DNA from: an uncultured Bacilli bacterium | GTDB taxonomy: Bacteria; Bacillota_I; Bacilli_A; RF39; UBA660 | Assembly: GCA_944358325.1 (NCBI GenBank) | Contig: CALVQV010000020.1 | Span: forward strand, 1-16,704 | Direction: 5' to 3' | DNA: 16,704 nucleotides | In this document: in pieces, positions 1 to 16,704 of the stretch | Layout of the letters: each line of letters opens with the position of its first letter | Position numbering within the stretch: position 1 is the stretch's first letter | The notes under the pieces: generated by a model | Told to the model about the DNA's origin: nothing | Databases searched by the model: none | The model's input: only the letters and a program-made list of their open reading frames with translations | Made by a program: the position numbers and the translations under genes

Positions 1-61
1 TATGATATAATTGTTATAGAATAATTAAAATATAGAATATGATAAAATGAATTTACACAGT

Positions 62-110
62 TAAATTTACAGGGTCACACAGTAAATTTACAGGGTCTTA
101 CAGGGTCTTA
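62..110 (+). repeat. Direct-repeat array in the target-gene promoter. The 15-mer TAAATTTACAGGGTC occurs twice (62-76, 83-97; 21-bp period) and the 10-mer CAGGGTCTTA occurs twice in tandem (91-100, 101-110). Core unit is TTACAGGGTC.
   Basis: Exact repeats read directly from the sequence. A degenerate copy, AATTTACACAG, lies at 50-60. The array overlaps the predicted -35 and spacer. Confidence 0.8.
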
Positions 111-116
111 TATAAT
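87..116 (+). promoter_or_regulatory. Putative sigma-A-type promoter of the DGR target gene
   Basis: -35 TTTACA (87-92), 18-bp spacer, perfect -10 TATAAT (111-116). RBS AGGAG at 128-132 lies 7 nt before the ATG at 140. Confidence 0.45.
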
Positions 117-139
117 TTAGATAGAATAGGAGAGAAAAA

Positions 140-1819
140 ATGAAAGAAAAAGGATTCACGCTTATAGAATTACTAGCAGTCATCGTTATATTAGCAGTAA
201 TAGCTTTAATCGCAACACCACTAATTATGGGCGTTATTGATGAAGCCAAAGACGGAGCTAATAAAAGAAGTGTCCAAAGTATAAGAGATGGAGCAGAAAC
301 ATTTTTATTATCTAAAAAAACTTTAGATAGTAATTATACTTTCAATATGAATGATTATCAATTCAAAGGAAATCAATTTGGTAAAGGAACATCTGATGAA
401 AGAATTAATATTGTTTTTAATGATAAAGATGAAGCCAGTGTCGCAGTATATGAAAATAATAAATGTTATTATATCTTAGCAGGATCAAATGAAGTAAAAA
501 GTGAAACAGGCTTAGATAAACAACAATGTTTAGAAAAAGCAGGAGCAACTGAAATAGTAGAAGGAAATCCTCTACTACCACAAATAGAAGCTAACTTATG
601 TACAAGTGAAAAAACAACCGAATGTTATAAAACAGAAGGTAATGAATATATCTATACAGGAGCATATGGAACAGGTGGAGTAAACTGGTTATGGTATGGA
701 GGGCATCAATGGCGTATTATCAAAGTAGATAAAACAACTGGAAGATATACTTTAATTACATCATATCCTGCAACAGCAATTCAATGGCAAAGTAGTATAG
801 CAAATGGGCCATCATTAGAAGAGTCATATGTAGGAAATTGGTTAAATAATGTGTTTGTTGCATCATTACCAACTAATGTTCAATCAAAATTAGAAAATAT
901 GACATATACAAGAAAAGTATATGATGGAAGTAGTGTTGTAGAAGAAGAAATAAGTAATGTTAAAGTTAGACTTCTAACAGAAAATGAATATACAACTTAT
1001 GGCGGAGCAGATAGTTATTTAGATATAAAGGATTGGTGGTGGCTAGCAGATATATATACTTCGTCTCGCGTCCGTAGTGTGAACGACGGCGGCAATTTGA
1101 GCAGCGACAGGCCGTCGAGCGCGAATGGTGTGCGCGCCATTGTGGAAATATCTGATATCACCATCACAGAAGGTGATGGTACTCTTAGCGCGCCATATAT
1201 TGGAAACACAAGTAAAGCTACAAACTTATCAGATATTGCAGTCGGAGAATATATAAGTATTCCTAAAAGTGATGGTGGAACTTATTTAGCCCGTGTTGTT
1301 AAACGTGATCAAAATGGTACAAAAGTTATTCTAAATGGTTTATATAATACAAGTGCTTTTGGAAGTAATGCAACATTTTCAACAAGTAGTACAATTTATA
1401 CAGGAGCTTTAATAGGATTTAAAAATAGTTTAGATAGTAATTATTTTGATGGTACTAATCGTAATTTCAATATGACAACGTATGGAGATGGAGCAAATTA
1501 TGCAGATACAACAACTATGTTTACTGGCAATATCGGACTACCTAGCGTAGGGGAGATGTTTAGTGGAAATGATATAGATGTAACAACTAGTTCTAAAACA
1601 TTTGTAGATACAAGTAAAATATTAAATCCGACATTAAGTTCTTATTATTGGTTAATGAATGCCTATAGTTCGTCTAGCGTCCGTAATGTGAACAACTACG
1701 GCTACTTGAACAACAGCAGTCCGTCGTACACGGGTGGTGTGCGCGCCACTTGGTATATCTCTGATATCACCATTACCGGAGGTAATGGTACTCCTAGCGC
1801 CCCATATACCTTAAAATAG
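140..1819 (+). CDS. DGR target (variable) protein with a type IV pilin-like N-terminus and two tandem VR-bearing ligand-binding-type modules
   Basis: 559-aa ORF. The N-terminus MKEKG/FTLIELLAVIVILAVIALIA matches the prepilin cleavage/methylation motif (Gly-1, Phe+1, Glu+5, hydrophobic helix). Two paralogous modules (about aa 165-355 and 365-559) both end in WW(L)..SS.VR.VN..G.L....PS...GVRA...ISDITIT.G.GT.SAPY. VR1 covers aa 308-334 and VR2 covers aa 511-537. Confidence 0.9.
   Translation: MKEKGFTLIELLAVIVILAVIALIATPLIMGVIDEAKDGANKRSVQSIRDGAETFLLSKKTLDSNYTFNMNDYQFKGNQFGKGTSDERINIVFNDKDEASVAVYENNKCYYILAGSNEVKSETGLDKQQCLEKAGATEIVEGNPLLPQIEANLCTSEKTTECYKTEGNEYIYTGAYGTGGVNWLWYGGHQWRIIKVDKTTGRYTLITSYPATAIQWQSSIANGPSLEESYVGNWLNNVFVASLPTNVQSKLENMTYTRKVYDGSSVVEEEISNVKVRLLTENEYTTYGGADSYLDIKDWWWLADIYTSSRVRSVNDGGNLSSDRPSSANGVRAIVEISDITITEGDGTLSAPYIGNTSKATNLSDIAVGEYISIPKSDGGTYLARVVKRDQNGTKVILNGLYNTSAFGSNATFSTSSTIYTGALIGFKNSLDSNYFDGTNRNFNMTTYGDGANYADTTTMFTGNIGLPSVGEMFSGNDIDVTTSSKTFVDTSKILNPTLSSYYWLMNAYSSSSVRNVNNYGYLNNSSPSYTGGVRATWYISDITITGGNGTPSAPYTLK
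1062..1139 (+). repeat. DGR variable repeat 1 (VR1)
   Basis: 78-nt ungapped alignment to TR 1851-1928 with 13 mismatches. Eleven are at TR adenines (10 A->G, 1 A->C). Two are at non-adenines (TR c1885 vs t1096; TR t1900 vs g1111). It forms a GC-rich island in an AT-rich gene. Confidence 0.85.
1160..1180 (+). promoter_or_regulatory. Hairpin 20 nt downstream of VR1, a candidate DGR target-recognition (IMH-associated) stem-loop
   Basis: ACCATCAC (1160-1167) pairs with GTGATGGT (1173-1180) as an 8-bp perfect stem with loop AGAAG. The position is equivalent to the hairpin after VR2. Confidence 0.6.
1671..1748 (+). repeat. DGR variable repeat 2 (VR2)
   Basis: 78-nt ungapped alignment to TR, offset exactly 180 nt. 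There are 7 mismatches, all at TR adenines (TR 1857, 1877, 1883, 1896, 1907, 1913, 1914; 4 A->G, 3 A->T). Confidence 0.92.
1769..1789 (+). promoter_or_regulatory. Hairpin 20 nt downstream of VR2, a candidate DGR target-recognition stem-loop
   Basis: ACCATTACC (1769-1777) pairs with GGTAATGGT (1781-1789) as a 9-bp stem with loop GGA. Relative to the VR1 hairpin, a C:G pair is replaced by T:A through compensatory changes on both arms. Confidence 0.6.
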
Positions 1820-1850
1820 AGTAAGTATTGTAGGTGTAAGAACAAAAAAG

Positions 1851-1928
1851 CGTCTAACGTCCGTAATGTGAACAACAACGGCAACTTGAACAACAACAGT
1901 CCGTCGAACACGAATGGTGTGCGCGCCA
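1851..1928 (+). repeat. DGR template repeat (TR)
   Basis: Non-coding copy of the VRs, 31 nt after the target stop codon. It has 25 adenines in 78 nt, mostly as AAC/AAT codons in the VR reading frame (S N V R N V N N N G N L N N N S P S N T N G V R A). It ends in the GC-rich GGTGTGCGCGCC shared with both VRs. The 5' edge could extend to about 1841. Confidence 0.9.
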
Positions 1929-2101
1929 GAGCTCCTTGAAACTTAGAGTATATGAGTATTTTGTATATGTGAAGCCATGGAACAGTTCTTATTCCTGGGA
2001 ATATCCTAAAATTACATAAGTTTAATTAAGTTTTGGTAAGTGATGAAGAAGATTAATTAGTAATTCTTATGGGAAAACAGAAGAAATTTTTTCTTCTGTT
2101 T
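1851..2101 (+). ncRNA. Putative DGR RNA (TR plus a downstream spacer of about 145 nt), possibly the 3' UTR of the target mRNA
   Basis: No terminator lies between the target stop (1819) and the TR. The first intrinsic terminator is at 2075-2109. No credible ORF lies in 1929-2074. The 5' end of the RNA cannot be determined from sequence. Confidence 0.4.
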
Positions 2102-2109
2102 TTTAATTT
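2075..2109 (+). terminator. Rho-independent terminator after the TR and spacer
   Basis: AAACAGAAGAAA (2075-2086) pairs with TTTCTTCTGTTT (2090-2101). The core CAGAAGAA/TTCTTCTG stem is followed by a T-rich tract TTTTTAATTTT. Confidence 0.75.
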
Positions 2110-2156
2110 TTAGTATTTTTTTATGATAATTATGATGTTTTATGTTGACATTTTGC

Positions 2157-2183
2157 TTGACACGTGTGTGTGTGTGTTATTAT
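2157..2183 (+). promoter_or_regulatory. Putative promoter of the msl-avd-RT operon
   Basis: Perfect -35 TTGACA (2157-2162) and TG-extended -10 TGtTATTAT (2175-2183). The spacer is 15 bp and consists almost entirely of (GT)7. A second TTGACA lies at 2145-2150. Confidence 0.45.
2164..2177. repeat. (GT)7 dinucleotide microsatellite
   Basis: GTGTGTGTGTGTGT read directly from the sequence. It lies between the -35 and -10 elements upstream of msl. Confidence 0.95.
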
Positions 2184-2198
2184 TTGTTTGGTGATTAT

Positions 2199-2600
2199 AT
2201 GTTATATAAGGTATGGGAATGTTTGAAAGTAAGACATAGTTTTTTTGTTATTTTTATGAAGTATGGTAATTTTTATAAGGTTTATGGTGATGATGTTTTT
2301 ATTGTGTGGAAGATTACGGGGTATCGTGTTATTAATGGTGATCATATTGGTTTTCCTCTTAAGTCTTTAAATGTTGTTTTAAAAAGGTTAGAACTTTTAC
2401 ATGTTAGTTATATTGTTTATGATGGATGTGATGATTATTTGATGGTTGATGATGTTAATAATTGTTACATTAATGTTTTAAGTGAGTTTAAAGATTTATA
2501 TTTAAATGAAGATAGAATTAAAAAGATTGTGGAAAAGTTTGAATTTAAGGTTAGAGAGGATAAGGAAATGCTAGATTATTATGAAGAGTTATGGAAGTGA
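2199..2600 (+). CDS. MutS mismatch-binding domain I-like small protein (MSL-type DGR accessory protein)
   Basis: The ORF track gives 2142..2600. I prefer the ATG at 2199 (RBS GGTGA 2190-2194) because the upstream 19 codons overlap the promoter and GT tract. [33 protein letters not shown] aligns with the E. coli MutS N-terminus [59 protein letters not shown] aligns with [28 protein letters not shown]. The ORF overlaps avd by 20 nt. Confidence 0.7.
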   Translation: [133 protein letters not shown]

Positions 2601-2937
2601 TTTTGTTGTTATTAGGGAGTTTAAGAGTTTTATTTGTGTTGTTGAGGGTGAGTTTGATAATTGTCCTAAAAAGTGTTTATATTTAAAAGATAGTTTATTT
2701 GATATGTGTTATATGGTTTTAGAGGATATTTATGTGTGTAATATGGGGAATAATCGTTTGGTTTATATTAATCGTGTTATTGCTAGGTTAAGGATTATTG
2801 ATTTTATGCTTAAAAGATGTGTAGATATGGGGATTATTAGTTATAAACGTTTTTTATTTTTAGGAAATAAGTTAAATAGTGTAGTGAGAATGTGTTATGG
2901 GTGGTTAAAAAGTGAAAAGAGTAAACTTGAGGTATGA
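2581..2937 (+). CDS. avd: Avd-like accessory variability determinant (four-helix-bundle, 23S rRNA-IVS protein family)
   Basis: 118 aa, located directly upstream of the DGR RT and overlapping it by 26 nt. The helical pattern with a ..F..CPKK.. segment after helix 1 and a C-terminal MCYGWLKS matches the typical Avd layout (fPk.ek ... ml.gw.ks). The call rests on size, position and motifs only. Confidence 0.7.
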   Translation: MKSYGSDFVVIREFKSFICVVEGEFDNCPKKCLYLKDSLFDMCYMVLEDIYVCNMGNNRLVYINRVIARLRIIDFMLKRCVDMGIISYKRFLFLGNKLNSVVRMCYGWLKSEKSKLEV

Positions 2938-3883
2938 TGATGTTTTAAGTTATGAGAATCTTGAATTTATTTATTATATGCTTAGAAAAGGTGTTAAAAA
3001 TAAAGAAAAGTTAGATAAATTTGATTTATATTATAGTTCTAATATAAGTCATATTTATAGTTTGTTAAAAGAAAGAAGATATGAAGTTGGTTCTTATCAT
3101 CTTTTTTATATTTATGAACCAAAGAAAAGGCTTATTATGAGTCAGGGGATTGGTGATAAGATTGTTAATCATTTTGTTGCTTATTTCTATTTAATTCCTC
3201 TTCTTGACCCCTGTTTAATTAATAGTAATGTGGCAGTTAGGAAGAATATGGGAACTAGTTATGGTATTAAGTTATTAAAGAAATATTTTAGTAGTTTTAA
3301 AGGTGATTTTTATATTTTGAAGTGTGATATTAAGGGGTATTTTTATAATATTAATCATGATATTTTAAAAGTGTTGGTTGCAAGAAAGATTAAAGATAAA
3401 GATATTCTTAATTTAGTGTTTAAGATTATAGATAGTGTTGATAGTTATGGTATTGGAGGACTACCTATTGGTAATATGACTAGTCAGATTTTAGGTATAT
3501 ATTATTTAAATGGTTTAGACCACTATATTAAAGAAGTTTTAGGTATTAGGTGTTATATTAGGTATATGGATGATTTTATTCTTCTAGCTCGTGATAAATG
3601 TTATTTGAAAGAGTGTTTAAATAAGATTAAAGCGTATATTAGTGGATTAGGTTTAGAATTAAATTCTAAGACAATGATTAGTAGTAGTAAAAGTGGTGTT
3701 AATTTTTTGGGTTATCATTTTAGTTATGATAAGCATGTAGTTATTAAACCACATAATTATAATAAAAGAAAAATTAAACGAAAAATGAGGTTATATAAAG
3801 AAGGAAAGATAAGTTATAATAGGATTATTTGTTATAAAGGTTATTTTAGTTATTGTTCCCAAAGTAAGACATTTATAGTATAA
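2912..3883 (+). CDS. DGR-type reverse transcriptase
   Basis: 323 aa with a GTG start at 2912 and RBS GGTGG at 2900-2904. RT motifs present: EPKKRLIM, GDKIVNHF, YILKCDIKGYFYNI, LPIGNMTSQ (the DGR-specific IGxxxSQ signature), and RYMDDFILLA (YMDD catalytic box). No maturase, endonuclease or integrase extension. Confidence 0.92.
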   Translation: MKRVNLRYDDVLSYENLEFIYYMLRKGVKNKEKLDKFDLYYSSNISHIYSLLKERRYEVGSYHLFYIYEPKKRLIMSQGIGDKIVNHFVAYFYLIPLLDPCLINSNVAVRKNMGTSYGIKLLKKYFSSFKGDFYILKCDIKGYFYNINHDILKVLVARKIKDKDILNLVFKIIDSVDSYGIGGLPIGNMTSQILGIYYLNGLDHYIKEVLGIRCYIRYMDDFILLARDKCYLKECLNKIKAYISGLGLELNSKTMISSSKSGVNFLGYHFSYDKHVVIKPHNYNKRKIKRKMRLYKEGKISYNRIICYKGYFSYCSQSKTFIV

Positions 3884-3899
3884 TATTAGTGGTGATATT

Positions 3900-4844
3900 A
3901 TGAAAAAAAGAGTGGTTGTTTTAGGTGGTGGGACAGGAATGTCTACTTTATTACGTGGCTTAAAACAATTTCCTATTGATATAACAGCTGTTGTTAGTGT
4001 TTGTGATGATGGAAGAAGTACTGGAAGGTTAAGAGAGGAATTTAATATTCCAGCTGTTGGCGATATTCGTCAAGTTTTAGTAGCACTATCAGAAGTAGAA
4101 CCATTAGTAGAAAATCTTTTAAATTATCGTTTTAAGACGACTAGTGATTTAAATGGTCATACGGTTGGTAATTTACTTTTAACAGCTTTAAAAAATATTA
4201 ATGGAACGATGTCTGATGGGATTGAGTCTTTAGGTAAGATTCTTAATTTAAAAGGTAAAGTTTTACCATTAACAGAGGATAATGTTACTTTAGTAGGTTT
4301 AATGGAAGATGGTAGTAAAATAGAAGGTGAACACAATATTACAGAATCAGATTTAAGAGTTATGGAAGTTAGTTATAAAGATGCACCTATTGTTAATAAA
4401 GAGGTTATTAAAGAAATAAAGCGTGCGGATTTAATTATTTTAAGTATGGGTAGTTTATATACAAGTATTATGCCTAATTTAGTAGTTCCTGAAGTTGTTG
4501 AAGCGATTGAAAATAGTAAGGCTAAAATTATGTATGTTTGTAATATGATGACTCAACCAGGTGAAACTGATGAATATCGTGTTAGTGATCATATTAAAGC
4601 TTTAAATAAGCATTTAGGTAAACGTAGTATTGATATTGTTTTAGTTAATGATGGTGAAATACATCCAGAATTAATTAAAAGATATGCAACTTTAGAACAA
4701 AAAGATCCTGTTTTTTATGATATTGAAGAAGTTAATAAATTAGGAGTTAGAGTTATTGAAGATGATTTTGTTATTTTAGATAGAGAAATGATTCGTCATA
4801 ATTCAATGAAATTAGCTTTTCATATTTTTTCAAATTTAATGTAG
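3900..4844 (+). CDS. yvcK: Gluconeogenesis factor YvcK/GlmR family protein (UPF0052, CofD-like)
   Basis: N-terminal VVVLGGGTGMSTLLRGLK motif. 314 aa. Lies immediately upstream of whiA, as in other Firmicutes. Confidence 0.9.
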   Translation: MKKRVVVLGGGTGMSTLLRGLKQFPIDITAVVSVCDDGRSTGRLREEFNIPAVGDIRQVLVALSEVEPLVENLLNYRFKTTSDLNGHTVGNLLLTALKNINGTMSDGIESLGKILNLKGKVLPLTEDNVTLVGLMEDGSKIEGEHNITESDLRVMEVSYKDAPIVNKEVIKEIKRADLIILSMGSLYTSIMPNLVVPEVVEAIENSKAKIMYVCNMMTQPGETDEYRVSDHIKALNKHLGKRSIDIVLVNDGEIHPELIKRYATLEQKDPVFYDIEEVNKLGVRVIEDDFVILDREMIRHNSMKLAFHIFSNLM

Positions 4845-4857
4845 AATGAGGTGATTT

Positions 4858-5769
4858 ATGTCATTTACAGGTAGTGTTAAAGAAGAAGTTATTAATCTTA
4901 ATTCAAGTGATTTAGAGTCTCGTGCTTGTTTAAGTGCAATAATTCATAATGTTGGTAGTATTACAAATGATAGTATTAAAGTAGTTACGGAAAATAGTTT
5001 ACTTGCTAAATATATTGATACACTACTTAGAGATATATATGATATAACGCCTAAAATTATTGTTCGTAAAGGCTATAATTTTAATAAAAATTATTTATAT
5101 ATTATTGAATTTATTAATAAATTAGATTTAGTTATTAAAGATTTATCTTTAGATGACAATATTCCTAAGGAATATTTATATGATGATAGTGAATTATTAC
5201 GTTCTTATTTAAGAGGTATTTTCTTGGCTGTTGGAAGTATTAATGATCCAAAGAAGTCAAGATATCATTTAGAGTTCTTAGTAGATAGTAAGAAGTATGC
5301 TTATTTTATTATGGATAAGCTTAATAGTTTTAATTTAAATAGTAAAGTTTTAAAAAGAGAAACTAAGTATATGATTTATGTTAAAGAGTCAGAAAAGATT
5401 AGTGATTTTTTAAGACTTATAGGGGCTTCTAAAGCCGTTATGTACTATGAAGATATACGTATATATCGTGATCATGTTAATATGACTAATCGTCTTAATA
5501 ATTGTGAACAAGCGAATGTTGAAAAAACAATTAATGCCTCTAATGAACAAATAAAAGAAATAGAATTATTAAAAGAAAAAGATGTATATGACTTGTTAGA
5601 TGATAAAGTTAAGGAAGTAGCAGTTTACAGACTTAAATATCCTGATGTTTCTTTAACAGAGTTAAGTGAAATAATTTCGGTAGAAACAGGTAATAAAATC
5701 ACTAAATCAGGTCTTCATCATCGTATGCGTAAAATAAAAGAAATGGCTAATAAAGTAAGAAATATGTAG
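4858..5769 (+). CDS. whiA: DNA-binding protein WhiA
   Basis: 303 aa. N-terminus MSFTGSVKEE..., LAGLIDADG-like middle region (YLRGIFLAVGSINDP) and C-terminal HTH (TKSGLHHRMRKI). Conserved yvcK-whiA synteny. Confidence 0.9.
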   Translation: MSFTGSVKEEVINLNSSDLESRACLSAIIHNVGSITNDSIKVVTENSLLAKYIDTLLRDIYDITPKIIVRKGYNFNKNYLYIIEFINKLDLVIKDLSLDDNIPKEYLYDDSELLRSYLRGIFLAVGSINDPKKSRYHLEFLVDSKKYAYFIMDKLNSFNLNSKVLKRETKYMIYVKESEKISDFLRLIGASKAVMYYEDIRIYRDHVNMTNRLNNCEQANVEKTINASNEQIKEIELLKEKDVYDLLDDKVKEVAVYRLKYPDVSLTELSEIISVETGNKITKSGLHHRMRKIKEMANKVRNM

Positions 5770-5782
5770 AAAGGGTGATAGC

Positions 5783-6952
5783 ATGAAATGTATTTTAATG
5801 AATAAAAATATTGAAGTATTAGTTGCTGAGTACGATCAAGAAATTAAAGTTTTTAGTAAGATATATGAAATTAAAAATATTAAATATGCACCATTCCAAT
5901 TAGAAAATGCTTATTATAAAAAAGAAACATTTCGTGCTTCATTATCTGAATGGTTTGTTGGGAGAGGTATTCCATCATGGCGTGATGATTTAGATATTTT
6001 ATTATCTAAATTAAATATATCTACACCTAAAGAATTATTAGATAAAGCTTTTGGTTTGTCATTATCTGATCAATATTGGTTAAAGCCATATAATAGTAAT
6101 ATAAAATATGATGATATAAATTTTTTTGATCATGATTTTCAAGGCTCAGAATTTACTAATATAACATTTTCTTCTAGTAATACAAGTTCTAACAAAGTTA
6201 GTTTAATTTCCCCTAATAATACAACAGATGGGCGATTAAAAAAAACGTGGATTATTGAAAATAAGACAAGATATTTATTAAAGGGTGGTTATAAAAATGA
6301 AGTTATGCAACCATTTAATGAAGTATTAGCAACTATGATATGTAAACGTATGGGGTTTAAACATGTTCCTTATGAGCTTGCTATTGTAAATGATAAAGTA
6401 GTATCTAAATGTCCATGTTTTATTACAAAAGATACAGAATTAATAAGTGCTTATCAAATTCTTCATAATAATTGTCATAAAAATAATGCTTATATTGAAT
6501 ATATTAATATTTTAGAAGAACATGGTATTAAAAATGCTAGAGAAAATTTAGAAGATATGTTTATATTAGATTATCTAATGTTAAATGAAGATAGACATCT
6601 AGGTAATTTTGGTATAATTAGAAATGTTGAAAATTTAAAGTGGCTTGAAACAGCTCCCATTTTTGATACTGGTCAATCATTAAATATTTTAGATTATAAT
6701 GATGAAGAATTACTTATTAATGGTGCAGGAAGATTTTTCTATGAAAGTAATAATTTTGATTATTTACTTACTAAAATAAAAGATATCAAAAGATATGATT
6801 TAAATAAGTTAGATGGGTTATGTGATGAATTTGATAGTTTATTACATAAATATAGTAGTATTACACATATGACTGATAGAAGAATTGATAAAATATGTAC
6901 TTTATTAATGAGTCGTATTAACAAATTAAAAAGGTATATCAAAAGCGTTTAG
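5783..6952 (+). CDS. HipA-like serine/threonine kinase domain protein (orphan, no adjacent HipB/HTH partner)
   Basis: 389 aa. The HipA_C-type catalytic region LMLNEDRHLGNFGII (compare N.DDH.kN) is followed by APIFDTGQSL (compare APlYD). N-terminal SLSDQYWLKP motif. Confidence 0.6.
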   Translation: MKCILMNKNIEVLVAEYDQEIKVFSKIYEIKNIKYAPFQLENAYYKKETFRASLSEWFVGRGIPSWRDDLDILLSKLNISTPKELLDKAFGLSLSDQYWLKPYNSNIKYDDINFFDHDFQGSEFTNITFSSSNTSSNKVSLISPNNTTDGRLKKTWIIENKTRYLLKGGYKNEVMQPFNEVLATMICKRMGFKHVPYELAIVNDKVVSKCPCFITKDTELISAYQILHNNCHKNNAYIEYINILEEHGIKNARENLEDMFILDYLMLNEDRHLGNFGIIRNVENLKWLETAPIFDTGQSLNILDYNDEELLINGAGRFFYESNNFDYLLTKIKDIKRYDLNKLDGLCDEFDSLLHKYSSITHMTDRRIDKICTLLMSRINKLKRYIKSV

Positions 6953-6966
6953 CGCTTTTTCTTTTC
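6941..6966 (+). terminator. Rho-independent terminator after the HipA-like gene
   Basis: AAAAGCG (6941-6947) pairs with CGCTTTT (6953-6959), loop TTTAG (contains the stop codon), followed by TCTTTTC. Confidence 0.6.
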
Positions 6967-6968
6967 TA

Positions 6969-6997
6969 AAGACAAAATTAATAATTTATAGTATAAT
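6969..6997 (+). promoter_or_regulatory. Putative promoter of the DHH-rplI-dnaB cluster
   Basis: -10 TATAAT at 6992-6997. Weak -35 AAGACA at 6969-6974 with a 17-bp spacer. Confidence 0.35.
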
Positions 6998-7017
6998 ATT
7001 ACAAGAAGAGGTGAACC

Positions 7018-7983
7018 ATGGTTGATGTATTTAATAAAATAACCGAAGCAGTTAAAAGTCACGATAAAGTTATTATTATGGCTCATCGTCATATTGATTA
7101 TGATGCTTTAGGTAGTGCTTTAGGATTATATGAAATAGTTAAATCTTTTAATAAAGAAGTAGCTATCTATGTAGATAGTGATTTAAAGGAAATGGTTAAT
7201 ACTAAGTTGTTTGATTTGATTGCTAATTTAGATATTAAATTTATATATAAAAATACTTATCATAAGTTTATAAGTGATAATACTCTTTTAATTATTGTAG
7301 ATACGCATAAAGAAGAAATGCTTGCTAATCACGAATTGTTGAATTGTGTTAAAAATAAAGTTATTATTGACCATCATATTAAAAGCAATGAATATATAAA
7401 AGATGCTTTATTTAGTTATATTGATTCTAATTTATCTAGTATTAATGAGTTTGTAGCTTTTTATTTAAAATATCTTAATAAAAGTGTTGATAGTGTTATA
7501 GCAACTATTATGCTTACAGGAATTGAGTTAGATACTAATGATTTCCATAGCAAAACAACACCTAATACTTTTTTAGCAGCTTCTTATTTAGCTACACTAG
7601 GTGCGAATACTTATGATACTTTAGAACTTATGAAAGAAGATAAAGATGCAACAATTAGAAGAATGAATTATTTAACTAGATCTTATACCATTGATGATGA
7701 AATTATGATATGTCCTTTGGATAGTGAAAAATTACTTCCTAAGGATCTAGCCATCATCTCTGATATGCAAATGAGCTTTACAAATATTGAGTTAGGCTTT
7801 GTTATTGGTAATTTAATTAATGGCAAGGTAGGTATTAGTGCTCGTTCTAGTGGTAAATATGATGTTTCTAAAATAATGCAAGCTTTAGGTGGTGGTGGAC
7901 ATGCTACCGAAGCTGCTGTTCAAATCGAAGGCAAAAGTATAAAAGAGGTTGAAAAAGAGTTAAAAAGTTTATTGAAGAGGTGA
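7018..7983 (+). CDS. DHH/DHHA1 family phosphoesterase (NrnA/GdpP-catalytic-domain-like)
   Basis: 321 aa. Motifs: MAHRHIDYDALGSA, IIVDTH, IIDHH (DHH) and GGGGH (DHHA1). It sits upstream of rplI-dnaB in the position gdpP occupies in Bacillus, but lacks TM, PAS and GGDEF regions. Confidence 0.8.
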   Translation: MVDVFNKITEAVKSHDKVIIMAHRHIDYDALGSALGLYEIVKSFNKEVAIYVDSDLKEMVNTKLFDLIANLDIKFIYKNTYHKFISDNTLLIIVDTHKEEMLANHELLNCVKNKVIIDHHIKSNEYIKDALFSYIDSNLSSINEFVAFYLKYLNKSVDSVIATIMLTGIELDTNDFHSKTTPNTFLAASYLATLGANTYDTLELMKEDKDATIRRMNYLTRSYTIDDEIMICPLDSEKLLPKDLAIISDMQMSFTNIELGFVIGNLINGKVGISARSSGKYDVSKIMQALGGGGHATEAAVQIEGKSIKEVEKELKSLLKR

Positions 7984-7987
7984 ATAT

Positions 7988-8425
7988 ATGAAAGTTATAT
8001 TACTTACGGATGTTAAAAAATTAGGTAAAAAAGATGCGATTATTGATGTTAAAGATGGTTATGGTAATTTTCTTATTAAAGAAAATAAAGCTGTTATTGC
8101 AACATTAGGTAGCATTAATCGTTTAAATAAAGAAAATAGTCTTAAAGCTTTAGAAGAAAATCTTTTGATTAAAGAAATGCAATCTTTAAAAACAAAGATG
8201 GAAAAAGTTAAATATGAAATTAAAGTAAAAACCGGTACAGGAGACCGTGTCTTTGGTAGTGTTTCTACTAAACAAATTGCTGGTATGCTAAAAGAAAAAG
8301 GATTTTCTATTGATAAAAAACAAATTCATTTAGATCATGAATTAACATCTTTAGGAACACATAATGTGGATATTGTTTTACATAAACAAGTAACTGCAAC
8401 AATTAAGATTAATTTAGTTAAGTAG
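7988..8425 (+). CDS. rplI: 50S ribosomal protein L9
   Basis: 145 aa. MKVILLTDVKKLGKKDAIIDVKDGYGNFLI is a typical L9 N-domain. Synteny with dnaB. Confidence 0.95.
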   Translation: MKVILLTDVKKLGKKDAIIDVKDGYGNFLIKENKAVIATLGSINRLNKENSLKALEENLLIKEMQSLKTKMEKVKYEIKVKTGTGDRVFGSVSTKQIAGMLKEKGFSIDKKQIHLDHELTSLGTHNVDIVLHKQVTATIKINLVK

Positions 8426-8433
8426 GTGAAGTT

Positions 8434-9777
8434 ATGGCAGAAAAAATCATGCCCAACAATCTAGAAGCAGAACAATCCGTTTTAGGTAGTATGTTCTTAA
8501 GTAAAAGTGCTTGTCAGAGAGCTCTTGAGTCTTTAACTAAAGAGTCTTTTTATAGTGAAGCAAATGGTAATATTTTTGCTTGTTTAGGAGAATTAATTGA
8601 AGCAGGTAAACCAATTGACATCACAACAGTTACAGCAGCTTTAGATAAGCAAAAATTACTTAAACAAGTAGGTGATGTTGAATATTTAACAGAAATAGTC
8701 AATATTGTTCCAACAGCAGCTAATATTGAAGAATATATTAAAATAGTTTTAGAAAAAGCAACCCTTCGTCGTTTAATTGAAGAAGCAACTAAAATTATTA
8801 ATGATGGTTACAATTCAACTGATAGTTTAAGTGATATTTTAGATAATGCTGAAAGAAAAATTTTAAATGTCGTTAAAACACGTAAAGGTACAGAATTTAA
8901 AAGTATTACCGAAGTTTTATTTAAAACGCAAGCTGATATTGAAAAATTATCACAAAATAAAGGTGAAGTTACTGGAATTGCAACAGGTTTTCGTGATATT
9001 GATAAACTTACAAGTGGTTTCCATGCAAATGAGCTTATTATTGTAGCAGCTCGTCCTGCCATGGGAAAAACAGCTATTGCTTTAAATATGGCTATTAATA
9101 TGGCCAATAGTTCTAAAAAAGCCATTGCTTTATTTAATATGGAAATGGGTGCTGAACAATTAGCGATGCGTATGATTGCTAGTGTTGGTCAAATTAATCA
9201 AGGTAAAATAAGAACAGGTCGACTAGAACATAATGATTGGCGTCGTGTTAATGAAGCAATTAGTAGACTTGCTGATACTAAAATATTTATTGACGATACT
9301 CCAGGTATGACAATAGGTGAAATAAGAGCTAAATGTCGTCGCCTAGCAAGTGAACAAAATGGCTTAGGAGCAATTATAATCGACTACTTACAGCTTATTA
9401 GTGGTGGTGCAAAATATGCCGGAAATCGTCAACAAGAAGTATCAGAAATATCTCGTTCTTTAAAAACTTTAGCTATGGAATTAGAAGTTCCTGTTATTGC
9501 TTTAGCCCAATTATCACGTAGTGTTGAAGGTCGTGATGATAAACGTCCACTTTTAAGTGACTTACGTGAATCTGGATCTATTGAACAAGATGCTGATATA
9601 GTAGCATTCTTATATCGTGATGATTATTATACAAAAGAAATAAGTATTGATGAATATACAAGTAAGAGTGAGTTTATAATCGCAAAACACCGTAGTGGTC
9701 CAACAGCCACAATTGATTTAATATTCAAACGTGATACAGGTACGTTTGTTAATTTCTTAAATGAAGAAGAAAAATAG
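8434..9777 (+). CDS. dnaB: Replicative DNA helicase DnaB (DnaC in Bacillus nomenclature)
   Basis: 447 aa. N-terminus PNNLEAEQSVLGSM, Walker A AARPAMGKTA, IIIDYLQL, and SRSLKTLAMELEVPVIALAQLSR motifs. Confidence 0.95.
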   Translation: MAEKIMPNNLEAEQSVLGSMFLSKSACQRALESLTKESFYSEANGNIFACLGELIEAGKPIDITTVTAALDKQKLLKQVGDVEYLTEIVNIVPTAANIEEYIKIVLEKATLRRLIEEATKIINDGYNSTDSLSDILDNAERKILNVVKTRKGTEFKSITEVLFKTQADIEKLSQNKGEVTGIATGFRDIDKLTSGFHANELIIVAARPAMGKTAIALNMAINMANSSKKAIALFNMEMGAEQLAMRMIASVGQINQGKIRTGRLEHNDWRRVNEAISRLADTKIFIDDTPGMTIGEIRAKCRRLASEQNGLGAIIIDYLQLISGGAKYAGNRQQEVSEISRSLKTLAMELEVPVIALAQLSRSVEGRDDKRPLLSDLRESGSIEQDADIVAFLYRDDYYTKEISIDEYTSKSEFIIAKHRSGPTATIDLIFKRDTGTFVNFLNEEEK

Positions 9778-11256
9778 GTGATAAATTTGAAAAAAATTTT
9801 CTATATATTAATTTTATTTGTAATCGCTGGTGCTTTATTTTCTTTAGGATTTAATAGCAAAAAGCAATATGAACCTAATGTTTATTATCAAGTATATTTA
9901 GAAGATGAAGTTTTAGGTGTTATCAAATCTAAAAAAGAATTAGATGATTATATTGATAAAAAAGGTGATAACATAAAAAAAGAATTAGGTGTATCTAATG
10001 TATATGCGCCTAATGGCATAAAAGTAGAAAAAATTGCTACTTACAATAAAGAAATTAGTAGTGTTGAAGACATCTATAAACAAATTGAAAAAGAAGCTTC
10101 TTTTACTATAAAAGGATATCAATTTACTATTCGTAAAACTAATGAAGAAACAGGCAAAGAAAGTGTTTCATACATATATACAACAACAGAAGATGTATTT
10201 ACTGAAGCTATAACCAGTTTTGTTGAAACCTATATTGGTGAAGAAACATACACAGCTTTTATAAATGGCGATGTTGTAGAGATTACAACAACGGGAAGTA
10301 AAACAGAAAATATATATATTAATGAAGATATAACTATCAAAGAAAGATATATACCTACAACTGAAAAAATATATAATAATAGTAAAGAACTATCACAATT
10401 TTTACTATTTGGAAAAAATATTGAAATGAAAGAGTATACAGTAAAAGCTGGTGAAACCTTAGAACAAATAGCTTATAATAATGAAATCAGTGTTAATGAA
10501 TTAATATTATCTAATCCAGATTTTTCTGGTGAAAATCAGTTGGTATTTGCTGGACAAGTTATTACGATAGGTGTACCAGATCCACAATTAAGTGCTGTTA
10601 TTGAAGAATATGTTGTGGAAGATCAAGAAGTAGCTTATACAACGGTTGAAGTATATGATGAGACAATGAATATGGGACAAATGGAAGTACGTCAAAATGG
10701 CGAAAATGGTACTGTCCGTGTTGCTCAACGAGTTAAAACAGTTAATGGGGTTGTTACTTATGTTGAACCAGTAAGTAAAACTGAATTAAAGCCGACAGTT
10801 AATAAAATAGTTGCTTTAGGTTCAAAATATATACCAACAGTTGGATCTACCAAAGATTGGCGTTGGCCTACTGATAGTGGATGGCGTATTACAAGTTCAT
10901 ATGGATGGCGTATTGATCCATATACTGGTTCTCGTTCTTTCCACAATGCTATAGATATTGCTGGTACAGGATATGGTTCAAATATTTATGCTGTTACTAA
11001 TGGTGTAGTATATCAAAGTGCTTATACATCTGTTAACGGTTATTATATAATTATTAATCATAATAACGGTTATTATACTTATTATGGCCATATGATTAGA
11101 AAATCACCACTTACAGTTGGATCTACAGTTGCTAAAGGAGACGTTATAGGTTATGTAGGATCTACAGGAGCTGCAACAGGACCACACGTTCACTTTGCTG
11201 TATGGGTTGGTATACCATGGCGTGGTTACCATATAAATCCACTTAGTATGTATTAA
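9778..11256 (+). CDS. Membrane-anchored LysM-G5-M23 family metallopeptidase
   Basis: The N-terminal TM is IFYILILFVIAGALF. LysM is YTVKAGETLEQIAYNNEISVNELILSNP. A G5-like segment is VEVYDETMNMGQMEVRQNGENGTVRV. The M23 motifs are HNAIDIAG and GPHVHFAV. The start is uncertain: GTG at 9778, or TTG at 9787 with RBS AGGTGA at 9776-9781. Confidence 0.8.
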   Translation: MINLKKIFYILILFVIAGALFSLGFNSKKQYEPNVYYQVYLEDEVLGVIKSKKELDDYIDKKGDNIKKELGVSNVYAPNGIKVEKIATYNKEISSVEDIYKQIEKEASFTIKGYQFTIRKTNEETGKESVSYIYTTTEDVFTEAITSFVETYIGEETYTAFINGDVVEITTTGSKTENIYINEDITIKERYIPTTEKIYNNSKELSQFLLFGKNIEMKEYTVKAGETLEQIAYNNEISVNELILSNPDFSGENQLVFAGQVITIGVPDPQLSAVIEEYVVEDQEVAYTTVEVYDETMNMGQMEVRQNGENGTVRVAQRVKTVNGVVTYVEPVSKTELKPTVNKIVALGSKYIPTVGSTKDWRWPTDSGWRITSSYGWRIDPYTGSRSFHNAIDIAGTGYGSNIYAVTNGVVYQSAYTSVNGYYIIINHNNGYYTYYGHMIRKSPLTVGSTVAKGDVIGYVGSTGAATGPHVHFAVWVGIPWRGYHINPLSMY

Positions 11257-11257
11257 T

Positions 11258-12022
11258 ATGGAAATATCAGTTCTAGCTACAGGAAGTAAAGGAAATTGTA
11301 CCTATATCAAAACTAATAATCATAAAATATTAGTTGATTTAGGTACTACTTCTTTATATGTTGAAAAGCAACTAAAAGATTTAAACGTTGAACCAAAAGA
11401 GATAGATAGTATATTTATAACTCATACCCATGTAGATCATATTAATGGTTTAAAAGTATTTATAAAAAAATATAACCCAACAATCTTTTTAACTAATAAA
11501 ATGTATCAAGAATTAGTAAAAATGTTACCAATTACTAATTATTATTTATTAGAAGAAGATACTGTTATAGATGATTTAATTATTCATGTATTTAAAACTT
11601 CACATGATGTTGAAGATTCTAATGGCTATATATTTGAAAGTGATAATAAAAGTATTGTATATATTACAGATACAGGCTATATTAACGTTAAATATCATAA
11701 AATGTTAGTTAATAAAGACTTTTATGTGATGGAAAGTAATCATGATGTAAGAATGCTTATGGATGGTAAATATCCATATCATTTAAAACAACGTATTGTA
11801 GGTGATAGAGGTCACTTATCCAATAAAGACTCTGCTAACTATTTAGCTAATTTTATTGGTGATAAAACTAAAGGAATTGTCTTAATCCATTTAAGTGAAG
11901 ATAATAATACTCCTGATATTGCTTATAATACTTTAAAACAAACATTAGAAAGAAGAAATAAACAAGTAGATAAAATATTAATTTCTAATCAAAGAGAACA
12001 TACGGAGTTGATAACTTTATGA
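11258..12022 (+). CDS. MBL-fold metallo-hydrolase (YycJ/WalJ-like)
   Basis: 254 aa. HTHVDH metal-binding motif, and GNCTYIKT at the N-terminus. Overlaps rlmH by 4 nt (ATGA). Confidence 0.8.
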   Translation: MEISVLATGSKGNCTYIKTNNHKILVDLGTTSLYVEKQLKDLNVEPKEIDSIFITHTHVDHINGLKVFIKKYNPTIFLTNKMYQELVKMLPITNYYLLEEDTVIDDLIIHVFKTSHDVEDSNGYIFESDNKSIVYITDTGYINVKYHKMLVNKDFYVMESNHDVRMLMDGKYPYHLKQRIVGDRGHLSNKDSANYLANFIGDKTKGIVLIHLSEDNNTPDIAYNTLKQTLERRNKQVDKILISNQREHTELITL

Positions 12023-12474
12023 TAAAAATTATTGCAGTTGGAAATATTAAAGAATCTTTCTTTAAAGAAGCCATCTTAGAATACCAAAAACGTATATCCA
12101 AATATACTAAGTTAGAAATTATTGAAGTTAAAGATTATGATTTAGATAGTCCTAATTTAAATATGGAAAAAGAAAAAGAAGCCATATTAAAGCATATTAC
12201 ACCTAAGGATTTTATAGTTACTCTAGTCATTGAAGGAAAAGAAATGACTAGCCCATCTTTTGCTGAAGCTTTAGATAAATGGTTTATGCAAAAAGGTAAT
12301 ATAACATTTATTATTGGTGGATCAAATGGTTTAAGTAAAGAACTAAAAGATATGAGTAACTTTCAATTATCTTTTTCACCTATGACTTTTCCACATCAAT
12401 TATTTCGTATAATTTTACTTGAACAAATATATCGTGCTTATAAAATAAAAAATAATGAATCTTATCATAAATAA
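12019..12474 (+). CDS. rlmH: 23S rRNA (pseudouridine1915-N3)-methyltransferase RlmH
   Basis: 151 aa SPOUT-type. MIKIIAVGNIKESFFKEAILEYQKRI, and a C-terminal IGGSNGLS...SFSPMTFPHQLFRIILLEQIYRAY. Confidence 0.9.
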   Translation: MIKIIAVGNIKESFFKEAILEYQKRISKYTKLEIIEVKDYDLDSPNLNMEKEKEAILKHITPKDFIVTLVIEGKEMTSPSFAEALDKWFMQKGNITFIIGGSNGLSKELKDMSNFQLSFSPMTFPHQLFRIILLEQIYRAYKIKNNESYHK

Positions 12475-12487
12475 GTATAAAAAAATA

Positions 12488-12522
12488 AAAAACCGCTCAT
12501 TAAAAAATAGGAGGCGGTTTTT
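12488..12522 (+). terminator. Possible weak terminator or hairpin after rlmH
   Basis: AAAAACCGC (12488-12496) pairs with GCGGTTTTT (12514-12522), but the loop is 17 nt and contains the spoIIR RBS AGGAGG. This is poor geometry for a terminator. Confidence 0.3.
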
Positions 12523-12524
12523 AA

Positions 12525-13049
12525 ATGAAAAAAACCATAATATTAACTATTATTATCATCATCTTTATTATAATTACTAACTCGGTAAAACAAGATTTAG
12601 TAAAAATACCTAAAGAAGCTATTAGAATTCGTGTTCTAGCCAATAGTAATGATAACTATGATCAAGAAATGAAAAAACAAGTAAAAGAATTGGTAGCTAA
12701 TCAATTATATCCCAAATTAAATAATGTCAAGAATATTAATGAAGCAAGGAAGGTTATTAACAATAATATTGATAATATAGAAAAAAATATTAATACTTTC
12801 TTTACACAAAAAAAATATAATCAAAATTATGAAGTGATTTATGGATTAAATTACTTTCCGGAAAAAGAATATAAAGGTGTTTATTATGATGAGGGTTATT
12901 ATGAATCATTACTTGTAACAATCGGTGATGGTTCTGGCGATAATTGGTGGTGTGTTTTATTCCCACCACTATGTTTGATGGAGGCCGAAGAAAGTGAAGA
13001 AGTAGAATATAAATTTTTCGTTCAAGAATTAATTGATAAATACTTTTAG
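12525..13049 (+). CDS. spoIIR: Stage II sporulation protein R
   Basis: 174 aa with a signal/TM N-terminus. IPKEAIRIRVLANSN and GDGSGDNWWCVLFPPLC are diagnostic of the SpoIIR family. Confidence 0.88.
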   Translation: MKKTIILTIIIIIFIIITNSVKQDLVKIPKEAIRIRVLANSNDNYDQEMKKQVKELVANQLYPKLNNVKNINEARKVINNNIDNIEKNINTFFTQKKYNQNYEVIYGLNYFPEKEYKGVYYDEGYYESLLVTIGDGSGDNWWCVLFPPLCLMEAEESEEVEYKFFVQELIDKYF

Positions 13050-13059
13050 TAATATCTAA

Positions 13060-13093
13060 AAAACTTCCATCGTAAAATATGGTGGAGGTTTTT
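13060..13093 (+). terminator. Hairpin plus T-run after spoIIR. Its 3' arm contains the mntP Shine-Dalgarno sequence.
   Basis: AAAACUUCCAUC (13060-13071) pairs with GGUGGAGGUUUU (13081-13092) as a 12-bp stem including 2 G.U pairs. The loop is 9 nt and the T-run is 13089-13093. Confidence 0.45.
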
Positions 13094-13618
13094 ATGTGGA
13101 AAATAATACTTATTGCAGTTAGTTTATCAATGGATGCTTTTTCGCTTTCACTTTCCTATGGAACTAATGGTATAAAAGAACATGATATTAGAAAGATTGC
13201 TATAACAGTGGGCATTTTTCATTTTTTTATGCCATTATTTGGTTTATTAATGGGAAGTACTTTACTTTTTTTTATAAAAATAAATACGGATATTTTAGTT
13301 TTTGTCATTCTTACTTTTATTGGTATTGAAATGTTAGTAGAAAGTTTTAAAGAAAGAGAAGAAATTCATCTTATTTCTTTAGTAGAATTATTACTTTTCG
13401 CACTAGCAGTTAGTTTAGATAGTTTATCTGTTGGTATAGGCCTTAAAGCAATAACTAATCAGTATATTACTAGTTCTATTATATTTGCCTTAACAAGTTT
13501 TATGTTCACTTTTACAGGCTTAAAAATAGGTAAATATGCTAATCTTAAATTAGGAACTATTGCGACTATTATAGGTGGTATTATTTTAATAATTTTAGGA
13601 TTACTATACATATTATAG
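13094..13618 (+). CDS. mntP: Manganese efflux pump MntP family protein (DUF204)
   Basis: Two DUF204 repeats (SMDAFSLSLSYG and SLDSLSVGIGL) in a polytopic membrane protein. The ATG at 13094 is preferred over 13079 because GGAGG at 13084-13088 lies 5 nt upstream of it. Confidence 0.8.
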   Translation: MWKIILIAVSLSMDAFSLSLSYGTNGIKEHDIRKIAITVGIFHFFMPLFGLLMGSTLLFFIKINTDILVFVILTFIGIEMLVESFKEREEIHLISLVELLLFALAVSLDSLSVGIGLKAITNQYITSSIIFALTSFMFTFTGLKIGKYANLKLGTIATIIGGIILIILGLLYIL

Positions 13619-13630
13619 TGTCTAGTCTAA

Positions 13631-13659
13631 TTGCTATTTTATAAAAAAACATTTATAAT
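13631..13659 (+). promoter_or_regulatory. Putative fba promoter
   Basis: -35 TTGCTA (13631-13636), 17-bp spacer, -10 TATAAT (13654-13659). Confidence 0.5.
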
Positions 13660-13675
13660 ATATATTGGTGATAAT

Positions 13676-14521
13676 ATGTTAGTAAATACAAAACAAATAT
13701 TAGAAGATGCTAAAGCGCATCATTATGCTATTCCACATTTTAATATTAATAATTTGGAATGGACAAAATATATTCTTGAAGAATGTCAAGAATTAAATAA
13801 TCCTGTTATATTAGGTGTTTCCTTAGGAGCAGCTAAATATATGGGTGGTTTTTATGCCGTTGCTTCAATGGTAAAAGGCTTAATTAAAGATTTAAATATA
13901 ACTATACCTGTTGTATTACATGTTGATCATGGAACATATGAAGGATGCTTAGAAGCAATTGAAGCAGGTTTTTCTAGTGTTATGTTTGATGGTTCTAAAC
14001 TATCATTAGAAGAAAACATAGAAAAAACAAAAGAAATTGTTGCTCTAGCGCATGCTAAAAATATAACTGTTGAAGCTGAAATAGGACATATTGGTGGCGA
14101 AGAAGATGGTGTTGCTGATGAACTTGCTTATGCTAAAGTAGAAGATGCTTTTATGCTTGCTAAAGAAACAGGTATTGACTTACTCGCACCTGCTTTAGGA
14201 AGTGTTCATGGTATATATAAGGGCGAACCAAAACTTGATTTTGATCGCATGTTAAAAATTAAAGAATTAACTAATTTACCACTAGTATTACACGGTGGTA
14301 GTGGTATTCCTGACGAAATGATTAAAAAGGCTATTTCCTGTGGTATTTGTAAATTAAATATAAATACAGAACTACAAATGGCATGGGCTAAAGGTGTAAG
14401 AGAAAAAATAAGTAATGATAATAGTGTTTATGATCCTCGTAAAATAATAGGTGCCGGCGAAAAATATATGAAAGAAGCTATTAGAGAAAAAATAAGTTTA
14501 TTAAATAGTACAAAAGCATAG
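13676..14521 (+). CDS. fba: Class II fructose-1,6-bisphosphate aldolase
   Basis: MLVNTKQILEDAKAHHYAIPHFNINN, VVLHVDHG, LHGGSG and KLNINTE motifs. The ATG at 13676 (RBS GGTGA) is preferred over the ORF-track start at 13631, which overlaps the promoter. Confidence 0.92.
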   Translation: MLVNTKQILEDAKAHHYAIPHFNINNLEWTKYILEECQELNNPVILGVSLGAAKYMGGFYAVASMVKGLIKDLNITIPVVLHVDHGTYEGCLEAIEAGFSSVMFDGSKLSLEENIEKTKEIVALAHAKNITVEAEIGHIGGEEDGVADELAYAKVEDAFMLAKETGIDLLAPALGSVHGIYKGEPKLDFDRMLKIKELTNLPLVLHGGSGIPDEMIKKAISCGICKLNINTELQMAWAKGVREKISNDNSVYDPRKIIGAGEKYMKEAIREKISLLNSTKA

Positions 14522-14548
14522 ATAAACATATAATATATTGGAGGTTGT

Positions 14549-15802
14549 ATGAAACAAATAACTATTGAAGGAGGACATATTCTTAGTGGGGAAATAAAGA
14601 TAAGTGGTGCTAAAAATAGTGCTGTAGCCCTTGTTCCTGCTTCTCTTTTATCAGATGAAATAATTACTATTGATAATATTCCCAATATTTCAGATATCGA
14701 TGCTTTAAACGAAATACTAAGTTATTTAGGTGCTAAGGTAACTAGAAATAATGAAACAATGACAATTGATTCCAGTAATATTATTAATAAAAAAATTCCT
14801 GAAAATATATCTAAAAAACTAAGAGCCTCATATTATTTTATGGGAGCTTTATTGGGTAAATATAAACATGTAGAAATGTATTTTCCAGGTGGATGTTCTA
14901 TTGGTGCTAGACCAATTAACCTACATTTAAAAGCCTTTGCGTTATTAGGTGCTAAAATAGAAGAAAAAGATAACTTATTTATTATTGATGCTCAAGAATT
15001 AAAGGGTAATCATATTTATTTTGATGTTCCTAGCGTAGGAGCAACTATTAATGTTTTACTAGCTGCATGTAAAGCCGAAGGAATAACAATCTTAGAAAAT
15101 GCTGCTAAAGAACCAGAAATTGTCAATGTAGCTACCTTTTTAAATAATATGGGTGCTAAAATAACAGGTGCTGGAACTAGTACTATAAAAATTAAAGGTG
15201 TAAAAAAATTAGGAAAATGTTTTATGGAAGTAATTCCAGACCGTATAGAAGCAGGTACCTATGTTATTGCTGGGGCTTTAATGGGAAATAATTTAACTAT
15301 TAAAAATGTTATACCTGAGCATATTGAATCTTTAACTTTAAAATTAAAAGAAATGGGTTGTCCAATCAAAATTGGTGAAGATTATATAACTATATCCGCA
15401 TGTTCTAATTTAAAACCTATAAGTGTTAAAACACAGGGATATCCAGGATTTCCAACTGATTTACAACAACCATTAACAACTCTATTAGTAACAGCTAATG
15501 GTAGAAGTACATTAGAAGAAAATATATATGAAAATCGTTTTCAAAACGTACCTTATTTGAATAAGATGGGTGCCGATATTGAAATAGATAAAAGAAAAAT
15601 ATATATAAATGGTCCTAAAGAACTAAATGGTACTTTGGTAAAAGCAACTGATCTAAGAGCAGGAGCTTGTCTAGTACTTGCTGGCCTTAAAGCAAATGGT
15701 AAAACAACAATTACTGAAGTAGAACATGTTCTTAGAGGATATGAAAATATTATAGCTAAGTTAACAAATGTAGGTGCTAAAATAACTTTAGAAGAAATAT
15801 AA
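14549..15802 (+). CDS. murA: UDP-N-acetylglucosamine 1-carboxyvinyltransferase
   Basis: 417 aa. ISGAKNSAVALVPASLL, and the catalytic-Cys loop PGGCSIGARPINLH. fba-murA-(x)-rpmE neighbourhood as in Bacillus. Confidence 0.95.
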   Translation: MKQITIEGGHILSGEIKISGAKNSAVALVPASLLSDEIITIDNIPNISDIDALNEILSYLGAKVTRNNETMTIDSSNIINKKIPENISKKLRASYYFMGALLGKYKHVEMYFPGGCSIGARPINLHLKAFALLGAKIEEKDNLFIIDAQELKGNHIYFDVPSVGATINVLLAACKAEGITILENAAKEPEIVNVATFLNNMGAKITGAGTSTIKIKGVKKLGKCFMEVIPDRIEAGTYVIAGALMGNNLTIKNVIPEHIESLTLKLKEMGCPIKIGEDYITISACSNLKPISVKTQGYPGFPTDLQQPLTTLLVTANGRSTLEENIYENRFQNVPYLNKMGADIEIDKRKIYINGPKELNGTLVKATDLRAGACLVLAGLKANGKTTITEVEHVLRGYENIIAKLTNVGAKITLEEI

Positions 15803-15803
15803 T

Positions 15804-15829
15804 AAAGAGTGAAATACTCTTTTTCTTTT
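15804..15829 (+). terminator. Rho-independent terminator after murA
   Basis: AAAGAGT (15804-15810) pairs with ACTCTTT (15816-15822), loop GAAAT, followed by TTTTCTTTT. The stem is AT-rich and therefore weak. Confidence 0.5.
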
Positions 15830-15838
15830 GGAGGATAT

Positions 15839-16420
15839 ATGAAAAAAATAATCATTACTATTGCTGTTACTTTGACTGTCCTTTATATTTATCAAATATT
15901 TAAAGATGACAAAATATACTATGTAAATATTGGTGATAACTTATTAACAGATAAAAGTTATGCTGATTTTATAGTAAAAGAATTTGATGGAGAACTAGAA
16001 GAATATAATTCTTCATTTACTAATCAAAAATATCAAACAACAGATTTAATAAACGCTTTTGAAGATAATTTAAAAATAGATAATAAAACAATTAAAAACC
16101 TTGTAATAAAAGCAGATATAGTAACAATATCGGTAGGTAACAATGACATAGATCGAAAAAATTTAACTAAAGAATATATTGATGAAGTTATAAGTGATAT
16201 TGATATATTACTTAAATTAGTCAAAAAATGGTGTAAAGAAAAGGTTGTATTAATAGGTTTAAATAATGAGTATGCTAATCTAAAATTAAAAAATAAAGCT
16301 AAAGAATATAACTTTATTTATATTGATATATATAGTTATAGTTCTCTTTATAAGGATGAAGATAAAATTAATATTTTAGGACATAAACACATTTCCGAAG
16401 AAATTATTGACAAGTTATAA
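15839..16420 (+). CDS. Membrane-anchored SGNH/GDSL-hydrolase-like protein with a degenerate block I (GDN instead of GDS)
   Basis: The ATG at 15839 (RBS GGAGG 15830-15834) is preferred over 15809. The N-terminal TM is IIITIAVTLTVLYIY. VNIGDNLL resembles block I, ISVGNNDI resembles block III (GxND), and a C-terminal LGHKH is present. Confidence 0.5.
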   Translation: MKKIIITIAVTLTVLYIYQIFKDDKIYYVNIGDNLLTDKSYADFIVKEFDGELEEYNSSFTNQKYQTTDLINAFEDNLKIDNKTIKNLVIKADIVTISVGNNDIDRKNLTKEYIDEVISDIDILLKLVKKWCKEKVVLIGLNNEYANLKLKNKAKEYNFIYIDIYSYSSLYKDEDKINILGHKHISEEIIDKL

Positions 16421-16436
16421 AAAATGTTGCTATAAT
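16407..16436 (+). promoter_or_regulatory. Near-consensus promoter of rpmE
   Basis: -35 TTGACA (16407-16412), 18-bp spacer, TG-extended -10 TGcTATAAT (16428-16436). It overlaps the 3' end of the upstream CDS. Confidence 0.65.
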
Positions 16437-16491
16437 ATAGAAGCATTAATTTCTATGGCTGCAAGGCGGTCATGGCGGAAGGAGATATAGT

Positions 16492-16704
16492 ATGAAAAAA
16501 GGTATTCATCCAAATTACGTTGATTGTGTAGTTACTTGTGCATGTGGTAATACATTTACTGTTAAATCAACAAAACCAGAAATGCATGTTGAAGTATGTG
16601 ACAAATGTCATCCTTATTTTACTAAAAAACAAGGAACTACTGTAAAAACAGGTAGAGTTGAAAAATTCAATCGTAAATACGGACGTTTAAAAGAAGAAAA
16701 TTAA
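16492..16704 (+). CDS. rpmE: 50S ribosomal protein L31 (Zn-ribbon, type A)
   Basis: 70 aa. MKKGIHPNY..., with CxC (CAC) and CxxC (CDKC) zinc ligands. RBS GGAGA lies upstream. The stop codon is at the window end. Confidence 0.95.

Follow-up and report, generated by a model that had tools for sequence, protein, structure and literature searches.

What kind of element places three GC-rich repeats beside a reverse transcriptase (RT) gene on the chromosome of a gut bacterium, an uncultured member of the Bacilli? To answer this we analysed the whole available stretch of 16,704 nucleotides (hereafter the window). The initial annotation had proposed a complete cellular diversity-generating retroelement (DGR), with a target gene, two variable repeats (VR1 and VR2), a template repeat (TR), msl, avd and the RT on one strand. 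We recovered all of these parts (Table 1) and consider a chromosomal DGR of the type containing a MutS domain I-like protein (MSL) to be very much the most probable explanation of the locus. The sequence itself identifies the element as a DGR, and one of a known type. Of the original interpretation, the DGR, its adenine-directed character, the kind of RT and the terminator and promoter all stood; the claims of an unusual layout and of a sole accessory system did not.

Table 1. Positions of the predicted features of the retroelement in the window.
Feature	Position	Strand	Description
Putative target promoter	87..116	+	TTTACA, 18 nt, TATAAT; 11/12 consensus matches
Target gene	140..1819	+	559 aa; prepilin-type N-terminus, long pilin helix, two DUF6273 / C-lectin-like modules
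VR1	1062..1139	+	Residues ~308-334; 13 mismatches to TR, 11 at TR adenines
Hairpin after VR1	1160..1180	+	20 nt past VR1; ACCATCAC-AGAAG-GTGATGGT
VR2	1671..1748	+	Residues ~511-537; 7 mismatches to TR, 7/7 at TR adenines
Hairpin after VR2	1769..1789	+	20 nt past VR2; ACCATTACC-GGA-GGTAATGGT
TR-bracketing helix, 5' strand	1832..1843	+	Pairs with 1985-1996
TR	1851..1928	+	Non-coding; 25 A in 78 nt
Stem-loop P1	1948..1968	+	19 nt 3' of TR; 8 bp, loop GUAUU
Bracketing helix 3' strand, P3 and A run	1985..2011	+	Helix strand 1985-1996; P3 1996-2008; A run 2008-2011
Intrinsic terminator	2072..2104	+	15-pair stem, then T run; ends target/TR transcript
msl-avd-RT promoter	2157..2183	+	-35 TTGACA 2157-2162; spacer C(GT)7 2163-2177, 15 nt; -10 TATTAT 2178-2183, preceded by TG
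msl	2199..2600	+	133 aa from ATG 2199; MutS domain I-like accessory protein
avd	2581..2937	+	118 aa, pI 9.0
DGR RT	2912..3883	+	323 aa; IGNMTSQ (nt 3467), YMDD (nt 3563); RVT_1 2.6e-16

The three 78-nt copies lie exactly where they had been placed, with a GC content of 51-65% against 28% for the window. Searching with the third copy, in which every adenine was replaced by N and up to three mismatches were allowed, returned these copies only, and no match in 200 shuffles. The third copy was confirmed as non-coding: it starts 31 nt past the target stop codon and no + strand ORF covers it. Read in the VR frame it gives SNVRNVNNNGNLNNNSPSNTNGVRA, containing the expected abundance of AAC codons (nine, which with two AAT codons make 11 AAY). 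The computed alignment bore out the claim that the copies differ almost only where the TR has adenine. Mismatches were enriched at adenines in VR1 (11/13; hypergeometric p = 2.9e-5) and in VR2 (p = 1.8e-4), and for both VRs pooled 18 of the 20 fell there (combined binomial p = 1.2e-7), with a spectrum of A>G 14, A>T 3 and A>C 1. The two exceptions, C1885>T and T1900>G, are both in VR1. At its 3' end the TR possesses an adenine-free, GC-rich stretch, GGTGTGCGCGCC, followed by a final A, which is common to the TR and both VRs. VR1 and VR2 sit within a duplicated segment of 145 nt that is 79% identical.

Among 45 homologues, the entropy of VR codons containing A in the TR was 2.6-2.8 bits, compared with 0.6-0.7 bits for the remaining VR codons. 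In one homologue of 88% identity (P0143), 19 of 26 residues at A-containing codons were changed; of the other VR residues 2 of 24 differed, and elsewhere 8.8% of residues. Across relatives, hypervariability thus coincides exactly with the TR-adenine codons. In the sister lineage L008, GGCGTTCGTGCCA is common to the TR and VR2; in the window and its relative L005, GGTGTGCGCGCCA is present in TR and VR alike. Comparison with relatives shows that TR-to-VR transfer has taken place in the past.

The DGR would diversify two binding loops in a surface protein that resembles a pilin. Each of the two DUF6273 / C-lectin-like modules of the target ends in one VR, and the N-terminus (MKEKG|FTLIE) is of the prepilin type. 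The protein matched N_methyl (2.7e-7) and DUF6273 (3.6e-6) in Pfam and IV_pilin_GFxxxE (2.5e-7) in NCBIfam. Its structure model (pLDDT 74.7) has a helix at residues 8-62, and Foldseek aligned it with the T. ramosa IgA peptidase (E = 8e-7), the N-terminal domain of which has been assigned to DUF6273 (PMC12402451), and with the C-terminal domain of Legionella Lcl (prob 0.97). The prepilin signal, a motif of 25 residues together with the predicted helix, suggests that the target is processed by a prepilin peptidase and probably displayed on a fibre resembling a type IV pilus. No pilus genes were found within the window. The initial annotation made no mention of the pilin-type N-terminus, nor of the (GT)n tract and odd enzyme-gene composition described below.

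Downstream on the same strand, the predicted Avd-like ORF and an RT with IGNxxSQ and YMDD motifs were both found. The product of avd matched the NCBIfam model DivGenRetAVD (2.6e-8), the PHROG family 'Avd protein of DGR' (3.4e-8) and Pfam bAvd (1.2e-3); MSL matched Pfam MutS_I (3.9e-4). Neither Avd nor MSL reaches its curated family cut-off. From the PDB, a profile built from 21 MSLs retrieved only domain I of MutS, MSH6 and MSH3 (best 2e-4); within the G-x-F-Y-E motif the Phe never varies and the Glu is not conserved. The longest msl ORF begins at 2142, upstream of the msl-avd-RT promoter. In the lineage of the window, the enzyme genes have accumulated an excess of substitutions specific to adenines of the sense strand, also among synonymous changes. 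Placement of the RT by profile, as had been advised, put it with the DGR enzymes: the best PDB match, aligned end to end, was 8ub7 (E = 2.5e-39), a 328-residue RT whose length and sequence lead us to regard it as bRT, the DGR enzyme of the Bordetella phage. This match was 13 orders of magnitude ahead of group II intron RTs (3.9e-26), with retron RTs at 4e-24.

Folding and comparison with relatives show the TR to carry the published DGR RNA elements; in the DGR of the Bordetella phage these place the complex of RT and Avd and both prime and halt cDNA synthesis (Handa et al. 2024). The TR-bracketing helix, the equivalent of the 'cPRT Stop' duplex, has undergone compensatory changes across eight lineages (e.g. 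GAAC/GUUC, GAAU/AUUC, GCAAGAAU/AUUCUUGC, AAAGAU/AUCUUU). P1, which corresponds to the Avd-binding stem-loop, was found in 8/8 lineages folded, with differing sequences, and P3 with its A run matches the 'stem-loop followed by adenosines' of the same study. The window and L005 share 98% identity over the TR and its 3' RNA, in contrast to 81-89% for housekeeping genes. The DNA hairpins past VR1 (-7.6 kcal/mol, z = -2.0) and VR2 (z = -2.65) differ in one stem pair, which is changed on both sides and stays paired; hairpins of the VR2 type, with different loops, also lie 3' of the VRs of L008, L015 and L090.

Because the interval between the target stop codon and the TR contains no terminator, target and TR would share one transcript, running from the putative target promoter, which is overlapped by three copies of TTACAGGGTC (62-105), to the terminator, whose stem is conserved and loop variable among relatives. 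The separate promoter claimed between this terminator and msl is present. We read it directly from the sequence, since the promoter scan omitted the site on account of a spacer below 16 nt. A perfect TTGACA and an extended -10 are separated by nothing but (GT)n, an arrangement found in 22 instances among relatives (n = 4-11) with RTs down to 50% identity. The length of the tract varies among assemblies whose flanks are 98-100% identical. The 15-nt spacer of the window is one GT unit below the optimal 17, and only 1 of ~20 assemblies has a spacer of 16-18 nt.

The tract is thus a candidate slipped-strand switch that may turn the mutator on and off. In the fimbrial hif promoters of Haemophilus influenzae a (TA)n tract forms the spacer, and in Neisseria porA and opc a homopolymer does so (contingency loci). 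As in these, the repeat would be the -35/-10 spacer and varies in length among otherwise identical strains; unlike them, the candidate promoter here would control a mutator (RT, Avd and MSL) and not a surface antigen, and its tract also provides the TG of the extended -10. Our literature search found no papers tying a DGR to a simple-sequence repeat. A competing possibility, to which we give somewhat more than a one-in-three chance, is that the tract is no switch but a neutral microsatellite, a stretch prone to form Z-DNA or a regulator site, with msl-avd-RT expression independent of its length. TG always precedes the -10, and an extended -10 can work without a -35, which could render the promoter partly -35-independent, so that tract length may tune expression and not switch it. 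The spacers of 9-24 nt show no peak at 17, and a constant (GT)4-5 upstream of the target gene in five relatives (L008, L015, L019, L090 and L170) suggests a recognised motif. Against this, the tract lies exactly between the two promoter elements in all 22 instances, and the keeping of a single position across such RT divergence disfavours a neutral microsatellite. Across 835 kb of loci, GT/TG tracts of at least 6 units occur almost nowhere else, and the tract-free relative L013 has TTGCAA-17-TATAAT at the promoter position.

It is less likely, though still to be reckoned with, that the locus is a DGR by descent only, now quiescent or decaying, with fossil VRs and hardly expressed enzymes. The VRs are identical between independent assemblies, both for the window and P0264 and for L008 and L009 (the latter with (TG)n of 6 and 10, respectively), and the promoter spacer falls outside 16-18 nt. 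VR1 has two non-adenine mismatches, and in L008 it has gained 3 nt by insertion and its 3' end is out of date; for these reasons VR1 may be seldom updated or decaying. Relative L019 has lost its TR and retains just (GT)4. The enzyme genes are strongly skewed in composition. Conversely, each assembly of the 96% and 85% lineages has the three enzyme genes as intact ORFs, the catalytic motifs of the RT are preserved, VR2 lacks any non-adenine mismatch, the TR and flanking RNA are conserved across species in which housekeeping genes differ by 11-19%, and a 17-nt spacer would be regained by one slippage step. We infer that the DGR is probably still active.

That the cassette belongs to a prophage or other mobile element and not to the cell is very improbable. 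Homologous cassettes do occupy other chromosomal sites (after rplQ in L170, before rpmE in L172), and phage DGRs with DUF6273 targets are known (PMC10743442). However, in keeping with the initial annotation, no integrase, transposase or phage genes were found among the + strand ORFs of the 16.7-kb window; the flanks (trxB-like upstream in L008, yvcK-whiA-rplI-dnaB downstream) are syntenic in two species-level lineages; and the best relative of the RT in a viral collection has 42% identity, compared with 84% and 46-57% in genomes and metagenomes. The DGR genes are all co-oriented, in a region of rising cumulative GC skew adjoining rplI-dnaB, in agreement with reports that targets tend to be co-directional and origin-proximal. 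A HipA-like kinase gene (5783-6952), absent from the sister lineage, matches a PADLOC candidate defence family, so the DGR is not quite the only accessory system in the window. Domain duplication with ordinary gene conversion beside a retron, group II intron or defence RT can be dismissed: despite the duplicated VR segment and RT scores with group II, retron and DRT models, those scores are all far below curated cut-offs (group II 98.6 bits vs 300), 8ub7 is the best solved relative, an Rfam search found no intron RNA domains or retron msr/msd, and a non-coding third copy matching over exactly 78 nt, adenine-specific mismatches (p about 1e-7) and adjoining Avd and MSL genes contradict it.

The prototype, the Bordetella phage BPP-1 DGR (mtd-avd-TR-brt), shares with the window adenine-specific TR-to-VR differences, Avd, an RT bearing I/LGxxxSQ (that of the window aligns over its whole length with 8ub7, the presumed bRT), a GC-rich 3' end common to TR and VR, and a hairpin past the VR. 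It differs in being phage-borne rather than cellular; in the window the accessory genes follow the TR, from which a terminator and a promoter separate them, an MSL gene is added, and a pilin-like target carrying DUF6273 modules and two VRs takes the place of the tail-fibre protein Mtd. The layout is not unusual, being that of the MSL-containing 'Architecture D' DGRs (Wu et al. 2017, PMC5758913). We surveyed 90 sequences, comprising 80 loci from a genome scan, 9 found through contig look-ups and the window itself, of which ~25 have the order target-TR-msl-avd-RT; this order is the common one in the RT clade of the window. The terminator and TTGACA-(GT)n promoter are specific to its RT subclade, and more distant relatives sharing the gene order lack both. 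Architecture D includes the Legionella DGR and the Bacteroides Bfr, Bth and Bun DGRs, the targets of the Bacteroides DGRs being pilus tip adhesins and their activity tightly regulated at transcription (10.1101/2024.11.15.621889). Like the window, these have a small MutS-domain-I-like protein beside avd and RT and a surface protein whose variable domain is DUF1566/C-lectin-like; unlike them, the window comes from an uncultured gut Bacilli bacterium, its target has a type IV (prepilin) N-terminus and not a lipoprotein/type V pilus signal, and a separate (GT)n promoter serves its enzyme operon. The phage 'tentaclin' targets (PMC10743442) also carry the VR on a DUF6273 domain of C-lectin-like fold; here, by contrast, a cellular gene joins a pilin N-terminus to two tandem modules with one VR each.

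In the mechanism that we propose for this chromosomal DGR, the target-TR RNA would hold the TR between the bracketing helix, P1 and the small stem-loop with its adenosines. The RT, with Avd, would copy the TR into cDNA, misincorporating opposite adenines, and MSL, by homology, probably binds the mismatched heteroduplex of cDNA and target. The cDNA would replace VR1 and VR2, guided by the common GC-rich 3' end GGTGTGCGCGCCA and the hairpin past each VR, recoding 13 codons in each of the two C-lectin-like modules. Expression of msl-avd-RT would proceed from its own promoter, where slippage of (GT)n would alter the -35/-10 spacing and may raise or lower mutagenesis at random in a subpopulation.

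The three 78-nt copies proposed in the initial annotation (VR1, VR2 and a third copy, the TR) were present at exactly the positions claimed. When the third copy was converted to a pattern with N at each adenine and up to three mismatches were allowed, these three sites alone were recovered, and none were recovered in 200 shuffles. The copies have a GC content of 51-65% against 28% in the window, and share a GC-rich 3' end (GGTGTGCGCGCCA). The TR is non-coding, as had been proposed: it begins 31 nt past the stop codon of the target ORF and lies outside any plus-strand ORF. Translated in the VR frame it reads SNVRNVNNNGNLNNNSPSNTNGVRA, with 11 AAY codons. The claim that mismatches fall almost only at adenines was supported by a computed alignment, which placed 18 of 20 at the 25 TR adenines. 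VR1 differs from the TR at 13 positions, 11 of them adenines (hypergeometric p = 2.9e-5), the other two being non-adenine mismatches, while all seven differences in VR2 fall at adenines (p = 1.8e-4); for both VRs together the bias has a binomial p of 1.2e-7. From TR to VR the changes were A>G 14, A>T 3 and A>C 1.

Features of the element, its surroundings and related loci (positions are in the window unless a locus is named)
Feature	Position or loci	Composition	Basis or score
Target gene	140-1819		
VR1	1062-1139		
Hairpin past VR1	1160-1180		z = -2.0
VR2	1671-1748		
Hairpin past VR2	1769-1789		z = -2.65
TR (third copy)	1851-1928		
TR-bracketing helix	1832-1843 with 1985-1996		duplex folding
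Stem-loop 3' of TR (P1)	1948-1968	8-10 bp	
Small stem-loop	1996-2011	followed by AAAA	
Intrinsic terminator	2072-2104		
Putative msl-avd-RT promoter	2157-2183	TTGACA 2157-2162, C(GT)7, TATTAT 2178-2183 preceded by TG	consensus match
msl	2199-2600		
Avd-like ORF	2581-2937		
RT	2912-3883		
HipA-like kinase gene	5783-6952		Pfam HipA_C; PADLOC candidate family PDC-M03A
(GT)n promoter loci	window; L002-L010, L012, L014-L017, L019, L047, L090, L170, L172-L174		
Upstream (GT)4-5 tract	L008 750-760; L015 2992-3001; L019 2793-2802; L090 1681-1690; L170 about 1150		

The assignment of the 323-aa ORF downstream as a DGR-type RT was upheld. It carries IGNMTSQ and YMDD, and members of the DGR clade are recognised by [ILV]GxxxSQ in motif 4 together with a closer relationship to DGR RTs than to others, judged here by profile scores. 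A profile of the window protein and 15 homologues aligned end-to-end with the 328-residue RT 8ub7 (E = 2.5e-39), which we take, from its length and sequence and from the cryo-EM preprint of Handa et al., to be the Bordetella phage DGR RT (bRT). Group II intron RTs (3.9e-26) and retron RTs (4e-24) scored lower, and NCBIfam matches to group II, retron and defence RTs all lay far below curated cut-offs. The initial annotation had named a grouping with retron or group II RTs as grounds for abandoning the call; by profile scores the nearest solved enzyme is 8ub7, and a retron, group II or defence RT was rejected on the profile and family scores.

The ORF immediately 5' of the RT gene matched Avd families in NCBIfam (DivGenRetAVD, 2.6e-8; 34 bits, curated cut-off 80), PHROG (3.4e-8) and Pfam (bAvd, 1.2e-3; 19.8 bits, curated cut-off 40), and its size, basic pI (9.0) and position fit Avd. 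The ORF preceding it matched MutS domain I (Pfam MutS_I, 3.9e-4), and when 21 such proteins of related loci were combined in a profile, the only PDB matches were to domain I of MutS, MSH6 and MSH3. The mismatch-stacking Phe never varies, but the Glu after it has not been conserved. This ORF corresponds to the accessory gene that Wu et al. (2017) call MSL. Its start is likely to be the ATG at 2199 rather than 2142, given the position of the promoter and the equivalent start (133 aa) chosen by gene callers in the related loci L002, L005 and L008. No HRDC domain was found in Pfam scans. The combination of MSL and avd in a cassette without HRDC is that of Architecture D, defined by a small MutS-like ORF alongside avd (Wu et al. 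2017).

The target is a 559-aa protein whose N-terminus, MKEKG/FTLIELLAVIVILAVIALIATP (slash, cleavage mark), is a prepilin-type cleavage/methylation motif scoring above the curated cut-offs of N_methyl (30.3 bits, cut-off 21.2) and TIGR02532 (30.2 bits, cut-off 16.3). The signature of type IV pilins and pseudopilins, G/FTLxE with a long hydrophobic alpha-1 helix, is thus present; no pilus or com genes were found in the window. An AlphaFold model of moderate confidence (pLDDT 74.7) consists of a helix (8-62), a small beta domain and a pair of similar modules that each terminate in a VR. Pfam returned DUF6273, and Foldseek matched the model to the Thomasclavelia ramosa IgA peptidase, the N-terminal domain of which has been classed as DUF6273 in work on this enzyme, and to the C-terminal (DUF1566) domain of Legionella Lcl. 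DUF6273 has been described as C-lectin-like and as a phage DGR target domain (PMC10743442). The VRs are therefore predicted, from DUF6273, Foldseek and the model at pLDDT 74.7, to lie at the C-terminal end of C-lectin-type ligand-binding domains, as in DGRs. Target homologues number more than 2,000, many with equal length and the same N_methyl and DUF6273 make-up. Prepilin-type targets with two variable C-lectin-like modules are mentioned only in passing by surveys (PMC11661182).

In front of the target gene, TTACAGGGTC occurs at 62-105 as three direct copies that overlap the -35 of its putative promoter, two of them inside a 21-nt tandem unit beginning TAAATTTACAGGGTC; they are possibly an operator. 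The corresponding region of L008 differs. Some 100-130 nt 5' of the target start, relatives carry a (GT)4-5 tract that does not vary in length and whose context is TTC(C)GTGTGTGTGTAATTT. The window has no such tract, and it recurs in the relatives despite the differing chromosomal locations of their cassettes; it may mark a cassette boundary or be the site of a regulator.

A hairpin was found 20 nt past each VR. One stem pair is changed on both sides between the two hairpins with pairing intact, and the hairpin is conserved in relatives with differing loops. The arrangement expected for target recognition, a GC-rich TR/VR 3' end with a hairpin downstream of the VR, is accordingly present. Single-sequence folds and duplex folding with shuffles predicted three structures around the TR: a helix joining its 5' flank to a strand 57 nt 3' of the TR, a stem-loop 3' of the TR, and a small stem-loop followed by adenosines. 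These correspond to the three RNA elements published by Handa et al. for the Bordetella element (the cPRT-Stop duplex, an Avd-binding stem-loop and a stem-loop with adenosines), which were also predicted in 207 other DGRs. All three are present in eight lineages with compensatory changes (for example GAAC/GUUC, GAAU/AUUC, GCAAGAAU/AUUCUUGC and AAAGAU/AUCUUU). RNAalifold on a MAFFT alignment, in which gaps were misplaced, returned the P1 stem only. A possible GGAA/UUCC hairpin downstream of P1 was rejected, since its 'loop' pairs with the TR 5' flank. An Rfam scan of 1-4200 (E <= 1) gave no match, and the TR-flanking RNA belongs to no curated RNA family. Between the window and L005, a locus of its sister lineage (the 85% lineage), the segment from TR to terminator is 98% identical, against 81-89% for housekeeping genes.

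Two variations on this region were seen in relatives. In L015, L016, L017, L047, L012 and L172, a strong GC-rich hairpin without a T run (CACACCTTGCC...GGCAAGGTGTG, for example) sits between the target stop and the 5' strand of the TR-bracketing helix, where the window has none. In L019, unrelated sequence (~5000-5230) replaces the TR while target, msl, avd and RT remain, and the promoter tract is only (GT)4; this locus looks like a decaying DGR.

Comparison among relatives revealed variation patterned by the TR. Across 45 target homologues (39-88% identity), the 13 codons per VR with A at TR codon position 1 or 2 have an entropy of 2.6-2.8 bits, compared with 0.6-0.7 bits for the remaining VR codons and 1.15 bits in the rest of the protein. 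Between the window protein and its 88% identical homologue P0143, for which no contig is on record, 19 of 26 A-codon residues differ, compared with 2 of 24 other VR residues and 8.8% of the rest. From one assembly to another, the VRs either match completely or diverge chiefly at A codons. The L008 TR is altered near its 3' end at non-adenine, synonymous positions (GGCGTTCGTGCCA in place of GGTGTGCGCGCCA), and these changes recur in L008 VR2; in L005, TR and VR alike have the window's version. L008 VR1 has a 3-nt insertion and is out of step with its TR. This lag, together with the two non-adenine mismatches in the window's own VR1, suggests that VR1 may be updated less often. Contigs of close relatives nearly always end at or near the TR, as expected of a repeated, possibly heterogeneous region, and as a result few alternative VR alleles are readable as DNA.

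The relatives derive from gut MAGs of 'uncultured Bacilli bacterium'. The RT of the nearest species-representative genome (CALVXF01) is 84% identical. A metagenome scan yielded a single closer relative, L090, and in the viral collection RT relatives reached at most 42% identity. The element is followed by yvcK/cofD, whiA, DHH, rplI, dnaB, spoIIR, fba and murA, and in L008 is preceded by a trxB-like gene; these flanks are syntenic in two species-level lineages, and homologous cassettes in other species occupy different chromosomal sites. We surveyed 90 sequences (the window, nine loci from contig look-ups and 80 from a genome scan), of which about 25 have the order target-TR-msl-avd-RT, several with two VRs. 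Judged by its sequence, 140-3883 is a true, complete, cellular DGR of known architecture, and the initial annotation was borne out on this point by the TR/VR bias, the RT, the target and the MSL architecture. Its description of the layout as unusual holds only for the module of terminator plus (GT)n promoter, the gene order being ordinary for the MSL architecture of Wu et al. Its statement that the DGR is the only accessory system in the window was not fully accurate: a HipA-like kinase gene, a second accessory gene, lies between whiA and the DHH gene. The HipA-like gene is absent from L005-L007 of the sister lineage, where DHH directly follows whiA.

The putative msl-avd-RT promoter comes right after the terminator and is followed by a GGTGA ribosome-binding site and the msl ATG. 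Its hexamers were assigned by consensus only, and a simple promoter scan did not return the site (spacer 15 nt). The same succession of terminator, TTGACA, 0-2 nt, (GT)n and -10 was found in 22 sequences, with n = 4-11 and spacers of 9-24 nt, including DGRs whose RT is merely 50-57% identical. Within 835 kb of loci, GT/TG tracts of at least six units are almost confined to this site. L013, a relative lacking the tract, shows TTGCAA-17-TATAAT in this position. Neither a terminator nor a promoter separates the TR RNA from msl in more distant relatives that share the gene order: in L064, L066, L072, L083 and L085 the TR-flanking RNA runs directly into the msl ribosome-binding site, so that TR and enzymes would be co-transcribed there.

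The length of the tract differs among close strains. Six assemblies of the 85% lineage have n = 4, 6, 6, 6, 10 and 10 with 150-nt flanks 98-100% identical; L008 and L009 encode identical target proteins with n = 6 and 10, respectively, and n is 10 in L170 and 6 in L174. The spacer equals 2n + 1 in both close lineages, so that eight units make 17 nt; in the window n is 7. Spacer lengths show no peak at 17 among ~20 assemblies, and the idea that they avoid 17 nt was not significant with this number. The TG before the -10 may lessen dependence on the -35. Two sequence features expected of a phase-variable promoter based on a simple-sequence repeat, a tract between -35 and -10 and length polymorphism among close strains, are both present. 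Forming the spacer of the putative promoter, kept by selection and mutating much faster than its flanks, the (GT)n tract looks at the sequence level like a slipped-strand contingency switch, and we propose it as a candidate stochastic switch of this kind on the mutator genes. Such a switch would result in phase-variable hypermutation of a pilin-like adhesin, whereby the mutator would be low in most cells and a few cells, one slippage step away, would switch it on. A recent study states the control of retrohoming to be unknown, and our literature search found no paper linking DGRs with simple-sequence repeats.

The window and the L004 lineage carry an extra ~40-nt segment (2105-2150) between terminator and promoter, containing a second TTGACA (2145-2150), which the 85% lineage does not have. 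Other simple-sequence tracts lie near more distant MSL-type cassettes: a G9 tract 124 nt upstream of msl in L011, a G9 in L054, G9-G10 ~2.5-2.8 kb upstream of msl in L100, L144 and L146, and long TG, GT, CT or AC tracts in L021, L078, L036, L068, L086 and L131.

The enzyme genes are also unusual in composition. On their sense strand, msl, avd and RT contain 2-5% C, against 8-11% in neighbouring genes, a depletion common to all relatives with the (GT)n promoter. Over 2142-5800, GC skew reaches 0.86 in msl-avd-RT and is 0.42 in cofD, 0.33 in whiA and 0.2-0.3 in later genes. In the window and the L008/L005 lineages alone, these genes are in addition poor in A (0.30 against 0.42-0.48) and rich in G. 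At positions where at least four of five outgroups agree, the window's enzyme genes have changed 38% of conserved A (A>G 67, A>T 53, A>C 9) against 16% of T; with each other lineage as focal, 18-21% of A and 16-22% of T have changed. At synonymous third positions where the others have A, the window keeps A in 49% of cases compared with 61-77% in other focal lineages; where the others have T, it keeps T in 92%. A3 is 0.20-0.25 in msl, avd and RT against 0.30-0.44 in housekeeping genes. The shift ends abruptly at the RT stop codon and spares the target gene. Because C is scarce, A<>G and T<>C substitution counts for the window versus L005 are confounded, and no conclusion was drawn from them.

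The product spectrum of the DGR enzyme is sense-strand, adenine-specific and mostly A>G. This likeness makes self-mutagenesis via cDNA of the operon's own mRNA possible, and the loss of adenine from msl-avd-RT may thus be a footprint of the DGR on its own operon. Transcription-linked deamination could also have removed adenine from these genes, as could a history of the cassette in another replicon. Taken jointly, the two proposals, a slipped-strand (GT)n switch on MSL, Avd and RT and, second and more speculatively, a DGR mutating its own operon, are put forward tentatively, the balance lying slightly on the side of doubt.

The window adds one more cellular DGR of known architecture from gut Bacilli, and the main value of the finding lies in the candidate stochastic switch on the mutator genes. 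A conserved, length-unstable repeat serving as the putative spacer of the enzymes' promoter offers a concrete hypothesis on DGR control that is cheap to test. If the element itself has caused the loss of adenines from its enzyme genes, this would be the first indication that off-target DGR activity carries a cost.

Follow-up and report, generated by a model that had tools for sequence, protein, structure and literature searches.

The diversity-generating retroelement (DGR) of the Bordetella phage BPP-1, with the gene order mtd-avd-TR-brt, transfers sequence adenine-specifically from a template repeat (TR) to a single variable repeat (VR), located at the C-terminal end of a tail-fibre protein of the phage (Guo et al., 2011; PMC3240598). 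Another class, 'Architecture D', combines a MutS-like protein (MSL) of 112-283 aa with avd and lacks HRDC (Wu et al., 2018; PMC5758913); close to it stand the DGR of Legionella pneumophila (target LdtA) and the variable regions of category 'd' (DUF1566/CLec2) of the same study. Several VRs can occur in the same ORF. This arrangement has been reported for 31 DGRs (Yan et al., 2019; PMC6642488), for an ORF of Marichromatium purpuratum with three VRs, in a study in which the VRs of one DGR differed in substitution pattern (Schillinger et al., 2012; PMC3521204), and for four genes with two VRs, in a survey where the 'G-type pilin' domain was rare among DGR targets (PMC11661182). Substitutions at positions other than TR adenines (non-A) are also known and were found in 44.6% of VRs, with a mean of 1.47%, in published surveys (PMC6642488).

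The locus analysed here is chromosomal and belongs to an AT-rich uncultured Bacilli bacterium (genome about 28% G+C). Within the whole stretch of DNA that was analysed, 16,704 nt long and hereafter called the window, its parts follow one another in the order target, TR, terminator, MSL, Avd and reverse transcriptase (RT). It is probably a chromosomal DGR of the MSL-Avd-RT type in which two VRs are both served, by separate and episodic homing. The target gene and the repeats are as follows:

87-116, forward strand: promoter-like site preceding the target gene (TTTACA, 18 nt, TATAAT; 11/12 matches in a consensus scan), putative in function
140-1819, forward strand: DGR target gene (559 aa), with a type-IV-pilin-like N-terminus, a long N-terminal helix and two DUF6273/Lcl-C-terminal-like modules, each ending in a VR
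1062-1139, forward strand: VR1, the internal variable repeat closing the first lectin-like module (ungapped comparison with the TR)
1671-1748, forward strand: VR2, the C-terminal variable repeat (ungapped comparison with the TR)
1851-1928, forward strand: TR, non-coding and AAC-rich, with flanks conserved in relatives (ungapped comparison)

The TR (78 nt: 25 A, 22 C, 18 G, 13 T) differs from VR1 at 13 positions in an ungapped comparison, 11 of them at TR adenines. Ten are A>G (1068, 1077, 1085, 1088, 1089, 1101, 1104, 1106, 1119 and 1121) and one is A>C (1067). The two non-A changes are C1885>T1096, which is synonymous (AAC>AAT), and T1900>G1111, which replaces Ser by Arg (AGT>AGG). VR2 shows seven differences and no non-A change, with A>G at 1677, 1716, 1733 and 1734 and A>T at 1697, 1703 and 1727. 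All the counts, bases and positions listed in a first-pass annotation of this DNA were thereby reproduced. Adenines make up 32% of the TR and are the site of 18 of the 20 VR differences (binomial p=1.2e-7), and the bias holds for each VR separately (VR1, p=1.4e-4; VR2, p=3.5e-4). Both VRs lie in frame within the ORF 140-1819, the substitutions fall on the first two bases of AAC/AAT codons, and the GC-rich 3′ block GGTGTGCGCGCCA is the common end of both recipient sites. There are three TR/VR copies and no others in the 16.7-kb window, and the TR adjoins the Avd and RT cassette; the proposal that one TR serves two VRs in one ORF was thus borne out. TR/VR differences at adenines (7/7 in VR2, 11/13 in VR1) together with a nearby RT and Avd are the features by which a DGR is recognised.

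The target protein carries a prepilin cleavage/methylation motif at aa 2-26. Its N-terminus (MKEKGFTLIELLAVIVIL...) scored 30.3 bits against Pfam N_methyl (cut-off 21.2) and 30.2 bits against NCBIfam TIGR02532 (cut-off 16.3), a motif (G-F-T-L-I-E) followed by a hydrophobic helix being the mark of type IV pilin-like proteins, which have a class III signal peptide. This N-terminal motif suggests that the protein may be displayed on a pilus; pilus or competence machinery genes were not found in the window, and some target paralogues in relatives have other N-terminal anchors. The match of the protein to Pfam DUF6273 reached 27.4 bits. An AlphaFold2 model (pLDDT 82) contains a predicted helix at residues 8-62, and its Foldseek matches include 9qa6 (E=1e-7) and, from Legionella, the Lcl C-terminal domain 8q4e of DUF1566 type (prob 0.98, TM 0.50 on target); neither Mtd nor TvpA was matched directly. 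Exact look-ups of the target protein and of the family protein P0002 returned no record. Each VR closes one DUF6273 module, VR1 being internal to the protein and terminal to its own module. As the modules are paralogous and lectin-like, the adenine-encoded residues would form two independently variable binding surfaces. Upstream of the gene, three TACAGGGTC repeats (at 68, 89 and 99) overlap the promoter-like site.

Each VR is followed by an inverted repeat that could form a hairpin or cruciform:

1160-1180, forward strand: hairpin/cruciform-forming inverted repeat of VR1 (ACCATCAC, loop AGAAG, GTGATGGT), 20 nt 3′ of VR1
1769-1789, forward strand: hairpin/cruciform-forming inverted repeat of VR2 (ACCATTACC, loop GGA, GGTAATGGT), 20 nt 3′ of VR2

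DNA folding gave -7.6 kcal/mol (z=-3.0) for the VR1 hairpin and -8.2 kcal/mol (z=-3.2) for the VR2 hairpin. Between the two, a C>T change in the 5′ arm of the VR2 hairpin is offset by a compensatory G>A change in its 3′ arm. The stems covary among 18 VR flanks, in which four of the nine pairs have changed on both sides and 95% of the cells are paired; sliding the partner columns lowers this share to 22-57%. The DNA fold of the TR 3′ flank contained no hairpin. A GC-rich VR 3′ end followed by a hairpin that has no counterpart at the TR is the arrangement of a DGR target site, and the hairpins may act in homing; their absence from the TR fits a one-way transfer from TR to VR. A VR2 with seven non-A mismatches, in the relative L017, was considered as a case of hairpin loss with VR decay, but this was dropped, since its stem pairs when G-T pairs are allowed and its own TR was not recovered.

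Downstream of the TR, the RNA and protein components of the system were identified as follows:

1929-2071, forward strand: TR 3′ flank, conserved in sequence in L012, L014 and L020, presumably the spacer of the DGR RNA, judged by comparison with that of BPP-1
2072-2104, forward strand: intrinsic-terminator-like hairpin and T-run, the end of the presumed target/TR transcript; the sole terminator-like site in 1-4000, also present in the RNA fold
2157-2183, forward strand: promoter-like TTGACA, C(GT)7, TATTAT upstream of MSL-avd-RT, read from the sequence and putative in function
2199-2600, forward strand: MSL, a small MutS-domain-I-like accessory protein (Pfam MutS_I E=3.9e-4, a weak match of 21.1 bits against a cut-off of 20.6)
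2581-2937, forward strand: Avd, the accessory variability determinant (118 aa; NCBIfam DivGenRetAVD E=2.6e-8, Pfam bAvd E=1.2e-3)
2912-3883, forward strand: DGR-type reverse transcriptase (323 aa; Pfam RVT_1 2.6e-16; IGNMTSQ and YMDD motifs read from the translation)

The mechanical ORF of MSL starts at 2142, so that 2142/2199-2600 encodes 133-152 aa. The ATG at 2199 is the likelier start, as it is preceded by GGTGA and agrees with the 133-aa gene call in L012. The Avd matches span the full length of the protein, yet they are weak, lying below curated cut-offs (34 bits against 80 for DivGenRetAVD). No HRDC match was found in the cassette by a Pfam scan, and a small MutS-like protein accompanied by avd, without HRDC, is the combination that distinguishes MSL-containing DGRs, the MutS_I match being weak. 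The best solved-structure match of the RT, nearly full length, is the 328-aa RT of 8ub7-8ube (E=1.7e-26), which we take to be Bordetella bRT, and group II intron and retron RTs rank behind it. A look-up of the RT returned a single 3.2-kb Logan contig (L001) that begins inside the TR and is identical to the window, and is thus uninformative for the VRs. The MSL-avd-RT cassette is extremely C-poor. Rfam had no match anywhere in the window, and the RNA fold of the TR with its flank (1820-2110) was no better than that of shuffled sequences (z=-1.2); given this fold, a structured DGR RNA beyond the terminator is not claimed. In the same fold, 1832-1843 is predicted to pair with 1984-1995, a pairing for which the four TR loci are too similar to be informative.

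These components suggest a mechanism in which an RNA containing the 78-nt TR and the 3′ spacer would be reverse-transcribed by an RT-Avd complex, with misincorporation opposite adenines, and the cDNA would then replace either of the two homologous recipient sites within the target gene. The opposite reading is that of a non-working retroelement, that is, a domain duplication accompanied by a non-coding relic copy, the adenine bias being a fossil. It would agree with the finding that a contig from another sample (L018), with one base difference in 11.8 kb located outside the VRs, carries VR1 and VR2 identical to those of the window, and with the many proteins of the wider family that have near-identical scaffolds and identical VRs. 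Relic loci also exist in relatives, where L005 contains a TR-like relic without RT and L014 an intact TR beside a target whose VRs carry indels. Nevertheless, none of the three cassette ORFs (RT, Avd and MSL) is broken, the catalytic YMDD is present, VR2 has zero non-A differences, both hairpins are intact, and different lineages have kept the TR and its flanks, all of which makes a dead element scarcely credible.

If homing at VR1 and VR2 occurs as separate, episodic events, the number and spectrum of their substitutions should differ at any moment. The first-pass annotation had read the difference another way, with VR1 decaying or rarely refreshed, having gathered point mutations since its last homing, and VR2 as the site in service. 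The two non-A differences of VR1 against none in VR2 are the starting point of this reading, and both were correctly assigned to VR1 rather than to the TR, because the four TR variants obtained, from the window, L012, L014 and L020, all have C35 and T50. The comparison of 2/53 with 0/53 non-A sites is nevertheless far from significant (Fisher p=0.50), and neither the fraction of adenines changed (11/25 in VR1, 7/25 in VR2; p=0.38) nor the A>G share (10/11 against 4/7; p=0.25) separates the VRs. A strong A>G bias in VR1 had been noted as well; beyond the share just given, only a three-category spectrum reached a nominal, uncorrected p=0.043. Against the other 12 VRs the A>G excess of the window VR1 had a nominal p=0.015, also uncorrected, and the pooled VR1 and VR2 spectra did not differ (p=0.68). 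The A>G excess was rejected as a sign of neutral decay on compositional grounds, as a genome of about 28% G+C would be expected to mutate towards A+T.

Relatives provide evidence on both sides. In L020, which of the relatives with a TR of their own is the closest, the opposite is seen, with 11 A-site and no non-A differences in VR1 and six A-site and two non-A differences in VR2; across seven loci, non-A mismatches were more numerous in VR1 in five and less numerous in two (sign test p=0.45). The TR 3′ end contains four synonymous non-A sites (positions 65, 68, 71 and 74), which read T, T, G, C in the TR, VR1 and VR2 of the window and C, C, T, T in the TR, VR1 and VR2 of L020. These shared haplotypes indicate that both VRs were rewritten after a TR change in at least one of the two lineages. 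Rewriting of VR1 would therefore have taken place in the window lineage or in that of L020, not necessarily in the former, the ancestral haplotype being undecided. The VR1 of the window thus carries the 3′-end haplotype of its resident TR, and its hairpin and GC-rich 3′ block are intact. When the window is set against its nearest relatives, whose scaffolds are about 90% identical to its own, 10-14 residues of VR1 and 8-11 of VR2 are different, so that VR1 has diverged to the same extent as VR2. Either site can change alone. Only VR1 differs between the near-identical scaffolds of P0081/P0100 and P0056/P0060, the latter change being confirmed in the DNA of L021/L022, and only VR2 differs between P0053/P0055. 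In clusters of at least 97% scaffold identity, six extra alleles were counted for VR1 and four for VR2, a turnover of VR1 in the wider family at least as high as that of VR2. On the other side, L012 has a VR1 that is not synchronised with the resident TR and that carries a 3-nt indel (an insertion), and VR1 is also the less synchronised, worse-matching site in L016, L019 and L002. Moreover, the members of the pairs P0006/P0008 and P0019/P0020 have the same or almost the same VR1, while their VR2s differ at 13 and 19 residues, respectively. In some relatives, then, VR1 is frozen or decayed.

For the window, the haplotypes, the non-significant tests and the reversal in L020 leave the decay of VR1 unlikely and unequal activity of the two VRs unsupported at the sequence level. 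The non-A changes of VR1 do not prove that it is out of service. They may be point mutations acquired once homing was over, perhaps under selection at the AGT codon of the binding site, or else occasional errors of the RT at bases other than adenine; the published error rates of bRT (PMC7826257) give an upper-bound estimate of about 0.4 non-A errors per homing event. Present-day activity is presumed for the window strain, of which consensus contigs were compared.

The first-pass annotation had also asked whether the two non-A differences are fixed in the VR1 of relatives, and the answer differs between them. T1096 is private to the window among the relatives compared. The AGG codon of G1111, in contrast, recurs in the VR1 of three loci (window, L016 and L019) and, at the protein level, in P0018; it is always read as Asp-Arg-Pro, and the flanking A-sites vary among the four. 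This recurrence would be compatible with decay, as if the codon had escaped overwriting. It would also be expected if VR1 were served, now or at its last homing, by another TR allele with AAT at position 35 and/or AGG at position 50, belonging to a second DGR or to an earlier state of the TR, the non-A differences then recording TR history. The differing A-sites around AGG look as if a template had held the G, and several non-A mismatches of relatives coincide with TR-polymorphic sites (17, 32, 47 and 64-74). On the other hand, G50 or T35 occurs in none of the four TR variants, a single TR is present in the window, and T1096 has the private distribution already mentioned. At the DNA level AGG is absent from all seven VR2 sequences examined, and at the protein level Arg is found at this codon in six VR1s and one VR2 (P0085). 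Service by another TR allele is accordingly very improbable. The recurrent T>G change in three VR1s lacks an explanation here; patchy conversion tracts, perhaps shaped by the MutS-like protein, could let parts of a VR escape overwriting.

The layout with two VRs in one ORF is also present in L012, L016, L017, L019, L020, L002, L021 and L022, and L012, L014 and L020 have almost the same TR as the window. The architecture is conserved in a family with 2188 matches at E<=1e-5, both VR modules being recognisable in every full-length member inspected, and relatives contain several paralogous two-VR genes per genome, with up to six recipient sites. The target ORFs of L020 and L019 are interrupted by perfect tandem duplications of 58 nt and 40 nt, respectively; their reading as pseudogenes was set aside, as the duplications look like scaffold artefacts. 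Scans of JGI metagenomes with a TR 3′-flank pattern and with the family alignment were both without matches.

The (GT)n tract in the promoter-like site of MSL-avd-RT, which separates the -35-like hexamer from the -10-like one, is hypervariable. In the window it comprises seven repeats (2164-2177), which leaves a promoter spacer of 15 nt; otherwise near-identical loci carry seven repeats (L001 and L018), six (L012) or ten (L013). A two-layer system could be imagined, in which slipped-strand mispairing of (GT)n switches MSL-avd-RT on and off while one TR feeds two lectin modules on several pilin-like paralogues, yielding a combinatorial, bet-hedged adhesin repertoire. In such a system, eight GT repeats would give the optimal 17-nt promoter spacing. 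We regard this extension as speculative and rather doubtful; if (GT)n does gate RT expression, it would link simple-repeat phase variation with mutagenic retrohoming.

In conclusion, this is an ordinary DGR, and multiple VRs per TR and ORF, unequal VR patterns and low-level non-A substitutions have all been published before, so that the value of the locus lies mostly in cataloguing. It shows that two DGR recipient sites per protein underlie a large family, for the most part unannotated, from gut-type Bacilli that are uncultured; its members are pilin-like and bear two lectin modules. With a hairpin at each site and either site changing alone, the family offers a natural test bed for the sharing of one template among many recipients.

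Among known systems, the Legionella-type DGR (PMC5758913) resembles the locus in its combination of MSL and avd without HRDC, in a DUF1566/Lcl-like VR domain, to which the Foldseek match with 8q4e points, and in an AAC-rich TR, a likeness that lies in gene content and domain match. The locus differs from it in having a type-IV-pilin-like N-terminus instead of a lipoprotein signal, two VRs per ORF, an AT-rich uncultured Bacilli host and the order target, TR, MSL, avd, RT. With BPP-1 (PMC3240598) it shares adenine-specific TR-to-VR transfer, the Avd and RT pair (8ub7 match), and a VR whose 3′ end is GC-rich and is followed by an inverted repeat inside the range of 4-34 bp that has been published, the stem of which varies but pairs. 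BPP-1 has a single VR, and its GC-rich stems of 7-10 bp carry a GRNA loop of 4 nt; here there are two VRs and AT-rich stems of 8-9 bp with loops of 3-5 nt, located within coding sequence; the gene order also differs, with a terminator between the TR and the accessory genes. As in the described multi-VR DGRs (PMC6642488, PMC3521204, PMC11661182), one TR accompanies at least two VRs in tandem paralogous modules of one ORF. Those cases have FGE-sulfatase-type or other targets and come mostly from Proteobacteria, whereas here the two-VR layout is conserved across a large family. Adhesive pilus subunits offer two further parallels. The Type V pilus adhesins of Bacteroides (bioRxiv 10.1101/2024.11.15.621889) are likewise DGR-diversified, but pilus type and phylum differ, and PilB of Streptococcus sanguinis (PMC8179133), a modular type IV pilin, also bears an adhesive module on a pilus subunit, although it is not a DGR target.

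The 78-nt repeat occurs in exactly three copies in the window, the template repeat (TR) and two variable repeats, VR1 and VR2, both inside the target ORF. Relative to the TR, VR1 has 13 substitutions (10 A>G, 1 A>C and the two non-adenine changes C1885>T1096 and T1900>G1111). VR2 has seven, of which four are A>G and three A>T, so that every one is at an adenine. This base-by-base comparison reproduced all the difference counts of the first-pass annotation and bore out its proposal that one TR serves two VRs in a single gene. Adenines make up 25 of the 78 TR bases and receive 18 of the 20 VR differences (p=1.2e-7). Read in the frame of the ORF 140-1819, the TR is a string of AAC/AAT codons, and the substitutions fall at codon positions 1 and 2. 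The two-VR diversity-generating retroelement (DGR) at this locus is real and belongs to a kind of element already known. The TR is followed on its 3′ side by a flank, a terminator-like hairpin, a small MutS-like accessory gene (MSL), an ORF resembling the accessory variability determinant (Avd) and the reverse transcriptase (RT).

Features of the DGR locus (coordinates on the forward strand of the window)
140-1819: target ORF
1062-1139: VR1
1160-1180: VR1 hairpin, ACCATCAC, loop AGAAG, GTGATGGT; DNA fold -7.6 kcal/mol, z=-3.0
1671-1748: VR2
1769-1789: VR2 hairpin, ACCATTACC, loop GGA, GGTAATGGT; DNA fold -8.2 kcal/mol, z=-3.2
1851-1928: TR
143 nt directly downstream of the TR: TR 3′ flank, conserved
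2072-2104: terminator-like hairpin, the sole such site in the first 4 kb
2199-2600: MSL, small ORF; its match to MutS domain I is weak, though above threshold
2581-2937: avd, matching NCBIfam DivGenRetAVD (2.6e-8) and Pfam bAvd
2912-3883: RT, 323 aa, with IGNMTSQ and YMDD motifs

The first-pass annotation had also proposed that VR1 is rarely refreshed or decaying and that VR2 is the site currently serviced. Within the window, this was supported neither by the non-A differences (2/53 in VR1 and 0/53 in VR2, p=0.50) nor by the proportion of adenines changed (11/25 and 7/25, p=0.38). The A>G excess attributed to VR1 was not significant as a share of A-site changes (10/11 and 4/7, p=0.25), and the three-category spectrum (G, C, T: 10, 1, 0 in VR1; 4, 0, 3 in VR2) reached a nominal p=0.043. 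Error rates of bRT, which are near the detection baseline, are 0.5% at U, 0.3% at C and 1.6% at G (PMC7826257); for the window TR these rates correspond to at most ~0.4 non-A errors per event, so that two RT errors in one event are unlikely yet not negligible (P ~0.07). Non-A substitutions are present in 44.6% of surveyed VRs, with a mean of 1.47% (PMC6642488), and VRs within one DGR may differ widely in substitution pattern (PMC3521204). The asymmetry between VR1 and VR2 in the window is within noise.

Related DNA loci (L-numbers) gave the claim no support either. L018, an 11.8-kb contig from another sample, has a single base difference from the window and is uninformative on relative activity because both of its VRs are the same as in the window. 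L020, with ~91% DNA identity to the window, has its own TR, which differs from that of the window only at positions 65, 68, 71 and 74, and shows the window pattern reversed: 11 A-site and no non-A differences in VR1, six A-site and two non-A differences in VR2. At these four synonymous positions, the TR, VR1 and VR2 all read T,T,G,C in the window and C,C,T,T in L020. This sharing of 3′-end variants implies that the window or the L020 lineage rewrote both VRs after the TR changed, whichever state is ancestral. In L012, VR2 follows its own TR, whereas VR1 does not: 3 nt are inserted in it and its 3′ end is mixed. When TR-bearing loci were pooled with remote TR-less paralogues, whose VRs were scored against the best-fitting TR, the non-A count was higher at VR1 in five loci and at VR2 in two (sign test p=0.45), and the spectra were alike (VR1 43 G, 25 T, 4 C; VR2 36 G, 21 T, 6 C; p=0.68).

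Non-A differences from the TR at seven loci
Window: VR1 2; VR2 0
L020: VR1 0; VR2 2
L012: VR1 many; VR2 2
L019: VR1 3; VR2 2
L016: VR1 3; VR2 1
L017: VR1 2; VR2 7
L002: VR1 2; VR2 0

Related target proteins (P-numbers) were compared as well. A search with the target gave 2188 hits at E<=1e-5; the top 120 comprise a close clade (~25 proteins, with 63-100% identity over all or part of their length) and a large group at ~40% identity. Between the window and its nearest relatives (~90% scaffold identity), 10-14 residues differ in VR1 and 8-11 in VR2. In the close clade, P0006/P0008 have no differences in VR1 and 13 in VR2, and P0019/P0020 have one and 19. In the ~40% group, pairs with near-identical scaffolds had changed in VR1 only (P0081/P0100, 8 vs 0; P0056/P0060, 16 vs 0, the latter confirmed in DNA by L021/L022) or in VR2 only (P0053/P0055, 0 vs 9), and clusters of >=97% scaffold identity held six extra alleles of VR1 and four of VR2. 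Each VR can thus be rewritten alone, and the internal VR1 is a full recipient in the two-VR architecture. Some lineages do show a loss of synchrony, which in the close clade affects VR1 somewhat more often than VR2.

The possibility that the two non-A differences reflect polymorphism of the TR was also addressed. All four TR variants carry C at position 35 and T at position 50; the TR is therefore not the polymorphic partner, and the changes are on the VR1 side. Recurrence in the VR1 of relatives was found for one of them: L019 and L016 share G1111 (AGT>AGG, 1109-1111), as does P0018 at protein level, whereas T1096 is private to the window. The AGG context is constant (GAC AGG CCG, Asp-Arg-Pro). 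AGG at this codon was absent from all seven VR2 DNA sequences examined, and P0085 is the only VR2 protein with Arg there. L020 VR2 and L017 VR1 each have a change at the adjacent G (TR position 49). Together with the recurrence of AGG in VR1, these changes identify the AGT/AGG codon as a hot spot of non-A change. Recurrent selection for Arg is not a neat explanation, since the DGR-accessible CGT codon also gives Arg; shared ancestry with incomplete overwriting is a possible source of the recurrent AGG, as is a TR allele since lost.

VR1 and VR2 share one identical GC-rich 3′ block, and an inverted repeat begins exactly 20 nt past each; no structure was found in the TR 3′ flank folded as DNA. 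Across 18 VR flanks from nine loci, four different stem sequences were found with 95% of cells paired, and both sides had changed in 4/9 pairs. Pairing was only 22-57% when the partner columns were slid. By the hairpin criterion, VR1 and VR2 are equally equipped as recipients.

The loop of the hairpin is exactly flipped (GGA vs TCC) with stems unchanged between L021 and L022 at VR1, as confirmed by direct alignment, and between L004 and L005 at VR2, the pattern expected of a palindrome whose loop flips. In the 20-nt gap between VR1 and its hairpin, G1154A (Asp>Asn) distinguishes L018 (position 1132) from the window, and the A state is also present in L017.

The target is a 559-aa protein with an N-terminal prepilin cleavage/methylation motif (above cut-off for both Pfam N_methyl and TIGR02532) and two DUF6273-like modules, each closed by a VR. 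In its AlphaFold2 model (pLDDT 82), beta-rich modules come after a long N-terminal helix, and Foldseek matched the model to the Legionella Lcl C-terminal domain (prob 0.98) and to a portion of the Thomasclavelia ramosa IgA peptidase (E=1e-7). In every full-length family member inspected, both VR modules can be recognised. The genomes of relatives carry several paralogous two-VR target genes at unrelated loci, without a TR or RT nearby (L002, L016/L017, L019, L021/L022). Some paralogues have non-pilin N-terminal anchors, and P0024 has four modules within 930 aa. In L005, which has no RT, a VR2-type flank comes after a TR-like relic, and in L014 an intact TR adjoins the target P0004, whose two VRs both contain indels. 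The target ORF is split by a perfect 58-nt tandem duplication in L020 (~1200-1260) and by a 40-nt one in L019 (~2440-2480), at the equivalent of window 842-878; these are probably scaffold-joining artefacts rather than real pseudogenes.

The RT has as its nearest solved structure the 328-aa RT of entries 8ub7-8ube (E=1.7e-26). The element is chromosomal, since its neighbours are housekeeping genes (yvcK/cofD, whiA, a DHH protein, L9 and dnaB) and its closest genomic relatives are MAGs labelled uncultured Bacilli. The cassette is poor in C on the coding strand (MSL 3.5%, avd 2.2%, RT 5.5%; neighbouring genes 8-13%; window 1950-3900), with a GC skew as high as 0.89, third positions enriched in G and T, and C at codon position 2 of ~0.02, so that the three proteins contain almost no Thr, Ala or Pro. 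L012 and L014 share this composition.

Just 5′ of MSL-avd-RT, a (GT)7 tract (2164-2177) lies between TTGACA and TATTAT (2157-2183), giving a hexamer spacer of 15 nt; 17 nt would be expected at n=8. The tract has seven units in the window, L001 and L018, six in L012 (2813-2824) and ten in L013 (2813-2832); apart from it, L012 and L013 differ by two SNPs in 2.8 kb and encode an identical target protein. Judged from sequence, repeat slippage may make this a phase-variable promoter of the DGR machinery; in a literature search pairing DGRs with phase variation and simple repeats, none of the papers listed mentioned DGRs. The target promoters of L012, L014, L016, L017, L019, L020 and L010, remote TR-less paralogues included, have in common the motif TTACGTGTGTGTGGGAAATGTTATCTTG, whose (GT)4 does not vary and recalls this tract. 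The region upstream of the window target (1-139) is without TTACGTGTGTGTGGGAAATGTTATCTTG and has instead three TACAGGGTC repeats, at 68, 89 and 99.

The component set, the adenine specificity, the recipient-specific covarying hairpin, the concerted TR/VR variants and, in relatives, the change of one VR without the other are established. By analogy with work on BPP-1 and Legionella, the TR and spacer would be transcribed, possibly via read-through from a target promoter at 87-116, with transcription ending at 2072-2104. RT-Avd, misincorporating at adenines, would then make cDNA, whose integration would be anchored at the VR 3′ end, and the target protein may be displayed on a type IV filament.

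Homing in BPP-1 needs a hairpin/cruciform, and similar structures lie 4-34 bp past VRs in other DGRs (Guo et al., PMC3240598). The window hairpins, at +20 nt, resemble that of BPP-1 (PMC3240598) but differ from it in having AT-rich stems and loops of 3-5 nt and in lying within coding sequence. Co-occurrence of MSL with avd defines a described DGR class, for instance the Legionella element (PMC5758913), which like the window has both accessory genes and whose VRs are of DUF1566 type. Multiple VRs per TR occur in ~29% of non-redundant DGRs, 31 DGRs having several VRs in one ORF (PMC6642488), and an ORF with three VRs was recorded in 2012 (PMC3521204). A 2024 survey counted four genes with two VRs and noted that a G-type pilin domain is rarely the host of a VR (PMC11661182); literature searches pairing DGRs with pilins found no study of type-IV-pilin-like DGR targets. 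The newer points are modest: pilin-like proteins with the two-VR layout make up a large conserved family, and relatives carry several such paralogues in each genome.

What the first reader, a model, noticed from the sequence alone, without database searches (positions are those of the whole stretch)
140..1819. The DGR target is a type-IV-pilin-like protein with duplicated variable modules
The diversified protein begins with a textbook prepilin cleavage/methylation signal, MKEKG/FTLIELLAVIVILAVIA, with Glu at +5. It would therefore be processed by a prepilin peptidase and incorporated into a type IV pilus or pseudopilus (Com-like) fibre. After a Cys-containing pilin-like head (C..C pairs near aa 108/130 and 154/162) there are two paralogous modules of about 190 aa. 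Both have the layout W..(I/V)K..........L(I/N)..., a hydrophobic core, WW(W)L, then the VR ending in GVRA. This resembles the placement of VRs at the C-terminal end of C-type-lectin-fold or DUF1566-like DGR variable proteins. The characterised DGR targets I know of are a phage tail-fibre protein (Mtd) and lipoproteins (TvpA, LdtA). A hypervariable pilus subunit, as either an adhesin or a decoy phage receptor, would be a distinct display platform. I cannot tell from memory whether pilin-anchored targets have already been catalogued.
Basis: partly seen in the sequence, partly recalled or inferred. Interest (0 to 1): 0.85.

Follow-up and report, generated by a model that had tools for sequence, protein, structure and literature searches.

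The report
Retroelement-diversified pilin with two variable lectin-like modules
A gut bacterium's mutagenic retroelement rewrites two binding loops on a protein that starts like a type IV pilus subunit, so the cell probably shows a changeable adhesin on a pilus; the parts are all known, but this combination is barely described.

Summary
ORF 140-1819 (559 aa) starts with a prepilin cleavage/methylation signal that scores above curated cut-offs. Its profile matches solved type IV pilins, and the model gives a 55-residue N-terminal helix plus a beta-sheet head.

Two paralogous modules of about 200 aa follow (hhalign 99.3%). Module 1 is Pfam DUF6273. Each module ends in a variable region: VR1 1062-1139 and VR2 1671-1748. 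Both match TR 1851-1928 with adenine-specific mismatches (11/13 and 7/7).

A complete cassette follows the target: MutS-like gene, Avd, and an RT with IGNMTSQ and YMDD.

Across 105 homologues, the hypervariable columns are the TR adenine codons in both VRs.

The protein belongs to a multi-copy family (four to seven or more paralogues in the best-sampled MAGs) in uncultured gut Bacilli. Usually only one copy lies beside the RT.

Related MAGs encode PilC, PilD and a PilB-type ATPase next to family members. The window's own genome could not be checked, and pilus incorporation is inferred.

Similarity to Mtd or TvpA was not significant. The only significant solved match is the DUF6273 domain of an IgA protease.

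The literature I could search mentions pilin-type DGR targets only in passing. I rate this a new variant of known kinds, of moderate interest.

The parts
55..110 (+). Tandem direct repeats (21-nt unit x2, 10-nt unit TTACAGGGTC x2.3) that overlap the promoter-like site upstream of the target gene. They may be an operator.
   Evidence: TRF scores 79 and 46; sequence
87..116 (+). Sigma-70-like promoter candidate, TTTACA-18-TATAAT (11/12 matches), 24 nt upstream of the start codon. A Shine-Dalgarno-like AGGAG lies at about 128-132.
   Evidence: it is a consensus match only, and the number of such sites in the region is not above shuffled expectation
140..1819 (+). DGR target gene. It encodes a 559-aa modular type-IV-pilin-like protein with two variable modules.
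140..616 (+). Pilin module (aa 1-159). It has a 5-residue leader MKEKG, a cleavage site G5|F6, Glu at +5, a hydrophobic alpha-1 helix (model helix aa 8-62), a beta-sheet head (strands aa 89-123) and Cys109/Cys130.
   Evidence: N_methyl 30.3 bits and TIGR02532 30.2 bits; profile hits to solved pilins PilE1, MshA, PilA, PilE, GspG and PpdD; AF2 model; cysteine positions
617..1204 (+). Variable module 1 (aa 160-355), a DUF6273-type lectin-like domain with VR1 at its C-terminal end.
   Evidence: Pfam DUF6273 27.4 bits against cut-off 23.5; domain model pLDDT 83, pTM 0.83; Foldseek 9qa6 E 1.9e-5, TMq 0.60; 24 viral-library matches at E <= 0.001, nine of them named DUF6273-domain proteins
1062..1139 (+). 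VR1 (aa 309-333, SRVRSVNDGGNLSSDRPSSANGVRA).
   Evidence: 13 mismatches to TR, 11 of them at TR adenines; family hypervariability falls at the same codons
1160..1180 (+). DNA hairpin about 20 nt downstream of VR1 (ACCATCAC-AGAAG-GTGATGGT). It is a candidate target-recognition element.
   Evidence: z -2.8; stems covary across family loci; no such hairpin follows TR
1205..1816 (+). Variable module 2 (aa 356-559), a paralogue of module 1, with VR2 at its C-terminal end.
   Evidence: hhalign probability 99.3%, E 3.5e-20, 154 columns; same order of secondary-structure elements in the model
1671..1748 (+). VR2 (aa 512-536, SSVRNVNNYGYLNNSSPSYTGGVRA).
   Evidence: 7 mismatches to TR, all at adenines; family hypervariability falls at the same codons
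1769..1789 (+). DNA hairpin about 20 nt downstream of VR2 (ACCATTACC-GGA-GGTAATGGT). Its stem differs from the VR1 hairpin by a compensatory C:G to T:A change.
1851..1928 (+). Template repeat (TR), non-coding. In the VR frame it reads SNVRNVNNNGNLNNNSPSNTNGVRA: 11 AAY codons plus AGT and ACG, with 25 adenines in all.
1929..2114 (+). Spacer downstream of TR, ending in a 15-bp terminator-like hairpin (2072-2104) and a T-run. It is the probable 3' part of the DGR RNA.
   Evidence: terminator scan; its role as the priming spacer is inferred by analogy with the Bordetella phage element
2142..2600 (+). MSL accessory gene (MutS domain I-like, 152 aa).
   Evidence: Pfam MutS_I 21.1 bits against cut-off 20.6; homologues precede Avd-RT in L040 and L049; the MSL class is described in PMC5758913
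2581..2937 (+). avd accessory gene (118 aa).
   Evidence: NF033474 E 2.6e-8, below the curated cut-off; PHROG 'Avd protein of DGR' 3.4e-8; Pfam bAvd 1.2e-3
2912..3883 (+). DGR reverse transcriptase (323 aa) with IGNMTSQ and YMDD motifs.
   Evidence: RVT_1 2.6e-16; phrog_1423 7e-80; motifs

Best explanation
This is a chromosomal diversity-generating retroelement (DGR) with the gene order target(VR1,VR2)-TR-MSL-avd-RT. It sits in an uncultured, low-GC, spore-forming gut member of the Bacilli.

Mechanism (inferred from the Bordetella phage element). The TR RNA is reverse-transcribed by the RT with Avd, and template adenines are copied unfaithfully. The cDNA then replaces either of two 78-nt variable regions in one gene. 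Each VR is marked by the shared GC-rich 3' end GGTGTGCGCGCCA and by a hairpin about 20 nt downstream.

The target. The gene encodes a modular type IV pilin: a class III signal peptide, a pilin alpha-1 helix and beta head, then two tandem DUF6273 lectin-like modules. Each VR recodes 13 codons of a beta-hairpin and loop. That gives about 1.4e14 peptide variants per VR (my count, 15^11 x 4 x 4).

Likely fate of the protein (inferred). A PilD-type peptidase cleaves it after Gly5. A PilB/PilC machine presents it, most likely at the tip of a type IV pilus or short pseudopilus that lifts it through the cell wall. There the two variable faces act as changeable ligand-binding sites for a host, microbial or phage ligand.

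Shown. Gene anatomy; the adenine-specific TR/VR pattern; pilin homology; module paralogy; family-wide hypervariability at TR adenine codons; and pilus genes in related genomes.

Inferred. Current RT activity, peptidase processing, fibre incorporation and the ligand.

Family context. The gene is one of a dispersed family (four to seven or more paralogues in the best-sampled MAGs). Its VRs were probably diversified in trans by a single cassette.
For: DGR. TR/VR mismatches are 11/13 and 7/7 at adenines. The RT carries IGNMTSQ and YMDD. Avd and MSL are present. Hairpins follow both VRs but not TR, and their stems covary in relatives.

Family-wide variation. Entropy is 2.75 bits at the 26 TR-adenine codons, 0.68 at other VR codons and 0.78 in the rest of the modules. 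Twenty-two of the 30 most variable positions in aa 160-559 are TR-adenine codons. Against the nearest relative, identity is 7/26 at those codons and 91% elsewhere.

Pilin. N_methyl and TIGR02532 score above cut-off. The profile hits solved pilins, best 5.6e-11. The model shows a helix at aa 8-62 and a beta head.

Modules. hhalign gives 99.3%. Module 1 matches DUF6273. Foldseek hits 9qa6 and phage DUF6273 proteins.

Machinery in related MAGs. In L024, pilC and pilD lie directly upstream of a family member; the pair recurs in L038 and L064. A T2SSE ATPase scores E 8.5e-126 in L057, 1.3 kb from an N_methyl+Ig+DUF6273 gene, in a MAG that also holds a DGR cassette at L049.

Trans action. Only 2 of 83 family loci carry the RT. 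A remote copy 37 kb from the cassette has a VR with 10 adenine and 0 non-adenine differences from the clade TR.

Cell wall. Sporulation and wall genes appear in relatives: SpoIVA, SpoIIGA-type peptidase, PASTA and FtsW.
Against:
- Family genes and small pilin genes are mostly scattered, not in pilus operons.
- Two assemblies of essentially the same strain have identical VRs, so current activity is unproven.
- VR1 carries two non-adenine differences.
- Many VRs in relatives carry many non-adenine differences from the two reference TRs. This could reflect decay or unseen TRs.
- A 559-aa subunit cannot pack in the body of a pilus; a tip location is argued by analogy with PilB of S. sanguinis (PMC8179133).
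- Similarity to canonical C-type lectin domains or to Mtd/TvpA was not significant.
- Solvent exposure of the VR residues was not computed.
Confidence: 0.7

Rival explanations
1. The prepilin-type N-terminus serves only as a secretion signal and membrane anchor. After cleavage, or without it, the protein stays tethered in the membrane by its hydrophobic helix, or sits in a very short pseudopilus. It works as a cell-surface receptor, not as a pilus subunit. This would resemble archaeal sugar-binding proteins that carry class III signal peptides.
For: The same MAGs attach this N-terminus to many unrelated large passengers: a 495-aa DUF285/LRR protein, a 1517-aa Ig-like protein, and 340- and 368-aa proteins. 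This looks like a general display signal. Most family genes are not linked to pilus genes. The protein is too bulky for the shaft of a fibre.
Against: Small pilins of 119-149 aa that could form a fibre are conserved in the lineage. PilC, PilD and a PilB-type ATPase are present in relatives and sometimes adjacent to family members. Glu+5 and Pro22, which matter for assembly rather than for anchoring, are invariant. The organisms have a cell wall, and a membrane-tethered protein of this size may not reach through it (inference).
Confidence: 0.2
2. The element is a relic. The cassette no longer diversifies the gene, and the VR differences are fossils of past activity.
For: VRs are identical in two near-identical assemblies. 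VR1 has two non-adenine changes. In relatives, cassettes are missing from most copies, a frameshifted TR remnant sits at the syntenic locus L033, and many VRs carry non-adenine differences.
Against: All three cassette ORFs are intact and the RT motifs are preserved. VR2 differs from TR only at adenines, 7/7. TR keeps 11 AAY codons. Both VR hairpins are intact. Close relatives at 91% identity elsewhere are almost unrelated at the TR-adenine codons.
Confidence: 0.2
3. The gene is a phage or prophage receptor-binding protein with its DGR, like the DUF6273 targets of Faecalibacterium phages, and not a cellular surface protein.
For: The closest structural relatives outside PDB entry 9qa6 are phage DUF6273 proteins. 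The RT matches a phage RT family, phrog_1423, at 7e-80.
Against: The flanks are housekeeping genes: yvcK/CofD-like, whiA, rplI, dnaB, rlmH, fba, murA and rpmE. The locus is syntenic in other MAGs. No capsid, tail or integrase gene lies in the window. The N-terminus is a pilin signal, not a tail-fibre anchor.
Confidence: 0.03

Closest known systems
Phage DGR targets with DUF6273 domains (Faecalibacterium prophages Lelie, CP11, Roos and Pioen; nd4/nd12 'tentaclins')
   Same: They share the variable domain family, with the VR at the C-terminal end of DUF6273. The VR is predicted to form a beta-hairpin plus loops. One TR can serve two VRs (PMC11792537, PMC10743442).
   Different: Those are virion proteins, tail or Ig-decorated, with one variable domain per protein. 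Here the carrier is a type IV pilin module in a cellular chromosome, and two variable domains sit in tandem in one polypeptide.
Modular type IV pilins (S. sanguinis PilB with a vWA module, PilC with a lectin module; Raynaud et al. 2021, PMC8179133)
   Same: A short pilin module with a class III signal peptide is followed by bulky ligand-binding modules. The host is a monoderm. The best solved match of the pilin module is S. sanguinis PilE1, 8pfb.
   Different: No hypermutation system is associated with those pilins. Their passenger folds differ (vWA, concanavalin-like). Here there are two DUF6273 passengers, and a retroelement rewrites their binding loops.
Bacteroides DGRs that diversify type V pilus tip adhesins (bioRxiv 10.1101/2024.11.15.621889)
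   Same: A gut bacterium uses a DGR to vary the ligand-binding end of a pilus-displayed adhesin.
   Different: The pilus system is different: type V pili are lipoprotein-derived and assembled by strand exchange, whereas this is a type IV pilin with an N-methyl signal. The phylum, variable domain family and cassette type (MSL + Avd) also differ.
Classical cellular DGR targets TvpA (Treponema) and LdtA (Legionella), and Mtd of Bordetella phage BPP-1
   Same: They show adenine-specific TR-to-VR transfer into a C-terminal ligand-binding domain of a surface-displayed protein. The Legionella element also carries an MSL gene (PMC5758913).
   Different: Their anchors are a lipoprotein signal or a tail fibre. 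Each has a single VR. Foldseek found no significant similarity of module 1 to their structures.
N-terminal DUF6273 domain of the Thomasclavelia ramosa IgA peptidase (PDB 9qa6; PMC12402451)
   Same: It is the only solved structure with significant fold similarity (E 1.9e-5, TMq 0.60). It also comes from a gut member of the Bacilli.
   Different: It is part of a sortase-anchored metallopeptidase and is not diversified by a DGR. Its role in the enzyme is unclear.

Membership tests
Diversity-generating retroelement | A TR/VR repeat pair whose differences fall at TR adenines | tested here: met
   VR1 11 of 13 and VR2 7 of 7 differences are at adenines; adenines are 25 of 78 TR positions
Diversity-generating retroelement | A reverse transcriptase of DGR type ([ILV]GxxxSQ in place of QGxxxSP, plus YxDD) | tested here: met
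   IGNMTSQ at aa 186 and YMDD at aa 218; RVT_1 2.6e-16; phrog_1423 7e-80. The motif rule comes from my own knowledge of the DGR literature.
Diversity-generating retroelement | An accessory protein Avd | tested here: inconclusive
   NF033474 scores 34.1 bits (E 2.6e-8), below the curated cut-off of 80. Pfam bAvd scores 19.8, below its cut-off of 40. The PHROG Avd family scores 3.4e-8. Size, position and overlap with the RT gene are typical.
Diversity-generating retroelement | A target recognition element at the 3' end of VR (GC-rich end plus downstream hairpin/cruciform) that TR lacks | tested here: met
   Hairpins lie at 1160-1180 and 1769-1789, with none after TR. Stems covary across family loci. 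Function was not tested.
Diversity-generating retroelement | Ongoing mutagenic retrohoming | not testable with these tools
   No reads were available. Two near-identical assemblies have identical VRs.
DGR architecture D (MSL + avd; Wu et al. 2018) | A small MutS domain I-like gene together with avd in the cassette | tested here: met
   MutS_I scores 21.1 bits against cut-off 20.6 for ORF 2142-2600. Homologues occupy the same position in L040 and L049. The class is defined in PMC5758913.
Type IV pilin (class III signal peptide protein) | An N-terminal cleavage/methylation motif: short basic leader, Gly at -1, hydrophobic +1, Glu at +5 | tested here: met
   PF07963 scores 30.3 against 21.2; TIGR02532 scores 30.2 against 16.3. 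The sequence MKEKG|FTLIE can be read directly.
Type IV pilin (class III signal peptide protein) | The pilin fold: a long N-terminal alpha-1 helix packed on an antiparallel beta-sheet | tested here: met
   The AF2 model has a helix at aa 8-62 and strands at aa 89-123 (predicted only). The profile aligns to solved pilins beyond the helix, e.g. profile positions 5-140 to residues 1-143 of 8p3b.
Type IV pilin (class III signal peptide protein) | A prepilin peptidase and assembly genes (ATPase, platform) in the same genome | not testable with these tools
   None lie in the window, and its genome is not in the collections as a longer contig. Related MAGs do have them: PilC+PilD in L024, L038 and L064, and T2SSE in L057.
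Type IV pilin (class III signal peptide protein) | Cleavage, N-methylation and polymerisation into a fibre | not testable with these tools
   This needs an experiment.
Competence pseudopilin ComGC / T2SS GspG | An equivalog-level match over the whole small pilin | tested here: not met
   ComGC scores 28.7 bits against cut-off 75; GspG scores 28.5 against 88.85. The matches cover the N-terminal helix only.
DUF6273 (PF19789) variable domain | A match to the family model, with the VR at the C-terminal end of the domain | tested here: met
   Module 1 scores 27.4 bits against 23.5 at aa 214-335, so the match ends at VR1. Module 2 joins only through homology to module 1.
C-type lectin fold of DGR variable proteins (Mtd, TvpA) | Significant structural similarity to Mtd, TvpA, FGE or canonical CTLDs | tested here: inconclusive

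The most novel reading that the evidence does not exclude
This lineage of gut Bacilli may use its type IV pilus machinery as a general display system. On it would sit a repertoire of paralogous pilin-borne lectin-like adhesins, several per genome (four to seven or more in the best-sampled MAGs), each with two hypervariable sites. All would be rewritten in trans by one MSL-Avd-RT cassette. That would be a combinatorial, somatically diversified receptor repertoire on pili, a role not described for type IV filaments.
Probability: 0.3. Interest if true: 0.75.

Novelty: new variant of a known kind. Interest (0 to 1): 0.55.

Why it matters
Type IV pili are among the most widespread surface machines. 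How a simple fibre gains new binding specificities is an open theme in that field, and DGRs are the only known prokaryotic system of targeted protein hypermutation.

A pilin whose two grafted binding modules are rewritten by a DGR would join the two topics. It would also give a defined, small system in abundant but uncultured gut Bacilli for asking what such adhesins bind: host glycans, mucus, IgA, partner cells or phages.

In practice the family offers a compact display scaffold: a pilin anchor plus two domains that each tolerate about 1e14 variants.

Its value is limited because every component is already known, and because pilus display is still inferred.

Tried and rejected
- The window's own contig is no longer than the window. 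The identical protein sits on a 16,774-nt contig and the exact look-up failed, so the upstream genome could not be read.
- I looked for pilus genes next to family members on long metagenome contigs and next to small pilins. None turned up; the small pilins sit beside valS.
- A first Walker-A regular expression found no T2SSE ATPase in 1.19 Mb of flanks. Other motifs later found PilC and PilD and a T2SSE ATPase.
- Whole-protein Foldseek against the PDB gave only 9qa6. The single-domain model did not recover Mtd, TvpA or canonical lectins at significant scores, so I do not claim C-type lectin membership from my own data.
- Coordinates of the models are not exposed, so VR solvent accessibility could not be computed.
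- Rfam gave no hit in the window.
- The supplements held for Roux et al. 2021 contain no PF07963, N_methyl or pilin entry. Paul et al. 2017 is not held.
- Literature searches for DGR with pseudopilin or T4P found nothing relevant.
- I rejected a prophage origin because the context is housekeeping and syntenic.
- I rejected ComGC or GspG identity because the scores are far below cut-off.
Full report
**What is in the sequence.** The window is a low-GC (25-30%) stretch of chromosome. All long ORFs lie on the + strand. ORF 140-1819 encodes a 559-aa protein. Three copies of a 78-nt sequence occur: 1062-1139 and 1671-1748 inside the ORF, and 1851-1928 just after its stop codon. The third copy is adenine-rich. 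In the frame of the other two it reads SNVRNVNNNGNLNNNSPSNTNGVRA, with 11 AAY codons. VR1 differs from it at 13 positions, 11 of them TR adenines. The other two are third codon positions. VR2 differs at 7 positions, all adenines. No other copy exists in the window.

Downstream lie three overlapping or closely spaced genes:
- a 152-aa protein with a MutS domain I match (21.1 bits, cut-off 20.6);
- a 118-aa Avd-like protein (NF033474 E 2.6e-8, PHROG Avd 3.4e-8; both curated cut-offs missed);
- a 323-aa reverse transcriptase (RVT_1 2.6e-16, phrog_1423 7e-80) with IGNMTSQ and YMDD.

This is a complete DGR of the MSL + avd type described by Wu et al. (PMC5758913).

**The target is a pilin-like protein.** The N-terminus MKEKG|FTLIELLAVIVILAVIALIATP matches Pfam N_methyl (30.3 bits against 21.2) and TIGR02532 (30.2 against 16.3). 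Matches to ComGC, GspG and other named pilins are far below their cut-offs and cover only the helix. A profile of 105 homologues matches solved type IV pilins. The best is PilE1 of the S. sanguinis pilus (8pfb, 5.6e-11), followed by MshA, PilA, Neisseria PilE, GspG and PpdD. Some alignments run to profile position 140. An AlphaFold2 model built with that alignment (pLDDT 76, pTM 0.65) has a helix at residues 8-62 followed by a small beta-sheet at 89-123, then two globular modules. T7, L8, E10 (Glu+5), L11 and P27 (mature Pro22) are invariant in the family. Cysteines are at 109, 130, 154 and 162.

**Two paralogous variable modules.** BLASTP aligns only the last 58 residues of the two halves (E 8e-16). 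Profile-profile comparison aligns 154 columns with 99.3% probability (E 3.5e-20), and the order of helices and strands is the same in both. Module 1 matches Pfam DUF6273 (27.4 bits against 23.5, aa 214-335), so VR1 closes the domain. A separate model of aa 160-356 (pLDDT 83, pTM 0.83) places VR1 in a beta-hairpin (strands 311-314 and 320-323) followed by a loop. This matches the published description of DUF6273 variable regions (PMC10743442).

Foldseek finds one significant solved relative, the DUF6273 domain of the Thomasclavelia ramosa IgA peptidase (9qa6; E 1.9e-5, TMq 0.60). It also finds 24 viral-library proteins at E <= 0.001, nine of them named DUF6273-domain proteins. Canonical C-type lectin domains appear only at E 2-3, and Mtd and TvpA are absent from the 50 best matches shown. 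I therefore file the modules under DUF6273 and leave the C-type lectin assignment to the literature.

**Both VRs are real targets.** Each VR is followed about 20 nt downstream by a hairpin. VR1 has ACCATCAC-AGAAG-GTGATGGT at 1160-1180. VR2 has ACCATTACC-GGA-GGTAATGGT at 1769-1789. The stems differ by a compensatory pair, and TR has no such hairpin. In related loci the stem sequence varies while pairing is kept, for example ACCTTCAC/GTGAAGGT, TACCTACAC/GTGTAGGTA and CTGAAGTC/GACTTCAG. From my knowledge of the Bordetella phage element, a hairpin or cruciform downstream of the VR is part of target recognition. Its function here is inferred.

In the alignment of 105 homologues, mean column entropy is 2.75 bits at the 26 codons that carry a TR adenine at position 1 or 2. 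It is 0.68 at the other VR codons and 0.78 in the rest of the modules. Twenty-two of the 30 most variable positions in aa 160-559 are those codons, split between the two VRs. The nearest relatives are 90-91% identical elsewhere but share only 7 of 26 residues at those codons.

**The family and its hosts.** At least 2,925 database proteins are related. Many are 550-575 aa and carry N_methyl plus DUF6273. In species-representative genomes, 106 relatives fall in 77 loci. Nearly all are in MAGs labelled uncultured Bacilli, plus Candidatus Faecisoma merdavium and one 'uncultured Tenericutes', with four to seven copies in the best-sampled MAGs. These organisms have sporulation and cell-wall genes.

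Only two of 83 loci (L040, L049) carry MSL-Avd-RT beside a copy. The other copies lie in unrelated housekeeping contexts. Loci L033 and L047 are syntenic with the window (target, CofD-like, WhiA, DHH, L9, DnaB, M23, MBL, RlmH) but lack the cassette. L033 keeps a TR remnant with a 1-nt deletion, while its MAG has an intact cassette at another paralogue, L040. A copy 37 kb from that cassette has a VR with 10 adenine and no non-adenine differences from the clade's TR type. This supports diversification of remote copies in trans, at least in the past. Many other VRs carry numerous non-adenine differences from the two reference TRs. Species-specific TRs or decay could explain that.

**Is there a pilus?** The window has no pilus genes and its contig is no longer than the window. 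In related MAGs I found three components:
- a PilC-type platform gene (T2SSF 6.6e-49; M. xanthus PilC 1e-49);
- a PilD-type peptidase (A24_N_bact 2.4e-33 plus Peptidase_A24). In L024 the PilC-PilD pair lies directly upstream of a family member, and it recurs in L038 and L064;
- a PilB-type ATPase (T2SSE 8.5e-126) in L057, 1.3 kb from a 1517-aa N_methyl + Ig-like + DUF6273 gene. That MAG also holds a DGR cassette.

Small pilins of 119-149 aa are conserved next to valS. The same N-terminus is also attached to other large passengers. So the lineage has the parts for type IV filaments and uses the pilin signal widely. Whether this 559-aa protein caps a fibre, as proposed for modular pilins (PMC8179133), or is merely anchored, is not settled.

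**Activity.** The cassette ORFs are intact and VR2 shows only adenine changes. However, a second assembly of nearly the same strain has identical VRs and one change elsewhere, D340N. I cannot show current activity.

**Comparison with what is known.** DGR targets with DUF6273 are known in gut phages (PMC11792537, PMC10743442). Modular type IV pilins with lectin or vWA passengers are known (PMC8179133). Bacteroides DGRs diversify type V pilus tips (bioRxiv 10.1101/2024.11.15.621889). A 'G-type pilin' domain holding a VR is listed as rare in one catalogue (PMC11661182). 'Putative pilin structures' among DUF1566-domain proteins are cited in PMC6642488. I found no paper that describes a DGR-diversified type IV pilin, a tandem two-VR DUF6273 architecture, or this multi-copy family. 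The library lacks many subscription papers, including Paul et al. 2017.

**Verdict.** It is a new variant that joins two known kinds, of moderate interest. I score interest at 0.55.

Noticed in passing
window 2142-3883 (also L040:12060-13789, L049:15085-16811): The MSL-Avd-RT cassette is almost free of cytosine on the coding strand. C is 2.2-5.5% against 8-13% in neighbouring genes, and GC skew is 0.55-0.84. C at codon position 2 is only 1.7-5.6%, so Ala, Pro and Thr codons are rare. The two homologous cassettes in other MAGs show the same depletion (2.6-2.7% C against about 8.5% in their flanks). I have no explanation.
   Followed up: partly
window 1160-1180 and 1769-1789; related loci: A hairpin about 20 nt downstream of each VR lies inside the conserved coding stretch ISDITIT(E/G)G(D/N)GT. 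Its stems covary within the window and across about 50 VRs of related loci. No such hairpin follows TR.
   Followed up: partly
window 2072-2104: A 15-bp terminator-like hairpin with a T-run lies between TR and the MSL gene. This suggests that the target and TR form one transcription unit that ends before the cassette genes.
   Followed up: no
window 55-110: Tandem repeats (21-nt unit x2; TTACAGGGTC x2.3) overlap the best promoter-like site (87-116) in front of the target gene. They may be a regulator binding site.
   Followed up: no
window 5783-6952: A HipA-like kinase gene (HipA_C 1.8e-8) lies between whiA and the DHH phosphoesterase gene. It is absent from the syntenic loci L033 and L047, where whiA and the DHH gene are adjacent. 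No HipB-like partner was seen.
   Followed up: partly
L033:11792-11868: An orphan TR-like copy with a 1-nt deletion lies downstream of the syntenic paralogue in another MAG. No RT is nearby, and the intact cassette of that MAG sits at a different paralogue (L040). This suggests that cassettes are lost or moved between copies.
   Followed up: partly
L001:6296-7783, L006:17730-18752, L057:6770-11323, L081:2747-3850: The same MAGs attach the prepilin-type N-terminus (MKKGFTLIELLAVI...) to other large passengers: DUF285/LRR repeats, Ig-like repeats with a terminal DUF6273, and a 368-aa protein whose C-terminus reads like a DUF6273-type module. This is a lineage-wide expansion of modular pilins.
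   Followed up: partly
L038:4444-7637: Just downstream of pilC-pilD in Ca. Faecisoma merdavium lie three tandem paralogous ORFs of 215-218 aa. They share an N-terminus (MERSSRVIAVVALCVAV.GLTLGFAAFSN.LTI) and are followed by an S24/S26-type signal peptidase gene. The arrangement resembles a TasA/SipW-like fibre operon.
   Followed up: no
window 140-1819 versus protein P0243: A second assembly carries the same protein with a single change, D340N, in the hairpin-encoding stretch after VR1. Both VRs are identical.
   Followed up: yes

Follow-up and report, generated by a model that had tools for sequence, protein, structure and literature searches.

In-frame hairpins downstream of both variable repeats of a diversity-generating retroelement as a probable mark of cDNA recipient sites

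A complete diversity-generating retroelement with two variable repeats in one gene

The 16.7-kb stretch of DNA analyzed here (hereafter, the window) encompasses a complete diversity-generating retroelement (DGR) that consists of a target gene, a template repeat (TR), a MutS-like ORF, an avd-like gene and a reverse transcriptase (RT) gene (Table 1). The target protein, for which 2188 homologs were identified, combines a type IV pilin-like N-terminal methylation motif and a DUF6273 domain, both detected with Pfam, with two modules that each carry a variable repeat (VR). The RT contains IGNMTSQ and YMDD, which we take to be the DGR signature motif, and its top match in the PDB is 8ub7_A (E = 1.7e-26), ahead of the group II intron RTs. 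The Pfam matches of both accessory ORFs are weak; the sizes, order and overlap with the RT gene fit the architecture with avd and MSL, the latter being an accessory class of DGRs described previously (PMC5758913).

Table 1. Features of the DGR locus (positions in the window)
Feature	Positions	Strand	Basis
DGR target gene, 559 aa	140..1819	+	ORF list; Pfam N_methyl and DUF6273
VR1, internal variable repeat	1062..1139	+	78-nt repeat family with TR
GC-rich 3' core of VR1, GGTGTGCGCGCCA	1127..1139	+	alignment; identical in TR
20-nt VR-specific spacer after VR1, codes IVEISDI, no counterpart in TR	1140..1159	+	alignment
Hairpin 1, ACCATCAC-AGAAG-GTGATGGT, 8 bp, 5-nt loop, codes T-I-T-E-G-D-G	1160..1180	+	
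VR2, C-terminal variable repeat	1671..1748	+	alignment to TR
GC-rich 3' core of VR2, GGTGTGCGCGCCA	1736..1748	+	alignment
20-nt VR-specific spacer after VR2, codes TWYISDI	1749..1768	+	alignment
Hairpin 2, ACCATTACC-GGA-GGTAATGGT, 9 bp, 3-nt loop, codes T-I-T-G-G-N-G	1769..1789	+	
Template repeat (TR), 25 adenines, ending in the same GC core (1916-1928)	1851..1928	+	repeat family and alignment
TR 3' spacer	1929..2071	+	fold and comparison with related contig L102
Intrinsic-terminator-like hairpin with T-run, 3' of TR	2072..2104	+	terminator scan
MutS-like (MSL-type) accessory ORF	2142..2600	+	weak Pfam MutS_I match, E = 3.9e-4, just above cut-off
avd-like accessory gene	2581..2937	+	Pfam bAvd, E = 1.2e-3, under curated cut-off; position and size fit
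DGR reverse transcriptase, with IGNMTSQ and YMDD	2912..3883	+	Pfam RVT_1, E = 2.6e-16; translation

The TR and the two VRs align in register: VR1 differs from the TR at 13 positions, 11 of which are TR adenines, and all 7 differences of VR2 fall on TR adenines. Among the relatives of the target protein, P0001, P0002 and P0003 are 87-88% identical, and P0001 and P0002 differ at many residues in both VRs, with tails that are equal except for a single Ser/Thr replacement after VR1. Thus, the VRs vary between close relatives at positions encoded by TR adenines, as in a DGR. The TR 3' spacer is identical to that of the related contig L102 over the part compared (to about 2014), and therefore probably serves as the RNA that recruits or primes the RT.

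Hairpins at a fixed distance from the variable repeats

The initial annotation of this locus held that the TR/VR homology ends in a GC-rich core, that a hairpin follows each VR after exactly 20 nt, and that the TR lacks both the 20-nt segment and the hairpin; all of this was borne out by alignment and folding. The homology stops at GGTGTGCGCGCC followed by A, with nothing in common beyond. The core GGTGTGCGCGCCA is identical in VR1, VR2 and TR, and the last difference at a TR adenine lies 2 nt upstream of it; the VR1 core is the counterpart of the (GC)14 element of the Bordetella phage BPP-1. Both hairpins are perfect, are located within the reading frame and start exactly 20 nt past the shared A (21 nt past GCC). 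When folded as single-stranded DNA, the 31-nt segments reach -7.6 kcal/mol (z -3.8) for hairpin 1 and -7.4 kcal/mol (z -4.2) for hairpin 2; none of 200 shuffles folded as well, and both strands fold. No hairpin was found within 62 nt downstream of the TR (fold of 1916-1990: MFE -1.5, z +1.8). Perfect hairpins of at least 8 bp with loops of 3 to 6 nt occur at 11 distinct places in the window (13 counted by the script, two being listed in two registers, compared to about 4.2 expected on that count).

The two stems differ by a compensatory change, as had also been claimed: the C:G pair 1165:1175 of hairpin 1 corresponds to the T:A pair 1774:1784 of hairpin 2. On the 5' arm, the change from hairpin 1 to hairpin 2 is synonymous (ATC to ATT), and on the 3' arm, it replaces Asp with Asn (GAT to AAT). 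The stems are of moderate GC content (4 of 8 pairs in hairpin 1 and 4 of 9 in hairpin 2), and both loops are purine-rich, the GGA loop of hairpin 2 becoming CGGAG if the closing pair opens. A hairpin identical to hairpin 2 was found in L104, L109 and L008. The greater similarity of this part of the modules was likewise confirmed: nucleotide identity is 67-87% in 1050-1200 compared to 10-57% upstream, and at the protein level, similarity between the VR1 and VR2 modules is detectable over the VR and its tail (58 aa, 53% identity) and nowhere else. The proposal that the 20-nt segment is a conserved IMH-like element holds in part only. Its position and geometry fit; the spacers of VR1 and VR2 are identical at 13 of 20 positions, with the conservation mainly in the 3' half (TCTGATATC), and, given that nothing similar (IMH*) is present in the TR, the segment does not qualify as a strict IMH of the BPP-1 type.

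Several other structural possibilities were considered. A role of the hairpins as terminators was rejected given that neither is followed by a T-run; the sole terminator-like site in 1-4000 is the one 3' of the TR. A long-range GCGCGC/GCGCGC helix around hairpin 1, which appeared in an 84-nt fold, was dropped because it is not conserved in the close relatives L105 and L107. No Rfam family matched the window at gathering thresholds. Unusual codons are also present beside the hairpin (TCT at tail codon 9 and CTT/CTA at codon 20), for which the stem gives no explanation.

Covariation of the stem in homologous variable repeat sites

We pooled 63 homologous VR sites, 32 with GC-rich and 31 with AT-rich VRs. 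TRs are known only for the clade of the window, and none was found within 3-4 kb of the homologs in the wider family (L001-L009, L081-L101); therefore, VR GC content (at least 0.5), or else TR-likeness, was taken as a proxy for an active VR. A scan of viral contigs detected no relatives.

The central pair of the stem is found in four codon states, ATC/GAT, ATT/AAT, TTC/GAA and TTT/AAA, in which the synonymous third base follows the non-synonymous first base. Among the GC-rich VRs, this pair is C:G in 13 cases and T:A in 14, with 5 mismatches (T.G 1, C.A 2; Fisher 2e-5), whereas the AT-rich VRs show no association (p = 0.62); these p-values overstate independence because the sequences are related. 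In alignment A4, where the central pair is CG in 9 sequences and UA in 8, with no GU, the covariation score of 0.320 (0.220+-0.023 in shuffles) was matched by none of 500 shuffles, and RNAalifold independently predicts this helix and no other consistent structure in the tail. The compensatory changes include both C:G<->T:A and A:T<->T:A. Parsimony on neighbor-joining trees yields at least 2 independent C:G<->T:A switches in I-type tails and up to 4 in F-type tails, and the trees contain single-step intermediates (for example, L111 with T.G and L112 with C.A). Codon pairs predicted from the protein alone were correct in 8 of 10 out-of-sample cases (9 sites from five new loci plus a further L104 site). 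Covariation among homologs had been set beforehand as the test of the hairpins, and the changes in the two arms indeed are correlated in TR-like VRs; the comparative evidence hence indicates that it is the structure of the stem rather than its sequence that is conserved.

The integrity of the hairpin correlates with TR-like composition of the VR. GC-rich VRs retain 7.06 Watson-Crick pairs on average compared to 4.42 in AT-rich ones (Mann-Whitney 2.7e-6), and a perfect hairpin of at least 6 bp starting within 35 nt of the VR end is present in 23 of 32 GC-rich but only 5 of 31 AT-rich VRs, at offsets of 9, 21 or 24 nt. The AT-rich, decayed VRs, which are placed among active relatives on the tree, often retain the amino acid motif and have lost the pairing, for example, L102 5512 (ATT/GAC), L082 1143 (ATA/GAT) and L002 5642 (TTT/GAA). 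Contig L102 serves as a natural control: its TR and spacer are almost identical to those of the window, the adjacent target VRs have decayed (in VR2, 53 of the 78 positions do not match the TR), and so have both hairpins. There are exceptions in both directions, namely, GC-rich VRs with a weak or no hairpin (L105 4197, L107 4546, L081 4620, L093 1704 and L111 1285) and a perfect hairpin next to a VR with a GC content of only 0.44 (L008 4982).

Codon choice and alternative explanations

The stems leave a mark on codon usage. With the amino acids fixed and the codon usage of this genome as the exact null, the probability of the pairing is 1.3e-3 for hairpin 1 and 7.3e-4 for hairpin 2. In synonymous resampling, the stability of the tail exceeds the expectation in 17 of 22 GC-rich VRs compared to 6 of 28 AT-rich ones (Spearman rho -0.58, p = 1e-5). 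Rare codons are enriched specifically in the 5' arm of the hairpin. ACC, with a background of 7%, encodes Thr in 21 of 27 cases. The amino acids and codon usage are insufficient to account for the hairpin, which accordingly is not a by-product of the peptide TIT.G.GT and evolves under selection at the nucleotide level. Because of the in-frame location of the hairpin, base pairing sets the choice of codons (ACC, ATC) and governs the pairing of amino acids as well, Ile with Asp/Asn and Phe with Glu/Lys.

The best surviving alternative, which we nevertheless consider unlikely, is that the hairpin acts in the target mRNA, for example, as a ribosome pause, stability element or processing site, and is unrelated to cDNA integration. 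The hairpin is transcribed in frame and, in principle, folds equally well as RNA; RNAalifold recovers the helix, and some T.G (G.U) pairs are tolerated at the outer and loop-closing positions. An mRNA element, however, should last as long as the gene is kept, whereas the pairing is lost exactly where the VR is no longer TR-like, with the ORF and the motif remaining. Furthermore, the position of the hairpin is tied to the VR end, and no T-run follows. Wobble at the central pair is nearly absent where the VR is GC-rich (none in A4 and 1 of 32 pooled sites) but common in decayed VRs (9 of 27), which fits better with a requirement for a duplex, a cruciform or pairing in both strands, although mismatch types do not separate DNA-level from RNA-level structure.

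There is little probability that the conservation of the tail results from gene conversion, among paralogous targets or between VR1 and VR2, with the palindrome as a passenger. Several observations are compatible with such exchange: the tails of VR1 and VR2 in the window share an identical 14-mer (TCTGATATCACCAT), in the clade of the window, VR2 is followed by a tail of the VR1 type, unlike in most of the family, where the VR2 tail is different, and there are several paralogs per genome. Conversion predicts identity, not compensatory double changes, and we observed four pair states and at least 3-4 independent switches; it also leaves unexplained the rare-codon enrichment in the 5' arm and the loss of pairing in decayed VRs that have active relatives.

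Least probable of all, and largely refuted, is the explanation whereby the palindrome arises incidentally from protein constraint, the codons of T-I-T-x-G-D/N-G-T being partly self-complementary and Ile-Asp/Asn and Phe-Glu/Lys covarying through side-chain contact. The motif is conserved in 105 homologs, with I-D in 55, I-N in 21 and F-E in 70 cases and no I-E, I-K or F-D; Thr (ACN) and Gly (GGN) codons are intrinsically complementary at 2 of 3 positions, and both sites that change in the A:T<->T:A switch are non-synonymous. Nevertheless, the position that alternates between C and T in the central covarying pair is synonymous, under the codon-usage null P is about 1e-3 for each hairpin, and decayed sites encode the same amino acids with the pairing lost, so that a full explanation of the nucleotide conservation at the protein level, the outcome that the initial annotation had set against the hairpins, was not what we found. 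In the AlphaFold model, TITE is a strand and GDGT is coil (pLDDT about 80); therefore, there would be no symmetric beta-hairpin pairing I342 with D346. This candidate coupling was abandoned for want of support in the predicted secondary structure, which is weak evidence given that the model is moderately confident and comes without a contact list.

Proposed role of the hairpins

We infer that, with good probability, the two hairpins act in cis as DNA elements by which each VR is marked to receive DGR cDNA; the best reading of the locus appears to be a coding-embedded version of the (GC)14/IMH/stem-loop target signal of the Bordetella phage. The TR RNA (1851-1928 together with the 3' spacer) would be reverse-transcribed by the RT/Avd complex with adenine-specific errors, and the antisense cDNA would pair with the sense strand of the VR from the shared GC-rich core on. 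The stem-loop 20 nt downstream would form in transiently single-stranded or supercoiled DNA and could make the site efficient for integration, for example, if it keeps the region open or causes lagging-strand synthesis to stall immediately 3' of the VR. Because the TR has the GC core and lacks both the spacer and the hairpin, information would flow only from TR to VR.

A bolder version of this proposal, about which we have more doubt than conviction, follows from the identity of the GC core in the donor and the recipients of this DGR lineage: the in-frame hairpin might be the sole license for a paralogous pilin-like module to receive cDNA, such that loss of the hairpin would fossilize the VR and pairing in DNA would dictate the permitted amino acid pairs (Ile-Asp/Asn, Phe-Glu/Lys). 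If so, the family would hold a natural record of DNA secondary structure gating targeted hypermutation, and the published frequency of 34% for DGR-associated inverted repeats (see below) would seem too low, owing to the screening of only GC-rich, non-coding repeats.

Of the steps of mutagenic retrohoming, the one by which DGR cDNA locates and enters its target is still the least understood, and the requirement for a stem-loop has so far been derived mainly from mutagenesis of one phage element. The family described here comprises many natural replicates, with thousands of paralogs in gut bacteria, some apparently active and some decayed, in which compensatory change preserves the stem only as long as rewriting of the VR continues. 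Through comparison, these sequences can show which features of the stem matter, namely, Watson-Crick pairing, a 9-24-nt distance, and a tolerance for moderate GC content and for loops of 3-5 nt, and they suggest practical rules for predicting live DGR targets among remote VR-like sequences. They also present a clear case of a protein sequence shaped by the constraints of DNA structure.

Comparison with known systems

In BPP-1, the target requires (GC)14, a 21-bp IMH and a stem-loop (Guo et al. 2011, PMC3240598; Naorem et al. 2017, PMC5703328). The initial annotation drew this parallel, and the geometry agrees (PMC5703328, PMC3240598): in both systems, the 3' end of the VR is a GC-rich element that is also present in the TR and beyond which mutagenesis does not extend; it is followed, after about 20-21 nt, by an inverted repeat, of 8-9 bp in the window, with none after the TR. 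In both, the structure of the stem matters rather than its sequence, as seen from natural covariation here and from the StMut/StRev mutants in BPP-1. Hairpins of this kind are located 4-34 bp from VRs (PMC3240598, PMC5703328). The loops are purine-rich on the sense strand in both cases as well. However, BPP-1 needs a GC-rich stem of 7-10 bp and a 4-nt loop with the sense-strand consensus 5'-GRNA (PMC3240598, PMC5703328), whereas the stems in the window fit in length (8 and 9 bp) but have a GC content of 44-50%, with a 5-nt (AGAAG) or a 3-nt (GGA) loop, so that a different mode of recognition is possible. Further unlike BPP-1, the hairpins lie inside the ORF, the TR contains no near-identical IMH* for the 20-nt segment, given that the homology ends at the GC core, and the target gene carries two recipients, with additional ones elsewhere in related genomes. 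The stem-loop is important for efficiency in E. coli, too, and a lagging-strand model has been proposed (PMC12875486).

A putative target hairpin in coding DNA downstream of the VR, as in the window, has been described for the Nanoarchaeota DGR variable protein AvpA (Handa et al. 2016, PMC5006420). The AvpA hairpin/cruciform falls in the coding sequence of a C-terminal extension, encodes about 5 residues that are predicted to be disordered and, according to the authors, is free of protein constraint (PMC5006420). In contrast, the hairpin described here encodes a conserved, structured motif (the TIT strand and G.GT), and pairing shapes the choice of both codons and amino acids.

The cassette, with its avd-like and MutS-like accessory genes, fits the MSL-containing architecture D in the survey of DGRs (Wu et al. 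2018, PMC5758913). The survey noted that a GC core identical in VR and TR, as is the case in the window, requires recognition that reaches further downstream, and that the IMH of an internal VR must coexist with coding constraint (PMC5758913). Only high-confidence GC-rich inverted repeats downstream of the IMH were scored there, and these were present in 34% of DGRs (PMC5758913); a screen of this type probably would miss an in-frame hairpin of moderate GC content.

More distantly, the targeting of terminator stem-loops by group IIC introns (PMC3240598) also involves an RT system related to retroelements that uses the structure of a DNA stem-loop, rather than its sequence, as a positional cue; unlike in those elements, there is no intron, ribozyme or insertion in the DGR of the window, and a homologous segment is replaced. 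The DGR target stem-loop, then, is a known kind of signal, and the hairpins in the window join it as a further case.

The DGR cassette and its target gene

The window (28% GC) encodes a diversity-generating retroelement (DGR), apparently with the avd plus MutS-like architecture that Wu et al. defined (PMC5758913), and all genes of substance in the ORF list are located on the + strand. The cofD/yvcK-like and whiA genes in the flanks, together with related contigs from gut MAGs of uncultured Bacilli/Tenericutes, indicate a low-GC gut Bacillota lineage. The copy at 1851-1928 is the template repeat (TR). Of the 13 mismatches between it and variable repeat VR1, 11 fall on template adenines, as do all seven mismatches of VR2. 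The best solved-structure match of the reverse transcriptase (RT) is 8ub7_A (a 328-aa RT; E = 1.7e-26), with group II intron RTs ranking below. The MutS-like ORF, for which no sequence match was found in PDB, appears compatible with the 'MSL' class of accessory genes, which is known from 16 DGRs (PMC5758913).

Features of the DGR cassette and the associated hairpins
Feature	Position	Strand	Description
Target gene	140-1819	+	559-aa product; N-terminal methylation motif of type IV pilin-like kind; DUF6273 domain
VR1	1062-1139		inside target gene; matches the 78-nt TR
Hairpin 1	1160-1180		after VR1
VR2	1671-1748		inside target gene; matches the 78-nt TR
Hairpin 2	1769-1789		after VR2
TR	1851-1928		78 nt; downstream of target gene; repeat family with both VRs
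Intrinsic-terminator-like hairpin	2072-2104		downstream of TR
MutS-like ORF	2142-2600		152 aa; between TR and avd; weak MutS domain I (MutS_I) match, E = 3.9e-4
Avd-like ORF			downstream of MutS-like ORF
Reverse transcriptase			downstream of Avd-like ORF; IGNMTSQ and YMDD in translation

The accessory/RT block (2100-3900) is nearly C-free on the sense strand (C makes up 3.5% of the MutS-like ORF, 5.5% of the RT gene and 2.2% of avd, where third positions have 0%), with a GC skew of +0.5 to +0.84 and T > A, compared to 0.14-0.47 and A ~ T in the neighbouring + strand genes. The stretch at 62-103, 5' of the target gene, is a tandem repeat of the 21-nt unit TAAATTTACAGGGTC(A/T)(C/T)ACAG; it extends into the best promoter-like site (-35 TTTACA at 87, -10 TATAAT ending at 116) and may be an operator. 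The AlphaFold model of the target protein (pLDDT 76) has a single significant PDB fold match, 9qa6 (E = 3.3e-7), the Thomasclavelia ramosa IgA peptidase, whose N-terminal domain is annotated as DUF6273 (PMC12402451).

Hairpins downstream of the variable repeats

The TR/VR homology stops at the GC-rich GGTGTGCGCGCC plus an A in all three copies; in the alignment, the TR beyond this point is unrelated to the VRs. As proposed in the initial annotation, each VR is followed, 20 nt past the shared A, by a hairpin, ACCATCAC-agaag-GTGATGGT after VR1 and ACCATTACC-gga-GGTAATGGT after VR2, and the two carry a compensatory pair, with C:G at 1165:1175 and T:A at the equivalent 1774:1784; the change in the 5' arm (ATC/ATT) is synonymous and that in the 3' arm replaces Asp with Asn. 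Either strand of both hairpins can fold as ssDNA, with -7.6 kcal/mol (z = -3.8) and -7.4 kcal/mol (z = -4.2) for the 31-nt segments (0 of 200 shuffles as stable). The TR lacks the hairpin, and the first 62 nt downstream of it are less structured than shuffled sequences (MFE -1.5, z +1.8). Nucleotide similarity between the two modules is highest over the VR and the tail 3' of it (67-87% identity vs 10-57% upstream), the same region over which the protein modules show their only detectable similarity (58 aa, 53% identity). The conserved IMH-like segment claimed to separate VR and hairpin calls for a slight correction: these 20 nt are indeed absent from the TR but only 13 of the 20 are identical between VR1 and VR2.

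A direct repeat, GCGCGCCAT, at 1132-1140 and 1189-1197 flanks the VR1 spacer and hairpin, and its self-complementary GCGCGC pairs in the 84-nt fold; this repeat is not conserved in the close relatives (contigs L105 and L107) and is probably due to chance.

Covariation of the stem in homologous targets

At E <= 1e-5, the target protein matches 2188 homologues. Most of these share the conserved skeleton SSS.VR.V...G.L...SP....GVRA, on which they carry two hypervariable VRs. From these more than 2000 homologous genes, DNA was read for 63 distinct VR-like sites in related sequences (genome contigs L001-L009, metagenome contigs L081-L101, and exact-protein look-ups L102-L113). For most of the sampled target genes, no TR lies within 3-4 kb; the DGR must therefore work in trans and serve several paralogues, and such distant targets are on record (PMC5758913). 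The TR-derived VRs have 50-65% GC in genomes of ~30% GC and VR-like stretches without the TR skeleton have 28-49% GC; VR composition was used as an indirect proxy for ongoing homing.

In codons, the hairpin reads T-[I/F]-T, a loop codon, and G-[D/N/E/K]-G. The central codon pair occurs in four states, ATC/GAT, ATT/AAT, TTC/GAA and TTT/AAA, in which the synonymous third position of the Ile/Phe codon tracks position 1 of its partner.

Pairing in the tails of GC-rich and AT-rich VRs
Property	GC-rich VRs (n=32)	AT-rich VRs (n=31)	Test or reference
Central pair	C:G 13, T:A 14, T.G 1, C.A 2, other 2	C:G 5, T:A 6, T.G 10, remainder unpaired
Association at central pair	2e-5	0.62	Fisher test
Mean Watson-Crick pairs of 9	7.06	4.42	Mann-Whitney 2.7e-6; Spearman rho 0.61
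Outer Thr codon ACC	21/27	6/18	family background 7%
Perfect hairpin >=6 bp, start <=35 nt from VR end	23/32	5/31

The covariation suspected from the two hairpins of the window extends to homologous targets with GC-rich VRs. The sites come from related sequences, so these p-values exaggerate their independence. In the alignment of their tails (A4), 83.6% of the cells are paired, and the covariation score of 0.320, compared to 0.220+-0.023 for shuffles, was reached in 0 of 500; shifting the partner by 1-3 columns reduces pairing to 32-54%. RNAalifold independently returns the same helix as the sole consistent structure in the 66-nt tail. For the tails of AT-rich VRs (alignment A5), covariation is no different from shuffles, 78 of 500 of which reach the observed score. 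The exceptions are four GC-rich VRs with a weak hairpin or none (L105 4197, L107 4546, L081 4620 and L093 1704) and, in the opposite direction, L008 4982, where the hairpin is perfect though the VR is not GC-rich.

For five further proteins, the codon pairs were predicted from protein sequence alone and the DNA was fetched afterwards, and one more, previously untabulated site in L104 was read alongside; eight of the 10 predictions were correct, and the two misses (L111 ATT/GAT and L112 TTC/AAA) are single-step intermediates. Counted by parsimony on neighbour-joining trees built from the 450 nt 5' of each VR, state switches number at least two for I-type tails and up to four for F-type tails, and decayed sites are interspersed among intact ones. 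Because these trees are rough, at least 3-4 independent double substitutions appears to be the safe statement.

A natural control comes from contig L102, where the TR and its 3' spacer are almost identical to those of the window (96.8% over 95 nt, with an identical spacer beyond) and the adjacent target is 76% identical in protein sequence. Both VRs of this target have decayed: 53 of the 78 positions of VR2 mismatch the TR, and VR1 (40% GC) does not match it. Both hairpins are broken (ACC ATT ATC|GAA|GGT GAC GGT and GCT ATA ACA|GGT|GGT AGT GGA), the first while still encoding TI.EGDGT. The paralogue in L104, from the same sample, has TR-like VRs and perfect hairpins. A transposase gene (PF00872; L102 3697-4452) lies immediately upstream of the target with decayed VRs.

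The TR 3' spacer (1929-2104; L102 6342-6420) is identical over the ~86 nt compared and ends in the strong terminator-like hairpin; it has no significant fold as ssDNA and probably serves, as a structured RNA, in RT recruitment and priming.

Protein coding does not explain the palindrome

The palindrome could be the mere encoding of TIT.G.GT. Under an exact null based on codon usage in the other 14 ORFs of the window, where third-position C is very rare (ACC, 6% of Thr; ATC, 6.5% of Ile), the probability of at least eight contiguous Watson-Crick pairs given TIT/GDG is 1.3e-3, and that of nine pairs given TIT/GNG is 7.3e-4, which makes this explanation very unlikely. Tails are also more stable than expected under synonymous resampling at 17 of 22 sites following GC-rich VRs and 6 of 28 following AT-rich ones. 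Rare codons are found outside the stem as well, namely Ser TCT at tail codon 9 (1151-1153; 14 of 16 sequences in alignment A6) and Leu CTT/CTA at codons 20-21 (1184-1189). Stem pairing does not account for these flanking codons, which may reflect sequence-level recognition or simply ancestry.

Position of the hairpin across the family

In GC-rich VRs, the stem-loop typically starts 9-24 nt past the VR end. Measured from the GVRA codon, the hairpin lies at 21 nt in VR1-type tails and at 24 nt in 'LKSNLTFTGGKGT' tails; in the commonest VR2-type tail ('LKSGTSALTFTGGEGT'), the TIT.G.GT-type hairpin lies at 33 nt, and an additional invariant 8-bp hairpin, CTGAAGTC-AGG-GACTTCAG, is found 9 nt after the C-terminal VR (L086 4638-4656; same position in L001, L082, L087, L095 and L110-L113). 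This hairpin encodes LKSGTSA with very rare codons (CTG, 1% of Leu; AAG, 11%; GGG, 8%) and is present in most of the wider family and missing from the window's clade, in which a VR1-type tail has replaced the VR2-type tail.

A related MAG encodes a different DGR (L024 3989-7962; RT 34% identical), with a target that has a nearly identical pilin-like N-terminus and a different class of C-terminal VR. That VR (5517-5632; TR 5884-5999) ends at the stop codon, with a short hairpin, ATCGC-GAA-GCGAT, directly 3'.

Possible role in homing

The + strand, which carries all genes here, has a positive GC skew, suggesting that the genes are co-oriented with replication, so that the VR sense strand would be the lagging-strand template, the most efficient orientation in E. 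coli (PMC12875486). We infer that, on this template, a hairpin lying 20 nt beyond the 3' end of the VR could stall or delay gap filling or, alternatively, extrude as a cruciform; by either route, the GC core and the VR would be kept accessible to the antisense cDNA. That active sites show almost no wobble at the central pair fits a need for pairing on both strands but is not decisive.

Comparison with known DGRs

Homing in the Bordetella phage BPP-1 requires three elements, namely (GC)14, the 21-bp IMH and a stem-loop in the DNA (PMC5703328). The stem works via structure rather than sequence, and the inverted repeat is missing from the TR; published stems are GC-rich, 7-10 bp long and 4-34 bp from the VR, with 4-nt GRNA loops (PMC3240598). 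The stem-loop is important, although not absolutely essential, and has been proposed to prolong the open state of the lagging-strand template (PMC12875486). For an archaeal DGR, a hairpin lying within coding sequence has been described (PMC5006420). In a survey, high-confidence GC-rich repeats were detected in merely 34% of DGRs, and it was noted that, if the IMH equals its TR counterpart (IMH*), recognition must reach downstream (PMC5758913).

The resemblance to the BPP-1 signal proposed in the initial annotation is borne out in architecture, distance and donor/recipient asymmetry, and the window element shares the structure-not-sequence behaviour. Unlike the BPP-1 type, however, the window stems are 44-50% GC, the loops are 3 or 5 nt long, and the TR contains no IMH* copy of the 20-nt segment. 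Given the shared architecture and these three differences, we file the element with the BPP-1 kind of target signal, as one that would work in a like manner, rather than as a strict match to the BPP-1 consensus.

What the first reader, a model, noticed from the sequence alone, without database searches (positions are those of the whole stretch)
2100..3890. The enzyme half of the DGR is extremely C-depleted and T-enriched on the sense strand, unlike its own target gene
By hand count, 2641-2940 contains only 8 C in 300 nt (about 3%), with G near 22% and T above 40%. A typical housekeeping stretch (for example 8461-8520) has about 13% C and 30% T with similar G and A. The shift starts just after the terminator near 2100 and ends at the RT stop near 3883. 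The target gene, TR and spacer have ordinary host-like composition. The net difference looks like C->T on the coding (non-template) strand. Consistent with this, the proteins are rich in Cys, Tyr, Phe and Leu (TGT/TAT/TTT/TTA), and the Avd-like protein has 7 Cys in 118 aa where Avd proteins are normally Arg-rich (CGT->TGT). Possible explanations are foreign origin of the enzyme module (a chimeric DGR), strand-specific cytosine deamination of a heavily transcribed or single-stranded intermediate, or passage through an RNA/cDNA copy.
Basis: seen in the sequence. Interest (0 to 1): 0.65.

Follow-up and report, generated by a model that had tools for sequence, protein, structure and literature searches.

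The report
Lopsided base composition of DGR enzyme genes
The three enzyme genes of this bacterial diversity-generating retroelement really are almost free of C and rich in G and T on their coding strand. The main change is loss of A (A->G), plus C->T, and it fades over about 5 kb into the ordinary genes downstream. It looks like a local one-strand mutation pressure, not imported DNA or an arginine-to-cysteine drift.

Summary
In detail: 2641-2940 has 8 C in 300 nt. msl, avd and RT have 3.0, 2.3 and 5.5 % C and GC skew of 0.55-0.84, against 8-14 % C and 0.07-0.42 in host genes. A likelihood segmentation places the anomaly at 2020-3932.

At synonymous sites G replaces A (G-ending NNR codons 0.36-0.44, against 0.08 in host genes), as well as T replacing C.

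Low C is shared by related Avd/MSL genes. What is special to this lineage is loss of A. None of the 7 Avd cysteines aligns with arginine.

The skew starts at the module's own promoter, just after a terminator. It drops at the RT stop but leaves a tail through yvcK, whiA and DHH.

A sister species with the same cassette at the same site shows the same module composition and tail. Genes just upstream of a related cassette (probably that sister species), and orthologues in two relatives without the cassette, are unskewed. An unrelated cassette (L039) repeats the pattern.

Best reading (about 45 %) is a polar, strand-specific mutation pressure on the sense strand, caused by extra single-strandedness. 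Rivals are a composition inherited from a strongly skewed donor, self-mutagenesis by the DGR reverse transcriptase, and selection.

The parts
140..1819 (+). DGR target gene: pilin-like N-terminus (N_methyl motif), DUF6273 domain, two variable regions. Its synonymous bias is opposite to that of the enzyme module.
   Evidence: Pfam hits; composition.
1062..1139 (+). VR1. It differs from TR at 11 TR-A positions (10 A>G, 1 A>C) and at 2 non-A positions.
1671..1748 (+). VR2. All 7 differences from TR are at TR adenines (4 to G, 3 to T).
1851..1928 (+). Template repeat (TR), A-rich at the variable positions.
1929..2071 (+). Spacer downstream of TR, probably the 3' part of the DGR RNA. Ordinary composition; conserved with the L162 cassette.
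2072..2104 (+). Intrinsic terminator-like hairpin followed by a T run. It marks the 5' edge of the skewed segment.
2157..2183 (+). Putative promoter of the enzyme operon: TTGACA (2157-2162), C plus (GT)7 (2164-2177), TATTAT (2178-2183). The (GT)n length varies among strains.
   Evidence: Sequence; indels; tract lengths; conservation in L162.
2199..2600 (+). msl, the MutS-domain-I-like accessory gene. The start is corrected from 2142 to 2199 (133 aa). C 3.0 %, GC skew 0.77.
   Evidence: Pfam MutS_I; start codon; composition.
2581..2937 (+). avd accessory gene. C 2.3 %, GC skew 0.84, no C at third codon positions.
2912..3883 (+). DGR reverse transcriptase, with LPIGNMTSQ and YMDD motifs. C 5.5 %, GC skew 0.55.
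2020..3932 (+). Maximum-likelihood compositional segment: the core of the anomaly.
3900..8425 (+). Tail of the skew in native genes yvcK, whiA, a hipA-like gene, a DHH-family gene and rplI. C-ending NNY codons are 0.014-0.071. G+T at 4-fold sites is 0.61-0.72, fading to 0.50-0.62 beyond dnaB.

Best explanation
A local, polar, strand-specific substitution pressure acts on the + strand. This strand is the sense (non-template) strand of the operon and also the lagging-strand template.

On that strand A->G, and probably C->T, are favoured over their complements T->C and G->A. The pressure starts at the promoter of the msl-avd-RT operon, is strongest over the 1.8-kb module, and fades over about 5 kb into yvcK, whiA and the DHH-family gene.

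These two changes are what adenine and cytosine deamination produce in single-stranded DNA. They also produce the composition seen genome-wide on the leading strand in strongly skewed relatives.

I infer that this strand spends unusually long single-stranded at and downstream of the DGR enzyme operon. The most likely cause is persistent transcription bubbles or R-loops: the transcript is G-rich and nearly C-free, which would stabilise RNA:DNA hybrids and could reinforce the skew. Alternatively, replication forks may be disturbed at the cassette.

Shown: the composition, its boundaries and polarity, its persistence in a sister species, its recurrence in one unrelated cassette, and a weak excess of recent A->G changes. 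Inferred: single-strandedness as the cause, and R-loops or transcription as its source.
For: (1) The shift is at synonymous sites. G/(A+G) at NNR codons is 0.36-0.44 in the module, 0.14 in the next four genes and 0.08 in the ten genes beyond (module vs host p = 2e-18). C/(C+T) at NNY codons is 0.028, 0.051 and 0.109. G+T at 4-fold sites falls with distance in the downstream host genes (rho = -0.80, p = 6e-4).

(2) The 5' edge coincides with a terminator and promoter.

(3) Polarity. In a related cassette-bearing genome (probably the sister species), the genes just upstream of the cassette are unskewed. Values there are lgt NNY_C 0.231 and trxB-like 0.246 with GC skew -0.03. yvcK just downstream has NNY_C 0.013-0.014 and GC skew 0.42-0.44.

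(4) The sister species L252/L253 has host-gene dS of 0.8-1.3. It carries the cassette at the same site, with the same module composition and the same downstream tail.

(5) Two relatives without a DGR at this site (L249, L251) have unskewed yvcK, whiA and DHH (NNY p = 2e-9, NNR p = 1e-3).

(6) The independent cassette L039 (38 % RT identity) has msl/avd/RT third positions of A 22, C 0-2, G 16-21, T 56-62. Its upstream genes are unskewed and its downstream genes intermediate.

(7) Within the species, changes were polarised with the sister species. A>G per A site is 24/1000 in avd+RT against 8.7 in yvcK+whiA (p = 0.045). Over three alleles, A>G:T>C is 13:6 in the module against 15:22 in host genes (p = 0.09).

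(8) The module's synonymous composition equals that of native + strand housekeeping genes in strongly skewed relatives. L041 host genes give NNR_G 0.35, NNY_C 0.031 and 4-fold A24 C2 G6 T67, with the mirror image on the opposite strand in L038. A natural ssDNA-type process in this group therefore produces exactly this signature.

(9) Literature. A and C deamination in ssDNA gives A->G and C->T (PMC3269012). [quoted passage not shown]
Against: The synonymous rate in the module is not clearly raised. Within the species pS is 0.080 against 0.058 (not significant), and strain contigs show equal divergence in module and flanks.

Between the sister species, dS is lowest at the module (0.40-0.52) and rises with distance. 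An added mutational input predicts the opposite. The pattern fits recombination at the cassette or a fixation bias better.

The A->G component drops sharply at the RT stop in the window (0.36 to 0.11), although no terminator separates RT from yvcK.

Most low-GC DGR modules track their host (r = 0.81), and on average the module exceeds its host only slightly. The effect is therefore not a general property of DGR operons.

There are no transcription or R-loop data; no usable RNA runs were found. The counts of polarised substitutions are small.
Confidence: 0.45

Rival explanations
1. Compositional legacy. The cassette, possibly with yvcK, evolved for a long time in a genome with very strong leading-strand G+T skew. 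It then entered the ancestor of the window species and its sister by transfer or recombination, and the enzyme genes still carry the donor's signature.
For: Strongly skewed genomes exist among hosts of related DGRs, and their native + strand genes match the module's synonymous composition.

Modules normally track their host (r = 0.81), so an outlier suggests a recent arrival.

The cassette lineage sits at three different chromosomal sites and is absent at this site in L249 and L251.

dS between the sister species is lowest at the module and yvcK. L165 looks like a recombinant between the two species.

The A->G component has a sharp 3' edge at the RT stop in the window.
Against: No donor was found. 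The nearest RTs outside the two species are 58 % or less identical, and the nearest viral RT is 45 %.

The skew extends into whiA and DHH, whose dS (0.75-0.87) is near genome level, in both species.

Only the downstream side is affected.

Recent polarised changes show no decay: A>G 13 against G>A 7 in the module. The power of this test is low.

Module GC content equals that of the host. L166 and L039 would each need their own recent transfer.
Confidence: 0.22
2. Self-inflicted adenine mutagenesis. RT-Avd occasionally reverse-transcribes its own operon transcript. The A-mutagenised cDNA is written back by recombination, so adenines in the sense strand are progressively replaced.
For: The loss is A-specific. 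25 % of conserved A sites changed against 5 % of T sites, and A>C is in excess (10 observed against about 3 expected from the per-site rate of seven control lineages).

The A->G component is confined to the transcription unit, with sharp edges.

In this DGR's own VRs, TR-A changes are 14 to G, 3 to T and 1 to C. The A-involving differences between module alleles are similar: 104 A/G, 33 A/T and 9 A/C.

bRT-Avd mutagenises adenines on non-DGR templates in vitro (PMC6182149).

A reverse-transcription model has been proposed for A-biased asymmetry on non-transcribed strands (PMC2927911).
Against: It does not explain the loss of C or the tail in downstream genes.

There are no A>C changes among 29 changes at conserved third-position A sites. 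BPP-1 RT gives A->T 22 %, A->G 18 % and A->C 12 % (PMC7826257).

The synonymous rate in the module is not raised.

Most DGR modules, including MSL-containing ones, show nothing of the kind.

No priming or homing signal for such cDNA is known.
Confidence: 0.12
3. Selection or relaxed selection on the coding sequence. One form is selection for an A-poor, C-poor (G/U-rich, weakly structured) mRNA or for rare codons that keep the enzymes scarce. The other is relaxed codon selection that exposes the host's underlying leading-strand mutation bias.
For: The edges of the A->G component coincide with gene boundaries.

dS is reduced where the bias is strongest, as in codon-biased genes such as fba.

The observed A/G flux at synonymous sites, about 1.7 times that of the flank, is nearer to a fixation-bias expectation than to a pure rate increase (with my own calculation).

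C-ending NNY codons are commonest in the probably well expressed target gene and rarest in the module.
Against: The bias also affects first and second codon positions and changes the amino-acid make-up.

It spreads into housekeeping genes downstream in a distance-dependent way.

The accessory hipA-like gene (NNR_G 0.09) and the intergenic DNA are not G/T-rich.

Most DGR modules lack the bias.
Confidence: 0.1

Closest known systems
Replication-associated strand compositional asymmetry (GC/AT skew from deamination of the single-stranded lagging-strand template)
   Same: It involves the same two substitution types (A->G and C->T on one strand). The resulting synonymous-site composition matches that of + strand genes in strongly skewed related genomes (PMC3269012).
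   Different: Here the asymmetry covers 1.8 kb plus a 5-kb tail in a genome that is otherwise weakly skewed. It starts at an operon boundary, not at a replication origin or terminus.
Transcription-associated mutational asymmetry (excess of A->G over T->C, and G+T excess, on the non-transcribed strand)
   Same: The direction of the bias is the same. It starts at the promoter, is strongest at the 5' end of the unit and decays downstream (PMC2927911).
   Different: To my knowledge the magnitude is far beyond anything reported for bacterial genes. The transcription level of the operon is unknown. Well expressed neighbours (rplI, fba) do not show it.
DGR mutagenic retrohoming (adenine-specific mutagenesis, TR to VR)
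   Same: The loss is adenine-specific, and the responsible type of enzyme is encoded at the spot. The A-substitution spectrum resembles that of the element's own VRs.
   Different: The canonical process copies only TR into VR. It does not touch C, and in BPP-1 it gives A->T >= A->G > A->C (PMC7826257). Here C is also lost, and A->C is absent at synonymous sites.
Horizontally acquired DGR cassettes with atypical composition (Wu et al. 2018, PMC5758913)
   Same: The cassette is absent from this site in relatives, and its lineage occurs at several chromosomal sites.
   Different: The published criterion is GC content. Here GC content equals the host's and the anomaly lies in the skew. It is one-sided and reaches native genes.
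R-loop-linked targeted deamination at immunoglobulin loci (AID, somatic hypermutation)
   Same: Both involve a G-rich non-template strand, a strand-biased mutation footprint anchored at a promoter, and a diversification system.
   Different: No deaminase is encoded in the window. The footprint lies on the enzyme genes, not on the diversified target. This is an analogy only.

Membership tests
Diversity-generating retroelement (DGR) | Reverse transcriptase of the DGR clade | tested here: met
   The RVT_1 domain scores E = 2.6e-16. There are 2240 homologues. The LPIGNMTSQ and YMDD motifs are present and fall in conserved columns of the alignment.
Diversity-generating retroelement (DGR) | TR/VR repeat pair whose differences fall at TR adenines | tested here: met
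   VR2 has 7 of 7 differences at TR-A. VR1 has 11 of 13.
Diversity-generating retroelement (DGR) | Avd accessory protein next to the RT | tested here: met
   The Pfam bAvd hit is weak (E = 1.2e-3, below the cut-off). However, the protein matches the ORF immediately upstream of the RT in about 60 other DGR loci (phmmer, down to E = 1e-44).
DGR architecture D (MSL-containing; Wu et al. 2018) | Small MutS-like accessory gene together with avd | tested here: met
   The MutS_I hit scores 21.1 bits against a cut-off of 20.6. Homologues sit at the same position in 25 other loci. The family is described in PMC5758913.
Transcription-associated strand asymmetry | A->G exceeds T->C on the non-template strand | tested here: met
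   The per-site rates are 24 against 7.5 per 1000 in the module (p = 0.04). The ratio is reversed in the flanks. Counts are small.
Transcription-associated strand asymmetry | The footprint is delimited by the transcription unit and scales with transcription | tested here: inconclusive
   The 5' edge is at a terminator and promoter. The 3' side shows a sharp drop for A->G and a gradual tail for C->T. No expression data are available.
Horizontally acquired island | Composition decaying towards that of the host (amelioration) | tested here: inconclusive
   In the module, A>G is 13 against G>A 7. There is no sign of decay, but the power is low.
Horizontally acquired island | Anomaly confined to the inserted DNA, with sharp edges on both sides | tested here: not met
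   The target, TR and spacer of the same cassette are unskewed. Native yvcK, whiA and DHH are skewed in two species.
DGR-type adenine mutagenesis footprint | Only adenines are affected, with all three substitutions | tested here: not met
   The A-specific loss is seen. However, C is also depleted relative to the A-rich relative L162. No A>C is found at third positions (0 of 29).
   0 of 7 Cys align with Arg.

The most novel reading that the evidence does not exclude
The DGR machinery leaves a mutational footprint on its own operon. In one version, RT-Avd copies the operon transcript and writes adenine-mutagenised cDNA back. In the other, DGR-bound RNA:DNA hybrids keep the sense strand single-stranded. 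Either way, an active DGR slowly rewrites the composition of its own enzyme genes and of the genes just downstream.
Probability: 0.15. Interest if true: 0.85.

Novelty: new variant of a known kind. Interest (0 to 1): 0.5.

Why it matters
DGRs are regarded as precisely targeted mutators: TR to VR, adenines only. A heritable, strand-specific footprint on the enzyme operon and its downstream neighbours would mean one of two things. Either these elements have collateral mutagenic effects in cis, or their operons are unusual sites of single-stranded DNA or R-loops.

Both would matter for how DGRs are regulated and for their use as directed-evolution tools.

Even on the more ordinary reading, the locus is a very strong local strand asymmetry in a bacterial chromosome. 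It has natural controls: a sister species, relatives without the cassette, and upstream versus downstream genes. That makes it a tractable case for separating the effects of transcription, replication and transfer on base composition.

It is also a practical caution. Extreme skew, not GC content, can mark a DGR module, and it distorts the amino-acid composition of Avd, MSL and RT enough to weaken profile matches.

Tried and rejected
(1) 'The module evolves six times faster than yvcK' (87-92 % against 98 % identity with L165). Rejected. L165 is a recombinant or a chimeric assembly: its avd/RT are 97.5-99.4 % identical to the sister species L252, while its yvcK is 98 % window-like and 90 % L252-like. 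True within-species comparisons show equal divergence.

(2) Strain-level read and contig pile-ups from eight chicken-gut runs. They show no excess variation in the module. The outputs were too fragmentary to give a substitution spectrum.

(3) A general 5'-peaked GC-skew profile across 60 low-GC DGR loci. Only a weak rise was seen, 0.23-0.35 against 0.1-0.2. The paired tests are marginal.

(4) A phage donor. The best viral RT is 45 % identical.

(5) Deamination of a cDNA. This predicts G->A on the sense strand, the wrong direction.

(6) Double-strand-break resection at VR/TR. This predicts skew upstream, or the opposite sign downstream. Rejected by reasoning.

(7) Local mismatch-repair blockade by MSL. 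This predicts a much higher local rate, which is not seen.

(8) Polarising synonymous changes with L162 and L166 as outgroups. This is biased towards inferring ancestral A, because those outgroups are A-rich and saturated. It was replaced by polarisation with the sister species.

(9) An amelioration test. My first expectation of 6:1 in favour of G->A was not borne out by the host's own polarised rates. The test is inconclusive.

(10) RNA-seq runs for transcript boundaries. None were usable.

(11) Sequence upstream of the target in the window species. Contigs break at the TR/VR region. Only a related cassette-bearing MAG gave upstream genes.
Full report
WHAT IS THERE

The window is a stretch of a low-GC gut Bacilli-type chromosome with every gene on the + strand. 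It comes from chicken-gut metagenomes.

It carries a complete DGR:
- a pilin-like target gene (140-1819) with two variable regions, VR1 (1062-1139) and VR2 (1671-1748);
- the template repeat (1851-1928) and a spacer;
- a terminator (2072-2104);
- then msl, avd and RT.

All 7 differences between VR2 and TR are at TR adenines. VR1 has 11 such differences plus 2 others.

Downstream lie yvcK, whiA, a hipA-like gene, a DHH-family gene, rplI, dnaB and further housekeeping genes.

In relatives the same neighbourhood begins with mnmE-mnmG-rsmG-parB. From general knowledge of Firmicutes gene order, I infer that the locus lies about 10-15 kb from the replication origin, on the leading strand.

CHECK OF THE OBSERVATION

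The hand count is exact: 8 C in 2641-2940.

With the corrected msl start, msl, avd and RT have 3.0, 2.3 and 5.5 % C. Their GC skew is 0.55-0.84. The other genes have 8-14 % C and GC skew of 0.07-0.42.

No 300-nt window outside the module has fewer than 17 C. Windows inside average 12.8. A likelihood segmentation gives 2020-3932.

At third codon positions A falls from about 40 to 20-25 % and G rises from about 6 to 14-23 %. In addition T rises and C falls to 0-2 %.

At synonymous sites:

| Gene set | G/(A+G) at NNR codons | C/(C+T) at NNY codons |
|---|---|---|
| module (msl, avd, RT) | 0.39 | 0.028 |
| next four genes | 0.14 | 0.051 |
| ten genes beyond | 0.08 | 0.109 |
| target gene | 0.06 | 0.161 |

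Module against host is significant for NNR (p = 2e-18) and for NNY (p = 0.002).

WHAT IS INHERITED AND WHAT IS SPECIAL

Among 247 DGR RT genes fetched from genomes, metagenomes and viral contigs, G+T content averages 48.4 % (sd 3.0). The window lineage has 58.5-60 %.

Low C, however, is common in the Avd and MSL genes of low-GC hosts: 2-5 % in about ten lineages. The closest cassette with the same architecture is L162 (57 % RT identity). It has C 3.8-4.6 % in msl/avd but is A-rich (44 %) and has host-like third positions.

What distinguishes the window lineage is loss of adenine. At first and second codon positions conserved in 56 other RTs, it changed 25 % of A sites (30 A>G, 10 A>C, 9 A>T). 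It changed only 5 % of T sites, and of the few conserved G and C sites only 1 of 13 C sites. Control lineages changed 7-16 % of A sites and 4-12 % of T sites.

The cysteine argument fails. None of the 7 Avd cysteines aligns with arginine.

The 'chimeric DGR' idea also fails. The TR, spacer, (GT)n tract and msl start are collinear with those of L162.

SPATIAL PATTERN AND NATURAL CONTROLS

The skew begins at the terminator and promoter and peaks in msl and avd.

In the window, the A->G component drops abruptly at the RT stop. The C->T component and the G+T content at 4-fold sites decline gradually through yvcK, whiA, the hipA-like gene, DHH and rplI (rho = -0.80, p = 6e-4).

Four comparisons make this more than an oddity of one contig.

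(i) A sister species (L252/L253) has host genes only 73-85 % identical (dS 0.8-1.3). It carries the cassette at the same site. Its module composition is the same (NNR_G 0.38-0.55). Its tail is even clearer (yvcK 0.28, whiA 0.33, DHH 0.26, then 0.07-0.19). Its gene-by-gene GC-skew series is almost identical.

(ii) Two more distant relatives lack a DGR at this site (L249, L251). Their yvcK, whiA and DHH are unskewed (NNY p = 2e-9).

(iii) In a related cassette-bearing MAG, the genes immediately upstream of the target are unskewed or skewed the other way. lgt has NNY_C 0.231; trxB-like has NNY_C 0.246 and GC skew -0.03. The effect is therefore polar. Whether this MAG is the same species as L252 is not established.

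(iv) An unrelated cassette (L039, 38 % RT identity, from a human-gut MAG) shows the same third-position composition in msl/avd/RT. Its upstream genes are unskewed and its downstream genes intermediate.

Across 41 low-GC loci, module third-position G+T otherwise tracks that of co-oriented host genes (r = 0.81). The window (+15 points) and L039 (+23 points) are the outliers. The general tendency is weak.

RATES AND DIRECTION

An early result seemed to show the module diverging six times faster than yvcK. It was an artefact. L165 combines a sister-species module with a window-type yvcK, so it is either a recombinant or a chimeric assembly.

True within-species pairs show equal divergence in module and flanks. 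pS is 0.080 against 0.058, which is not significant. The strain contigs agree.

dN/dS is 0.15-0.38 against the L165 allele, whose avd and RT are of the sister-species type. The RT motifs are intact, so the genes are functional.

When polarised with the sister species, recent changes in avd+RT show A>G at 24 per 1000 A sites. The figure for yvcK+whiA is 8.7 (p = 0.045). T>C is 7.5 per 1000 T sites against 12. Over three alleles, A>G:T>C is 13:6 in the module and 15:22 in host genes (p = 0.09).

The asymmetry therefore appears to be still operating. The counts are small.

Between the two species, dS is lowest at the module (0.40-0.52) and at yvcK (0.54), and rises with distance to 1.0-1.4. A simple added mutation input does not predict this. 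The pattern points to recombination at the cassette, to a fixation-type bias, or to both.

INTERPRETATION

The two favoured changes, A->G and C->T on one strand, are the products of adenine and cytosine deamination in single-stranded DNA (PMC3269012). [quoted passage not shown]

Related gut Bacilli with strong genome-wide strand asymmetry show exactly the module's synonymous composition in native + strand genes, and its mirror image on the other strand. Such a process therefore exists in this group.

My best explanation (0.45) is a local excess of single-strandedness of the + strand, starting at the enzyme operon's promoter and fading downstream. R-loops are an attractive cause. The transcript is G-rich and almost C-free, and a (GT)n tract sits in the promoter. 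This part is inference.

The main rival (0.22) is that the composition is a legacy of a strongly skewed donor genome. In its favour are the mobility of the cassette, the low dS around it and the sharp 3' edge of the A->G component. Against it are the polarity, the tail in native genes with near-genome-level dS in two species, the absence of any donor and the lack of visible decay.

Self-mutagenesis by RT-Avd (0.12) would explain the A-specificity, the unit-limited A->G component and the similarity to the element's own VR spectrum. It is mechanistically conceivable, because bRT-Avd mutagenises adenines on non-DGR templates (PMC6182149). It does not explain the C loss, the tail, the missing A->C at synonymous sites (compare PMC7826257) or the unremarkable rate.

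Selection or relaxed selection (0.10) is disfavoured by the spread into housekeeping genes and by the unskewed hipA-like gene and intergenic DNA.

LITERATURE

Two full-text searches on DGRs found no description of compositional skew in DGR enzyme genes. The large survey by Wu et al. discusses only GC content as a sign of transfer, and defines the MSL accessory family (PMC5758913).

VERDICT

The feature is a new, unusually strong and polar variant of known strand-asymmetry phenomena, attached to a DGR enzyme operon. Its cause is unresolved between an in-situ process and a compositional legacy. Interest is moderate (0.5). It would be high if the DGR machinery itself proved responsible.

Noticed in passing
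window 2145-2201: A (GT)7 tract (2164-2177) lies between a TTGACA (2157-2162) and a TATTAT (2178-2183), just upstream of the real msl start (ATG 2199). Its length differs among near-identical strains. L252 has (GT)6 and L253 has (GT)10 although they are 99.7 % identical; other strains carry +GT or +GTGTGT; L162 has (GT)10. This would change the -35/-10 spacing (15, 17, 21 nt). It looks like a phase-variable promoter for the DGR enzymes. The ORF call starting at 2142 is therefore too long.
   Followed up: partly
window 140-1819; also the target genes in L039, L162, L038 and L091: Target genes of this cassette family carry the opposite synonymous bias to the enzyme genes, whatever the host. They are A- and C-rich: G+T at 4-fold sites is 0.33-0.46, and C-ending NNY codons are 0.12-0.19. 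This resembles the composition of opposite-strand genes in strongly skewed genomes. Unexplained.
   Followed up: partly
window 1062-1139 and 1671-1748: One target gene holds two VRs fed by one TR. VR2 differs from TR only at adenines. VR1 also has two non-adenine differences (C>T, T>G), so it may be older or less often rewritten.
   Followed up: partly
window 5783-6952: A HipA-like kinase gene sits between whiA and the DHH-family gene. It is absent from that position in the sister species (L252/L253) and in L249 and L251, so it is a lineage-specific insertion. No partner antitoxin-like ORF was looked for.
   Followed up: no
L252/L253 versus window 2199-14521: Synonymous divergence between the two sister species rises steadily with distance from the cassette. 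The values are 0.40 (msl), 0.54 (yvcK), about 0.8 (whiA to dnaB) and 1.0-1.4 (M23 to mntP). This suggests that the cassette region was exchanged between the species after they split.
   Followed up: partly
L165 (whole locus): This contig joins a sister-species-type avd/RT (97.5-99.4 % identical to L252) to a window-type yvcK (98.2 %). It is either a natural inter-species recombinant at the RT/yvcK junction or a chimeric low-coverage assembly (2.6x).
   Followed up: partly
L038, L091, L024, L041 (host genes): Some related gut Bacilli genomes have very strong strand asymmetry at synonymous sites. In + strand genes G-ending NNR codons are 0.25-0.48. In opposite-strand genes of L038 the figure is 0.00-0.10 (0.06 pooled), with 4-fold A51 C15 G2 T32.
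   Followed up: partly
window 62-103: Two tandem 21-nt repeats (TAAATTTACAGGGTC[AC/TT]ACAG) lie just upstream of the target gene. Some strains show 59-66-nt deletions with replacement sequence here, so the region is polymorphic and is probably the target gene's promoter.
   Followed up: no
L041 2332-5114: A different DGR lineage (42 % RT identity) also sits immediately upstream of whiA. That whiA has the most extreme host-gene skew seen (NNR_G 0.48, 4-fold G+T 0.81), and the skew fades in the genes beyond. This may be a third example of the downstream tail.
   Followed up: no

Follow-up and report, generated by a model that had tools for sequence, protein, structure and literature searches.

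What a piece of the mismatch-recognition protein MutS is doing at the head of a retroelement operon is the question raised by the DNA analysed here, a stretch of 16,704 nucleotides (the window) from an uncultured Bacilli bacterium. The window holds a chromosomal DGR whose three overlapping genes, msl, avd and the gene for the reverse transcriptase (RT), lie on the forward strand with msl in first place, and a single TR feeds two VRs, both of them located in a pilin-like target gene. The features needed in the following are:

140-1819, + strand: DGR target gene, 559 aa; its product bears an N-terminal methylation signal of the prepilin type and, towards the C-terminus, two DUF6273-type modules, a VR at the end of each
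1062-1139, + strand: VR1, the internal variable repeat, which shares 78% identity with the TR and has 11 of its 13 differences at TR adenines
1671-1748, + strand: VR2, the C-terminal variable repeat, which shares 91% identity with the TR and has all 7 differences (7/7) at TR adenines
1851-1928, + strand: TR, 78 nt with 25 adenines, member of a three-copy repeat family (D1)
1929-2110, + strand: conserved non-coding stretch that follows the TR, presumably the spacer of the DGR RNA, with a terminator-like hairpin (2072-2104) followed by a T-run at its end
2157-2183, + strand: promoter-like element of the msl-avd-RT operon, read from the sequence
2190-2194, + strand: Shine-Dalgarno-like GGTGA, 4 nt 5' of the msl ATG, read from the sequence
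2199-2600, + strand: msl, 133 aa, from ATG at 2199 to TGA at 2598-2600
2581-2937, + strand: avd, 118 aa, basic (pI 9.0)
2912-3883, + strand: DGR reverse transcriptase, 323 aa, GTG start, pI 9.6

The assignment as a DGR is based on 18 of the 20 TR-VR differences being located at TR adenines (A>G 14, A>T 3, A>C 1, non-A 2) together with an RT of the DGR type, which carries the YIRYMDD motif and matches Pfam RVT_1 (E=2.6e-16) and the PHROG reverse transcriptase family (E=7e-80). Avd was recognised by NCBIfam DivGenRetAVD (E=2.6e-8), the PHROG 'Avd protein of DGR' (E=3.4e-8) and Pfam bAvd (E=1.2e-3), all three below the curated cut-offs, and bAvd is also matched by the positional homologues of avd at four related loci (L017-L020). 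The avd and RT genes overlap by 26 nt, and the interval separating the TR from cofD is occupied by msl, avd and RT alone, with no HRDC gene. For the target gene product, matches to Pfam N_methyl (E=2.7e-7), DUF6273 (E=3.6e-6) and NCBIfam IV_pilin_GFxxxE were obtained, along with weak ComGC/GspG-like matches. The presumed spacer is essentially invariant between the window and the loci L001, L002 and L003, although ~17% of the bases differ between their msl genes. An Rfam search of the window gave no match. Fold prediction did not set the TR-spacer RNA apart from shuffled sequences (z = -1.07), so that we make no claim about its structure.

We place the start of msl at 2199 because the codons upstream of it are not conserved, the relatives P0004, P0005 and P0008 begin at the equivalent position and GGTGA precedes it by 4 nt, a motif that is kept in L001, L003 and L102-L111. 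A longer in-frame ORF from the ATG at 2142 was rejected, as its 19 additional codons span the promoter-like element together with a (GT)n repeat and are not conserved in the relatives. The relative P0002 (114 aa) had looked like a truncated Msl, but the DNA of its locus (L103) has an intact ORF of 133 aa and the short form is a choice of the gene caller. As stated in the initial annotation of this DNA, msl opens the operon of the DGR enzymes and shares 20 nt with avd, and this overlap is kept across the relatives.

The operon is predicted to have its own promoter, consisting of TTGACA (2157-2162), a C, (GT)7 (2164-2177) and TATTAT (2178-2183), with a TG two bases 5' of the -10 hexamer. A consensus promoter scan that required a spacer of 16-18 nt did not list it because the spacer here is 15 nt. 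The same layout, TTGACA-(GT)n-[T/G]ATAAT, recurs in the diverged relatives L005-L014 with n ranging from 4 to 11. Among near-identical loci n is 4, 5, 6, 7, 9 or 10, the window having 7. A repeat placed between -35 and -10 whose length is polymorphic among close relatives corresponds to the layout of a phase-variable promoter, and the hypervariable (GT)n tract may be the most novel item at the locus.

That msl encodes a MutS domain I mini-protein had been proposed from the letters of the sequence, and this is borne out by sequence and profile comparisons, by structure prediction and by the literature. The window protein matches the Pfam profile MutS_I (PF01624) significantly, even if this single-sequence match is borderline (E=3e-4, 21.4 bits where the cut-off is 20.6). 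The same profile is matched by 115 of 123 family members, with a best E of 1.2e-12. Using BLASTP, residues 9-33 align without gaps to residues 20-44 of E. coli MutS (36% identity, E=1e-4), and the observed local score was reached by none of 1000 shuffled sequences. An hhalign comparison of the Msl family profile with E. coli MutS (residues 13-95) gave a probability of 91% (E=1e-6), and the family profile also found MSH6 (E=9e-5) and bacterial MutS in the PDB, while a single-sequence phmmer search of the PDB returned only noise (a terpene synthase, E=0.25). The description of the alignment to the start of MutS as gapless holds for the first block; in the second block HIGFP... of Msl pairs with MAGIP... 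of MutS at a shift of 8 residues, and both the alignment and hhalign leave MutS residues ~60-67 with no counterpart in Msl. No domain besides MutS_I was found in the Pfam scan of Msl, no family in NCBIfam or PHROGs matches it and its relatives are annotated as 'hypothetical protein' in their source records.

The AlphaFold (AF2) model of Msl (pLDDT 94.2, pTM 0.84) is in line with this, as the top 50 Foldseek matches in the PDB are all domain I of MutS, MSH6 or MSH3, with E down to 4e-5 and an rmsd of 1.5-2.6 Å over 70-86 residues, a significant match by the structural comparison that the initial annotation had suggested. According to the model, residues ~1-85 form a complete MutS domain I fold in the order a1-b1-b2-a2-b3-b4-a3-b5-b6, and residues ~90-132 an acidic two-helix hairpin. 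Fold and element order are the same as in domain I of bacterial MutS and eukaryotic MSH6, with which Msl also shares a Lys in helix 1, G-x-F-Y in the b1-b2 turn, D-A opening helix 2 and G-(I/F)-P before helix 3. Msl differs from them by an 8-residue deletion in the b3-b4 loop, a Lys in place of Glu38, an Msl-specific N-x-Y motif and the C-terminal acidic hairpin. As had been noted from the sequence, a protein of 133 aa made up of domain I and a hairpin has no clamp, ATPase or dimerisation region; domains II-V of MutS (connector, core/clamp, ABC ATPase), and with them the MutL interface, are absent, and Msl is thus not a MutS protein. Stand-alone phage 'MutS domain I' proteins are present in BFVD, and a tblastn search of 50,697 phage records with Msl gave no match.

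The initial annotation had pointed to an 'MSL' class of DGR accessory proteins, and the ORF at 2199-2600 almost certainly belongs to it as an Msl-class protein with MutS domain I fold. Wu et al. (2018, NAR, PMC5758913) described MSL proteins ('Architecture D') as 112-283 aa long, always accompanied by avd, never by HRDC, and restricted to a clade of RTs. The window protein, likened to them by description and not by sequence, agrees in size, in MutS domain I homology, in its place in the cassette between TR and avd-RT, in the company of avd without HRDC (also in its relatives) and in its restriction to an RT clade. It differs in being somewhat more acidic (pI 5.6 compared with a mean of 7.2) and in its setting, an uncultured low-GC lineage of gut Bacilli whose DGR introduces diversity into a type IV pilin-like protein through two VRs. 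The Bacteroides DGRs Bfr, Bth and Bun also encode Msl (bioRxiv 10.1101/2024.11.15.621889), and a Legionella DGR carries one MSL. Three DGR RTs with a C-terminal MutS_I extension (Wu et al. 2018) contain the same module, whereas msl in the window is a separate cistron 5' of avd. The HRDC accessory proteins of Treponema-type DGR cassettes are comparable as small nucleic-acid-binding domains borrowed from DNA-repair or recombination proteins by a subset of DGRs, but their fold is unrelated, and the two were never found together (PMC5758913). As the gene class was already published in 2017, its presence here will not surprise a specialist; what we add is the constant linkage or fusion to avd and RT, the restriction to one RT clade and the purifying selection.

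The family comprises 483 cluster representatives at E<=1e-3, most of them 110-150 aa long and matched over their full length, and msl is under purifying selection (dN/dS 0.39, compared with 0.14 for avd and 0.19 for RT). A decaying mutS fragment or a functionless chance ORF might have been suspected from the single-sequence Pfam score barely above threshold and the empty phmmer search, but such an origin is refuted by the large family conserved over its full length, the selection, the confident fold, the conserved overlap with avd and the fusions to RT and Avd. At 11 of 11 genome loci msl adjoins avd, RT or a remnant of either, the gene being retained without absence or disruption in every close relative examined, and the distant members P0246 and P0262 are also found within msl-avd-RT cassettes. 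The related loci were found with a narrower alignment; the broad alignment of 109 sequences has no conserved stretch. Msl precedes Avd in one polypeptide in P0135 and P0235, and in P0098, P0151 and L026 the whole of Msl including the hairpin follows directly on the RT thumb at the C-terminus of the RT. Msl likely works in physical association with RT and Avd.

The survey of this ORF against DGR RT clades that the initial annotation had called for started from 80 metagenomic DGR RTs, and msl, be it separate, fused or a remnant, accompanied solely those RTs that are nearest to the window RT; at the ~65 loci of more distant DGR RTs no msl was found. This distribution, which agrees with the clade restriction reported by Wu et al. 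(PMC5758913), would fit a cofactor of cDNA synthesis, in which case Msl would sit at the RT exit, C-terminal to the thumb, grip the RNA:cDNA hybrid mispaired opposite template adenines and help the RT to extend mismatched ends or keep template and primer together. The position of Msl in the RT fusions, the gene order avd-RT-msl in L011, L013 and L022 and the truncated remnants still attached to the RT in L023 and L025 point the same way. The Bordetella DGR, in contrast, needs nothing beyond RT, Avd and RNA for adenine mutagenesis and cDNA synthesis, MutS domain I recognises kinked B-form DNA and not A-form hybrids, and the fusions to Avd show that proximity to the thumb is not obligatory. We regard a role in cDNA synthesis as possible, although on balance unlikely.

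The motif on which mismatch recognition depends in MutS reads GNFYK in Msl, with Phe25 at the position of MutS Phe36 and Lys27 at that of Glu38, and the initial annotation was right that the stacking Phe is kept and the Glu of Phe-X-Glu replaced. Msl therefore has the Phe but lacks the complete Phe-X-Glu of the mismatch-recognising MutS/MSH6 subunits. Phe occupies the position of Phe25 in 122 of 123 and 109 of 109 relatives, whereas the position equivalent to Glu38 is variable in the family and holds Glu in just 8/123 and 8/109 (~7%). Retention of the Phe had been taken as a sign of mismatch stacking; the Phe is indeed kept, but this is weaker evidence than implied since its Glu partner is not conserved anywhere in the family. 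Glu38 is required for mismatch discrimination and ATPase signalling (reviewed in PMC3848065). Domain I of MSH2 and MSH3 resembles Msl in having the MutS fold without the Glu mismatch contact (same review), but MSH2 and MSH3 are parts of full-length ATPase heterodimers acting in repair and Msl is a stand-alone module tied to an RT.

Conservation of Gly-x-Phe-Tyr could also be structural and not functional, and the role of Msl in the RT-Avd particle might then be structural alone, that of an adaptor or chaperone whose fold was co-opted for protein-protein contacts and has no part in nucleic-acid or mismatch binding. An acidic Msl (pI 5.6 overall, 4.8 for the hairpin) beside basic partners (pI 9.0 and 9.6) would suit such an adaptor, as would the unconserved Glu, the dN/dS of msl above those of avd and RT and the truncated remnants in L023 and L025, which comprise a1-b1-b2 with the Phe replaced. 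Yet G23, F25 and Y26 are nearly invariant over more than 200 diverged sequences, as are the D-A and G-F-P motifs that Msl has in common with MutS, and it would be a remarkable coincidence to find a mismatch-recognition domain by chance in a system with a mismatched key intermediate. We consider an adaptor without any such role improbable.

We favour Msl as a nucleic-acid-binding subunit of the RT-Avd machine that would most plausibly shield the mismatched retrohoming heteroduplex from host MutS, in line with the hypothesis of the initial annotation that such a module could mark, protect or shield this intermediate. Msl would ride on the basic RT-Avd complex, with the acidic hairpin as the likely docking part, and its Gly-x-Phe-Tyr beta-turn would engage the distorted or mismatched duplex formed by adenine-mutagenised cDNA paired with the VR. 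Having neither Glu38 nor clamp, ATPase and MutL-contacting domains, it could occupy such sites but could not license repair, and the net effect would be a locally delivered shield that allows the heteroduplex to escape host MutS. A shield is plausible in that deletion of host mutS increased retrohoming 5-10 fold in a Bacteroides DGR without Msl (bioRxiv 10.1101/2024.11.15.621889), and engineered DGRs in E. coli are aided by suppression of mismatch repair, a dominant-negative MutL having been added for that reason. At least one host of a DGR with an RT-Msl fusion, that of locus L026, also encodes a canonical MutS.

Several points count against the shield. Isolated MutS domain I has little affinity for DNA without the clamp domains, and an overall acidic protein is unusual as a DNA binder. 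The restriction to one RT clade and the fusion to the RT C-terminus are explained by a role in cDNA synthesis no less well than by one at the later heteroduplex step, and as L023 and L025 keep only a Phe-less remnant, some lineages can do without the complete module. The best explanation as a whole, an Msl accessory protein acting by the shield mechanism, is accordingly offered as a tentative one, and that Msl is specifically an anti-mismatch-repair shield is a proposal about which we remain doubtful.

Mismatch repair could also be blocked indirectly, by an Msl that titrates MutL or the beta-clamp or poisons MutS dimers, for which only the general point speaks that mismatch repair limits DGR activity. 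MutL binding and dimerisation are mediated by the connector, ATPase and C-terminal regions of MutS, which Msl does not possess, and its partners in cis are RT and Avd, not repair genes, so that we judge indirect antagonism very improbable. The shield would gain a further aspect if Msl were a cis-delivered 'mismatch cap', a natural inhibitor of mismatch repair, made from the recognition domain of MutS itself, that RT-Avd carries to the cDNA:VR heteroduplex to block MutS, encoded by an operon behind the hypervariable (GT)n spacer through which a minority of cells would at random enter bursts of diversification; we mention this extended model as a speculative and rather unlikely one.

Msl is the obvious candidate for a natural means by which the mismatched intermediate of DGR retrohoming survives under host mismatch repair. 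The locus is a compact and well-defined example, its operon being clear and its protein of 133 aa confidently modelled, and the invariant G-x-F-Y, the loss of the Glu, the acidic hairpin and the fusions to RT and Avd make the idea experimentally specific.

The window (~27% GC, genes almost all on the + strand) carries a complete diversity-generating retroelement (DGR) at its left end, which is composed of the following features:

140-1819, + strand: target gene, whose 559-aa product combines an N-terminal methylation signal of the prepilin type (GFxxxE) with two DUF6273-type modules
1062-1139: variable repeat VR1, inside the target gene
1671-1748: variable repeat VR2, inside the target gene
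1851-1928: template repeat (TR), 78 nt, matching both VRs
1929-2110: non-coding stretch of ~180 nt after the TR, closing with a terminator-like hairpin (2072-2104)
2199-2600, + strand: msl, first of three overlapping genes after this stretch
2581-2937: avd (NCBIfam DivGenRetAVD, E=2.6e-8; PHROG 'Avd protein of DGR', E=3.4e-8)
2912-3883: reverse transcriptase gene (RT; RVT_1, YIRYMDD motif)

The target protein is type IV pilin- or pseudopilin-like, and one TR serves both of its VR-bearing modules. Of the 20 mismatches between the TR and its VRs, 18 fall on TR adenines (14 A>G, 3 A>T, 1 A>C); VR1 shows two differences at non-adenine positions and may therefore be older or rewritten less often than VR2. 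The stretch 1929-2110 is essentially identical in the window and the related loci L001, L002 and L003, while the adjoining msl DNA is only ~83% identical, and L003 contains a 58-nt tandem duplication within it. It is probably a functional RNA spacer of the DGR, for which fold prediction revealed nothing remarkable. As housekeeping genes follow downstream (cofD/yvcK-like, whiA, hipA-like, a DHH phosphoesterase gene, L9, dnaB and others), the element is chromosomal, and the nearest relatives are animal-gut MAGs labelled 'uncultured Bacilli bacterium' or 'Tenericutes'. The HipA-like kinase gene (5783-6952) between whiA and the DHH phosphoesterase gene is missing there in the close relatives L001 and L003 and thus represents a strain-specific insertion.

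The initial annotation had read msl as encoding a stand-alone MutS domain I, and we could confirm the reading frame coding for 133 aa, the GNFYK motif and the overlap of 20 nt with avd. Translation starts at 2199, with GGTGA 4 nt upstream and with homologues (P0004, P0005, P0008) whose first residue is the equivalent one; an alternative ATG at 2142 was rejected, as a protein begun there would take in a promoter-like element and a (GT)n tract of strain-variable length. Both the profile and the structure comparison proposed there gave a match, with Pfam MutS_I recognizing Msl at E=3e-4 (21.4 bits, cut-off 20.6). In a BLASTP comparison with E. coli K-12 MutS, Msl residues 9-33 align to residues 20-44 (E=1e-4), a score reached by none of 1000 shuffled sequences, and the similarity is beyond chance. 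The claimed gapless alignment holds for this first block; the second conserved block (HIGFP.../MAGIP...) is offset by 8 residues, so that the overall alignment contains a gap, and MutS residues ~60-67 have no counterpart in Msl. The 'MutS-like' accessory class named there is indeed published: Wu et al. 2018 (PMC5758913) distinguish four classes of DGR accessory genes, among them MSL, to which the Msl of the window belongs. In that survey MSL occurred in 16 of 372 DGRs, among them one from Legionella, with 112-283 aa and a pI of 7.2 +/- 1.7. Every case was accompanied by avd and none by HRDC, most fell within clades of the RT tree, and three RTs carried a C-terminal MutS_I motif.

When 1.84 billion cluster representatives were searched exhaustively with an HMM, 483 Msl relatives were retrieved (E<=1e-3), nearly all of 110-150 aa and matched over their full length, and no full-length MutS was present among the best 150. 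From 123 aligned members 115 matched Pfam MutS_I (best E=1.2e-12) and no other domain consistently; the family profile picked out MSH6 (E=9e-5) and the MutS of Taq and of E. coli from the PDB and aligned to E. coli MutS 13-95 with an hhalign probability of 91%. The AlphaFold2 model from a 109-sequence alignment (pLDDT 94.2, pTM 0.84) comprises H2-12, E17-22, E25-29, H32-40, E49-53, H54-66, E71-74, E80-83, H90-118 and H122-132, and every one of its top 50 Foldseek matches in the PDB is to domain I, either that of MutS or that of MSH6 or MSH3 (E down to 4e-5; 70-86 residues matched at an rmsd of 1.5-2.6 Å). The query-normalised TM is ~0.5 because the C-terminal hairpin is without counterpart in the matches, and a viral structure library returned phage stand-alone 'MutS domain I' proteins. 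On these results Msl consists of a complete domain I and a two-helix hairpin after it, and profile, structure, context and literature support its assignment as a MutS domain I/MSL accessory protein. The hairpin (pI 4.8) and the whole of Msl (5.6) are acidic in contrast to the basic Avd (9.0) and RT (9.6).

In MutS, Phe36 stacks on the mismatched base and Glu38 hydrogen-bonds it and is required for discrimination and ATPase signalling, a motif which MSH6 possesses and MSH2 and MSH3 lack (review PMC3848065). As had been proposed, the stacking residue is retained: F25 aligns with Phe36 of E. coli MutS and likewise opens the second strand past a tight turn, and Lys occupies the position of Glu38. 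Near-invariant in the family are K10, G23, F25, Y26, D32(-A), Y42, (G)F52-P53, L64 and Y71 together with the MSL-specific N88-x-Y90, whereas the Glu38 equivalent varies (R, N, K, H, Y, T, I or others), with Glu in only 8/123 and 8/109 members. Thus Msl retains the wedge it shares with MutS, but has neither the verifying residue nor an ATPase to signal to. We propose that Msl would dock on RT-Avd, perhaps via its acidic hairpin, that its wedge would engage the mismatched duplex of mutagenised cDNA paired with VR, and that it would so fill sites otherwise recognised by MutS while being unable to license repair. Such a putative anti-repair function is plausible, and protection of the heteroduplex from host MutS in particular is put forward tentatively. 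Since it lacks the MutS regions which this would require, Msl is unlikely to act by titrating MutL or the beta-clamp.

Like the fold and the motif pattern, the operon position of msl, its conservation and its genetic and physical linkage to RT and Avd are shown by the data. Between the window and L001 (80% amino acid identity) msl has a dN/dS of 0.39, against 0.14 (avd) and 0.19 (RT); msl is under purifying selection, and a pseudogene is excluded. In all 11 loci from species-representative genomes msl adjoins avd and RT or a decayed remnant (L009), the order being msl-avd-RT except for avd-RT-msl in L011 and L013, and the distant members P0246 and P0262 on long contigs are also msl-avd-RT cassettes with overlapping genes. 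L015 and L016 (4001-4589; P0176), whose Msl sequence is present on 20 contigs, look like a decaying DGR, with an intact msl next to a pilin-like target, avd shortened to 59 aa and RT gone; in the decayed DGR of L009 (4968-5498) an intact msl forms an in-frame fusion with a short piece of RT. Natural fusions join RT to Msl (P0098, P0151, L026) and Msl to Avd (P0135 and P0235, the latter a cluster of 96 members), which is classical gene-fusion evidence, in both directions, suggesting that the three proteins act together. The genome of L026 encodes, besides the RT-Msl fusion (1156-2499), a canonical mutS ~2 kb downstream (4399-5565; MutS_I E=1.5e-44, plus domains II and III). A reverse survey starting from 80 metagenomic DGR RT loci (28-41% identity) answered the suggested question of co-occurrence with RT clades, as Msl accompanied only the RTs with scores nearest to this clade (L022, L026, L028, L035, L045, L057, L058) and none of ~65 more distant ones. 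This confinement to one RT clade and the fusion point directly after the RT thumb favour the main rival explanation, in which Msl would act on the mispaired RNA:cDNA hybrid while cDNA is being synthesised, and which we consider only slightly less likely than protection from host MutS. Same-clade RTs in L023 (2792-4090) and L025 (3498-4775) carry a C-terminal truncated Msl remnant (a1-b1-b2 only) with N-x-Y-Y in place of G-x-F-Y. Such remnants, the acidity of Msl and the variable Glu position would fit a pure adaptor, an improbable reading.

Directly 5' of msl (2157-2183) we observed TTGACA-C-(GT)7-TATTAT, in which the spacer measures 15 nt and a TG stands two bases ahead of the -10 hexamer. 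A (GT)n tract separating TTGACA (-35) from TATTAT/GATAAT (-10) is also found at the equivalent position in L001-L014 and L102-L111, for example TTGACAG(GT)11TATAAT in L005 and TTGACAAC(GT)nGATAAT in L006-L014, and the layout is retained in relatives with Msl only 31-42% identical. Among near-identical loci from different samples, some with identical Avd protein, n is 4, 5, 6, 7, 9 or 10, corresponding to spacers of 9-21 nt, and never 8, the canonical 17 nt. Tracts of at least six GT units occur solely at this position in the 547 kb examined; L006 (2697-2706), L008 (2497-2506) and L009 (2846-2855) have a second, constant (GT)5 tract 130-190 nt 5' of the target gene, directly after an upstream terminator. 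With the architecture of one, this arrangement is a candidate phase-variable promoter of the msl-avd-RT operon; no report of such a promoter on a DGR was found in the literature, and it merits a study of its own. The coding strand of this operon (2199-3883) is also extremely C-poor and G+T-rich (GC skew 0.77-0.84), with 12 C in the 402 nt of msl and 8 in the 357 nt of avd, of which 1 and 0 are at third codon positions, and Msl is devoid of Ala and Gln but has many Cys, Tyr and Val residues. The skew fades over ~6 kb downstream to ~8400, third-position G enrichment and C depletion dwindling through cofD, whiA, hipA and nrnA. Compared to sister-clade RTs, A at RT third positions falls from ~40% to 21-25% and G rises from ~6% to 14-18%, a shift which mirrors the A>G-dominated spectrum of the DGR itself. 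Collateral self-mutagenesis, deamination of the non-template strand and foreign origin are all possible causes.

The presence of msl will not surprise a DGR specialist, and three Bacteroides DGRs with Msl have been described (Macadangdang et al., bioRxiv 10.1101/2024.11.15.621889); a published test of its function was not found in the literature. In the same work deletion of host mutS raised retrohoming 5-10 fold, all-or-nothing, in a DGR without Msl, and DGR engineering papers also suppress mismatch repair, one giving 'MutS-like homologs' as rationale. The idea of an anti-repair function is timely, and the locus offers a clean handle on how the mismatched intermediates of retrohoming survive mismatch repair in the host.
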